Positions 1 through 64,000 of a stretch of DNA of 64,000 bases are shown here, piece after piece. This DNA is from Mobula hypostoma. Its lineage: Eukaryota. The first letter of the stretch is position 1. Each line of letters opens with the position of its first letter. A program made the position numbers and the translations under genes. Where the stretch lies: assembly GCF_963921235.1 (NCBI RefSeq), contig NC_086121.1, positions 20,832,001-20,896,000 on the forward strand. The letters are read 5' to 3'. The notes below the pieces were generated by a model that was not told where the DNA came from, did not search any database, and saw nothing but the letters and a program-made list of their open reading frames with translations.

Positions 1-95
1 CTTCACAGATACTGCCTGGCTTGCTGAGTTCCTCCAGCACTTTTGAGTGTGTGTGTTGTTCGAGATTTCCAGCATCTGCAGGGTCTCTTGTGTTT
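1..95 (+). mobile_element. Penelope-type terminal-repeat fragment
   Basis: Same tail motif (ctgcctggc..gctgagttcctccagca..ttccagcatctgcag) as the copies at 14456, 15000 and 23457. Confidence 0.65.
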
Positions 96-674
96 AAGAA
101 GAAAGGCTGATGAGAATACATTAATTACTTCCCAACAAGCTATTTCCATAAATCACTTGACATCAGGAATGAAATAAATAATCACAAGACTGGCATGTGA
201 TGTGTGTTTTATAACTGTTTCAGTCAGTGCCTCTAGTGATTATACAGCAGCTGTGTGGTGATGGCTACAGAACAGAGAATGTGCAGAAGGCATAGCACCA
301 CGGGACGCTATCCAGTGCGCCTTTGTTTCTTGCTTGAGTTGGTAACTCCAATGTGCCAATGTTTTGCAGCCTGCAGCATTCACAGCTAATCTCCCCAGCT
401 CTCCAAATCATTAGATTATTGTGTTCAACAATTAATCTTAATGAATCTCCCTCTGGATTTCTCAGTCTCTGTTAAATTAACTGTCTGAAAGCCTTGGTAT
501 ATAGAGTGTGTTCAGAGGAAAGTCTGTAGTGTAAGGGTGTTGAATGAAGTACAGAATTATCAAAGAATTAGATTAACACTTTCTGGGTTCTTGTCAGGGT
601 ATACCAGGCTAATAAAGGTTTAACTATATAATCTATAACCCAACTTCTTTTAAAAATAAGAAACTTCCATTTAG

Positions 675-739
675 ATAGTACCTCCAGGATGATCATAGTA
701 CCTTCGATAATGATCATAGTACCTCCAGGATGATCATAG
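675..739. repeat. Minisatellite, ~20-21-bp unit x3
   Basis: ATAGTACCTCCAGGATGATC / ATAGTACCTTCGATAATGATC / ATAGTACCTCCAGGATGATC. Confidence 0.85.
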
Positions 740-1357
740 CCAATTACGTGATTTCGTAGTGCAGTCACTTTGATTCTTCAGGAAATGTAGCAACTAATTT
801 ACATACAATATTGCCCCGAGATTAATATTTGCCCAAACTACTGAAGAAGATTGCTGTTTTAACATACATCCACAATGGTATTCAAGTGAACATCTCATTT
901 GAAGAGCAGAGCTTCTCGTGTTGTAGGCTCTCGCTCAGCCTAACCAGAACTGAAGACAAGATGCTGCTAATGAACCAACTTGCTGCCACTCAAAGCCTTG
1001 TTGTCTGTGCCTCTCTCACTTTCCCTGCTCTGACAGCACGGCAAAAAGCAGACTAGTGACAGCATTAAGATGCATGCATCACTCAGTGTCCTTTCAATCA
1101 AACAGCAATAATGTCATGATATCAAAGAGGGGACGACACGGTAACCATATTGTTGTCAGTCACACACATCCCAAATTATATCTATGCTTCCAATAGCCAG
1201 TACTTTGATCTTTGATATTAACTGGTTGTTTGTGTTTGCCAGTAAAGATAACCAGGTAAAGATAGAAGGTGGATAGATTTCTGAGTGTAAGTGGCTGATT
1301 CAGACATTATTAAAATGATTATTAAAACCTCAGAATAGTTAAGAATGATGTGGGTAC

Positions 1358-1447
1358 CAGGCAGGCAGTCGAGGTGATGATCACATGGGTCTGCTTCAGC
1401 CTGGGATGTGATGTTCCCGTTACTCAGGTTCTTACTGCGACGCTTGT
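1358..1447 (-). CDS. DRAXIN: Draxin coding exon 4 (start of Cys-rich C-domain); later exons lie outside the window
   Basis: [31 protein letters not shown]; acceptor ttccttgcag, donor gtaccc; 90 nt. Confidence 0.93.
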
Positions 1448-1882
1448 CTGCAAGGAAAATAGATATCAACACTTCACAAGAAATATTTCTGCTGATTGTG
1501 CAGCTGCTCGGATTCACCAAGCCATGGCTAAACTAGTTACATTTTGAGGACAGATTGCACGGAGCAAACTTGTATACCCTCATGAATAGATGATTTATGA
1601 GACACAAAAGATAATTAGAGGATTAATAGAGTAGATGAAGAGAAACTATTTCCTCTGGTGGGGATGCTCAGATCAAATGGAAACAATATTAAAACACTGC
1701 GAAGGGGTGATGTTAAGAAAAACATTTTCACACAAAGTGGATATACAATGGTCTCTCTCCTTCCAAAATAAATTGCTGAGGGAGGCTCACTACAACCAAA
1801 CATACTCGCGCCCCTTGCACACTCATTCCCGCGTCCCACTCCGTTCACACTGCTAACACACTTTCATGCCTCCACTTGTTAC

Positions 1883-1994
1883 CTTTCTTCTTTGTTGAAG
1901 GCCACATATCTGGCTTCATATCTTCATAATCTGTCCAATCAAAGAGCGTCATGTCGAGAGTAGGGTTTACCTCGGCGACAGTTCTTGCTCTGGC
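1883..1994 (-). CDS. DRAXIN: Draxin coding exon 3
   Basis: Translates to [37 protein letters not shown], matching the draxin [18 protein letters not shown] motif; 112 nt, phase 0 to 1. Not in the ORF track. Confidence 0.95.
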
Positions 1995-2519
1995 CTACAT
2001 GAGCTCGGGGCAATGATGAGAGGGGCAGAGATGAGGGCAGCAGAGACAAAGAAATGAATGGAGAATGGAGTGAGAGAGTCGTTTAAAGATAATTAATTGT
2101 TTAAAAAGATAAATAAAGAAAAATTAAAGATATATAAGGGTTGGGACAATTGAGTGGATAATGAAATGAAAGAGCAAAGAAAGTTACACCAATTAGATTG
2201 GTAGAAATTAAATTTTTATGGACAGCAACAAGACTGGAGAAATAGCAACTGGTAAAGAAAACTCAGAGATAAATCACCAAGAGGCAGTGAAGCAGTGACT
2301 CGTGAATCTCCGCCTGATGGAACGTTATCACTTGGGCACTGAAGTAAAACATGCCTGTCTCGCAGTACCTGCAAATGTCATTATGGCTGTTTGAGGAGTT
2401 GAGTTAACACTTTAAAAAAAACTTCTGCAAATAAATATCAGATTTAATTGAAGCTAGGAATCTTCATGTTCTGGGAATGCAAAGACAGTGCCAATTATTT
2501 CTGCGTTGTCCACTTTCCT

Positions 2520-2920
2520 TTCAAAGTTCGAGGTGAATTTATTATCAAAGTACATATATGTCACCACAGACAACCCTGAGATTCCTTTTCTCAGTAAAGC
2601 CAAGAAACACAATAGAATCAAAGAAAGACTGCACCCAACAAGATGGACAAACAAGCAGTGTGCAACAGACAACAAACTGGAAATACTAAATGGAAAAAAG
2701 TAATAATAATAATAAGTAAACAATAAATATCAAGAACATGAGATGAAGAGGCCTTGAAAGTGATTCCATAGTTTGTAGGAACAGTTCAGTGATGGGGTGA
2801 GTGAAATTATCCCCATTGATTCAACAGCCTGATGGTTGACGACTGTTCCTGAACCTGGTAGTGTGGGATCTGAGGATCTTGTACCTTCTTTCTGATGGTG
2901 GCAGTGAGAAGAGGGTATAA
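2520..2920 (-). mobile_element. Rex1/Babar-type LINE 3' fragment
   Basis: Similar to 26005-26600, which encodes the HPGHALF..LP C-terminus. Confidence 0.55.
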
Positions 2921-3724
2921 CCAAATGCCGCCTAAAGCCTCAATTGCCTGAACCAGATCAATAAAACCAACAACATCCTTTGTGACTAAAATATAAGCAT
3001 CTAACCCAAACTGCCACTAAAATCTTAATTTTCAGCTCTGCAAAAGCTTCTTGGTCACAACTAAAATATTCCTTTGCACTTTAGTTGCTCCTTCACATTA
3101 TTTCTTTTTAACCTTTATAAATTCCTCTCTGTAAAACTCATCTCCTTGCAACTTACCTTGTGTGCCTGCTTATCATAATTCCAAGCAATATTATTCCCAC
3201 AATGTATAATTTTCTAAGCCTTCACCCTTATCTAATTCTCTCCACAGTCTGGCCAACTTTTTCACTTCTTTTTGAAGTTCATCAGACACCTGTCTACAAC
3301 AAAACCATATTATAAGTGTGTAGTTAATATTATTATTGTATCAATATGTGAAAGACACTTAAATTATTGGAAAAAAATCTGGTTGTTGGCCAAAATTGCA
3401 AACATTCAGTTTTCTTTTTCATCCTTATTTCCTTATTGGAAGATTGTGCCATGTTTTTCTGATGATGGTCAAACCTCAGAGGGAGTGTGCTTTACTATAT
3501 CCACTGTTTCTCCATGTCATGTCAGTGGTTTTACAGGACGGACTTGGAGATTCAGAAATCCCTGAGGGAGGGCAGATCATGAACTGCTAATCGCAGCATG
3601 ATTTAATTGGTTCACAAAGTGATTCTCCACTGATGTGACATTCCTGCTCCATTAAACTCCTGTTGAAAAGAGCAAAATTGGCTGTTTCAAGTGATGGGAA
3701 AGTGATCAGGTAGGATTGGTTTAC

Positions 3725-3909
3725 CTGCTCTTTTGTTTGCTGTCTAGGCTTTACCGCTGGCACTTCCTCGGTTGTAATGGTGGTCAGCAACGTACTGGTC
3801 ACAATTGCACTGGACATAGGCAGGGGCATAGTAGAAAGTTCATCCATCACCTTGCTTTCTGGTAGATCCCTTACGGATGGAATTAACTCAGTTCCTGAGA
3901 CTTTCAATG
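3725..3909 (-). CDS. DRAXIN: Draxin coding exon 2 (Ser/Thr/Pro-rich linker)
   Basis: Acceptor cctcttccag, donor CAG|gtaaac; 185 nt, phase 1 to 0, in frame with both neighbouring exons. Confidence 0.8.
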
Positions 3910-4254
3910 CTGGAAGAGGATATATAAATTGTCAGATTAATCAAATGCTCTTATAGAAATCAAATAACCAAAACGTTGACAAGGTTTCACTAGGTGACAT
4001 CATGAAAGTGGGGAAGTCCACCTTTGTGTGGTAGGGTGCCAAGGACTTGCTGTGCAACAAGCATGTTACTGCACAAAAGGTCACCAGGTGACGAGGGATT
4101 TGAGAGAGAACTGCACGGTCTGCTGTTTATTTTGTAGTTTCCAGCCTGACTGGCTGTTATTTTCCCTGTCACATTGAGATAAACGTGCTCATTGCTGCAA
4201 AAGCTAAAGAAATAATAATTTGATTTAATTAACATAACTTTAACTTTAATTAAC

Positions 4255-4765
4255 ACTGGCTCAGTGGCCACTTTATTAGGTACACCTGCACACCGGTTTG
4301 TTAATTTCTAATCAGCCAATCATATGGCAGCAACTCAATGCATAAAAGCATGCAGACATGGTCAAGAGGTTCAGTTGTTGTTCAGACCAAACATCAGAAT
4401 GAGGAAGAAGTGTGATCTAAGTGACTTTGACCATGGAATGATTGTTGGTGCCAGATGGTATGGTTTGAGTATCTCAGAAGCGGCTGATCTCCAGGGATTT
4501 TCATGCACAGCTGTCTCTAGACTTCACAGAGAATGGTGCGAAAAACAACAAAACATCCAGTGAGCAGCAGTTTTGTGGGCAAAAACATCCTGTTAATGAG
4601 AAGTCAGAGAAGAAAGTCCAGACTGGTTCAAGCTGACAGGAAGGCAAAGTCACTCAAATAACCACCAGTTACAACAGTGGTGTGCAGAGGAACATCTCTG
4701 AACATACAACATGTCAAACCTTGAAATGGATGGGCTACAGCAGCAGGCGAACACAAACATACATA
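4255..4765 (+). mobile_element. Tc1-like transposon remnant
   Basis: MRKKCDLSDFDHGMIVGARWYGLSISEAADLQGFS is a Tc1 transposase paired-like HTH; a TIR-like cagtggccactttattaggtacacc lies upstream. Confidence 0.85.
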
Positions 4766-7700
4766 ATATTTGTTTGGCATTTCCAATGTGAAAACTGGTT
4801 TCAGATTAAGAACACTAGCTAAGATAAAAGGGAAAGACCAACTAGGGTTGGGCTCATGCCTCTACCCTCCTCAGTCTCCCAGGATAAACAGGAATTCCCA
4901 GCTGTATCCCTCTGCTGCTTTCACTAGCTGCTGTGATCAACTGACAGTCAAGTTTGCTAATCCTCCTAAAAACTTTCAAACCATGCCCAGTATGCCCTAC
5001 ACAAGGAGGTCTTTAACAACATTCTTCATCCTATTGATTACTTTATAATGAAAATGCAATGTTATTCACAATTATTCTGTGCAAAACTTCAACCATTCCG
5101 ATTGAAGTCTATTGCTCTCTCCCAGTGCTTTACCTCATTCTTAGATATAAACATTGCAGTGAGCTTCTTAGGAGCCTTACTCAGTTTGAACTGGCACTCA
5201 GTAATTTAACTGGGTAGAACAGATTTATTGTCAATATATTTGCACACTTTCATAGACCTTTTAATGAAATTTAATGTAACAAGCTAACATTTGTCAAAAA
5301 ATCATGTGGGAATTCTGAATTTGATATAAACAGTTTTTGTGGGTTTTAATTTGTTGCACTGCCCAGGAGAACAAGTTCAGAAATAGGATATAGGGCCTCT
5401 TGTTTCTGATTAATGGTAAACAGTGGCCAAATTAAAGGGAAACTTTACAGGCGGTGGTATCCAGATTTAAATAGTTCCATCAGGTCAATAAGGCTGTGTG
5501 ACTCCATTGTGCACTTAATATTTTACTAATATTTGAATAATATTTTAAATATATTGCTTGATGAGCACTTTTTGTTTAAATGATTCATTACGGGTTACGT
5601 GTAAAAGCACATGAATGGCGTATGTTATTACGCCACCAAGTCACATACGCAAGTCTCACTAAAGTAAAACAAAACAAAGACAATCATCTCCCAGCTCCAT
5701 GTTTTTCTTTCAATTAATTTTATGTTTTGGAGTTACAAAACATAACAGACTGTAAAAAGGGATTTCCCTCATATTTAACTCAACAGTTTATGATCTGTCT
5801 GCATGGCTACCCCACCAGAAGCAAGAAGACATCTGCATAGAAAAGAAAAATATTTACATGGTATATCTCATGACCTCTTGATGCATTGACACATCTTACA
5901 TCAAATGAAGTATTTTTTCTTGTTGATTTGGGTCATGTGACTGCCTCTGGCAAGGTCAGTGTTCATGGCCCATCCCTACAACCTTGGGCGAAGGTGGTGT
6001 GAGGAACTCCAACTCTCAGACTGCTGCAGTCCTTCTGGTGAGGATGCCTTAAGGTGTCAATGGCAGAATCTTCCAAGACTTAGCCCAGTGATGATGAAGG
6101 AATGGCAATAAATTTCCAATTCAGAAGAGTCTGAGGATGGTGCAGCCACCAATGCAGTCAAGTGCCTTTGTCTCCAGAGGTGGTAGAAGCCATGGTCTGG
6201 GAGGATCTGTTTACAAAACTTCATTGAACTACTGCAATGGATTTAATAAATGGTATCTACTGCAGCTAATGAGCTGATGGTGAAGGAGTGAAAGCTTAGA
6301 GCCATTGGTAGGTGAAGCTAGGCTGCTCCATCCCGAACACCACTAAATTTCTTTAGTGTTGTTGGAGCTGCACACATACAGGCACAGGGTGACTGTTCCA
6401 TCACATTCTTGAAGAAGAACAGGGAAACTCTGGAATATGAGTAACACGCTGCAAAGTATCCAGTGCCTTCTCTTGTACTAACGCTACATACAGAGGACCA
6501 GGTGAGTTTCAGGACGTTGGCAATGGGGGATTTAGTGACGGTAATACCTTTGAATGTTAAAGGTCAGGGGAAATGTTGAAGTGTAGCATTTAATTTGGAG
6601 GAAAGCTTCAATAAGGAAGTGAACGTATGATTTTGTTAATAAATGACTAGGACTGCCAGATTGGCTAACAGTTTCTTCGCTCAGGATGTGAGACTAATGT
6701 GATTCCACCACCACCGAGGTCTCATCACAAGGAGCTACTTACTGCTTACTGTCTACCTGTGCCGCGCACGACGTGCACTTCGAGTTATATTTTATTAACT
6801 TATTTGTGGTAACATTTTGCTTTATGTATTGCGTGTGATACTGGTTCCGTGGGTGCACTGTGGTCCAGAGAAATATTGGTTTGTTTGGTAGTATATAGGT
6901 ACAACCAAAATATGACAATAAACCTGAACTTAGAACTTGAAATACTGAATATTGAGTTCCCCAGGGAAATCCACTGATCTTTGGTAAAGCCACCAGACTA
7001 TCACAAGACTCCCTGCAGATATTAAGTTGGTGGAAACAGTTCATTAAAACATGCTGATATACTGTTCTTTTTATTTAAAGTCTACACTGCTTGTTATTTG
7101 ACATCGTTTTAATGATCTCACGCTGACAGTTGGTGATTTTGTGGGAGAATTCATTGATCATTGAGATTAATTTTGGAGGAACTATCTCATCAATCCACAG
7201 GGCCCAGGAGGGCAGAAAATACTCTCGGCCTTGGTCACCAAACCTTGTCCTCGTAATAACCCTGTGAAGTGCAAAGAGACCTGAGCTATGCATAAAAGTA
7301 GATCAGAATGATCTTTTGCTGCGTTCAATATGTTTTTGGAAACAATTACGGAGCAGTTCTTCGCTCCAATGAAAGCTTGCAACTGTTATAGAGAGCTCGG
7401 AAGCAAATTGCCTTCTTTAACAACAATCAGCACAGTGTGACCAGCATGCCAGTTACAAATAAAATACAAACGAATAAACTGTACAGCAAAAAAAATCGCT
7501 TTCCCCGACCATGACCAGTGTTTAGGGACTGCCAGCTCTGCGTGTCAGCCGTGACTGTGACATGCAGCCAGAGTGTTGCTCAGAATAATAGAATCAGGTA
7601 GGCGCAGGTGTAGTCACAGAAAGTGACGCACATCCCTTTAAGGTTCTTGCCTTCAGCTGCACCAAATTAGGCTACATAGGAGGGAGCTGTGCAGTGGGTT

Positions 7701-9237
7701 TTAAATTCTCACCATAGGGGGCCGACCTATCCAATCACCCATGCAGCTGGAATTCAAAAAGAGTTGTCAGTGGGATCTGAGCTCCCTCATGATATCAGAT
7801 TATTATTTCTCATAATGAACAAAGAGGTGAGATTTTAAACAAACCGCAGCAAGAATATTCCTGTTCGAATCTTTGCAATTTTTCTCCTATTTTTTTTATT
7901 TACTCGGTCGATTACTTTTGCTTTAGAATGCACACTTATTCATGTCGCAGGCGTGGAATATCCAAAGCCAGGAGTAAAGGAGATACAAGTAGAATGCGTA
8001 TAGACACTGGATTGAACCAAAGCAGACAGCATGCAGATGGAATGCAGAATACTCCCCCCACCACCCCACCCTGCCCCCAAACAAGGATGGGGGTAGAGCG
8101 GATACAGTACAGCTAGCCTTTCTGGCAAAGTTACGACAAAATTTGCAATCGGTTTCATAAGCAATAACCTTATTTAACCATAAAATGACACGTGCCCTGA
8201 AAGAAAAGTATGTGGCTGAACGAGAGGAGGGAATGAAAACATGGCGACTTGACACATTAAGATGGAGAGGAAAAAAAAGAAAGATAAAGAGACAGGGAGA
8301 AGAGGACAGAGAGAAAAAGTAAAAGACGAGGCAATGAATCATGTGGTGAGCAAAGAAAGGGGACAGTGGCAGCAGAGGAAGTAAGAGGCAAAGCTGATCT
8401 GAAAATGAGAGTTACATGGACAAAATAAGGGTGTAAAAGGAAATAGAAGGCAGGAAGGAAGTTATGTGGGAAAAGGAAAAGATGAAGGCTGGTAGACTGT
8501 AATGTATATACTGCTTATTTTGTATAACAAATGTCTAAGAGTATAAAAACAAGGCTAATTAAACGAAGAACAAATTAGAACAGGCAATCAAGGCTTTGAT
8601 CAAATATGTGGATTTCAAAGAAGATTTTAAAGAGAATATCTTTTTAAATGGAGAAGAAGTTGAGAGAGAAAAAAAATTTAACAATTACATTGGTGGTTGA
8701 AGGCAAAGGTAGTAAATGTGGGACAAGGAGGGGAATGTATCAACAATATGAAGGTTTGAAGAATTAAGTTACTAAATTAGAAAAAAAATGTTTCAGAGAT
8801 GGGAAGTGCAGGATTTAAATGTAGCAATGCAAGTTTTAAATTGAAAACTGTGAAAGACAGAGGGAATGGATGAACAGAACTTGCAAAGGAACAAAATATG
8901 GGTGGCAGAATTCTGGAGGACCACAGTTTTATGGAGGGTTGGAACTCAATGGTCAACTGAGACAGAATATTATGGAAAGACTGTAAAACTGTCTGTTTTA
9001 GGAAACCCCTTTTTGGTTTTATTATTTTTTTTTAAATTATGTCTTTCAAGAGAAATACAAACACTAGAGCCATCAATATTAGAGTTAGATTTTTCTAAAA
9101 TGTTACCATATTATTTTAATTTTAGTATGTTTTGTTTTAAAACTTCATTTTTGCCAGGTATGTCCAATGCTGGAGAATCTCTCCAGCTCATTTAAGATAA
9201 AAACCTATACACCAGAGCGTCCCCAAGTCCTGCTTAC

Positions 9238-9706
9238 CCTTGTTATGTCGTCCTCGCTCTCTCCGATTTTGCTTCTTGTGATCTCGGCTGTGTTTTCTCC
9301 CTTTATTTGCGGATTCCACCGTCCGGTAATTTTCTAACTCTCGGGGATAAAACTGGCCACTTTGATCCCCTGCTCCCTCCTCCAGCATGGCTGCTCTCTC
9401 TAGGCTGTCTGTCTCCACACGCACTGGTGTAAGGCTCTCCAGTCCTACGCCGTCTTCATCGGGTCTCCCGGCCTCCATCACTCTGGTCACCATAGTGCTG
9501 GCCTTCTCCTTCCTCAGTACGCCGTGTCTGCGGCCTGCTCTGGGCAGGTCTGGCCAAGAGTCGTGCCTCTTCAGACTGTGGTCGGTGTCGGGTGGCTGCA
9601 GTGAGCTCTTCTTATCCCTGGAGTCGGCCTCCAGAGCACAGACCTGGCTCAGAACGTCAAAAACCAAGATGAGGAGGAAAGGAGGCGTGAGGTACCACTG
9701 AGCCAT
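9238..9706 (-). CDS. DRAXIN: Draxin coding exon 1 (signal peptide and basic region)
   Basis: ATG at 9706 gives MAQWYLTPPFLLILVFDVLSQVCA (signal-peptide-like), GLESLTPVRVE and KGRKHSRDHKKQNRRERGRHNK. Acceptor ttcttcttcag opens the exon at 9724; donor G|gtaagc, phase 1. Confidence 0.9.
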
Positions 9707-11084
9707 TTTCTTTGTACGATTAAGCTGAAGAAGAAACAGGCAATACATTTGATTTAAAATGCTGATCGTGGTTTGTACAACATTCAGGCACGGATTAATG
9801 TTCAGCTCTAGATAGACAAAACACTCCCAGTAGTTTAGATGCTATAGTTTAGTGGGCATTGTATCTCAGCTGCTGGAAAGGGTTAGGAGTTCAAATGCCG
9901 TTTAGTTCCAGCTGATGTTATTGGAATGATTATGGGAGAAATCCAATTTGTTATAGCGTCCTTGGATGACGCTAAAACTGGGGAAACCAAACTCGGTTGT
10001 TATGCAATAACGCCCGCAGGACCCATTCCCCGGTGACAGATGGTGCCTTCAAGAAAGCCGTAAGGTCAAAATGGGGGGTGGCGGGGTTGGGGGGAGTTGG
10101 TAAAAACTGACCACTACACCCAGAGCTCAGCTATTACAATGCTCTCATCATCATCATCTGCTCCTGGCCGTCCTGCATTACAAAATAATTGCAGTAGTTC
10201 CCTCCCAACGCAAGGACAATAAATATCAGTCATGCACATACAAACAATACAGACAGGAGCATCCACTGTTGTAACCACAACACTAATATTTATTTCCCTA
10301 GAGTCGGGGAGAGGAAAATCAGGTGGGGCGTTTTGCCCTGGATAGTATTCAATGCTTCCAACTAGAAAACGCATATGTACCCGTGCATAAAACGAGGCCG
10401 GGTGTTTGTGTCACGAGTGATCCCACTCCGGGACATATGGTGGCTGAGCTAATGCATGCATGGAACTGTAGTCCATTGTAGGGGGTGGGGGAAATTTAGA
10501 AGGGAAAAAAAATCAATGTGATTGATGAATCAGGAGACTAGGCTTTAGAAACCATGACAAACGAGCACAATACAACACCGCACAATAGTTTTGATATTAA
10601 AATAGAAAGTGAGTATTCAAAATGCCGCGAAGGTAGTAGATTTGAAGGAGTGGCCATATTCTGAAATGTATGTAAATTTAACATCTCAATTCTTTAACTA
10701 GTATTTCCCCAGCCCACGGGGATAATATTAATTAATTACAACTTCCCGAGGGGACAGCCTCTCAACTCCCATCTGCTGTAGGACCAAACATTTCTTCCAG
10801 CAATTTGCAGCATCTTCCATTGTATAGACACACACAACACCGGCGCCCTACCCGCAACCCCCCCCCCCAACTCCCCTCCCCACCTCACCTCCGAAAATTC
10901 CACCTCTCCAAAATCATCTCCGCCATCATCTACGGAGCTTCAGCTTCCCCCCTCCCCCCCCCCGCAACAATCAGAATCACAAAGCATTGTTTTCCAAGTT
11001 TCGCAGGCATGTGCTTGACCTCCCGTCGGTATCCCCCGCGACTGATCAAATGTTGAATGCTCTGCCAAGGTGCCAAGGTCCCGC

Positions 11085-11635
11085 NNNNNNNNNNNNNNNN
11101 NNNNNNNNNNNNNNNNNNNNNNNNNNNNNNNNNNNNNNNNNNNNNNNNNNNNNNNNNNNNNNNNNNNNNNNNNNNNNNNNNNNNNNNNNNNNNNNNNNNN
11201 NNNNNNNNNNNNNNNNNNNNNNNNNNNNNNNNNNNNNNNNNNNNNNNNNNNNNNNNNNNNNNNNNNNNNNNNNNNNNNNNNNNNNNNNNNNNNNNNNNNN
11301 NNNNNNNNNNNNNNNNNNNNNNNNNNNNNNNNNNNNNNNNNNNNNNNNNNNNNNNNNNNNNNNNNNNNNNNNNNNNNNNNNNNNNNNNNNNNNNNNNNNN
11401 NNNNNNNNNNNNNNNNNNNNNNNNNNNNNNNNNNNNNNNNNNNNNNNNNNNNNNNNNNNNNNNNNNNNNNNNNNNNNNNNNNNNNNNNNNNNNNNNNNNN
11501 NNNNNNNNNNNNNNNNNNNNNNNNNNNNNNNNNNNNNNNNNNNNNNNNNNNNNNNNNNNNNNNNNNNNNNNNNNNNNNNNNNNNNNNNNNNNNNNNNNNN
11601 NNNNNNNNNNNNNNNNNNNNNNNNNNNNNNNNNNN
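11085..11635. other. Assembly gap
   Basis: Run of N. Confidence 1.
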
Positions 11636-11915
11636 ACTCATACACACGCGTACATACACACACACACACACAATACCAACATCCAGGGTTCAAACAGCGT
11701 ACGAACTTCGGCCCCTGCACAACTGGCTTTCCAATCCCCAGCACTTTAACAGAGAGAGAACAATCCTTTCCCAATGTAAACAAACTACCGACAATCAAAT
11801 CGATCATTTTAACAAGGTAATTGATGCTCAATGTTTGACAAACATCTTGGACTCCTTTTTTTTAGTTTGGAAGCAAATGATTTACAGATAGACCAACCAG
11901 AACACATACATTGAC

Positions 11916-12061
11916 NNNNNNNNNNNNNNNNNNNNNNNNNNNNNNNNNNNNNNNNNNNNNNNNNNNNNNNNNNNNNNNNNNNNNNNNNNNNNNNNNNNNN
12001 NNNNNNNNNNNNNNNNNNNNNNNNNNNNNNNNNNNNNNNNNNNNNNNNNNNNNNNNNNNNN
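11916..12061. other. Assembly gap
   Basis: Run of N. Confidence 1.
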
Positions 12062-13709
12062 CTCCAATAAATACAAATCATTCCGAAAATCGTCAGAGAG
12101 CCATTTACAGTTGAGTTGCAGGTGTCTTGAGATGCGACACGAGCCGAATAACATTCAAAGGCGCCGTTCGGCACCGAACACCACGCTGATCCGGACATCC
12201 TCCTTCCTACCTGTCTGTTTCTTGGGCTCAGGGCACAGAGAGCTGCCACTCCGGCAACCCGATAGAACCGAAGATTCAATATCTCCCAGACTGGGAAAGG
12301 AATAAGCATCCGCGCTCCCGGGCGCGTTCGCGACTATGATGTCAGCGATAGACAGGGGCGGGCACGAACAGAACGAATAGAGAAATGTCACAAGAGATAC
12401 AGTAAAGTAGAAATGAAGATAGGAATGGGGGTGTGTGGAGGTCGTGTCCAAGCAATGTTTTTTTTTGTCTTGAAGGTGAATGGAGATGGTCGATGGGGCT
12501 GGTCAGCAGGAGAGGCAACGCAATTGAAGAGAGCATGGATGGGAAACGTTGGATATGTAGAAGCGTTATTAGTTTGGCGACTGTGACAAGTGTGGTCGCC
12601 CAGGTAACGGGTGCAAGAACGGAATGTCTGAAATATTTTGGAAATATGCAAATAAACCCAAGAAATGCCTCGGAAAACAAGAGTTGGAAGGGCTTCGCGC
12701 TATAAATAGGCTGTTAGATGAGAGTGGACGAACGGTAGCGGATAAGAGTTTCACGTAGCTCACAGTGAGTACTGTGCTGTCATGGGAGTCTAATAAAAGG
12801 ACGATTGAGGACAGATGAACAAAGAGATGTGAGAGGATAGTTACTCAATTCAAAAAAAATAAAAGGTTAAGCAGTAAGCGCAAAAACCGCGAGGATTAAT
12901 GGCATATTGGTTTCAGTCAGGAGAGAGGCGATAATAAGTATGCGCCATCACACAAATTGTACTCTCGATCTGTATTTCATTAGTTCCGATAAAGCCCAGA
13001 AACAATTTATTGGAATGGGCCTGACCGGGAGAGATGGGTCTATCTATAGTGGAACTAGGCATAGTCCCTGACTGTTAAAGTACGATGCTGGACAGTCCGG
13101 AAGACGGGAACACAATCCTAATGTTCAGGCTTAGCAGTTAAATGCGATTGCAAATTTAAAAAACCGTTTTCATTCAAATTGATGTAATCAGAAGGGGAAG
13201 TTGCCGTGTGGATCGTAGATACCGTTAACTCATAATAGACGGCCAGGAAGTTGTGTAACATCAAAGCTGTCAGATGGCGGACATGCCGGCTTCTTCCCCT
13301 GCCTTTCTAGTCCTGAAAAGTCGGCTGTTTATTCCTCTCCATAGATGCTGCCTGACCTGCTGAGTTCTCCTAGCATTGTGTGTGCCCCTTTATTTTATTA
13401 TCTGTAGTAAATTGTGAGGAGAGAATTTTAAAAATGCAGCACAGAAGCAACTGTATGGACAACACCTTTCCTTAAACCTGGTTAAGGGTTGGGATACTTA
13501 AATGGCAATGGGGAGGGGGAAGTTAAACGGTAGTGATTTTGATTGTTTCTCTAACTAAAAGTTATCATGTTGAATTAATCTGCACAAATACAAACCATTC
13601 GGTTCACCCTATCTGCACTGGAAATCAGGGTTTATACAGGACCTAGTCCACCGCTTTTCAATTTCCCGTGTCAGCATATTCCTCCATCCCGTTATGCCTG
13701 TTTCCTCAA

Positions 13710-14280
13710 CTTTCTCAAGTCAGGTTCATTGTCCTTTAACGGTATACAGGTGCATGTACACCCCCAAACAGGTTTCTCCGGACCAGGGTGTGAAGCACGG
13801 TGGTACACATAACACACGATAACTTAGGAACGCAAGAATTAAAACATCAAATGAATTACGCATTGATTGGCAAGAAGTGCGTAAGTTAAGATTGTAGCGT
13901 ACAGTACAAAGTATCCGAGGCATTTCGAATGCGTTGCGGCCGGGAGTTCAGAAGCCTAGTGGCCTGAGGGAAGAAACTGTTTTCATCCTGATCGTTGTTG
14001 TCTTTACGCAACCGAGCCTCCGGCCTGATGGTAGAATGTCAGGGAGGATGCTGGATGGATGGGTGGGATCCTTGATAGTACCAAGGGCCCTGCGTACGCA
14101 ACGCTCCTGATAAATGCCCCCGATAGCTGGTACGGAGACACCACCCCCCCCCCCCGCCCGCATGGTTCTCTCAGCCGTTCTCACGGTCCTTTGTAGGGAA
14201 TTCCGGTCCAGTGTTCTGCTGCTCCCGTATCAGATGGAGGTGCCGGGTGTCGGGACGCTCTCAATGGTGCTCCTCAGTTA
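13710..14280 (-). mobile_element. Rex1/Babar LINE 3' fragment
   Basis: IYQERCVRRALGTIKDPTHPSSILPDILPSGRR. Confidence 0.75.
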
Positions 14281-14455
14281 AGATTCTGAAATTCATCTAA
14301 AATCGTACTGCGGGGGAGGAGGCCTTTACCGATCTGAACCTTTTATGAACGGCTTCTTTTAGTCTCCCTCCGAAACATAGACGGTTAATTTATCAACTTC
14401 TTCCATTGTTTTAAAAGATCACAAAAACAGAGGGAAGCGTGATTTATTATTTAGT

Positions 14456-14583
14456 CCCGCAGTAGTGTCTCGGCCCGAAACGTCGACTGTACTCTTTCCC
14501 ATAGATGCTACCTGGCCTGCTGAGTTCCTCCGGCTTTTTGTGTGCGTTGCTTTGGGTTTCCGGCATCTGCAGATTTCCTCGTG
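14456..14583 (+). mobile_element. Short Penelope-derived insert with degenerate hammerhead
   Basis: TCTCGGCCC-GAAAC-GTC-GACTG; flanked by direct repeat TTTATTATTTAGT (14443-14455 and 14584-14596). Confidence 0.75.
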
Positions 14584-14999
14584 TTTATTATTTAGTGGTT
14601 GGCTTGGCTCTCCATTCTGCAAATCTTTGAATGGTGGAATGGCGGGGTACCGAGGTCTTCAATAGAACTGTCCAATCAGGGAGTTCCGTCACTGCCTCTT
14701 TCCCAGCTGCTCAGTGTTTTTCCTTCTTAAACATTTATTCAGTTCTTTTTTGAAGGTTCCAACTGAATTTCCTACTGTCACTTTTTCACTCCTGCATTCC
14801 AAATGTGTATTGCCACTGCAGTAAAAATTTTGCACCCCACACACACAGTGCTCAATTTCAACAGCCAATGAAGTGAAACTTCATTTGGGATATTTGAAGG
14901 GCGGGGGAGGCATGTATCCTCATAATATTTGCGAAGTAACTAAATTAGGATTAAAAATGCCTCATCGCAGAATGCTGGGAAATGAGATTACTCCAGACA

Positions 15000-15562
15000 C
15001 TGCAGGGACCGCTTCCTTGAGTGCCTCCGTTCCATCCGCCTGAAGCGGAACTTCCCAGTGGCCGAACATTTTTAATTCCGATTCCCACTCCCGTTCCGAC
15101 ATATCGATCCACGGTCTCCTCTCCCGCAAAGATGAGGCCCAACTCAGGGTGGAGGACCAACACCTTATATTCCAACTGGGTCGCCTCCAACCTATGGTGT
15201 TAATATATGGGTTTCTCCTTCCAGTTAAAAAATCCTTCCCCACCCCTCCTCTTCTATTTCCCACTGTGGCCTCTTACCTGTTCTCACTGGCCTAACACCT
15301 CCGCCTGGGCCCCCTCCTCCTTCCCTTTCTCCTATGGTCCACTCTCCTCTTCTATCAGATTCATTCTTCGCCCGCCGATCCTTTATTTCTCCTTCCCACC
15401 CGGCTTCACCTGCCACCTTCTAACTCTCCTCCTTCCCCTTCCCCTCGCCTTTTTATTTTGACGTCTTCCCACTTCCATTCCAGTCCTGAAGACGGGTCTC
15501 GGCGGAAACATCTCCATCGACGCTGCCTGACCTGCTGGGTTTCTCCAGCACTTTGCACGTGT
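15000..15562 (+). mobile_element. Penelope-like element 3' end (GIY-YIG C-terminus, pyrimidine-rich UTR, degenerate hammerhead)
   Basis: Frameshifted RDRFLECLRSIR..FPVAEHF/NSDSHSRSDISIHGL..LRVEDQHLIFQLGRLQP; CAGTC-CTGAAGA..GAAAC at 15481. Confidence 0.8.
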
Positions 15563-16329
15563 TAGTGTAGATAGATACTTGACAGCTAAGACAAACACTA
15601 AGGTCTGAAAGGGCCCGTTTTCATGTTGCTTGACTTTGTGAATAGGTGAAGTTTCTTTACACAGTTACTGGAGAAATAGCTGCTTCACCTCAAGAGGTAG
15701 GTTGTTCAGGGAAAAGTTAGACGACCTTAACTGTCAAGAAGATAATGAACCGTTTATCGCAGAAATACTGAATTGAAGAGAAGAGACGGGGATAGAGGGA
15801 AGCTGAAGGAAAGGCGTCTGTCGAATGGCTAAGCAACCCATTTGAGAGACGCAATGCCCAAATAGCATATACACAGAAATTCCCAGATTCAATGAAGTTG
15901 CCTTGAGGAGGTGACGAAAGCAGGGCGTACAATTGCAATGTTTTACATTATCACCTGCCTGGATCATTTTTTAAGTATTCCCTCCTCGAAATTACAAAGT
16001 TGAAAATGGATCTGACATGTGCTTACAATCCTTTGAGACTACTCCACCATTCAGCAAGGTTATGGATGATATTCTACCTCACCCAATCGTCCCATTACCA
16101 TTCTAAAACCTTTTATTCCTGTAGGACCTATTCATGCATTTTTATAACTGATCCATATTCCTCTCATGTAATTTCAAAGACTCCTTTTCAATTCAATAAA
16201 GTCAAAGAAAGATGCAGCAGAATAGCAGGCCCTTCGGCCAGCGGGTCAGCAGCCACACATTTGCACGAATCATTTGTTAATCATATGGTAATTCCTTTTA
16301 TATTCTCCCCACGTTCTCATCAACTTTCC

Positions 16330-16470
16330 CAGGATCCTGCCGCTCACTTACACACTAGGGACAATCCACAGTGGTTTATATACCAATTTACCGATGTTTA
16401 TGGGAGGAAACCAGAGAACCCGGAGCAAACCCACGCTGTCACAGGGAGAATGTGCAAACTCGGAATGTGT
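16330..16470 (-). mobile_element. V-SINE-like fragment
   Basis: gggaggaaaccagagaacccggagcaaacccacgctgtcacagggagaatgtgcaaactc, the reverse complement of the V-SINE core as I recall it. Confidence 0.55.
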
Positions 16471-16899
16471 GAACCTGGGTTTCTGTTCCAGTGAGGCAAA
16501 GGCTTCATAAACCACACCTCTGTCACTTAAAGCCTTTATCTCGAACCATTGATTTTTGACTTGCAAATTAGCAGAACTATCCCATTTACTTCATCAAGTC
16601 CCCTAGGAGCTTTACATTGTTACTAAACTTATCTTTCGCCCTTCTACTCTAAATTATATTGCAACCTTATCATAATTAATCACAAGACACTGAAGATAAA
16701 CCGAGATCAAACTGTTGGATGCCTTCTCTGTCTTTAGCTACAAATAAAGACATAAGTATTTGTAGCGTATCTCCACTTCCATTTATTTATCAACCTAACC
16801 TCAGCTGTAAAGACCCGCATTTACCTTCTCTGAATTTTTAATGCAAAATTAATTTTCACCATCTATTTAGGGACCTTGCTCGTTTTCTGTCATATTCGT

Positions 16900-17350
16900 C
16901 TCCTTTTTACCGGTGTCGGGCTTGACACGGTGCCTGCTTCAAAGGGCTCCGAACTTGTGGCTGAGCTCTGGTTGGCCGCCTCTCTGTGACGGAGGCTCAG
17001 GGACGGGGCCATCTGATCGGAGGGGCACGCAAGCTGGTGACGTCACGACGCACGGTGTCAACCGAAGTGGCCGCAGGGCCGCTAGCCGAAGGTCGGTTTG
17101 GAGAGAGGGCGGTTGATGGTCGTCGTCGTCTCGGTGTGGGAGGGGGGCTCGGGGCGGTCGTGCTCGGCGGGGTTGGCGGCTCGCGGCCTAGCCCGGTCGT
17201 GCTCGGGTGCTCCCTCAGGTCGCGGCCTAGGCCACTGACAGGCGGGACCGGGGGGTGAAGGGGAGCTGGGAGCTGCAGGGCTGCGGATGGAGTCAACACT
17301 GGGGCTGTCGACTGTGAGCGGACACTTGGTGCTCGGAATGAGAGGGGGAA
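16900..17350 (+). promoter_or_regulatory. CpG-rich MAD2L2 promoter with CRE/ATF site; probable non-coding first exon
   Basis: CpG-dense segment ~1 kb before the ATG; palindrome GTGACGTCAC at 17037-17046; candidate donor AAG|gtcggt after 17091. Confidence 0.65.
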
Positions 17351-18040
17351 GGTGAAGAGCGAGCTCACTCCTTATCCAGTTCAGTGACCTGACTGCGATC
17401 TCCCTCCACCACGCCTAAACACATCAGGAGATAATTCCTTTGTTACTGAAGCTGCACATCACTGATCCTAACCGCATTGACACCACCGGACACTCTATGA
17501 TCACACCATCAGGAATGGAATTCAAATAGCTTCTTCCGATGTCTCTTGAATGAAAATGTTTGCCAATATTCCAGAAGCGAATATGATGTAATTTGCAATT
17601 AGTTTTCTCTCTTTTTCCTTTCTATAAATATTCATAACTGCTCCTTTAAAGTGCCTTGAGGATTTTCTACAGTGTAAATACATGCACATTTTGTTCCATA
17701 TCTACTTCAGACTTTATTTCATATAATTCTTTATTTTGTAGAATTGTTGAATTTTTTTGTAACACCAACACACCACAGCAACTTTCTGATCCGTGTAAAT
17801 GTATATGATAAATAAAGTTCGTCTTACATAGTCCAAACTATACTTCTGTTAGAAATGGGACACATAATTATTTATTTACTTTTTATTTATTTGTTTATTT
17901 TCTTTCTATATTATGTATTGCATTGAACTGCTGCTGCTAGGTTAACAAATTTCATGATAATAAACCTGATTCTGATTCTACTGGTTTTATTAAATCATGC
18001 TGTTCTGACCAATTGTAATATTCTCTAGGTATTTGTGAAG

Positions 18041-18080
18041 ATGGCCACTCTCACACGACAAGATCTCAATTTTGGACAAG
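18041..18080 (+). CDS. MAD2L2: MAD2L2/REV7 coding exon 1
   Basis: MATLTRQDLNFGQ; acceptor at 18027-18028; donor gtgcag. Confidence 0.95.
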
Positions 18081-18430
18081 GTGCAGTTTAAAATATTTTA
18101 ACCAAAGCAACTCGTACCGCTTTGCGTGAATCTTAGATGATAAACATTTTTTTTCTGATCATTTGTTTGTATTTAATTCTATCCCTGCAAACAGGTAGTT
18201 TGCTGGGGAGATTGTTGGACAGTCATTGATCCTGATGACAATGCATGAATTTTCAGATTGTGATAAGGAGCAGAAATCGCTCCCAGCCCCAGGTGGTTAA
18301 ATCCTTTAGTAGGATGTATTCTAAATTTTGTATGTTCCTGTTTCCATTGCCTGGCTTTCCAGGCTGCACACTATAAACTGCACTGGCACAATCTTACACC
18401 CAGTGAACTGCGGATCTTTTCTTTCTCCAG

Positions 18431-18549
18431 TGGTTGCAGACGTACTCTGTGAATTTCTGGAAGTGGCTATTCATTTGATTTTGTACGTCAGGGAGGTGTA
18501 TCCAATTGGTATCTTTCAGAAGAGGAAGAAGTACAATGTACCTGTACAG
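18431..18549 (+). CDS. MAD2L2: MAD2L2 coding exon 2
   Basis: [39 protein letters not shown]; ag/gt boundaries. Confidence 0.97.
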
Positions 18550-19080
18550 GTGAGTAAGCAGAAACATTGCGAAGTGGATATCCTCGTGTTTGCGAAGTGC
18601 ATATTGTTCTGAGGTAGAGATTTGAAGTTTAGGCTACTTTGGAAACTGAACACAATTACTATGCTTTATAAAGCTGCAAATGTGTGGGAGCATCACTGCT
18701 TTCAGATCCCTCTTCGAATCATACACCAACCTGACTTGGAATCTTAGTGCTTCTGTTTTATTTAACCTCCGGATATAAATCCTGGAATTCTTTCCCAAAA
18801 CATGACAGTGGGGGTAAATTCAGGAGAATCACAGTGGCAATTCAAGAAAGTGGCTCCCAACATGTAAAGCCAGTTGGGAAAAAGATAATATATGTTGTCT
18901 TTGCCAGTTACACCAAATCCTGCTTAATAAAAATAGCAAATATTAAAACAAAAAATTCTAACTCTAGAGTTTAAGTTTTGTGTGAGCTACTCTTTTGGGG
19001 TTTTGTGCTTTTGAAGACTAGTAATGGCAATAAAGCTGAATGAAGCTTTATTTACCCTTTGAATGCTGTGCTTATTGTAG

Positions 19081-19152
19081 ATGTCGTGTCACCCAGAGCT
19101 TAACCAATACATTCAGGATACTCTGCACTGTATCAAGCCTTTGATTGAGAAG
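19081..19152 (+). CDS. MAD2L2: MAD2L2 coding exon 3
   Basis: [24 protein letters not shown]. Confidence 0.97.
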
Positions 19153-19764
19153 GTGAGAAAAATACTACTTGTTTGCATTTGTCAGAATGTGGAACTGCTT
19201 GTATAAGCACTACCAGTTACTTTCTACTTTACATTATTACTACTAACGTGACTCTCAGAGGCCTGTTATTTTTGTCTCAGTGTATTTAAGATTCTACAGA
19301 AACTAACACTGTGACTAAATGAGTGGAGACTAGGTGTTCTTTATTTACTGAGTGGCTCAGTCTCCTCACTTACACAAGAAATAGAAAATAATCATTTGGA
19401 AGGATGTTGTTGCAACAACATTGTAACGTGATGGATAACTGTAGCCCACTTAGTGAAGGGTTCTTCTATTACATTTCATCTGCCTGATTTTGATCTGTGA
19501 GCACTAATAACTTCACATATAGAATAGTACAGCACAGTAAAGGTCCTCTGGCCCACAATGTTGTGCTAACTTTTTTAAAAATCCATCTATCCATTCATCC
19601 AACCAACCATTTACTGTCTCTGAAATGCTCACCCACCAGGAGATCTATCACCTGACCAGGTTCTTTGCCTAGTCCTTGACCCAGTATGATCTCTGCTCTA
19701 GGTGGCCTGTCTGCGTATTATGCACTATGGCAAATCTAATTGATTTTACCTAAACCAGAAAAAG

Positions 19765-22700
19765 ACCATAAGATATAGGAGCAGAATTAGGGCATTTGGC
19801 CCATCGAGTCTGTTCTGCCATTTCATCATGGCTGATCCAGTTTTCCTCTCAGCCCCAGTCTCCAGCCTTCTCCCCATATCCCTTCATGCCCTGAACAATC
19901 AAGAATTTATCAACCTCTGCCTCAAAAATACACAGAGACTCGGCCTCCACAACTGCCTATGGCAAAGAATTCCGCAGATTCACCACTCTCTGGCTAAAGA
20001 AATTCTTACTCATCTCCGCTCTAAAAGGACTTCCCTCTATTTTGAGGCTGTGTGCTCTGGTCTTAGACTCTCCCACCATAGGAAACATCCCCTCCACATT
20101 CACTCTAACAAGGCCTTTCATCATTTGATAGGTTTTGCTGAGGACACTCCTCATTCTTCTGAATTCTCGTGAATACTGGCCCAAAGCCATCAAACGCTCT
20201 TCATATGTCAAGCTATTCGATCCTGGAATCTTTTTCTGAGCCTCTTTTGAACCCTTTTTCAGTACATCCTTTCTCAGATGAGGGGCCCAAAACTGCATAT
20301 AATACTCCAAGTGACGCCTCACCAGTGCTTTATAAAGTCTCAACATTACATCCTTGCTTTTATATTCCAGTCCTCTTGAAATCAGAATCAGAGTCCTTTA
20401 TTATCGCCAAGTATGTGGACACATACAGGGAATTTGAAGCAGGGAAAATGAATGCTAACATCCCACCCCGGACTCAACCTGAAAATTAACCTTTAGGGAA
20501 TCCTACAGAAGAACTCCCAAATACCTTTGTGCCTCAGTTTTTTGTATTTTCTCTCCATCCTCTCATTTCTTCTACATGTCCTGACACCATATTCCATCTG
20601 CCATTTCTTTGCCCATCTCCTAATATGTCTAAGTTCTTCTGTAGCCTCTCTACTTCCTCAAAACTACCTGCCCCTCCACCTACCTTCATATCGTCTGCAA
20701 ACTTTGCAACAAAGCCATCAATCCCATCATCCAAATCAATGACATATAACATAAAAAGAATTGATCCCAATATAGACCCTGCGGAACACCACTAGTCACC
20801 AGTAGCCAACCAGAAAAGGCTCCCTTTATTCCCACTCTTTGCCTCTTGCCAATCGGCCAATGTTTTACCCATGCTAGAATATTTCCTGTAATATCATGGG
20901 CTTGGAGATTGTTAATCAGCCTTCCGTGTGGCACCTTGATAAAGCCCTTCTGGTCCAGGTGACCTATCTACCTTCAGACCTTTCAGTTTCCCAAGAACCT
21001 TCTGACTAGTTACGGTAACTTCACACACTTCATGACCCCTGACACCTGGAACTTCCACCATACTACTAGTGTCTTGCACAGTGAAGACTGATGCAAAATA
21101 TTTATTCAGTTTGTTTGCCATTTTCTTGTCCTCTATTACTACCACTCCAGCGCTGATTCCCAGTGGTCGGATATTTACTCTTGCCTCTCTTTTATACTTC
21201 ATGTATCTGAAGAAACTTTTGGTTTCCTCTTTAATAGCGTTGGCTAGGTTACTTTTACTTTTACGTTCTTAATGACATTTTTAGTTGCCTTCTGTTGATT
21301 TTTAAATGTTTCCCAACCCTCCCACTATTTTTAGCTCTATTATATGAGCTCTCTTTGGCTTTTATATTGGCTTTGACTTCTGTTGTTAGCCATGGTTGTG
21401 ACATCTTTCCTTTAGAATACTTCTTCCTCTTTGGGATGTATACAGTATATACTGTGCCTTCTGAGTTGCTTTCAGAAATTCCTGCCATTGCTGCTCTGTC
21501 ATCATCCCTGCCAGTGTTCTTTTCCAATCAGTTCTGACCAACTCCTCTCTCATGCCTCTGTAATTCCCTTTACTCCATTGTAATACTGACACATCTGACT
21601 TTAGCTTCTCATTCTCAGATTTCAGGGTGAATTCGATTATATGATCACTTACCCCTAAGTGTTCTTTTACCTTAAGCTCTCTAATCAATTCTGGTTCATT
21701 GTACATCACCCTATCCAGAATAGCTGATCCCCTAGTGGGCTCAACCATGAGCTGCTCTAAAAAGCCATATTGTAGGCACTCTAGAAGTTCACCCTCCTGG
21801 AATCCAGCACCAACCTAATTTTCCCAATCTACCTGCATATTGAAATCCCCCATGACTATTGTAACATTGCCCTTTTGCTGTGCATTTTCTATCTCCCATT
21901 GTAATTTATAGGCCACATCCTTACTACTGTTTGGGAGTCTGTATACAACTCCCATCAGGGTCTTTTTACCCTTGCAGTTCCTTAGCTCTATCCACTATGA
22001 TTCAACACCTTCCAACCCTATGTCACCTCTTTCTAATGATTTCACTTTTTACCAACAGGGCAATGCCATACCCTCTGTCTTCCTGCCTGTCCTTTCAATA
22101 CAACGTGTATTCTTGGATATTAAGCTCCCAGCTACAATGTTCTTTCAGCCATGATTCATTGATATCTACAACATTATACCTGCCAATCTGCAACTGTGCT
22201 GCAAGTTCATCTGCCTTATTACATATACTGCGAGCATTCATATATAACACGTTCTTTCCTGTATTCATTCTTTTTGATTTTGTCTGCCGTTTACGTGGCA
22301 ACTCATCCTGTTGACTGCAATTTCGCCCTATCAACAGCCTCTCCTCACTACACATTGCCTCTGTTTGTAAACCAGCTACCTCATCTTCAGCACCATTATC
22401 CACTTTTTCTATGATACTACTTGTATTGAAATATATGCAGCTCAGGACACTAGTCGCACCATGTTTAACCTTTTGAATCCTAACTTTGTCTGAGGTTTTA
22501 TCAACATCTGCCTCCACAACCTCTCCACTAACTGTTCTGACACTCTGGTTCCCATTCCACTGCAGCTCTAGTTTAAACCCCACAACGCAGCATTAACAAA
22601 CCTTCCTGCTAAGATATTAGTCCCCCTCCGGTTCAGGTGCAAACTGTTCTTTCTGTACAGGTCCCACCTTCCCTGGAAGAGAGCCCAACATTCCAAAACC

Positions 22701-23090
22701 TTTTATGCCCTCCCTCCTACACCAACTCCTTTGCCACATATTAAACTGTATAATCTTCCTAGTTCTGGCCTCACTAGCACGTGGCACGGGTAGCAATCCT
22801 GAAATCACAATCCTGGAGGTCCTGCCCTTTAACTTAGCACCTAACTCCCAGAATTCCCTATGCAGAACCTTGTCACTGGTACTACCCATGTCACTAGTAC
22901 CTATATGGACCACGACTTCTGGTTGTTCACCCTCCCACTTAAGAATGCTGAGGACTTGATCTGAGATATCCCAGACCCTGGCACCCAGAAGGCAACATAC
23001 CATTCGCGAATCTCGTTCTCACCCACAGAATCTCCTGTCCACTCCCCTAACTAACGAATCCCCTTTCATGACAGTGTGCCTCTTCCCCCC
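19765..23090 (-). mobile_element. CR1 LINE, degenerate, ORF1 to 3' end with internal deletions
   Basis: SGNH-esterase ORF1 (VVVHIGTSD, ISGLLPVP), APE (LYMNARSI, PTRGSAILD), RT (VAKFADD) and C-terminal LYKALVR..FFSQRVVN. Confidence 0.9.
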
Positions 23091-23456
23091 GAAGAAAAAC
23101 TAATGTTTTGGAACGCCAGCTATCTCCAAGCACATCGTCTGAAATTTGGACATCCAATGCTCCTTTCTCATTCAAGTCCTAAGAGTTTTTTTCCTACTGC
23201 CATTTGGAAATAACTTTGTACGGAGAGCAAAATTTCTAGGAGATTCACCACTTGACATTTTACTTAGGGATAAGTAATTGGTGTAACTTGGCTAGCTCAG
23301 AACAATTATGTAAAAGGTCAATGCAAGTCGTTTTTTTTTTCTGTTACCTATTCTGTTAACAGTACACCAGTGTATTTGCAGAAACTGTAATTTGAAAGAA
23401 CTTATCACTCCTCTCCCCAATATTTTTTGATTTTTGTTTTAAATATTTGGATGATT

Positions 23457-23617
23457 TTAAACGCAAACAACAGGAATTCTGCAGATGCTGGAAATTCAAG
23501 CAACACACATAAAAGTTGCTGGTCCTGACGAAGGGTCTCGGCCTGAAACGTCGACTGCACCTCTTCCTAGAGATGCTGCCTGGCCTGCTGCATTCACCAG
23601 CAACTTTTATGTGTGTT
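23457..23617 (+). mobile_element. Penelope-derived insert with 5' inversion and hammerhead core
   Basis: TSD ATTTGGATGATT (23445-23456 and 23618-23629); 22-bp inverted repeat (23502-23523 and 23596-23617). Confidence 0.85.
23519..23557 (+). ncRNA. Minimal type-I hammerhead ribozyme motif
   Basis: TGGTC-CTGACGA-A-GGGT(CTCG)GCCT-GAAAC-GTC-GACTG; predicted cleavage after 23552. Confidence 0.65.
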
Positions 23618-23688
23618 ATTTGGATGATTGCTTGGTTGAGATAAGCATTTTATGTGTTGTGACCTGCTCCATTTTGTTCTGTCTTTAG

Positions 23689-23789
23689 AATGAGGTGGAT
23701 CGGGTGGTGGTGGTGATCCTGGATAAAGAGCATCATCCTGTGGAGCGCTTTGTCTTTGAGATATCTCAACCTCCTCTGCTGTCTGTCAG
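23689..23789 (+). CDS. MAD2L2: MAD2L2 coding exon 4
   Basis: [33 protein letters not shown]. Confidence 0.97.
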
Positions 23790-26004
23790 GTGAAACATTT
23801 TCAGTATTCTGTATTCCTGTACTACTACTGCATGTGACTAAACTATTAATCTTAATCTGAAGCTCGTTACACTTAATGAAGACAATTCTCCCCATATTCT
23901 GAATCTGTCTACATTACAAATAGAATATCCTGTGTAATTATTTGGTTAGAACATAATTAGATTTCTACACATCGTAACCTTAACATGCTTTCTGCACAAC
24001 CCAATCAAGAAAAAGATAAAACAATTAAATGAGAGTGAATTGGTGCAATTTCTCAGTGGTGAAACCAGAATATATTTTGATTGGCGATGTTTCGAAAGTC
24101 TTCTGGTACTGCTGCTTGTATTACAAGATCTGTGAAGAGTGGTGCAATGGATTTATTTCTATGTCTATGTTAGAATTGTTCTAGATTTTTCCCTGGCAAA
24201 ATTTGATTTCTAAGGTACCTTTACTTCAATGTAAAATAATAGTTTCCCGTAAGAATATCTTGTGATTCTTGGGCAACATGTCTAAAGTAGCTTAATTTGG
24301 GTCAGAAGGTGTATTGTGTGGAAGAAATGGAATGGTGTGCTGTTTCTTCATGCTACTTGAGGTTTGTAAACTAGTGAGCTGTTGTGCCGAGGGCTGATGT
24401 ACTTTAGCGCACTAGTTTCTGCTAGTGCGCTCTGACGGTGGACTGACAGTCACAGAAGTCTGCAGTGCAACAGGTGGCGATTTTGAACACTGCTTCTGCC
24501 AGCTCTTCGAAACGGCTGCTTAGTTGGTCCCTCGCCCTTGCTTTCCTCCGCACACCCCTCATAACCTTGTAAACTCATCCTCTATGAATACATCCAGAGT
24601 GGCTAAGGGACCTGACTTCCACTTTTCCACAGGTCTTGGCTACCTTCTGTGCAGAAATTTCTCCATGTTCCTTCTTATTATTTTGTCAGTCTATAAACTC
24701 TTGTGATTGCTTTATACAGCTGCAACCACATGAACCTTTCATGTATTCTGTCTGAGGAAAACTCTTTTTTTCCATTAGTATGCGGGCAAAATTGCACCTG
24801 TGAGTTGTTGCATTGGGAACAAGTGCACTAGTGAACTGTGGGACTGACTATCAACTACTGTGGGTTTATTGTCTGACTTTCCTTATTTTGTAGCTTAAAT
24901 AACCATTGAATAAAATGGATCTGAATTTCTGAAGTGAGAAATAGAAGTAACTGGAAACTGAATTGGTGCAAATGACCAATAGAAGTAAGAACAAGTACTG
25001 ACACAGATGTTTGCCCCAAAACATTGTCAGTTTATTCCCCCCACCCCACACCTCTGCCAACCACCAGATGCTGCTCAGCTGGCTGCATTCCTCCAGCAGA
25101 CTGTTTATTGCTCCAGATTCCAGCATCGATAGTCTCTTGTGTCTCTATGAATAAGAAAAGGCCATTCAGCTCCTTGGATGTACTCCACCATTCAGTAGAA
25201 TCATGGCTGATTGATTACTAAGATGTAATAGCACGTTTGGAAAATCAACCAGATGAAGCAAGGACAGCATTGCTTCATGAAGGAGCTATTGTGTCTGACA
25301 TATTAAAGTTCTTTAGAAGAAGTCTCAACCAAAGTTAGAGGGGAAGCAATACATGTACCTGGAAGTCCAGAGGACATTTGACAAGATGCTTGGTGAAATA
25401 TTTATGTCACAACTTGAGAACCCATGGTGTTGGAGGTAATATTGGCATGGATAAAGGATTAGGTAACAGCTAGGAGCTAGCAAGTAGAGATGGGGGAGTT
25501 ATTGAAGGTGGCAAACGTATGAAGTTTATAGGTAGGCTGGGAGAGTAAGGAAAAAAGGTTGGCAAATGGAACATAATGTGGGAAAATGTGAACATTGGTT
25601 CTGGAAGGAAGAGCAAAAGATTTCTAAGAGAGAAAAAAAGTTGCCCAAATCCGCAGCATGAAGTACCGAAAGCTGGCACACGAATGCAGCAGGTATTAAG
25701 GAAAACTGGTGGAATATAGTCTGGGGATGTTTCCTGTCATGGAAGAGACTGAAGCCAGAGGGCATGATCTCAGAAAAGGAGTGGAGGGTGAGAGATAACT
25801 GGTAAACTCTTCCAGTACACTCAATATAAGTTTCTTAACTCATGAGTCTATGCAAGTCCTTGGTTCAGGGGACTTACTTAGGGAAGAATAATAAATGCAG
25901 TTATTAACAGTGCTGTTAGAATTCCTTGAATGGATATATATATATATATATATATAAAAGGCTTGAAAATGCAATCAAGTTTCACAACTGAGAAGCGACA
26001 AAAT

Positions 26005-26600
26005 GCTCAAAGTTCAAAGCAAATTTATTATCAAGGTTTGTTCATGTTGCTATGTATTAATCTGAGATCCATTTTCTTTTGGGCATTCACATTACCTTCA
26101 AAGAAACAATAGAATCATTGAAGACAATCTGCGAAGAAAGATGGGCAAACAACCAATGTGTAAAAAAACAACAGACTGCAAATACAAAAAGAAAAGCAAA
26201 TAATAAAAATAAATAAGTGATACATATTTTTTAGAACATGATTTGCACAGTCCTTGAAAATGAGTCCATAGGTTGTGGAATTAGTGCTGAGGTGATTGGA
26301 GTTAACTATTCTGGTTCAGGAGCCTGATGGTTGAAGGGCAGTAACTGTTCCTGACCTGGTGTTGTGGGACTCGAGGCTCTTGAAACTCCTTCCTTTTGGC
26401 AGCAGCAAGAAGAGAGCATGTCCTGGATGATGGGGATCTGTGATAATGGATGGTGCTTTCTTGTGGCAGTGCTCCTTGTAGATGTGTTCAGTGGTGGGGA
26501 GGGCTTTTCCTGTGATGAACTGGGCTGTATCCACCACTTCTGTAGGCCCTTCCATTCATAGGCTTTGGTGTTTCCATACCAGGCTGAGCATAACTCCTGT
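26005..26600 (-). mobile_element. Rex1/Babar LINE 3' fragment
   Basis: VVDTAQFITGKALPTTEHIY..DPHHPGHALFLLLP. Confidence 0.8.
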
Positions 26601-26973
26601 GTGGCTAGATAACTCAGTATTTCATTTTTCATTGCCTTTAATGGGCCATGTGTTACTGGTTGTGGCTGATTGTTTTGCTCATGGATAAGCACATGACCAC
26701 ATTTCTAGGATGGGCTAAGAGATTTAGGAGAAGGTATAGGAGAAGAATTAGTCCATTTGGCCCATCAAGTCTGTTCTACATTACGGTTGATCAATTTCCC
26801 TCACAGCCCCCATCCGCTACTTTCTCCCTATATCCATTCATGCCCTGATAAATCAAGAATCTAAAGCCTGTGCCATTAGAGGAAGTGGTTAAAAGGGAAA
26901 ATACAGAATTTGAAGGACACTTACGTTGCACAATTGGATTTTTCCATGACTTGATCTTTTTTCTGTTTTGTAG

Positions 26974-27068
26974 CTCTGACTCATTGCTGTCCCGTGTTGA
27001 GCAGCTCCTTCGAGCTTCAATTCTGAAGATCAGTGTCTGTGATGCAATTCTGGATACTAACCCTCCAG
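26974..27068 (+). CDS. MAD2L2: MAD2L2 coding exon 5
   Basis: [31 protein letters not shown]. Confidence 0.97.
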
Positions 27069-27679
27069 GTAGACATTTTATTGTAGTGCTTTTGTTGTAC
27101 ATTCACTGTTATAGCAAGTTAAGATGACAGAGAATCTGACTGGATTGAGTCTAATGTTGGGAGTGAGATCATTTCTTCTCTAATAGGGAATTTATTTTTT
27201 CCCTTTCTCTCCTGAAGGCATTTAATTTTCTTGGGTTTGGTTTCCTGGGCTTCCATTACTTTCCAGAATCTGTAATTAGAATTGAAACCAAGAGATATGT
27301 GTGTGTTAGCTAAACTGTTTGGCTAGTTATTTTCTTGATATAGATTCCCTGAAGTTCCTTCTGACTACGGCACCTAGAGGCCTGCTAATGGTCAAGAAAT
27401 AACAAAATGATAAACGATAGACCTGTTAGCCCGATAGCACTTGCTGTGAAAATACTGAAATTAGGAAATTGGTTACAGATAATTGGAAATTTGTAGACAG
27501 GGATGACATGCTTTTGTTAAGAGTATCTATTTAACAAATCTAATTTGAGACCGTTGTGTCTAGATAACAGTATTTGATTTCCTTGTATTTAATGGGCCAT
27601 GGCTGTGGCTAATTGTTTTGCTCATGGATAAGTGCATCTTTGACCTCATTTCTCGGATGGGCTAAGTGACTTAGACTCA

Positions 27680-28135
27680 AGATATAAGAGCAGAGTTAGG
27701 CCATTTGGCCCATTTAATCTGCTCCAGTATTTCATAATGGCTGGTCTATTTCCCTCTCAGCCCCAATCTCCTGCCTTCTCTCCGTTTCTCTTCATGCCCT
27801 GACTAATCAAGAATCTATCAACCTGTGCCTCAAATATACCCAATGACTTGGCCTCCACAGCCACCCGTGGTAATGAATTCCACAGATTCGCCACTCTCTG
27901 CTTAAAGAAATTTCTCCTCATTTCCGTTCTAAACGGACGCCCCTCTATTCTGAGGGCCATGTCCTCTGGTCTTCGACTCTGCTACCGTAGGAAATATTCT
28001 CTCCACATCCACTCTGTCAAGGCCTTTCACTATTCGATACGTTTCAATGGGATCTCTTCCCCCACCCCACCCCCCCAAATTCTTCTGAATTCCAGTGAGT
28101 ACAAACCCAGAGCCATCAAATGCTCTTCATATGAC
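27680..28135 (-). mobile_element. CR1 3' fragment
   Basis: GLYSLEFRR, RRNFFKQRVANLWNSLP. Confidence 0.85.
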
Positions 28136-30194
28136 TTGTACCAGTGAATCCATTTCTTGCTTCTGTTACTGGACTCTGAATGGAGCTCAGTGGTGGAATG
28201 CAGACATGATGGGAAAACTTTAAAAAAAAACTGCAACTGCTGGAAATCTGAAATGAAAACAAAACGCTGGAAAAATTCAGCAGGCTAGGAAAGAGGAAGA
28301 GGTAATGTTTCAGATTTAGGACTGTTCATTAGAACTGATGAGGATTTGGGAAACCCATCTCTGCAATTATGTGCCAGCAAAACTGGTATAAAGTCAGAGA
28401 TCAGGATTTCCAACCTGAAAGTGAGGGAGGAAGAATATTTAAAATTTTATTTTCTTATTTTACTTTGTTTAAATGTTTTTATTTATTATGTCTGGAATGT
28501 ATTTTAATTACTTTTAAAATTTAAAACTTTTTGTAATTATGGTATTTTAATAGTCTCTGAACATCAGATGTATTGAAACTCCTACAGAGCTTTACAGTCT
28601 TTGAGAGGAGCTGAGGCTCTGCCATCTACCTGCTGTCAAAATCCGCTGGAGTTTGAGGGCAAGGCCTCGGGTATTGGCTTACCTTCTCTTTGCCAGACCA
28701 TTCTGGGAGTAGTGAATCCTTGTAAGCTTGGGGAAGAGTATGACTGGTGTATGGTTGAATTCAGTGCAATGTGGAAGTTGTTAACACAAAATAAGGGCAA
28801 ACTAGTTTTGGAGCAATAGAGGACTGGTAAGGGATGATGTAGAGGAGGAATAAATGGGTGATTTTCAAGATGTAAACAGTCTGTCAGGGTTCTGCAAGAA
28901 TGTACTCTGGGATTTTGGTTATTTACAATACATTTTATGATGTAGATGAAAGAATAATGTATTAGTTTAAATCTGTATGGGAAAGTAAACTGTGAAGCAG
29001 ATACAGCTTTAAGGATGGGTTAAGTGAACAGGAGACGGTGGTGTTGCAAATTATGATGTTCATCATTTGACAGGCAGACCAGAAATCCAGTGGCCCATTG
29101 AGCGCTGATCTGTTTTAATGCTGTTGGTCTGGGGAGAAAATTACTGAAATACTGGAGGAGGGGGAATACAGAAGAAGTCATTGAAACTTACCAGCTTGCT
29201 GAATGCAGCCGTGGTGTTTGCATTCACTCAGCCAGTGAACGTGGAGTTCAGCGTATGAGAACATACAGTAATAATCCCATTTCACCTATTCAGTTAGCAC
29301 ATTTGTTCCCAGGAATACATCCTGAGTAATAAGATACTAGTTTAAATGTTAGTGTTCAGTTGGTTTGATGGAGCAGTGGGTTTGGTGTGTGAAACACCTA
29401 GGCCCATCAAGTAGTTGGGAAGGCAACAGCAAGTTCACTTTTGAGAGGTGTTTGTCTACGTATGGGGATGTCTTTCTGCAATGGCTACTTTGAGACTTCA
29501 TTTGGAGTACTATCTGCATTTTCGTTTCTGTAGAAAATTATACCTGGAAATGATACATTTGGATTCACTGAGTTGATCTCTGGGACGTGAAGATTGTCAT
29601 TTAAGGATTGATAGAGTAACTTTTATCCATTGGAGTCCTGAATTATAGAGATGATCTCATTGTAACACAAAGGATCTGAGTGGGATTGGCAGGTACGTGG
29701 CAAAAAGCTGGGTTTTTTTGGCACGTAACTGACAATCTCTCTCAGATCCTTTGGAGTGCCAAGAACTAAGAATCATAGCTTCAGGATAAAGGTTCACTAT
29801 TTAGTTCTGAGAAGAGGAAGTCTTCACTCAGGGGGTTGTAAATCTTGGCAGTTTATATCAGTGGAAAACGGTTGTTCAGTTGAGTGCAATCAAGACAGAT
29901 TTTAAAATATTTTTAGTTGAGAGGTTTTTTTTAAAAAAGCAAATGATTGAGCAGGAGAGAGCACCAGTGCTGCTTTTTGGATTATTGATTTTGATTTTTT
30001 ATTCGTAACTTTTGCTGCTGTTCCAGAAGTTTGAGAGATTTAACGGGCCAGCAATTGAGCCTGGTATGTTCCAGGGCGTCTGACTCAATGCCAGGATTAA
30101 TAAGTCATGCTAACGGGGGAGTATGAGAGTTTCAAGAGCTGTGTTGTAGTGCTTCCTGTGTCTGCTGGATCTGAATAGTGCTGTTTATTTCTAG

Positions 30195-30268
30195 GCTGTA
30201 CCTTTACTGTGCTGGTTCATACAAGAGATGTTGCCACTCGGAACATGGAGAAGATTCAGGTGATAAAG
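30195..30268 (+). CDS. MAD2L2: MAD2L2 coding exon 6
   Basis: [24 protein letters not shown]. Confidence 0.97.
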
Positions 30269-30541
30269 GTGAACAATCTTTTTAGGTAGACTTTACAATG
30301 GTTTGTGTGCTTAGCATGACATTTGTTGATACTTGTATGCAGTTACTCTTGCATATATACTCAATGGGGGAGAGATTTTCCAAATGTCACTGAGTACTTA
30401 GAATTCAGACTTTGCTCTCTCTGCTTAGACTATCTATGTCCATTTTCTTCTCTTAGTGATTGCTCTCTCCTCTTTTTAAAAAAAAATACAGCTCTTGTTC
30501 CCACCTAAAACTTCATTCTGGTAGAAAGAATAGAAAATACT

Positions 30542-30571
30542 CAACAACAACAACAACAACAACAACAACAA
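30542..30571. repeat. (CAA)10 microsatellite
   Basis: Read directly. Confidence 0.95.
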
Positions 30572-30729
30572 ACAATTTTAGTAACTGAAAATGTTGATCA
30601 TGTCTGATTTTATATACGTGCAGGTATTGCAACCATATCTAGTGATTGGAGATGCGCCAACAAATGGTTATCTCTAACGCCCTCAACCTCCTTAGCATCT
30701 CAAATCACTTCTGTCTTGGCCAAAGTCAG

Positions 30730-33700
30730 AAATCAACAATGTCACTTGTGACCCTTAACTCATGACCTATTGTTCCAGTCTCACCCAATCTCAGTGGAAA
30801 AAGCCTGCTTACATTCACCCTTGCTGTACCCCTCTTAATTTTGTTTACCTCTATCAAATCTTCCCTCATTCTCCTACACTCTAGGGAATAAAGTCCTAAG
30901 CCCTATAATTCAGGTTCAAAGATCCTGGCAACATCCTTGCAAACGTTTTCTGCACTCTTGCAATCTTATTGATATTTTTCTTGCACGTAGGTGACTAGAA
31001 CTGCACTCAGTACTCCAAATTAGGCCTTACCAACGTCTTATATGTACAACTTCAACATAACATCCTAACTCCTGTACTCAATACTCTGATTTATGAAGGC
31101 CATTGTGCCTTAAGCTCTTTTTACAACCCTATCTTGATGTGATTCCTTGATCTGGGAATACAAATCAAGGAATTATGGTTCTGTATTCCCAGATCCCTCT
31201 GTTCTACTGCACTTCTCAGTGCTCTAACACTCAGAGTTTAAGTCCTACCCTGGTTTGTCCTCCCAAAGTGTAACACCTCACAGTTGTCCGCATTAAATTT
31301 CATCTGCCATTTTTCAGCCCATTTTTCCAGCTGCTCCAGGTCCTGCTGCAAGCTTTGATAGCCTTCCTCACTGATCACTACACCTTGGTCTTGGTGCCAT
31401 CTGCAGATTTTCTGATCCAGTTAATCACATTATCATCCAGATCAATGATAAATAGATGACAATCATCAATGGACCCAGCACTGCTCCCTGTGGCACACCA
31501 TTAGCCGCAAGCCTCCAGTCAGAGAGGCAACCATTTACTACCACTGGCTTCCTCCATGAAGTCACTGTCTAGTCCAATTTACTACCTCATCTTGAATGCC
31601 GAGTGAACCTTCTTGACCAACCTTCCATTTAGTTGTCAAGTGCCCTGCTGAAGTCCATGTAGACAACATCCACTGCCTTGCCTTCATCAATTTTCCTGAT
31701 AACCTCCTCGAAAAACTCTATAAGATTGGTTAGACATGGCCTACCGTGCACAAAACCATGTTGACCATCCCTAATCAGTCCCTGTCTATCCAAATACTAA
31801 TATATCCAGTCCCTTAGAATACCTTCCGATAACTTGCCCACTACTGATGTTAGGCTCACTGATTTATAATTTCTAACTTATTCTTAGAGACTTTCTTAAA
31901 TAATGGAACAACATTAGCTATCCTCCACTCTGCTGGCACTCCACCTGTTGCTAAGGACGTTTTAAAAATCTGCTAGGGACTCTGGAATTTCTGTTCTGGC
32001 CTCCCAAAAAGTCAGAGGGAACAGCTTGTCAGGATTTAGGAGATTTATCTACCCTAATTTCCCTCAAAACAGCATATTCTCTAATCTGTGTAGAGTTCAT
32101 GACGTCCATGCTGACAATAGACTGCGTGTCCATCTCCTGAGTAAATAAAGATGCAAAATATCCAATTAAGAGCTCCCCGTCTCTCTCAGTTCCATGCATG
32201 GATGAGTACTCTGATCTTCAAGAGAACCAATTTTGTCCAGTGCTATCCTTTTGCTCTTAATATATCTTGGGATTCTTCTTCACCTTGTCTGCTAGAGCAA
32301 CCTCATGCCGCCTTTTTGCCCTCCTGCTTTCCTTGCTAAGTGTTCTCTTATACTTCTCAAGTACCTCATTTGTTTCTTCCTGCCTGTACCTGCTATGCAA
32401 CTCCTTAATATCTCTCAAAAACCAAGGTTCATTAAACCTTTTATCGTTGCAGTTTATTCTGACAGGAACATACAAACTCTGTACTGTCAAAATTTCACCT
32501 TTGATGGCCTCCCACTTACGAAGCACACTTTTGGCAGAAAACAATGTGTCTCAATCTACTCTTGCCAGTTCCTTTCTGATACCATCAAAATTGGCCTTTC
32601 TCCAATTTAGAATATCAACCTGAGGACCAGACCTATCCTTCTCTATAATTATTTTGAAAGTAATGGCATGATCACTCGATGCAAGGTGTTCCCATTCACA
32701 AATCTCCGTCAGCTACCCTGTCTCATTCCCTAATAGGAGATACAGTTTCTCACACTCTCTAGTTGGGACTTCTATGTATTGATTAAGGAAACTTTCTTGA
32801 ATACATTTGACAAGCTCTATCCCATCTAGCCCTTTTATAATATGAGAGTCCCAGTCAATATGTGGAAAGTTAAAATCACCCTCCACAACCGTGTGTTTGT
32901 TGCAACAATCTGCAGTCTCTCTACAAATTTTCTCCTAAATCCCACTAATTCTAGGGTGGTTTATAATAGAAGCCCGTTAATGTGGTCATCCCTTTCATAT
33001 TCCGTAGTTCCATCCATATAGCCTCAATAGACAAGCTTTTCAGTTTGTTCTGCCTGAGCACTGCCTTGACACTTGCTCTGACTACTAATACCACCCCTCC
33101 ATCATGTCTAAAACAATGGAACTCCGGAACATTAAGCTATCAGAACTGCCCCTCCTGTAACCAAGTCTCACTAATGGCTACAATGTCATAATTCCACATG
33201 CTGATCTGTGCCCAAAGCTCATCCTGCCTTCCTACAATACTTCTTGCATGAAGTATACATAATTCAGAATATTAGTCCCACTATGCTCAACATTTTGGTT
33301 CCTGATTTTGTAGATGGACTTAACAACATAGTTCCCTACAACAGCTCCACTAACTGCTCTGTTAATCTGGTTCCCACATCCTTGCAACTCTAGTTTAAAC
33401 CTTCCTCTGCAGCACTAGCAAACCATTCTCACTAGGATATTAATCCCCCTCCAATTCAGGTGCAAACCGTCCCATCTGTACAGGTCCCAGCTTCCCTAGG
33501 AGAGAGCCCAATGATCCTAAAATCTGAAGCCATCCCTCCTGTACCATCTCCTCAGCCATGTGCTAAACTATATTATGTTCCTACTTTTGGCTTCCCACAT
33601 ATCAGTGAGTAATCCTGAGAACACAACCCTGGAGGTCCTGTCCGTAGCACCTAGGTCCTTGAACTCACTTTGCAGGACCTCCTCACCTTTCTACCCATTG

Positions 33701-34570
33701 CATTGGTACCAATGTGGACCACAGACAATAGGTGCAGGAGTAGGCCATTCAGTCCTTCGAGCCAGCACCACCATTCACTGTGATCATGGCTGATCACCCA
33801 CAATTGGTACCCTTTTCCTGCCTTCTCCCCATATCCCTTCACTCCGCTATCTTTAAGAGCTCTATCTAACTCTTTTTTTTGAAAGGATCCAGAGAATTGG
33901 CCTCCACTGTCTTCTGAGGCAGAGCATTCCACAGAATCACAACCCTCTGTGTGAAAAAGTTTTTCCTCAACTCCGTTCTAAATTGTCTACCCCTTATTCT
34001 TAAACTGTGGCCTCTGGTTCTGGACTCCCCCAACATCGGGAACGTTTCCTGCCTCTAGTGTGTCCAATCCCTTAATAATCTTATATGTTTCAATCAGATC
34101 CCCTCTCATCCTTCTAAATTCTAGTGTATACAACCCCATTCGCTCCAATCTTTCAACATATGACAGTCCCGCCATCCTGGGAATTAACCTCGTGAACCTA
34201 CGCTGCTCTCCCTTAATAGCTAGAATGTCCTTCCTCAAATTTGGAGACCAAAACTGCACACAATACAGCCTCTGGCTACTCCCTCTTCCACTTAACAATG
34301 CAGTCGACTCAATCTGAGATATCTCTGACTCTGGCACTTGGGAGGTAATGTACCCAATGGGAATCTTGTTCTTGTCCACAGAACCTGCTTTCTTTTTCCC
34401 CTAACCATTGAAACCCCTCTCAGTACAGCTCACCTCTTCTCCCCTCTTCCCTTCTGAAACACAGAGCCGTACTCATTGCCAGGACCTGACTGCTGTGGCT
34501 TTCCTCTGCTAGGTCATCCCTCCCCCCCCACCCAACTGTATCCAAAGTGGTATATGTGTTAATGAGAGGA
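30730..34570 (-). mobile_element. Degenerate CR1 LINE with a younger CR1 3' fragment nested at ~33725-34264
   Basis: RRAKRRHEVALADKVKKNPK and ORF1 VVHIGTN. The host sequence ggaccacag|cctctggct is split by the insert, which encodes YCVQFWSPNLRKD. Confidence 0.8.
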
Positions 34571-34599
34571 ACAGTCACAGGGATATGCTGAACATCATG

Positions 34600-35145
34600 C
34601 CCATATCTACTAATTCCACTTTCCTGCATATACTCTGTACCTGGCTCATTGAAGTATCTGTCCAAATTCCTCTTAAATAGTGTTACTGACCCTGCCTCCT
34701 CTACCAGCTCATTGCAGATACTAGTTACACTTTATATGATAGATTTACTGCTCAGATCCACCTTAAGCCTTCTTTTCACCTTGTACCTATGCCCTTTAGT
34801 TTTAAACACCTCTTCCATGGGAAACCAACATTGATTATCTACCCGATCTATATCACTCATAATTTTATGAACTTCTTGCATGTCTCCAGGATTCCTTCAT
34901 TTCAGAGTAGACAGACCCAGCCTATCTGATCTCTCCTTGTAAGTCAAACCCACCAATCCAGGCAGCATCCTTGTGAGTCTTGTCTGCATCCTTTCCGGCT
35001 TAATCACGTACTTATAACCTGGCAACCAGAACCGCACACAGCACTCCAAGTGTGGCCGAACCAAAGTTTTGTACAATGGGAATTTGGTGTTTCCAACTAT
35101 TATACTTAGTGCCTTGGCTAATGAAGGCAAATATGCCATATGCTG
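34600..35145 (-). mobile_element. CR1 3' fragment
   Basis: LYKTLVRPHLECCVRFW. Confidence 0.8.
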
Positions 35146-35278
35146 CCTTCAGACTGGAGCAATTCAAGGTGGCTGGCCGCCTTCTGGCAAGTAGAAGATA
35201 GCCATTTTGCAGCAAACGGAAAATAAGAGTGTTGTCTTTGTCACTTCCTGCCTTACTGATCTGTTTAATTCCAATCAG

Positions 35279-35371
35279 GATTTCCCATGGATTCATGCAG
35301 ATGAACAAGAAGTGAATATGCGAGAACCTAGGCTAATTCCGCTGAAAACCATGACTTCAGATATCTTAAAG
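35279..35371 (+). CDS. MAD2L2: MAD2L2 coding exon 7
   Basis: [31 protein letters not shown]. Confidence 0.97.
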
Positions 35372-35731
35372 GTAACACATTTTGGCACAAAATATCTTGT
35401 GGTTGATTTGATAGTAGTTTCTGTGCATTTAAAGGACTAAGTTCTTCAAAGCTTAATGAAAAATTATCCAAACCTGTTGCAGAATATATATACCATTAGT
35501 AGAAAATTCCATAGTTGGGATAATCTATTTGGTTTTATAACTATCTGAACCCATTGGCTAAATATGTGAAGTTGTAGAATTAAGAGTGATTCATTGTGAA
35601 TGCTGCATCATGGTTTTCATTTTAAGAAAATTACATGATTCCTGACTGCTTTAGTCTGCTTTTTACATGGTACTGTTTATATTCACAGCAGTGCAGACAC
35701 ATGATTCATGTGCCTTTTGTTTCGTTTATAG

Positions 35732-35773
35732 ATGCAATTATATGTTGAAGAGAGAGCTCAGAAAATATTTTGA
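35732..35773 (+). CDS. MAD2L2: MAD2L2 coding exon 8 (stop)
   Basis: MQLYVEERAQKIF*; exons sum to 636 nt = 211 aa, the length of vertebrate REV7. Confidence 0.95.
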   Translation: MQLYVEERAQKIF

Positions 35774-36342
35774 CTCCATGGCTGCAATACCAAGTGGAAC
35801 ATAAGTCCTAAGGCACTGGGTGTACTTCGTCACTGAAATTTGTTGCACACAGAAGAAAACGTATGAAACGTGAAACCTAATATGGAATCATATCCTGAAA
35901 TGGAATTTGTGGATGGGTTTTAACACTTTTGTATTGTGATGATAGCTTGTAGTTTGACTATGTGCATGTGTTGTGCTGACTGCATTAAGTGTGAAGTGAA
36001 CTTGGCTACAAATTAAAAGGCTGAGTCAGGGTTAGAAAATGACTGATTGCACATTTCAAGATATGGTCAGTAGACTATCCAAGAATGGTGTATGTCAATG
36101 TAATGATACCATACAAATGTATAAGCTACAATTTAGAAACTACAGTGCTGACATCTGTCAGCTTCTTTGAAGAATTACTCATCTGTAAGAAGTCTGTATC
36201 TTTCAAGGGGAGAGAGCAGGACCTTGAAGGAGAGCAGTTTTATTCTATTAGGGAGTGAACCTAGTACAAGAATTTTTTTTATAAAAATCTAAATGTGAGG
36301 CAGGTGTGTTTTTTAACTTTAAAATAACAAATGAGGAACGGA

Positions 36343-36352
36343 AATAAATAAA
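36343..36352 (+). terminator. Probable MAD2L2 polyadenylation signal
   Basis: Two overlapping AATAAA (AATAAATAAA) ~570 nt after the stop codon. Confidence 0.55.
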
Positions 36353-36559
36353 ATGATCACTTTTTAATCTTGCCGTACAGAATGGTTGACATTATTATCT
36401 GCACATATACATGCTGTTAATGTTTTTAAGGAAAAATTGCTCTTAGTCCTGACCACTTAGGAATTGTTTCAATTGTTCCACTCTGAGGCACAACAGTTTT
36501 TCTCAACCCATTGGTTTCTGTCTGAAAGTTCATTTTTATTCATACCCTTTCATCACCCA

Positions 36560-36710
36560 AGAAGGCAGAGGAGAATGACAGAGCTAAGATCCTCTGGGAC
36601 TTCCAAATACAGACTGAAAAGGAGGTACTGGCAAACCAACCGGACATAGTAATAGTGGACAAGGAACAGAAGAAAGCAATGTTAATCAATGTGGCAATCC
36701 CGAATGACAC
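36560..36710 (+). mobile_element. R4/Dong/Rex6-clade restriction-like endonuclease fragment
   Basis: ENDRAKILWDFQIQTEKEVLANQPDIVIVDKEQKKAMLINVAIPND. Confidence 0.75.
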
Positions 36711-37509
36711 AATTCTTAGCATAGCATTGGAGAGGGTTAGGAACAGACAGGTTAGGAAAGCAGTTAATTGGAGTAAGGGGAAATATGAGGCCTACAGGGA
36801 CGAGGTCCAGCACCTGGCCGTGTGGTGTGCTGACAACGACCTGACCCTTAACACCCAGAAGATCAAGGACCAAGGAGATCATTGTGGATTTCAGGCATGC
36901 TAGGAGCCACACTCACATCCCCATCTACATCAACGGAGCTGTAGTGGAGCATGTATAAAGCTTCAAATTCCTTGGTGTCCACATTTCTGAGGATCACACC
37001 TGGTCCCTGAACTCCTCCATCCTGGTCAAAAAGGCACAACAGCGCCTTTATTTCCTGTGGAGCATCAAGAAAGCTCACCTCTGTCCTAGGATACTGACGA
37101 ACTTTTACCACTGTACCATTGAGAGCATACTCACTGTCACAAAAAACAGTGGTTTAAGAAAAATAACAAGATGGCTTGAGTCACAAAACTAGATTGAGGT
37201 GCTTTCATTTACCTCAAAACAAGACAAAAGCTGGAAAAAAAACTATATATAATCCACTCTCAGACTAAACACAAAAGAAAACTAACCCCAAAACCTTGGT
37301 AACCTGAGGCTTATAACTGCTAAGCCCCTCCCCCTAGACCAACCAAAAGCTAATTAACTCAATTATCCAATTAAAGATGGTATCTTCCACCACCAGCACA
37401 CCTGTGCAGGTTGCTGCTGCCTCTATATGAGATAGCTCCGTTCAGCAGCTCTGTTTCTGTTACTGCTGGGGATGAGTATTTTACCGAGTGCGCCATGTGC
37501 CGTCCATAG

Positions 37510-38688
37510 TCAGTGACGAGCCTTCGTCACATTACCTCCCTCCTCTCCTGCAGCAGCAATGTTTGGCAGTCTTGACAGGAAGTCCACTGTGATGTTCTCC
37601 TTGCCTGCTTTGTGCGGCACACAGAACCTGAAAGGTTGAAGTTCCAGGTACCACCCAGTCACCCTGGCATTCTGATCCTTCATTGTCTGGATCCAGGTCA
37701 GGGCTCTGTGGTCTGTCTGGAGGTCAAACTCCCTCCCAAGAAGGTAGTACCTGAGGCTGTCCAACGCCCACTTGATTGCCAGACACTCCTTCTCGATTGT
37801 GGAGTACCAGGTTTCACAGGGCAGAAGTTTCCTGCTGAGATATAACACAGGATGTTCCTCACCTGGCTCTCCCTGAGCCAGTACTGCCCCGATGCCTACA
37901 CCTGAGGCATCCACCTGCACCAGGAAGCGGTGTTCAAAGTCAGGACTCTGCAACACAGGGGAAGAGCACAATTTCTCCTTCAGGCCCTGGAAAGCACTTT
38001 CACACCCCTCTCTCCATTCCACAGGATTTCGGGCCAACTTGTAGGTGAGGTTGGTCAATGGGGCTGCCAGGGTTGAAAAGTGAGGGATGAACCGTTGGTA
38101 CCAGCCCACTAGGCCAAGAAGAGACTGGACCTGGGTCTTGGTACGGGGCCTGGGGCTGTTCAGAATGGCCTCAACTTTATCCACCTGAGGCCAGACTCCT
38201 CTCCCCAACTGATAGCCCAGGTAGCAGGTTTCCTGCCTGGCCCACTCACACTTCTGCAGATTGAGTGTAAGTCCTGCTGCATTGATTGCACCTGGGTCTC
38301 GACAGAGGTGCTCCAGATGTTCCTCCCAGGTCAGGCTAAAAATAACCACATCATCAAAATAGGCGGCGCCGCAGTCCTCACAACCTTGTAGCACTCTGTC
38401 CATAAGCCTCTGGAATGTGGCTGGGGCACCATGTAAGCCAAAGGGTGTCACCGTGAACTGAACGAGGCCTAGAGGGGTCCTGAATGCAGTGAGGGGCTGG
38501 GACTGGCTCTCCAGGGGGACCTGCCAATACCCCTTGCAGAGGTCCAAGGTGGTGATGTAGTAGTTGGCTCTCCCAATCCTCTCCAGCAGGTCCTCAATCT
38601 GGGGCATCGGGTAGGCATCGAAAAATGAGATGGCATTCAGTTTCCTAAAGTGAATGCAAATGCGAAGAGTTCCATCCGTCTCCGGCAC
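37510..38688 (-). CDS. Truncated Gypsy pol (RT and RNase H), 392-aa ORF
   Basis: LDLCKGYWQ, PFGLHGAPATFQR, YFDD, VDASGVGIGAVL, YSTIEKECLA, TDHRAL; the ORF runs into the 3' LTR. Confidence 0.85.
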   Translation of the reverse strand: MPETDGTLRICIHFRKLNAISFFDAYPMPQIEDLLERIGRANYYITTLDLCKGYWQVPLESQSQPLTAFRTPLGLVQFTVTPFGLHGAPATFQRLMDRVLQGCEDCGAAYFDDVVIFSLTWEEHLEHLCRDPGAINAAGLTLNLQKCEWARQETCYLGYQLGRGVWPQVDKVEAILNSPRPRTKTQVQSLLGLVGWYQRFIPHFSTLAAPLTNLTYKLARNPVEWREGCESAFQGLKEKLCSSPVLQSPDFEHRFLVQVDASGVGIGAVLAQGEPGEEHPVLYLSRKLLPCETWYSTIEKECLAIKWALDSLRYYLLGREFDLQTDHRALTWIQTMKDQNARVTGWYLELQPFRFCVPHKAGKENITVDFLSRLPNIAAAGEEGGNVTKARH

Positions 38689-39078
38689 AATGACAATAGG
38701 TCCGCTTGATGCTGGAGTTGGGAGTCATCGAACTGTCTGAAAGTGAGTGGAGTAGCCCTATTGTCATTGTGCCGAAGAAGAATGGAACTCTTCGCATTTG
38801 CATTGACTTTAGGAAGCTGAATGCCATCTCATTTTTCGATGCCTACCTGATGCCCTGAATTGAGGCTCCAGTCTCCAAGAAGGTGTGGGTTTGAATCCCA
38901 CCGCTGCCACCATATGTCACAAAAAACTGTGGGTCAATTGTTTAAGAAAAATAACAAGATAGCTTGAGTCACAAAACTAGATTGAGGTGCTTTTATTTAT
39001 CTCAAAACAAAAACTGGAAAAAAAAACAATATATATCCACCCTCAGACTAAACACAAAAGAAAACTAACCCCAAAGCC

Positions 39079-39838
39079 TGTCTGTCTGTCTGTCTGTATC
39101 TTGTTTTACAGCGGTTGGCATCCAGCTTAATGGTGCATTACTGCCACCTTCTGCTCCAGAATGTGCACTAGACATACAGTCTGAATCCCTTCACCCAATC
39201 GCGCACGCGCGCACACATTATATATATATATACAAACCTACACTTTACCCTCCCATCTTTGACCATCCTAGTATCCTATTCCTGTTTATTCATCATATTC
39301 TATAAAAAACCCCTGTACCCCTTAAAAACACTAAAAATACCCAGACTTGTGCTCTCTCACCCATGCCCAGCAACCCTTTTAATGTGAATTCCTGCATCCC
39401 CAATTCCCTTAATTTATTTCTCATCATCTCTCTCTGTATCCCATACTTCCTGCAACACAAAACTACATGTTCTACCGACTCCTCTTCCTGACATTCCTCA
39501 CACAATCCTGTCTGGTGTTTCCCTATCATTTTCAATGTTTTGTTTAATGCACAATGCCCCAGCCTTAACCTAGTCCACACAATTTCCTCTCTTCTGTTTC
39601 CATTACCTACCCTAGTAACTGCAACACTCTTTTGTATTTGATATAAATGCCTCCCTTTCCCCTCCCTGTCCCATCTTTCTTGCCACATTCGGTTGACTTT
39701 TTCCCAGATTACACACTTAACCTCTGCTTTACTGATACTAATGTGCATTTCCACATTTTCTTTCTTTAATGCCCTCTTTGCCAACTCATCCACCCTCTCA
39801 TTCCCCTTCACCCCTACATGTGCTGGAACCCATAGAAA
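39079..39838 (-). mobile_element. Nimb/I-clade LINE 3' fragment (RNase H) inserted in the 5' LTR
   Basis: WVPAHVGVKGNERVDELAK, RLRLGH, C-x2-C..H..C; (CAGA)n tail. Confidence 0.85.
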
Positions 39839-41110
39839 CTTGGTAACCTGAGGCTTATAACTACTAAGCCCCTCCCCCTAGACCAACCGAAAGCTAATTA
39901 ACTCAATTATCCAATTAAAGTTGGTATCTTCCACCATCAGCACACGTGTGCAGGTTGCTGCTGCCTCTATATGAGACAGCTCCATGCAGCAGCTCTCTTT
40001 CTATTACTGCTGGGGATGAGTATTTTACCGAGTGTGCCATGTGCCGTCCGTAGTCAGTGACGAGCCTTCGTCACACTCACCAATTGCATCTCAGTGTGGT
40101 ATGGCAATTGTCCTGTATCGGACCGCAAAGCACTCCAGCGTGTGGTGAAAACAGCCCAGCGGATTATCGGCACCCAATTGCCCACCATTGAGAACATCTA
40201 CCATAAACACTGCCTGGGCAGGGCGGAAAGCATTATCAAGGATGCATCTCACCCTAACCATGGACTTTTTACTCTCCTCCCATCCGGTAGGCGCTACAGG
40301 AGCCTCCACTCCCGCACCAGCAGGCACAGGAAGAGCTTCTTCCCTGAGGCTGTGACCCTGCTGAACCTCACATCACAGCGCTAAGCAGTATTGCACCTAT
40401 ATTGTACTGTCTCAGTACTTTTATATTTGTGTGCTGTAGCACTTATTTTTTCTTCGCAGTTATTTTGTAAATAACACTATTCTTTGCATTTCTGGCCAGA
40501 TATTAACTGCATTTCATTGGCTTTGTATCTGTACTCGGCACAATGACAATAAAGTTGAATCTAATCTAATCAGGCAGGAACTTGGAAGCATAAATTGGGA
40601 ACAGATGTTCTCAGGGAAATGTACAGAAGAAATGTGGCAAATGTTCAGGGGATATTTGCATAGAGTTCTGCATAGGTATGTTCCATTGAGACAGCGAAAT
40701 GATAGTAGGGTACAGGAACCGTGGAGTACAAAGGCTGTTGTAAATAGTCAAGAAGAAAAGAAGAGCTTACGAATGGTTCAAAAAACTAGGCAATGATAGA
40801 GATCTAGAAGATTATTAGACTAACAGGAAGGAGCTTAAGAAAGAAATTAGGAGAGCCAGAAAGGACCATGAGAATGCCTTGGCGGACAGGATTAAGGAAA
40901 GCCCCAAGGCATTCTACAAGTATGTGAAGAGCAAGAGGATAAGACGTGAGAGAATAGGACCAATCAAGTGTGACAGTGGAAAAGTGTGTATGGAACCGGA
41001 GGAGATAGCAGAGGTACTTAATGAGTACTTTGCTTCAGTATTCACTATGGAAAAGGATCTTGGTGACTGTAGGGATGACTTGCAGTGGACTGAAAAGCTT
41101 GAGCATGTAG

Positions 41111-41820
41111 ATAGTCATAGTCATACTTTATTGATCCCAGGGGAAATTGGTTTTCGTTACAGTTCCACCATAAATAATAAATAGTAATAGAACCATAAAT
41201 AGTTAAATAGTAATATGTAAATTATGCCAGTAAATTATGAAATAAGTCCAGGACCAGCCTATTGGCTCAGGGTGTCTGACCCTCCTGTGACTGAGCAAAG
41301 TTCCCATACCAGGCAGTGATGCCGCCAGTCAGGATATTCTCAATTGTACACCTATAGAAAGGATTTGGGGGCCCATACCAAACTTCTTCCAACCGTCTGA
41401 GGTGAGAGGTGCATTTGTGCAGACCACAAGATCCTCAGTGATGTTTATGGAGAGGAACTTAAAGCTGTTTACCCTCTCAACTCCAGATCCATTGATGTCT
41501 ATAGGGGTTAACCTGTCTCCATTCCTCCTGTAGTCCACAACCATTGAGGGAAAGGTTGTTTTCTTGACACCACTGTGTCAGGGTGATGACTTCTTCTCTG
41601 TGGGCTGCCTCATTATTATCTGAGATTAGGGGTTGTAGTGACGTCAGCAAATTTAATTAGCAGATTGGAGTTGTGTGTGGCAACACAGTTATTGGTATAC
41701 CGAGAGTAGAGGAGGGGGCTTAGTACACAGCCCTGAGGGGTACCTGGGTCAGAAGGGCAGAGGTGAGGGAGCCCACTCTTACCACCTGCCGGCATCTGAT
41801 AGGAAGTCCAGGACACAAGG
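41111..41820 (-). mobile_element. Rex1/Babar fragments
   Basis: 41111-41285 is near-identical to 44944-45105; GTPQGCVLSPLLYS, KFAD. Confidence 0.8.
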
Positions 41821-41842
41821 CAGGGTGGTCTCTGAGCTGTAT

Positions 41843-41911
41843 CGTCCCTGGGTGGGCTCGAACCATCAACCTTTCGGTGAACAGCCGAACACGCTGACTG
41901 CGATATTGCGC
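41843..41911 (-). pseudogene. tRNA-Asn(GTT) relic
   Basis: - strand reads GCGTGTTCGGCTGTTCACCGAAAGGTTGATGGTTCGAGCCCACCCAGGGACG, near-identical to vertebrate tRNA-Asn. The 5' acceptor strand is lost, the D-arm has insertions, and there is no CCA or T-run. Confidence 0.85.
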
Positions 41912-42000
41912 ACGTTATAAACCTGAAATACCTCGCTGGGATTTTCTGCACTAGTAGCCCAGATGTTAATAATTCGCGGTGAGGACCACTTTTTTAGAGG

Positions 42001-42080
42001 ACGAGTCTGGCGGCCCCTTGCAACGGGAGAGCCAATGAAGTGGGGCGGTCGAGGCACCGCTAAATCCCGCCCAGCTCGCC
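42001..42080 (+). promoter_or_regulatory. AKR7A proximal promoter
   Basis: CCAAT at 42032-42036 and GC box GGGGCGG at 42042-42048, in a CpG-rich segment just before the ATG. Confidence 0.55.
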
Positions 42081-42339
42081 ATGTTAGCATTCTTGTTCCG
42101 CCCCTGCGGGGTTGTTTCGCTGCAGCTTCTTCATCGGATCATGTCCAGCGGTGCCATGTCGGCGCGGCCTCGAACCGTCCTGGGGACCATGGAGTTCGGG
42201 CGCCGTGCGGACCCCGAGCAGAGCGCGCTCATACTGAAGGCGTTCTTGGAGCGCGGCCATGACGAGCTGGACGGAGCCTTTATGTACACGGAGGGGCGCT
42301 CGGAGCAGATCATTGGCAGCTTGGACCTTGCTCAGAGAG
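42081..42339 (+). CDS. AKR7A2: Aflatoxin B1 aldehyde reductase (AKR7A) exon 1
   Basis: VLGTMEFGRR and ELDGAFMY (catalytic Asp and Tyr); donor G|gtgaga; alternative in-frame ATGs at 42141 and 42156. Paralog number (7A2 vs 7A3) is uncertain. Confidence 0.92.
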
Positions 42340-42571
42340 GTGAGAGGTGCAAATGACGGCTTAAACCCTCGGACCTCTCTGGAGAGGGGCACCCCTACGA
42401 ACCGGGTCGTGTCCGCACTCGCCAGTGGCCAGTTATGATGTAGGCAGGGCCGGATTAAGCTAGTGCGGGGCCTGTAGCATATGTTATAAAGGGGCCCTAA
42501 ATTAAAAAAAAATTAAAACATAAATTATTTACTTGCATAGTAAAGTAATTCAATTTTTTCATTTGCTATAC

Positions 42572-44498
42572 CAGTGGTCCCCAACCACCAGGCCACAAAG
42601 CATGTGCTACCAGGCCTTGAGGAAACGATATGAGTCAACTGTACCTTTCCTCGTTGCCTGTCATGCCCACCGTTGAACTTGAGTGCATGGAGGCCATTAC
42701 CCATGCGAGGACATAAGTCAGTCACTAATCTACAACTACTCGTTGAGTTTCTTTGGAAGAGGTGGTAGGGGACATAAAAAGCCTAACAATGATGATAACG
42801 CAGAGACAGCTGAGGCTGAGACTGCAAAAAAAAAAGAAAGCTTCCTTCAGCAGAAAATATGACAAATCCTACATAAAATATAGGCTTTATTGCGATTGGT
42901 GACTCGCACACTCCAAGCCCTCTGTGTGTGATATGTGGAGACAAGCTGTCTAACAAGGCAATGAAACCCTCAAAACTGCTTCAACACCTTGAGGCAAGCA
43001 CCCTGCACTTAAAGACAAACCCGTTGAGTTTTCTGAGCAGATAAAACATGAGTAAGCGGGACAGAAGCACTTGCTGAGAGCCACCACTTCCACAAATGCT
43101 GCTGCTCTGAGAGCGTCGTACTTAGTGGCTAGCCGTATTGCTAAGGCTAAGAAGCCTTTCACTGTTGGTGAAGAATTGATTCTGCCTGCTGCCAAGGACA
43201 TGTGCCGTGAACTGTTGGGAGAAGCTGCAGCTAACAAGATGACACAGGTTTCTCTTTCAGCTACCACAGTTTCAAGGGGAATCGATGACATAGCGGAGGA
43301 CATCGAAGCATAGCTGTTGGAACGGCTTAACGAGTCTGGTTTCACTACCCGAGTCAAAGAGGTTGTTCCTGAATGCCAGTCTACACACTGTGTCATACAC
43401 GGAAATGCTGGCTAGCCGAAAAATGTCACCTGATCTTAACAGCGTATTGAGTGACGTTGTTGAAGTTATCAATCACATCAAAGCAAAATCCCTGAACTCA
43501 CGTCTGTTTGAGCAGCTTTGTGAGGAAATGGATGCAGAGCACAAATGCCTTCTCTTACACACTGAAGTCAGGTGGCTATCAAGGGGGAGAGCCCTGGCCA
43601 GGGTTTTTGAGTTAAGAGAGCAGCTACAGGATTTCTTTCAGGAAAAAAGTCACCACTGGCAGCACACTTCGGTGACGAGGAGTGGATAGCAAAACTTGCT
43701 TATCACTGTGACATCTTCAATGAACTCAATTTGTCACTTCAGGGGAGAATGACAACTGTCTTCAAGTTGGCAGATAGTGTCTGCTTTCACAGCCAAACTG
43801 GAACTGTGGGGACAGTGAGTGAACAGGGGCATATTTGACATGTTCCCAACATTAGCTGGGAATTTGGGAGAGACTAAGGCTCACAGCTGGTGTGCGAACA
43901 CCTATCTTTGCTGTCGACAGAATTCGAGCATTACTTCCCAACCGCAAATGACCCAAGATGTGCAAAGGAATGGGTCCGTGACCCATTTGTGATGTCCCTG
44001 GTGAATCATCCATGTCAGCGCGGGAAGAAGATCAACTCCTCGAGCTTGCAAATGACGGTGGGCTGAAAAGTATGTTTGACATAACATCTCTGCCGGCATT
44101 CTGTATCAAAGTCAAGGCTGAATATCCTGAGATACCCACGAAAGTACTGAAAACTTTTGCTTCCATTTCCAACATCATATCGCTGTGAAGCGGAGTTTTC
44201 TGCAATGAATGCAACGAAAACTAAATTGTGGAATAGACTGGACATAAGGAAACCCCTTATGACTTATAATTGACTTATCACTATATTCATGCGAAAAAAT
44301 ATGTGCTGTGTGTTTAATATTAAATTCGTTAGATAAACCCTTTTGGAAGCAAAATTGAGTGTATTAGCCACTGATAAGTGACTTATAGTTGACTTATCAC
44401 CTACATTCCGGTCGTGATTAACACCCCCCTCCTGTTGGCCAGTCCGCAGGAGTATTGTCAATATTAAACCGGTCCATGGTGCAAAAAAGGTTGAGGAC
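42572..44498 (+). mobile_element. Charlie/Buster hAT transposon, decayed
   Basis: TIR CAGTGGTCCCCAACC after TGCTATAC (nnnTAnnn); AKAKKPFTVGEELILPA, LLLHTEVRWLSRG, FCIKVKAEYPEI. Confidence 0.9.
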
Positions 44499-46356
44499 TA
44501 TACAGCCAGATAATACGACAAATGCCTGACACTTCAGTAATACTATTGCTTACATGTAGGTATCAATTTCAAATGTCAAAAGTAACAAAACTACAATTTA
44601 AAAGTTAGATTTTTTAGATTTAGCATGAGCAAATTTGATGATACTGGAAATGTCTAATTCACGCAGAAGTTCATGTTCAGTGCTCATTAGAATGAGATTG
44701 TTCAATCTGTTTTGACCCATGGTGCTCCTTAGTTTTTTAAATAGTTTTCAGTTCTGAAAATGAGCGTTTTCCACTGCAGTTGGTAACCACGAGCGACAAG
44801 GCGTTTTCTACATCTGGAAAACATGACTCCGAAGAATTGTCAGTTATCAAACGGTACAACTGCAACTCTACAAGGTCTTGTTTGGCGCCAGTATGAGAAG
44901 CAAGATCAGTTTTCAACAGTTCAGTACACTGCACAAATTCTTCATAGTCATAGTCATACTTTATTGATCCCAGGGGAAATTGGTTTTTGTTACAGTTGCA
45001 CCATAAATAATAAATAGTAATAGAACCATAAATAGTTAAATTATGCCAGTAAATTATGAAATAAGTCCAGGACCAGCCTATTAGCTCAGGGTGTCTGACC
45101 CTCCAAGGGAGGAGTTGTAAAGTTCGATGGCCACAGGCAGGAATGACTTCCTATGACGCTCAGTGTTGCATCTCAGTGGAATGAGTCTCTGGCTGAATGT
45201 ACTCCTGTGCCCAACCAGTACATTATGTAGTGGATGGGAGACATTGACCAAGATGGCATGCAACTTAGACAGCATCCTCTTTTCAGACACCACTGTCAGA
45301 GAGTCCAGTTCCATCCCCACAACATCACTGGCCTTACGGATGAGTTTGTTGATTCTGTTGGTGTCTGCTACCCTCAGCCTGCTGCCCCAGCACACAACGG
45401 CAAACATGATAGCACTGGCCACCACAGACTCATAGAACATCCTCAGCATCGTCCGGCAGATGTTAAAGGACCTCAGTCTCCTCAGGAAATAGAGACGGCT
45501 CTGACCCTTCTTGTAGACAGCCTCGGTGTTCTTTGACCAGTCCAGTTTATTGTCAATTCGTATCCCCAGGTATTTGTAATCCTCCACCATGTCCACACTG
45601 ACCCCCTGGATGGAAACAGGGGTCACCGGTACCTTAGCTCTCCTCAGGTCTACCACCAGCTCCTTAGTCTTTTTCACATTAAGCTGCAGATAATTCTGCT
45701 CACACCATGTGACAAAGTTTCCTACCGTAGCCCTGTACTCAGCCTCATCTCCCTTGCTGATGCATCCAACTATGGCAGAGTCATCCGAAAACTTCTGAAG
45801 ATGACAAGGCTCTGTGCAGTAGTTGAAGTCTGAGGCGTAAATGGTGAAGAGAAAGGGAGACAAGACAGACCCCTTGGAGCCCCAGTGCTGCTGATCACTC
45901 TGTCGGACACACAGTGTTGCAAGCACACGTACTGTGGTCTGCCAGTCAGGTAATCAAGGATCCATGATACCAGGGAAGCATCCACCTGCATCGCCTTTAG
46001 CTTCTCCCCCAGCAGAGCAGGGCGGATGGTGTTGAATGCACTGGAGAAGTCAAAAAACATGACCCTCACAGTGCTCGCTGGCTTGTCCAGGTGGGCATAG
46101 ACACGGTTCAGCTGGTAGACGATGGCATCCTCAACTCCTAGTCAGGGCTGGTAAGCGAACTGGAGCGGATCTAAGTGTGGCCTGACCATAGGCCGGAGCA
46201 GCTCCAGAACAAGTCTTTCCAGGGTCTTCATGATGTGGGAGGTCAATGCCACTGGTCTGTAGTCATTGAGGCCGCTGGGGCGCGGCCTCTTCGGCACAGG
46301 AACGAGGCAGGATGTCTTCCACAGTACAGGAACCCTCAGGCTCAGGTTGAATACAT

Positions 46357-49300
46357 AGAACCATAGAAACTACAGCACAGAAACAGGCCCTTTGGCCCTT
46401 CTTGGCTGTGCCGAACCATTTTCTGCCTAGTCCCACTGACCTGCACACGGACCATATCCCTCCATACACCTCCCATCCATGTATCTGTCCAACTTATTCT
46501 TAAATGTTAAAAAAGAACCCGCATTTACCACCTCGTCTGGCAGCTCATTCCATACTCCCACCACTCTCTGTGTGAAGAAGCCCCCCCTAATGTTCCCTTT
46601 AAACTTTTCCCCCCTCACCCTTAACCCATGTCCTCTGGTTTTTTTCTCCCCTTGCCTCAGTGGAAAAAGCCTGCTTGCATTCACTCGATCTATACCCATC
46701 ATAATTTTATATACCTCTATCAAATCTCCCCTCATTCTTCTACGCTCCAGGGAATAAAGTCCTAACCTATTCAACCTTTCTCTGTAACTGAGTTTCTCAA
46801 GTCCCGGCAACATCCTTGTAAACCTTCTCTGCACTCTTTCAACCTTATTTATATCCTTCCTGTAATTTGGTGACCAAAACTGAACACAGTACTCCAGATT
46901 CGGCCTCACCAATGCCTTATACAACCTCATCATAACATTCCAGCTCTTATACTCAATACTTTGATTAATAAAGGCCAATGTACAAAAAGCTCTCTTTACG
47001 ACCCTATCTACCTGTGATGACACTTTTAGGGAATTTTGTATCTGTATTCCCAGATCCCTCTGTTCCACTGCACTCCTCAGTGCCTTACCATTAACCCTGT
47101 ATGTTCTACGTTGGTTTGTCCTTCCAACATGCAATACCTCACACTTGTCAGTATTAAACTCCATCTGCCATTTTTCAGCCCATTTTTCCAGCTGGTCCAA
47201 GTCCCTCTGCAGGCTTTGAAAACCTTCCTCACTGTCTACTACACCTCCAATCTTTGTATCATCAGCAAACTTGCTGATCCAATTTACCACATTATCATCC
47301 AGATCATTGATATAGATGACAAATAACAATGGACCCAGCACTGATCCCTGTGGCACACCACTAGTCACAGGCCTCCAGTCAGAGAAGCGATTCTCTACCA
47401 CTACTCTCTGGCTTCTTCCATCGAGCCAATGTCTAATCCAATTTACCACCTCTCCATGTATACCTAGCGACTGAATTTTCCTAACTAACCTCCCATGCGG
47501 GACCTTGTCAAAGGCCTTACTGAAGTCCATGTAGACAATATCCACTGCCTTCCCTTCATCCACTTTCCTGGTAACGTCCTCGAAAAACTCCAACAGATTG
47601 GTCAAACATGACTTACCACGCACAAAGCCGTGTTGACTCTCCCTAATAAGCCCCTGTCTATCCAAATGCTTGTAGATTCTGTCTCTTAGTACTCCCTCCA
47701 ATAACTTACCTACTACTGACGTTAAACTCACCGGCCTATAATTTCCCGGATTACTTTTCGATCCTTTTTTTTTTCTTTTTTTTTAATTTTATTTTTATTT
47801 GGATAAGGAATTCACAATTATCATGTACTTTTTTCACACATATAACCTTTTCCATTTTTTTATATGTATAAAACTACAATTATTTATACATTCTTAAGTA
47901 CACATTGAGATGATATAAAAGGAAAATAAACATTTAAATAGATAATTATGTACTGTGGTAAATCTAACCTATTAGGCTAAGTAATGAAATTAGTTGTTAA
48001 GAAAAATGGTAATAATAGTTTCCATGCAACCCTTCTGGACCATTTCCACTGGTCCAAAATGTTGCATACAAGCCTATATACCAACCATTGTAGGTGTTTA
48101 TATCCCAATTTGTTCGTGCTTGTTCCTGCCCGCAGACATTATTATCCGATCCCTATGTACTTATTTACTTAATTTTTTCATTTTTTTTTTATCCCTTTCC
48201 CAAATCTTTCCCTTTACTTGTGTTAATTCTCTATTTTCCAAAAAAAAACAAACATTTAGACTAGGGGTGCTTACGTTAGCAATATTACTGTGTTGATGAG
48301 AAGAGCAATATAAATCATTAGGAGAGTCATCTAAAGTCTGCTCGCATTGGGGTTATATATTCAATCCATTTATTCCAGATTTGATAAAATGTTTCTTTTT
48401 GAGTTCTCAGGGAGTAAGTCAACTTTTCCATTTTAAATATTTCCAAGATAATTTCGTACCAATCTTCTAATGTAGGTGGTATTGGATTTAGCCATTTTCT
48501 AGTGATTGATTTCTTACTTGCCGCTAAGAGGGCCTGCAGCAACTTTATATCTTCCTTCTGTTCAAGGAACAATACATGCCCCAAATACAGCGTCTCAAAG
48601 TTCAGAGGTATCTGGGACCTAAGTACCTTAACTAATGTTCTATGAATACCTTCCCAAAATAGACTTAATTTAGGGCAATCCCAGAAAATATGAAAATGAT
48701 TTGCCTCCTTGGAGCCGCACCTTCTCCAACACATCACATTTGTATCTTTATATTTTTCCTGATATGGGGTCTTGAAGTATCTTATAATGTTTTTCCAACA
48801 ATGTTCTCTCCAAGTCAAAGAATTAGTCGAGGACCATTGAAAGCTGCAGATTTTCCCCCAAGCCTCCTCTGAAAGTACCAACCACGCTTCTTTCTCTCAC
48901 TTCTCTTTAATATACAGTGTATTTACATTTTTAGCATGGGAGAGTGCATTATATAGGCGAGAAACTGATTTACTAGGTATTGAACTGCAAGCCAAATTCA
49001 GAATCTTGAAAAATTCTAATTCTACTGTTGATAGGTCTGTATATCTACAACTCTGGTTAACATAGTTTCGTATTTGAAGGTACCTAAAAAAGTCATTATG
49101 TTCTAGGCCATGTTTGTCCTGCAGGATTTGGAAACTTTGTAATACTCTTTTATCTATAAATGAGAGGTAGGTTGTAAGACCTTTCTTTATCCATAGCTCA
49201 AATCTTTTATCTCCTCTGTTGGGAAGGAATTCGGTATCATATGCACACCATCTAAAGAGTTTTTCGATCCTTTTTTAAACAACGGAACAACATGAGCCAC

Positions 49301-49839
49301 TCTCCAATCCTCCGGCACTTCACCCGTAGACAGCGACATTTTAAATATTTCTGCCAGGGCCCCCGCAATTTCAACACTAGTCTCCTTCAAGGTCCGAGGG
49401 AACACTCTGTCAGGTCCCGGGGATTTATCCACTTTAATTTTCCTCAAGACAGCAAGCACCTCCTCCTTTTCAATCTGTACAGTTTCCATGGTCTCACTAC
49501 TTGATTCCCTCAATTCCATAGATTTCATGCCAGCTTCCTTAGTAAATACAGACGCAAAAAACCTATTTAAGATCTCCCCCATTTCCTTTGGTTCCGCACA
49601 AAGCCGACCACTCTGATCTTCAAGAGGACCAATTTTATCCCTTACAATCCTTTTGCTCTTAATATACTTGTAAAAGCTCTTTGGATTCTCCTTCACTTTG
49701 ACTGCCAAGGCAACCTCGTGTCTTCTTTTAGCCCTCCTGATTTCTTTCTTAAGTATTTTCTTGCACTTCTTATACTCCTCAAGCACCTGATTTACCCCCG
49801 TTTCCTATACATTTCATACAACTCCCTCTTCTTCTTTAT
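46357..49839 (-). mobile_element. Young CR1 LINE split by L1
   Basis: Uninterrupted 434-aa RT ORF 46427-47731 (YMDFSKAFD, GVPQGSVLGP, FADD) plus upstream ORF 49187-49786. Confidence 0.93.
47771..49260 (-). mobile_element. 5'-truncated L1-clade LINE
   Basis: CWRRCGSKEANHFHIFWDC knuckle; A-rich tail; TSD TTTTCGATCCTTTTTT (47755-47770 and 49261-49276) at a TT/AAAA site. Confidence 0.88.
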
Positions 49840-52125
49840 CATGGCGAAGTACTCCACATAGCTGAGGGGCACAGGCTTTGAGCACCCTGGTACTGACACC
49901 ATCCAGTCCTGCAGCCTTGCTTGGGTTGAGACATTTCAGCTGTCTTCTCACCTGTTCAGCTGTGAAGCCCACCGTGGTGGTTTCGTGTGGGGAAGGGGTA
50001 TAGTCATGAGAGCAGGGTGGGGGACTGTGAGGAGGGGTAGGAGGGGAGAGTGGAATATGTGTTGGTTGGGGGCCGACAACAGATGGCTCGTGTGGGATGG
50101 GCAGGGGCCACAATGTCAAATCTGTTAAAGAACAGGTTAAGTTCATTGGCCCTGTCCACAAGTCATGAAGACTTTCTTCCAGATCTTCCGGATATGATTT
50201 AATAAGATTTGATGACCTCTTTACGATCTCTTCAGGTGTAAACGACTGTAACTGATGAAGGAATCAAAAAACACCATTCACCTTTAGATAAGCTTTCTGC
50301 CTTTTTGACGGGGCAGAAAGCAAGCTGTCAATAATGGCAAGAAATGTTCGACTTTTAAACTTCTGAGGAGGCGTTTGAGATTCAACAAGTGAATCAAGAG
50401 TGCTGGAACCACTGAAATCATCATACGTGCGATTTTACTTGTGTTTTCTTTGAGTTTGCTGTTGATAATCTTCACACTTAGTCAGATCTTTGGCTTTTTG
50501 CTCGATGCCTGAAAAAGTAGACCGCATAGCTTGAATATATCCATGCAAGGATTCATAGAGTGCGCAAGTCTTCAAGTCTTGTGTTCAGATCTTGGTCAGA
50601 AGATTGCAAAGAAGCACTGGTCATTTGAAAACGCTGTAATACTTGATCCCACAATATGACCATTATTCCTGTTTCCAACTTCATCATGGTTGAAAGTAGT
50701 CCACGAGCCTGTTGTTGACACTCTGCCTTCTGATCATTGTTATTTGAAATGTCATCCAAGACTTGTTTTATTGCAGAAAAGCTGTGTAAAAGTGCTTTTG
50801 TTGCATCTGCACGAGCTGACCACCTGGTATCTGACATTCTTTTCACAATGGGCAAATGAGCACCACCATCAGATAATGCAGGAGAAAGGAGATCCCACCA
50901 ATAAGTAGAAGCAGAAAAAAATGTGTATAGGCTGTCGACAAATTGAAAGAAAATTAATGCTTCTTAACAACGTTTAGCAGCACATTTTCCAACCAAATTT
51001 AGTAAATGTGCAAAACATGGAATGTAATCCACAAACTCATTCAGCTCTTTAATTCGTGCTTGTAAGCCACTATACTTGCCACTCATGTTGCTGGCATTGT
51101 CATAACTTTGACCACGGCAGTCTTTCATATCAATGTCATTTTTCCTTTAAAAAGTCAAGTAAACTTTGAGCAAGCTGTTCAGCATTATGACTTTCCATAT
51201 CCGAAAACTTCACAAATCTTTCAACTGGTCCATACGGCAAAACATAGCACAAAGTCAAAGTCAGCTGGTCCACATTAGATATATTTGGAGTAGAATCCAA
51301 TGAAACAGAATAATACTTGTATTTCTTCACTTTACCAGTAATGTGATCCAGTATGCTGGATCCAATCAGATTGATGAATTCCGCACATAGGTATGATTTA
51401 TACTTCCTTGGTTTGCATGAGTGTTTATATGCTTTGCCAGAAAAGGGTCAAATTTGGCCAGTAACAACCCCAAATAATTTCCATTATGAGGAGAGCCAAC
51501 AGTTTCATCACTACCACGAAATGAAAGGCCTCGTTCAGCTAAAAACTTCAATTATTCGCTCTAGAAGTGTTCACCAATACTTTTGTTCAGTCTCCATTTC
51601 TTTCACAAGGTGGGAATCGACGCGTTTAGCTTTGTTTTTGCGCATGAACAGTGAAATTAAAGCTTGTCTATGTGAGTAACTTTCTTCATGTTGATGTAAT
51701 AGATTGCTTGCGTTTTTCTAGTCATTAAACCCCTCTTCACTAAGCTTTGAACATTCTGAAATCATAACCTTGCATGGGAAACAGAATAGGCTTCCTTTGC
51801 TTTCTGAATAGCATAACCAATTTCTTGCATGTTGCTTGTTTGTAGGTTTATGAATACATGTAAAATAAGACTTCTGACAGTGCCGAGGTTTCTTTTCATT
51901 ATCGTACAACTGCATGGATGAAGAGAAGTCAAATCAGTTCCCTTGGCTATCCAATATTCACGATCACAATCACCTAGATTGTTTGGCTATTCACCAACAT
52001 CATTGAAGAGTACTTGTTCTTTTCACTTTTTCTTTCGCATTCAATGGATGCTGGCTGTTGCTGTATCATGCCTTCTGCCGCACTAGTCGCACTAGTACTG
52101 GTTGTTCCTATAGTTCCTATATTTC

Positions 52126-52354
52126 TGTGGGCACGTAGCCAAGTGGTTCAGGCGTTCGTCTAGTGATCTCAAGGTCGCTAGTTCAAGCCTCAGCTGTGGC
52201 AGCGTGTTTGTGCCCTTGAGCAAGGCACTTAACCACACATTGCTCTAGTGTTTGTGCGAGGAGTGGCGCCCCACACAGACTTCCAATAAGGCATGAAAAT
52301 GCCCGACGCAGGCCTCTCACGGTCTGAGTCAACGTTCCCTCCCCTCCCTCCCCC
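52126..52354 (+). mobile_element. tRNA-derived SINE
   Basis: A-box TAGCCAAGTGG and B-box-like AGTTCAAGCC; flanking repeat ATATTTC (52119-52125 and 52355-52361); interrupts the hAT transposase. Confidence 0.75.
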
Positions 52355-53347
52355 ATATTTCCAGCTTCAGCCGTTATAGTACCATCACTGTGAAGATCAA
52401 AATATCCTGTCAACTGACGTGTTTTTGATATCACAAGTTGGTCTCTTCTTTCTTTTTCTTCCTTCGCTTTACGTTTTGCACTTCCAGAAGCATAATGATG
52501 TCCAATATTTCTGGCTCTATTGCTCATTGCTATCTGCAATGGAAAACAAAATAATGAAATATGCATTTAAAAACAAATAGTTTATGTTACAAAAGCTAAG
52601 TAGCGGTATCAACAAAGACTAGTGAACAATAACAAATTTATGTGACTGTTGTGGCTATGGGTGCGTGTGGATCACATGCACTCAACAACCAACTGGGAAT
52701 AGTGTTCTGAAAATTATCTGTTTAGTTGCTTATTGAAACTCATTTCATTTGGGAAATACAGGTTGAAACTCACAGTCTAATCTGATCTTGTATGTTCCTG
52801 AGCTGGTTCGGACTACCTAAAATCAGGAAAAAATCATTCTACTGGCGCCAGTGGGCCTAAGCTGGCACTCATGGCCTTTAGGAATGCAAGTTAAAATTCA
52901 TAATACATTATTTGGTATGTTATGTGCTAACATAGAGGACAATTCATATTCAAAAAGCATAGATATGGTGTCTTCGCAACTACCTGTAAACTTAGCATTC
53001 TTGTCTCAGAGGCGCCAGAGATGCATTGTTACAAATGAAACTGGGTTCACAGCTTTTAGGAAATGCATTGTTATGAACTCCATCCACAGTACTTTGTCAA
53101 AGAACAGAAGGCTGATGGCTGAAGTCATTTATTTAAGTGTAAATGAATCGTCTACCCAAAACTCACTCTAACAGTCGTGAGAATACGGTGAGATGCTGAT
53201 TTCACCAGACTTCAGCTTGCAAGCATTTAGTGTGGGCAGGGCCCTCGAAAATGCGGGGCCCGTAGCATATGCTATTTTTGCTACTAGGTTAATCTGGCCC
53301 TGGATGTAGGCAGGCTTTATTGGCAGGTACGTGGGATCAGAAGTTAA

Positions 53348-53575
<228 letters not shown>

Positions 53576-54199
53576 TAATGTAGAGTTTAGAGTTTAACAC
53601 AAAGGTGCCCATGCCAGTCATGAGTATATCATTGTAGTTCTCTGGTCCATCATGCTATTGCTGTGAAGGATGTTTTCAGCTTGTCCCACTTGCATTAGCT
53701 GCACTGCTGAATTAATATTTGTTTGAGATGTTGCTTTTCTGATTAGAAGCAGATGGATGTTAATGATTCCTTTACATCTTGTGAAGTAAACATGGAAACT
53801 GGGGAGGTAGTGGCCAACAGGTCTTAAAGTAACTGTTATTAGAATATTTGTATTGTTAATCATCCGGCAAAATGTATATATTTGTGATTTTCCTTAATTC
53901 ACTGCATTTCTTGAGTTTCAAACCATTTGAGATGACCAGATGCAATATTTTGCCTATTCTGCTGACAACTTTCACTCTAATCTTGCTGACCAACCATTGC
54001 TGTGAGCAGGACATGAAAGCTGTGCGGCACTTTGTATTAACATTATAAACAAGAAAATTCCAGCTGCATGGCAACGGAGGGTATGTGTGTGGGAGCATTT
54101 CAGTTACTGTGTGGCTGTGTATCCACACAGCTTAGAGGGAACAGTGCCTACTGTTGAGATAATGGAAGAGTTGTTATTAATGATTCATCGTAGTGCGCA

Positions 54200-55216
54200 T
54201 GCGCGGGTCGTGCATGCAGCCTGTTACAGCCACTCTGACTAGCTTTCTTACTTTTTTCTTCTTACTTTTTTAACTTGCATTATTTGTTGTATTTTTTTTC
54301 ACGGTAACACATTGAAGCTGCACCCTCTCTAACATGCTGGTGGAGAGAGTTTTATTTGGGTTTTTAGCGCTGGAAATAACTTAAATTTAGATACGTCTCA
54401 TTAGCGGGGCAGCAGTATAGTCGCATTGTTTATTCCAGGGACCAGCTGATTGCGCTTTTGCCGGCCGGTTTAGCGAACGGAGCGGCGGACACCCTGGCTG
54501 AATTGTGGAGGAAAACACACAGAGGATGCAGAGGGGGATCAAAAAGCCGAGGGAAGAGGACTGGGTCGAGTCAACAGAGACTTATGGAGAAGAGGAGTTA
54601 TAAGCCGTGTCTTCCCTCTCTCATTATGGGCAATGTGAGATCGCTGGGTAATAAAATGGACGAGTTGACGGCGCTAGCCAGGAGTCAGAGAACATTTCGG
54701 GAGTGCAGTGTTATGTGTTCTACTGAAGACCGGCTGCACGAGGACATACCCGACCAAAATGTTTCCATAGAGGGCTTCCAGACCATTCGGGCTGACCGGA
54801 AGTGCACTGAGAGCGGTAAGCGTAAAGGAGGGGGGCTTGCTGTTCTGGTTAACAACAGATGGTGCAGTCCTGGTCATATGACGATCAAGGAACGTGTTTG
54901 TAGCCCGGATATTGAACTTTTTGCTGTTGGACTTCGGCCGTATTCCACCGAGGTGCAACACTGGGCGTCACGGGAGGTTGTTCCTGCCTGTGGCCATCGA
55001 ACTTTGCAGCTCCTCCCGTGGAGGGTCAGACACCCTGAGCCAATAGGCTGGTCTTGGACTTATTTCCATCTGGCATAGTTTGCATATTGTTGTTTGATTG
55101 TTTGTGGTTTTGTATTGCTATACTTTTGCTCTATTCTTGGTTGGTGCAGCTGTAACGAAACCCAATTTCCCTTAGGATCAATAAAGTATATCTATCTATC
55201 TATCTATCTACCTATC
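54200..55216 (+). mobile_element. Internally deleted Rex1/Babar element
   Basis: APE N-terminus (PSLIMGNVRSLGNKMDEL, GGGLAVLVN) fused at ~54945 to the 3' end of the 44944 family; (CTAT)n tail. Confidence 0.8.
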
Positions 55217-56174
55217 TAAAAATGGTGCTGCTGAACCATGGCAATGTTTTTTAGACTATGTACAAAACTTCTAAATTACTTTCACTGCAATCTGCAGCTT
55301 GTAATTTTCCTTTAAGCAAAGTCCTTTTGAAGTGATTAATGAATGACAGATTTCACAATCTTCTGAAGGCCTTGTGGACTTAATTCTCAATAAAGCAGGT
55401 ACGCAGCCTTTTAAGTATATGAAGGTTCACTGCCAAGGATGGAGTGAGACAGGAGGAGGGCACTCCAAGCCAGGCTGAAACACAGAGAAATTAAACTCCC
55501 TCTACACAGCATCATCTTAGCAAATAAGTAGTCCTTGGAGAAGAAAATTTGAGGACCTAATGGCAAGATTGCTGTATTGTAGGGAAATGAGGAATTGTTG
55601 TGTTCTATGTTTTACCAAGACGTGGCTTACTCAGAGTACACCAGGTATGGTGATCAGACCCGAAGACTTCTCGATACACCCAGGATGGATCGAACTGCTT
55701 ATTTGGACAAGGTTAAAAGTAGGTGTGTATGTTTCATGATAAACTGTCTGTGGCAATCCAACGTGGCAGTTTTGTCGTATTCGTGTTCCCCCAACCTTGA
55801 TCAAATGCCAACGGTTCTGCTTACCAAGTGAGTTCTCCTCTGTGATCCTGAATGTAGTTTACATACCACCAGTGGCCAACTATAGTTACGCACTTGAAAT
55901 GCTGCATGATACTGTCATCAAACACCCCGACACCTTTCAAATCCTAGTCGGGGATTTCAATTAGGCTTATTTGATGAAATCCCTGCCCAATTACCATCTG
56001 CATATAACCTGTAGGACCAGAGGTCCCAAAACACCAGACCACTGTTTTACAAAGATAAGGAATACCTACTATTCCATGCCCAGATCGCATTTTGGGAAAT
56101 CTGATCCCTTGGCTGCCTTCCTACCTCATACAGGCAGAGGCTAAAGAGCAAGGCTTCAGAGACTAGGACAACTA

Positions 56175-57995
56175 AATACGTTGATGAAGGTAGAGCAGTA
56201 GATGTCGTGTATATGGATTTCTGCAAGGCACTTGCTAAGATATTCTATGCAAGGCTTATTGAGAAAGTAAGGAGGTATGGGATCCAAGGGCACCTTGCTT
56301 TGTGGATCCAGAATTGGCTTGTTCACAGAAGGCGAAGAGTGGTTGTAGACAGGTCATTTTCTGCATGGAGGCCAGTGACCAATGGTGTGCCTCGGGGATC
56401 TGCTCTGGGACCCCCACTATTCGTGATTTTCATAAATGGCCTGGATGAGGAAGTGGAGGGATGGGTTAGTAAATTAGCTGATGACACAAAGGTTGGGGGT
56501 GTTGTGGCTAGTGTGGAGGACTGTCAGAGGTTGCAGTGGGACATTGATAGGATGCAAAACTGGGCTGAGAAGTGGCAGATGGAGTTCAACCCAGATAAGT
56601 GTGAGGTGGTTCATTTTGGTAGGTCAAATATGATGGCAGAATAAAGTATTAATGGTAAGACTTTTGGCAGCGTGGACGATTAGATTAGATTAGATTATGA
56701 GGACACGCAGTCCTCTTTTATTGTCATTTAGTAATGCATGCATTAAGAAATGATAGAATATTCCTCCGGTGTGATATCACTGAAACCCAGGACAGACCAA
56801 GACTGAAAAACTAACAAAAACCACATAATTATAACATATGGTTACAACAGTGCAACAATACCATAACTTAATGAAGAACAGGCCATGGCACAGTAAAAAA
56901 GTTCAAAGTCTCTCGAATGTCCCACATCTCATGCAGATGGGAGAAGGAAGAAAACTCTCCCTGCCATGCCCGACCACAGTCCGACTCTGAGTCGTTCGAA
57001 AAATTCGAGCCTCCGATCAGCCCTCCGACACCGATAGCACCATCTCTATCCGAATGTTTTGACCTCAGCCTTGGTTGCCAGCAGCAGGCAAAGCTGGGGA
57101 TTTTGGGGCCTTCCCTCCAGAAGATTCTCAATTGTACAGTAACAGTGGCAGCGAACCTGCATTTCAGAAATTTCTCCAGATGTTCCTCTGTGTTTTCATG
57201 CCTGTCTCCATCAAATCAGAATTGTCCACGGCCCCTATTTAACAGATACGATATCATTTCACCGGAGAGCTGCGCGCGCTGCGTCATGCTGCCATCTTCT
57301 CCTCCCACCCAAGATCAGAGGGATCTTGGGGTCTGAGTCCATAGGACACTCAAAGCTGCTGCGCAGGTTGACTCTGTGGTTAAGAAGGCATATAGTGCAT
57401 TGGCCTTCATCAACCGTGGGATTGAGTTTAAGAGCTGAGAGGTAATGTTTCAGCTACCTATGACCCTAGTCAGACTCCACTTGGAGTACTGTGCTCAGTT
57501 CTGGTCACCTTACTACAGGAAGGATGTGGAAACTATAAAAAGGGTGCAGAGGAGATTCACAAGGATGTTGCCTGGATTGGGGAGCATGCCTTATGAGAAT
57601 AGGTTGAGTGAACTCGGCCTTTTCTCCTTGGAGCGATGGAGGATGAGAGGTGACCTGATAGAGGTGTATAAGATGATGAGAGGCATTGATCATGTGGATA
57701 ATCAGAGGCTTTTTCTCACAAGAGGACACAGTCTTAAGGTGCTTGGAGTAGGTACAGAGGAGATGTCAGGGCTAAGTTTTTTACGCAGAGAGTGGTGAGT
57801 GTGTGGAATGGGCTGCCGGCGATGGTGGTGGAGGCAGATATGATAGGGTCTTTTTTAAGAGACTCCTGTATAGGTACCTGGAGCTTAGAAAAATATAAGG
57901 CTATGGGTAACCCTAGGTAATTTCTAAAGTAACTACATGTTCGGCACAGCATTGCGGGCCGACGAGCTTGTGTTGTGCTGTAGGTTTTCTATGTT
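56175..57995 (+). mobile_element. CR1 RT and 3' end, interrupted at ~56680-57310
   Basis: YMDFCKAL, KLADDTK, YCAQFWSPYYRKD. Confidence 0.88.
56680..57310 (-). mobile_element. Non-coding retroposon, copy 1
   Basis: Homologous to 61925-62540; (TCTAA)n tail and AATAAA on - strand; splits a CR1. Confidence 0.7.
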
Positions 57996-58541
57996 TTTTT
58001 TAACTGAGGTGGCTGTAGGAGAAAGAGGAGTGGCTACAGGATTGCTTCGAGTCGGTGAACTGGGCCGTGTTAAAGGACTCATCTGCGGATCTGAATCAAT
58101 ACACCATGGTTGTCACAAACTTTATAAAAGACAATTGTAGACGAGTGTGGCCCCACAAGATCATTTCACAACCAGAAGCCCTGGATGAACAATCTCATCT
58201 CCAGGAAGTCCTCTCACGGGCGTGATACCTTATTTTTGCGACCTTTGAGCTCCTGGACTGGCTTTACTTGCCTCGGTGCTAAACTGACTCCACAGTCTGT
58301 CGACTTGTTTTTGGGGAATTCTGCAGCTCATTTTCTATGATATTTTTACTATTTGCATGATTTGCCCTCTTTTTGCACACTGGATGGTTGTTTGTCTTTA
58401 TGACGTGTGCTTTTTTTGTGGATTCTATTGTATTTCTTTGTTTTCCTGTAGGAACCTGCACGAATACGAATGTCAAAGTTGTATATAGTATACATACTTC
58501 ACTAATAAATTTACTGTGAACTTTGAACTTTTTCTTTTTAG

Positions 58542-58652
<111 letters not shown>

Positions 58653-59542
58653 TAGGGGTGAAATTGGCAAATTCAAGCCTGTTGATGGATTTGACTTTTG
58701 TAAACTACTCTTTAAATTGTGCTTGTCTGTATCTCCCTGCATTTGTCAATTTTGTTACTGTTTTAACAAAAACTAAATCTATACTTTGCATGTTTGTTCA
58801 GCTGTGGCTGATTTCCCATTACCAGATGGCCACTGAGCAAAGCCATATTATATCATTCCATTGTGGATTATTGCCTCTGTTTTGTACTTGTATTCAGGTA
58901 CCTGGTTTTGCCAACTGTCGACCGAGTCATATGTACAATTGATACCAAGGAGTTAGTGGTATCCATGTACAACTTTCCAGCCTTGTCCTCCGTAATTTTC
59001 AGCCTTGTGACCTTGGTGAACTAAACTCTTGTGCTGTTCTCTTTTAACTTTTTTCACTGATGATCTTTTGGCATGCATGACTTTAGAAGTTTGAGTGTCT
59101 CCCTAAGCCTCTGCTCTGTTTACATCTTTCCCAGACAGATTGCTTCCAATTAACTTCCCTTCACCGACCTCTCTCAGCTGGAGACACTACCACTGCTCAT
59201 GTCATTTAGGCTCTCCTAGCCTCCACCCGATCCCAGATACTACTTTTGTTGTCTCCATGTTTACAAATGTAGAGAGTGATTGCTTTCAGCATTTTCTTAG
59301 TTGCTTTGAGAGGTTATCAGTCTAAAACATAAAACTTTCCAGAGGTGCACCTTAACCTGTTTGGTATTTGCAGAATTTGTTCTGTCTCAGCATTTTGATT
59401 GAGCACTTGGCTACCTGTTCCAATAGAACTTCCTTAGTTCACTATCAAAATTTTGTTGCTGCACTCTTGTTTCTTTCCCTAGTTTCTGTGTGCTTTGTAA
59501 TTGCACAAAAGTTGACTGCAAGCTAAGTATCTGAGAGTTGAC

Positions 59543-60716
59543 TAGTGGTCCCCAACCACCGGGCTGCAAAGCATGCGTTACCGGGCCGCGAGGAAACGAT
59601 ATGATTTGGCGGTATGAGTCAGCTGCACCTTTCCTCATTCCCTGTCACGGCCTCTGTTGAGCTTGAATGCACGCGAGGTCGTTACCTGCACGTCATCCAT
59701 GTCAGCGCGGGAAGGAGATCAACTCCTCAAGCTTGCAAATGACGGCGGGCTGAAAAGTGTGTTTGACATAACATCTCTGCCGGCATTCTGGATCAAAGTC
59801 AAAGCTGAATATCCTGAGATAGCCACGAAAGCACTGAAAATGCTGCTTCCATTTCCAACATATCTCTGCAATGAATGCAACGAAAACTAAATTGCGGAAT
59901 AGACTGGACATAAGGACCCCCCTTCGAGTATCGCTGTCTCCCGTCACCCCTTGATAGGACCATCTTGTTGCAGGAAAACAAGCCCAGGGCTCCCACTGAT
60001 CCAGCAATATTGGTGTATTGCAATGATTTTATATGTTCATACGGGGAAAATATGTGCTGTGTGTTTAATATCCAAATGTTACTTAAAATGTTATGATGCT
60101 ATTGACTTACTTATATAACCATATAACAATTGCGGCACGGAAACAGGCGATCTCTGCCCTTCTAGTCCGTGCTGAATGCTACTCTCACCTAGTCCCACCG
60201 ACCTGCACTCAGGCCATAACCCTCCATTCCTTTCCTGTCCATATACCTATCCAATTTTTCTTTAAATGATAATATCGAACCTGTGTCTAGCACTTCTACT
60301 GGAAGCTCGTTCCACACTTACTTCAAGCTCCCCTGATAATTGACTTATCACTATATTCATGGGAGGAAAATATGCGCTGTGTGTTTATTATTAAATTCGT
60401 TAGATAAACCCTTTTAGAAACGAAATTGAGTGTATTAGCCACTTATCACCTATATTCCGGTCGTGATGAACACCCCCGCATCCCCCCCCCGAACAGAATC
60501 GCCTAAAAGGATTTGTAGAAAAAAATTGGCACGTACACGCATGCGCATTGGTGCCCACGCAAGGCGTCATGGTCATTGTAGTCTTTCTCGGGGTAAACCC
60601 AACTTATTTGACTGCAACCCTACCCCGCCCCCCCCCCCGGCCCCCGGTCGGCTGGTCTGCAAGAATATTGTCAATATTAAACCGTTCCGCAGTGCAAAAA
60701 AGGTTGAGGACCCCTG
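59543..60716 (+). mobile_element. Non-autonomous Charlie derivative carrying a CR1 3' fragment (~60115-60320)
   Basis: Ends match the 42572 element; FWIKVKAEYPEIATKALK; right flank GACTAGTT. Confidence 0.85.
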
Positions 60717-60780
60717 GACTAGTTGATGCCCTGTATTCTGTTTGGTGGCATGTTTCTCAAATATAAATGGTGTGACCTAG

Positions 60781-60981
<201 letters not shown>

Positions 60982-61487
60982 TGAGAGTGTGGGAGACCAG
61001 TGGGATGGATTTCCCGCTGTTGTGAGGCTGTAGGTGTCTCCTGCTGCCTGGGAATTCTGCTCATGGCCTCATTTCCGACTTGTGAATTGTCCAGGTTGCG
61101 AGCAGTGCCCAGGAATGGAACCTTGCCATAATCTGGGATTCTTCCTAAGTGTTCCAGCTGTCAGAAAAATATAGATGTCTAGCTCAAAGGACACCTGCAG
61201 CTCCACCAGGTACTTTGATTTGAAATGTTAGACCATTTCCATCACACAGTACTGAAGGCCTTTAACTACTTGGAAACACATTGAAGAGGAAACAGCAGAG
61301 TACCCCTTCTATGCCGAGAAGGATCACCCCTTGGATGAATTGAAGAGAACAAAGAAAAAGTAGGGTTCCATTGATGTCAGGTCAATCAGGCTTCACTCTG
61401 AAATCCACGGTGCAGAGAATACATGGCTGTTGGGTTGGGGCTTGTATTGGATCTTGGAGAATGGTATTAACTATCTGATTGGTGCAG

Positions 61488-61587
61488 GTGGATTACTAAC
61501 TGGGAAATACAAATTTGAGGACCAAAATGAGAAACAGCCCACCGGTCGCTTCTTCGGTAATGCCTGGGCTGAAGCATATAGAAACAG
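61488..61587 (+). CDS. AKR7A2: AKR7A exon 5
   Basis: GLLTGKYKFEDQNEKQPTGRFFGNAWAEAYRN. Confidence 0.95.
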
Positions 61588-61730
61588 GTGGGTTCACTGA
61601 TTTTCTGTCACCATCACACTTGACATTCTGTCTGGCCTTCTGGTAGGACAAAATTGTTTGGCATCTCATCCACTTTGTAAAAATTCTGAACCCACTTTAA
61701 TAATAATTTTTGCTGTCAACTGTTGTTCAG

Positions 61731-61860
61731 GTACTGGAAGGAGCATAATTTTCGGGGCATAGATTTGGTGAAGAAAGCAATAGATAAAACTTATGGGTGT
61801 GGGAAAACAAGCCTGGTATCAGCAGCTTTAAGGTGGATGTATCATCATTCCAATCTTCAG
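61731..61860 (+). CDS. AKR7A2: AKR7A exon 6; final exon lies beyond the window
   Basis: YWKEHNFRGIDLVKKAIDKTYGCGKTSLVSAALRWMYHHSNLQ; donor gtatgc. Confidence 0.95.
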
Positions 61861-61924
61861 GTATGCAGATTCAACAATATAAATATCACTGTAATTAAAT
61901 GGATTGGTTAGTTCCTTAAGATTG

Positions 61925-62540
61925 TTTTAGATTATGAGGACACGCAGTCCCCTTTTATTGTTATTTAGTAATGCATGCATTAAGAAATGATACAATGTTT
62001 TTCCAGAATGATATCACGGAACATGACAAACCGACTTTTAAAACTTAACAAAAAAACCACATAATTATAACATATAGTTACAACAGTGCAAACAATACCC
62101 TAATTTGATAAGAACAGACCATGGCATGGTAATAGTCTCAAAGTCTCTCGAAAGTCCCATCATCTCACGCAGACGGTAAACCTCCAGCGCCGCCAACGTG
62201 CTGATGCAGCATCCAACCACAGTCCGACTCCGAGTCTGTCTGAAAACTGAGCCTCCGACCACCTCTCCACCACTGAGCACCATCTCTGCTGAGCGTTCCG
62301 ACCCCGGCCCCGGCAACAGGCAAAGCCGACGATTTAGGGCCTTTGTCTCCGGAGATTCTCGATCGCGCAGTAGCAGCGGCAGCGAAGCTGGCATTTCAGA
62401 AGTTACTCCAGGTGTTTCTCCACGCTTTTCACGGCTGTCTCCATCAAATCCAGATTGTGCACGGCCCCCTAGTTACATATAATCAATATCATTCGGAATG
62501 GCCGCGTGTGCTGTGTCGCATCGCCATCTTCTCCTCCCTC
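61925..62540 (-). mobile_element. Non-coding retroposon, copy 2
   Basis: Shares both termini with 56680-57310. Confidence 0.7.
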
Positions 62541-63169
62541 CCTTAGACAGGGGTGGTGATGGGGACCAGCTCCCACTACCTAATAAATGGTCCCAATGGC
62601 GTGCGTCTCAAATAGCCTCTGACAACGAGTCCAGCTCCTTATGTGGCTTAGGTTTTTATCTGGATGCTCCAGAAGGGGCAAAGGCAGGTGACTGGCACTT
62701 TAAAATCGGTTGCTTTGGGCAGATGGAGCTAGTCAGCTTATCTAGGAGCAGGAAAACTGGTCTCAAACCTCTGCTGCCTTGCGGCTGTACCCACCCATGG
62801 GGAAATGCTTTGGGAGTAAACACTGAGGGGAAAAATCTGGAGCTGAACTCTCTAAGGTCCTATGTTGAGTTCAAAACTGAATGGCCACTGGTGCCGAACT
62901 GCCGTTCCTATGGATTCATCAGCTGCATGGAGTGGGGAAACCTGTAGCTTGCTCTCCATATTGTACTGCCTGAGTGGGTGTATTACGTAGGACACAATGT
63001 CCATGGTCAACCCTGACCAACAGAGGGCCTCATAATAGACTGGAGAAGGATTTGACTATCAAAAGAGAAGTGCAGATTGACTCAAGGTTATGATGCAGGA
63101 TTTTAAACCGAAATAACTCCTTGTCTCCCACTAATGCTACATTACCCACTGAGTTCTTCCAGCATAGAA

Positions 63170-63960
63170 TTGTCCAGCGATACAGCATGAAAACAGGCCC
63201 TTCAGCCCAACTTCTTCATGGTGACCAACCCGCCTAACTGATCTAGTCCTGTTTGTATCTGTCCAAGTGTCTTTTAAGCCTTGTAATTGTAATAAAGCTT
63301 TAACTTTTTCTATTTCCTTTGTTCCATATATGCAACAACTACTTTGAGGGGGAAAAAGTTGTCCCTTGGTCCTTTTAAAACTTTTTGTTGTCTTAACTTT
63401 AAACCTGTGCCCTCTAGATTTACTCTTATGGGGGGCGGGGCTGCTACATCACCTTATGTTCCTCATGATTTTATGAACCTCAATTAGGTTTAGTAGGGAA
63501 TAAAGGGGGCCTTTTCTGGTTGGCTGCTGGTGACTAATGGTGTTCTGCAGGGGTTGGTGTTTCATTTCACGTTATATTGTATGTCTGTGATTTGGATGAC
63601 AGAATTGATGGTTTCATGGCTAGATTTGTTCAAAAAGATTAGGTGGAGGGCAAGTAGTGTTGAGAAAACGAGTCTGCAGAAGGGCTTTGATTAGTCCAAT
63701 GGGCAAAAAAGCGGCAGATGGAATACAGTGGAGGGAAGTGTTAGTTATGCACTTTGGTAGAGGGAATAAAGGCATAGACCATGTTCAAAACGGGGAGCAA
63801 ATTCAAAAATCAGAAGTACAAAGGGATTTGGGACACCTCATGATGGATTCCCTAAAGGTTAACTTGTAGGTTGAGTCGATAAGGAAGGCAAATGCAATGT
63901 TAACTTTCATTTTGAGAGGTTTAGAATATAAAAGTGAGGATGTAATACTGAGGCTTTTTT
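63170..63960. mobile_element. Degenerate CR1 fragments in both orientations
   Basis: VMHFGRGNK, VQRDLG; CR1 3'-end motif at 63170. Confidence 0.7.
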
Positions 63961-64000
63961 TAAAATTAAGTGCAATCGTGAACAATAGCCAGATCAGAAA

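What the first reader, a model, noticed from the sequence alone, without database searches (positions are those of the whole stretch)
23445..23629. Hammerhead ribozyme core in a fold-back Penelope-derived insert, sense-oriented ~137 nt upstream of a MAD2L2 exon
Seen: CUGACGA, stem II (GGGU/GCCU), GAAAC and GUC, with stem I UGGUC/GACUG. The motif is enclosed by a perfect 22-bp inverted repeat and a 12-bp TSD. Known: Penelope-like elements carry minimal type-I hammerheads that lack a stem III loop and are thought to cleave as dimers. Inference: the long flanking stem could stabilise stem I, so REV7 pre-mRNA could be cut near a 3' splice site. This is the only copy in the window with an intact core.
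Basis: partly seen in the sequence, partly recalled or inferred. Interest (0 to 1): 0.7.

Follow-up and report, generated by a model that had tools for sequence, protein, structure and literature searches.

The report
Dead Penelope scrap with hammerhead motif
A 160-base hairpin-shaped scrap of a Penelope-like jumping gene, carrying that element's usual stripped-down hammerhead ribozyme motif, sits in an intron of the ray MAD2L2 (REV7) gene; it looks like an ordinary by-product of insertion, and its own hairpin should block the ribozyme fold, not help it.

Summary
All the motif parts, the perfect 22-bp inverted repeat, the 12/13-bp target duplication, the sense orientation and the 137-nt distance to a MAD2L2 exon are at the stated coordinates. 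It is the only complete hammerhead core in the window.

The insert is two 3'-end pieces of one dispersed repeat family joined head to head. One is a 93-nt direct arm that starts at the ribozyme's edge and lacks the tail. The other is a 67-nt inverted arm that carries a ~45-nt tail. This is the published shape of Penelope-like element (PLE) insertions. The little skate orthologous intron has an empty site.

The functional idea is not supported:
- The inverted repeat uses four of the five stem I 5' bases.
- In the full insert, stem I pair probability is at most 0.001, and the ribozyme-competent fold costs about 13 kcal/mol.
- The motif has no helix III.
- The conserved G10.1-C11.1 pair is G·U here.
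- Published single minimal PLE hammerheads did not cleave in vitro.

No Rfam hammerhead model matches.

Earlier notes of this scan report many such motifs and fold-back inserts elsewhere in this genome. Verdict: ordinary, low interest.

The parts
23445..23456 (.). Left copy of the target-site duplication (12 nt; 13 nt if T23444 is counted)
   Evidence: family D1
23457..23523 (-). Inverted arm: 67 nt of the repeat family's 3' end read on the minus strand. It comprises the ~45-nt 'tail' (23457-23501) plus 22 nt shared with the direct arm.
   Evidence: its reverse complement aligns with the 3' ends of the copies at 14457-14584, 1-98 and 25045-25148
23524..23616 (+). Direct arm: 93 nt of the same family. 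It starts at the 5' edge of the hammerhead motif and ends at the tailless 3' end. The junction with the inverted arm has a 2-nt microhomology, GT 23522-23523.
23520..23557 (+). Minimal hammerhead motif. Stem I 23520-23524/23553-23557; CUGACGA 23525-23531; unpaired A23532; stem II 23533-23536/23541-23544 with loop CUCG; GAAA 23545-23548; C23549-G23550 palindrome in place of helix III; U23551; C23552 (cut site after it).
   Evidence: Architecture compared with PMC4209133.
23502..23523 (.). Left arm of the perfect 22-bp inverted repeat; overlaps stem I bases 23520-23523
23596..23617 (.). Right arm of the perfect 22-bp inverted repeat
23618..23629 (.). Right copy of the target-site duplication
   Evidence: Little skate has a single copy of this target.
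23689..23789 (+). MAD2L2 (REV7) coding exon, residues 88-120 of P0001, with AG acceptor and GT donor
19084..19152 (+). Preceding MAD2L2 coding exon (residues 65-87 of P0001), which bounds the 4.5-kb intron that holds the insert
14456..14583 (+). Sibling copy of the family. It is 5'-truncated inside the hammerhead box, has the tail, and is flanked by a 13-bp target duplication 14443-14455 / 14584-14596.

Best explanation
This is a dead-on-arrival insertion made by the copying machinery of a Penelope-like retrotransposon (PLE).

Proposed mechanism (inferred): the element's endonuclease made a staggered cut at an AT-rich site with ATT at both ends, and reverse transcription was primed on both DNA strands.
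- One cDNA started at the tailless start site and ran 93 nt, to the 5' edge of the hammerhead motif. This is the direct arm.
- The other started about 45 nt further 3', at the tail end, and ran 67 nt. This is the inverted arm.
- The two were joined at a 2-nt microhomology.
- The 22 nt copied by both arms became the perfect inverted repeat.

The hammerhead motif is a passenger carried in from the parent element.

As RNA in the MAD2L2 intron, I expect the 22-bp stem to form and sequester most of stem I. The motif also lacks helix III, so a single copy has no way to build the active three-way junction. The most likely outcome is no self-cleavage and no effect on REV7 expression.

Shown here: the anatomy, the family membership, the empty site in a related species, and the fold competition. 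Inferred: the dual-strand priming and the lack of activity.
For: Anatomy:
- The reverse complement of 23457-23523 and the direct arm 23524-23616 both align to the 3' part of the same dispersed family.
- Copies end at two alternative places 36-46 nt apart. Tailless: 13285-13386, 15465-15566 and the direct arm. Tailed: 14457-14584, 1-98, 25045-25148 and the inverted arm.

Match to published PLE features:
- The optional 30-40-bp tail, often at one end only, and the adjacent inverted 5'-truncated copy are described as typical of PLE insertions (PMC8557442).
- The tail equals the stretch between two RT start sites. An anole PLE protein cleaves at ATT and extends both DNA strands in vitro (PMC11167929).
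- The target duplication here starts and ends with ATT.

Insertion status: the little skate orthologous intron runs straight across the insertion point with one copy of the target. The alignment score is 101 for the empty-site model against 66.5 with the insert (species from 10.64898/2026.10.27.761883).

Inactivity:
- In the full insert, stem I pair probability is at most 0.001. The competent fold is about 13 kcal/mol worse, an ensemble fraction of about 1e-10. Stem I reaches 0.5-0.6 only in the nascent RNA, before the right arm is made.
- Chimeric stem I is -2.9 kcal/mol, against -4.7 for the native CAGUC/GACUG.
- No hammerhead family of Rfam matches, even at E up to 10.
- Single minimal PLE hammerheads gave no detectable cleavage, and dimers only low cleavage (PMC4209133).
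- The anole PLE hammerhead needs the element's protein, and no RNA-seq reads end at its cut site (PMC11167929).
Against: - All invariant core bases are present, so activity is not excluded by sequence.
- Nearest-neighbour folding ignores the tertiary contacts of the hammerhead core and any protein help.
- During transcription there is a short interval, 43 nt between the cut site and the right arm, in which stems I and II are predicted to form.
- PLE transcripts with the same palindrome could in principle supply the other half of helix III in trans.
- No RNA data could be consulted.
'Penelope-like' therefore rests on the motif, the tail signature and the insertion shape.
Confidence: 0.85

Rival explanations
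1. One reading: the motif is an active intronic ribozyme. The flanking stem holds stem I together, and the REV7 pre-mRNA is cut 137 nt before the acceptor, lowering or regulating MAD2L2 output.
For: The core is complete and in sense in the intron. Stems I and II are predicted in the nascent RNA before the right arm appears. Amniote introns hold conserved, active type I hammerheads thought to derive from such retroelements (PMC6155905). A PLE hammerhead can be activated by the element's protein (PMC11167929).
Against: The flanking stem competes with stem I instead of extending it. There is no helix III. The 10.1-11.1 pair is G·U, not the conserved G-C (PMC4209133). Single minimal motifs are inactive in vitro (PMC4209133). 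The insert is absent from the skate ortholog, so there is no sign of conservation. Earlier notes of this scan report other sense intronic copies in neighbouring genes, which suggests such copies are tolerated passengers (unverified).
Confidence: 0.04
2. The insert matters through its RNA structure or splice signals, not through catalysis. The 22-bp hairpin lies 72 nt before the acceptor, and a 3' splice-site-like run (23560-23570) could alter splicing of the next exon, be edited, or feed small-RNA pathways.
For: The fold is very stable: -55.8 kcal/mol, z -4.2. A pyrimidine run ending in AG lies at 23560-23570, in sense.
Against: The pyrimidine tract and the likely branch region of the true acceptor lie downstream of the insert and are conserved with skate. 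A 22-bp stem with a 72-nt loop is not a typical microRNA precursor. There are no expression data.
Confidence: 0.05
3. The fold-back is itself a small non-autonomous mobile unit (retrozyme-like) that is copied as a whole, not a one-off insertion by-product.
For: Non-LTR retrozymes derive from PLE terminal repeats (10.64898/2026.07.22.740005).
Against: No second copy of this junction exists in the window. There is a single unit, not a tandem array, and only one arm has the ribozyme. The arms end exactly at the two known start sites, as expected for a fresh event.
Confidence: 0.05
4. The hammerhead-like motif is a chance match.
For: The core boxes are short. No Rfam model matches.
Against: There is one match against 0.07 expected. 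The same block is found at the same position in sibling copies. It fits four independent features of the published minimal motif.
Confidence: 0.01

Closest known systems
Minimal hammerhead motifs (min-HHR) of metazoan Penelope-like elements (Cervera and De la Pena 2014, PMC4209133)
   Same: CUGANGA and GAAA boxes; cut after GUC; a 5-bp helix I; an unpaired base between positions 9 and 10.1; no helix III, only the palindromic C15.2-G16.2; carried near the 3' end of a dispersed retroelement. The anole Poseidon element has the same GAAACGUC block (template sequence printed in PMC11167929).
   Different: Helix II is only 4 bp (7-8 bp in the Schistosoma mansoni PLE families, 6 bp in Drosophila virilis). 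The 10.1-11.1 pair is G·U in this copy. Two bases of helix I come from the inverted arm, not from the native element.
Complex PLE insertions: an inverted 5'-truncated copy next to the unit, with a 30-40-bp tail at one end (PMC8557442; mechanism in PMC11167929)
   Same: Two arms in inverted orientation, both starting from the element's 3' region; the tail on one arm only; target duplication; AT-rich target.
   Different: A miniature version: 67 + 93 nt, with no coding part at all. The tail is about 45 nt.
Conserved intronic hammerheads of amniotes (RECK, CTCL, DTNB; Rfam HH9/HH10; reviewed in PMC6155905)
   Same: A type I hammerhead, in sense, inside an intron of a protein-coding gene, probably of retroelement origin.
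   Different: Those have the canonical type I hammerhead architecture with loop-loop tertiary contacts and are conserved across classes. This one has no helix III and no loop 1, is absent from the skate ortholog, and does not match the HH9/HH10 models.
Non-LTR retrozymes of animals (PMC7229834; 10.64898/2026.07.22.740005)
   Same: Short non-coding units with type I hammerheads, related to PLE terminal repeats.
   Different: Retrozymes are tandem arrays, which allow dimeric ribozymes and circular RNAs. This is a single unit with a fold-back.
Twin priming of LINE-1 (5' inversions; from my own knowledge, Ostertag and Kazazian 2001)
   Same: Both strands of the staggered break prime cDNA synthesis, giving an inverted 5' part joined at a microhomology.
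   Different: In L1 the inverted part comes from further 5' in the RNA. Here both arms start at the element's own 3' start sites, so they overlap and form a perfect inverted repeat.

Membership tests
PLE minimal hammerhead (min-HHR) | Core boxes CUGANGA ... GAAA ... UH in the type I order | tested here: met
   23525-23531, 23545-23548, 23551-23552
PLE minimal hammerhead (min-HHR) | [quoted passage not shown] | tested here: met
   A23532; feature listed in PMC4209133
PLE minimal hammerhead (min-HHR) | Conserved G10.1-C11.1 pair | tested here: not met
   G23533 faces U23544, a wobble. The sibling copy at 14457 has C at that place.
PLE minimal hammerhead (min-HHR) | No helix III; palindromic 15.2-16.2, allowing a dimer | tested here: met
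   GAAA-CG-UC at 23545-23552
PLE minimal hammerhead (min-HHR) | Lies in the terminal repeat of an element that encodes RT plus GIY-YIG endonuclease | tested here: inconclusive
   The family shows the PLE tail signature and insertion shape.
PLE minimal hammerhead (min-HHR) | Self-cleavage (as a dimer or with protein) | not testable with these tools
Rfam hammerhead families (type I RF00163, HH9, HH10, type II, type III) | Match to the covariance model | tested here: not met
   No match at gathering score over the window, nor at E up to 10 over 23380-23700. This is expected for a motif without helix III.
PLE insertion | Target-site duplication and variable 5' truncation, no poly(A) | tested here: met
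   12/13-bp duplication here and 13 bp at the 14456 copy. Copies start at different points and none ends in an A run.
PLE insertion | Optional tail of some tens of bases: two alternative 3' ends | tested here: met
   Three tailless and four tailed ends, 36-46 nt apart; compare PMC8557442 and PMC11167929
PLE insertion | Adjacent inverted 5'-truncated copy | tested here: met
   Inverted arm 23457-23523
Non-LTR retrozyme | Tandem head-to-tail repeats of the ribozyme unit | tested here: not met
   A single unit; no second core within the window
Functional intronic hammerhead (HH9/HH10 kind) | Conserved at the orthologous site in related species | tested here: not met
   Empty site in the little skate MAD2L2 intron
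Functional intronic hammerhead (HH9/HH10 kind) | Fold competent as a single molecule (stable helices I-III) | tested here: not met
   No helix III. Stem I probability is at most 0.001 in the full insert.

The most novel reading that the evidence does not exclude
The sense-strand minimal hammerhead is cut at a low rate in the nascent MAD2L2 intron. This would happen in the short interval before the right arm of the hairpin is transcribed, helped by PLE protein or by pairing in trans with abundant PLE transcripts. Active Penelope expression would then impose a cost on, or regulate, host genes that carry such copies in sense.
Probability: 0.03. Interest if true: 0.6.

Novelty: new member of a known kind. 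Interest (0 to 1): 0.12.

Why it matters
It matters little as it stands. It is one more copy of a known motif in a known kind of insertion, in a genome that, by earlier notes of this scan, holds very many of them.

Its small value is as a clean, dated example. With an empty site in the skate, it shows that both arms of a PLE fold-back start at the element's two reverse-transcription start sites. That is what the in vitro finding of priming on both DNA strands predicts.

If the motif did cut the REV7 pre-mRNA, it would link transposon activity to a DNA-damage-tolerance gene. The evidence here points away from that.

Tried and rejected
- Rfam at gathering score over the whole window, and at E up to 10 over 23380-23700: no hammerhead family.
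It was replaced by exact-box scans and an nhmmer profile.
- An energy evaluation of the two-molecule 'double hammerhead' failed, because that topology is a pseudoknot in dot-bracket form. No dimer energy is reported.
- The first coding exon of MAD2L2 was not found in the window. I cannot say whether the sense copies at 13-15.5 kb lie in the same transcript. The runs of N were left alone.
- A paper search for intronic hammerheads by gene name gave nothing useful; a review was used instead.
- Considered and rejected: chance motif, retrozyme, microRNA-like hairpin (see rivals).

Full report
**The observation.**
- Stem I is UGGUC (23520-23524) with GACUG (23553-23557).
- The box CUGACGA is at 23525-23531, followed by one extra A (23532).
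- Stem II is GGGU/GCCU (23533-23536, 23541-23544), closed by CUCG.
- GAAA is at 23545-23548, then C, then GUC at 23550-23552. The predicted cut falls after C23552.
- A perfect 22-bp inverted repeat (23502-23523 / 23596-23617) and a 12/13-nt direct repeat (23444/5-23456, 23617/8-23629) enclose it.
- The spaced core pattern occurs once in the window, against 0.07 expected. A looser scan of both strands finds no other complete core.

**The gene context.**
- The exon 23689-23789 has AG and GT borders. Its translation matches REV7/MAD2B chains of the PDB at E 1.5e-12.
- A full-length relative, P0001, was found with the exon peptide. It places seven coding exons on the + strand between 18430 and 35770.
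- The insert lies in the 4.5-kb intron between exons 19084-19152 and 23689-23789, in sense, with the cut site 137 nt before the acceptor.
- The first coding exon was not located in the window.

**What the insert is.** A search of the window with the 160-nt insert (23457-23616) finds partial copies at 1-98, 13285-13386, 14457-14584, 15465-15566 and 25045-25148. A profile search adds a weak one at 28227-28289.

In those copies, the sequence homologous to insert bases 76-160 is followed, in the same orientation, by the reverse complement of insert bases 1-58. The alignment makes the structure plain.
- Bases 23524-23616 are a direct arm. It begins at the 5' edge of the hammerhead and ends at a GTGTGT run.
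- Bases 23457-23523, read on the other strand, are a second piece of the same family. It starts 22 nt before that run and continues about 45 nt beyond it.
- The 22 nt present in both arms are the perfect inverted repeat.
- The arms meet at a 2-nt microhomology (GT, 23522-23523).

Copies of the family end at either of two places 36-46 nt apart. Three ends are tailless and four are tailed, counting the two arms. The copy at 14456-14583 is 5'-truncated inside the hammerhead box and has its own 13-bp target duplication. None ends in poly(A).

**Comparison with Penelope-like elements (PLEs).** Craig et al. describe PLE insertions as highly 5'-truncated. They often have an inverted 5'-truncated copy adjacent, and a 30-40-bp tail often present at only one end (PMC8557442).

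Frangieh et al. show the following for an anole element (PMC11167929):
- The tail is the stretch between two internal start sites of reverse transcription.
- The protein cuts at ATT.
- Unlike R2 and L1, it cleaves and extends both DNA strands, using the same start sites on both.

The insert is what that predicts. One cDNA is primed on each strand, each starts at one of the two start sites, and both are truncated early and joined. The duplicated target here begins and ends with ATT. Dual-strand priming for this particular event is my inference.

'Penelope-like' therefore rests on the motif, the tail signature and the shape.

**Insertion status.** P0001 is encoded in assembly GCA_028641065.1, the little skate.
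- Its orthologous intron aligns with the window from 23623 through the exon at 75% identity.
- When the insert and one copy of the repeat are removed from the window sequence, the alignment continues across the insertion point into the left flank. The score is 101, against 66.5 with the insert left in.
- The skate therefore has an empty site with a single copy of the target.
- The same repeat family is present elsewhere in the skate locus. The family is old, but this insertion is specific to the ray lineage.
- The two target copies and the two repeat arms show no difference over 35 paired bases. This sets only a loose upper bound on its age.

**Is it a PLE minimal hammerhead?** Cervera and De la Pena (PMC4209133) define the motif by five features:
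- the core boxes;
- a helix I of 4-5 bp;
- an unpaired base between positions 9 and 10.1;
- a conserved G10.1-C11.1 pair;
- no helix III, only a palindromic 15.2-16.2.

This copy meets all but one. Its 10.1-11.1 pair is G·U, whereas the sibling at 14457 has C at 11.1.

Its helix I is partly accidental. Sibling copies read CAGUC before the box, giving five Watson-Crick pairs with GACUG (-4.7 kcal/mol). Here U23520 and G23521 come from the inverted arm, giving two wobble pairs (-2.9 kcal/mol).

No Rfam hammerhead model matches. That is expected for a motif without helix III, and it also separates this motif from the HH9/HH10 intronic ribozymes of amniotes.

**Does the flanking stem help?** No. 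The left arm of the repeat ends at 23523 and stem I starts at 23520, so four of the five stem I bases are claimed by both.

| RNA folded | Stem I pair probability | Stem II pair probability |
|---|---|---|
| Full insert, alone or with 60-80 nt of flank | at most 0.001 | about 0.06 |
| Nascent RNA ending before the right arm | 0.5-0.6 (four innermost pairs) | 0.6-0.7 |

- In the full insert, the minimum-energy structure forms the whole 22-bp stem and pairs the core region otherwise.
- The best structure with both stems formed and the core open is -42.9 kcal/mol, against -55.8 for the minimum. That is about 1e-10 of the ensemble.
- Only 43 nt separate the cut site from the right arm, so the favourable interval during transcription is short.
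- Even in isolation, the 48-nt motif prefers to pair GACG of the box with CGUC.

These are nearest-neighbour estimates. They ignore tertiary contacts and proteins.

**Published activity of such motifs.**
- A single minimal motif from Schistosoma showed no detectable self-cleavage. Dimers and trimers cleaved weakly, mostly at non-physiological magnesium (PMC4209133).
- The anole PLE hammerhead cleaved only when the element's protein was added. Mutating it did not affect insertion in vitro, and no RNA-seq reads began or ended at its cut site (PMC11167929).
- In Xenopus, about 43% of retrozyme-related sequences overlap introns (10.64898/2026.07.22.740005). Intronic copies are therefore commonplace.

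**Earlier notes of this scan.** These are unverified leads. For the same genome, which one of them calls a devil ray, they report:
- very many minimal hammerheads on Penelope tails;
- several fold-back inserts with a one-sided tail;
- sense intronic copies in two other genes.

These agree with my reading. I did not rely on them for any step.

**What could not be done.** Cleavage in vivo, splicing of the flanking exons, and polymorphism of the insert are untested.

**Verdict.** The functional inference is contradicted by the anatomy and the folding, and is unsupported by the literature. This is an ordinary, probably inert, by-product of PLE integration.

Noticed in passing
window 23560-23570: The insert carries a pyrimidine run ending in AG (CCTCTTCCTAG) in sense, 118 nt before the true acceptor of the MAD2L2 exon. 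Sibling copies have a similar ...CCATAG at that place. It could act as a cryptic 3' splice site.
   Followed up: no
window 1-98, 13285-13386, 14457-14584, 15465-15566, 23524-23616, 25045-25148 (+); 28227-28289 (-): Six of seven copies of the repeat family in the window lie on the + strand, the sense strand of MAD2L2. The number is too small to mean much.
   Followed up: partly
L001:6002-6032 and nine other places in L001: The little skate MAD2L2 locus (12 kb) holds about ten fragments related to the same family. One has a near-complete hammerhead box, in sense, in a different intron.
   Followed up: partly
window 14443-14596: A 128-bp sibling insertion with a perfect 13-bp target duplication (TTTATTATTTAGT). 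It is truncated inside the hammerhead box and has the tail.
   Followed up: partly
window 1-18430: The first coding exon of MAD2L2 (residues 1-23 of P0001) was not found upstream of 18430, although in skate it lies about 570 bp before the second exon. Runs of N at 11085-11635 and 11916-12061 were left alone.
   Followed up: partly
window 20082-20089 (+) and 25726-25733 (-): Two stretches around GAAACATC share longer similar flanks (..CTCTGG..CT.AG.CTCT..C..AGGAAACATCCCC..). They probably belong to another dispersed repeat unrelated to the hammerhead family.
   Followed up: no
window 37510-49786 (-): Several long open reading frames on the minus strand (392, 281, 434, 199 aa) lie where first-reader notes place a Gypsy-type element. 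Not examined here.
   Followed up: no
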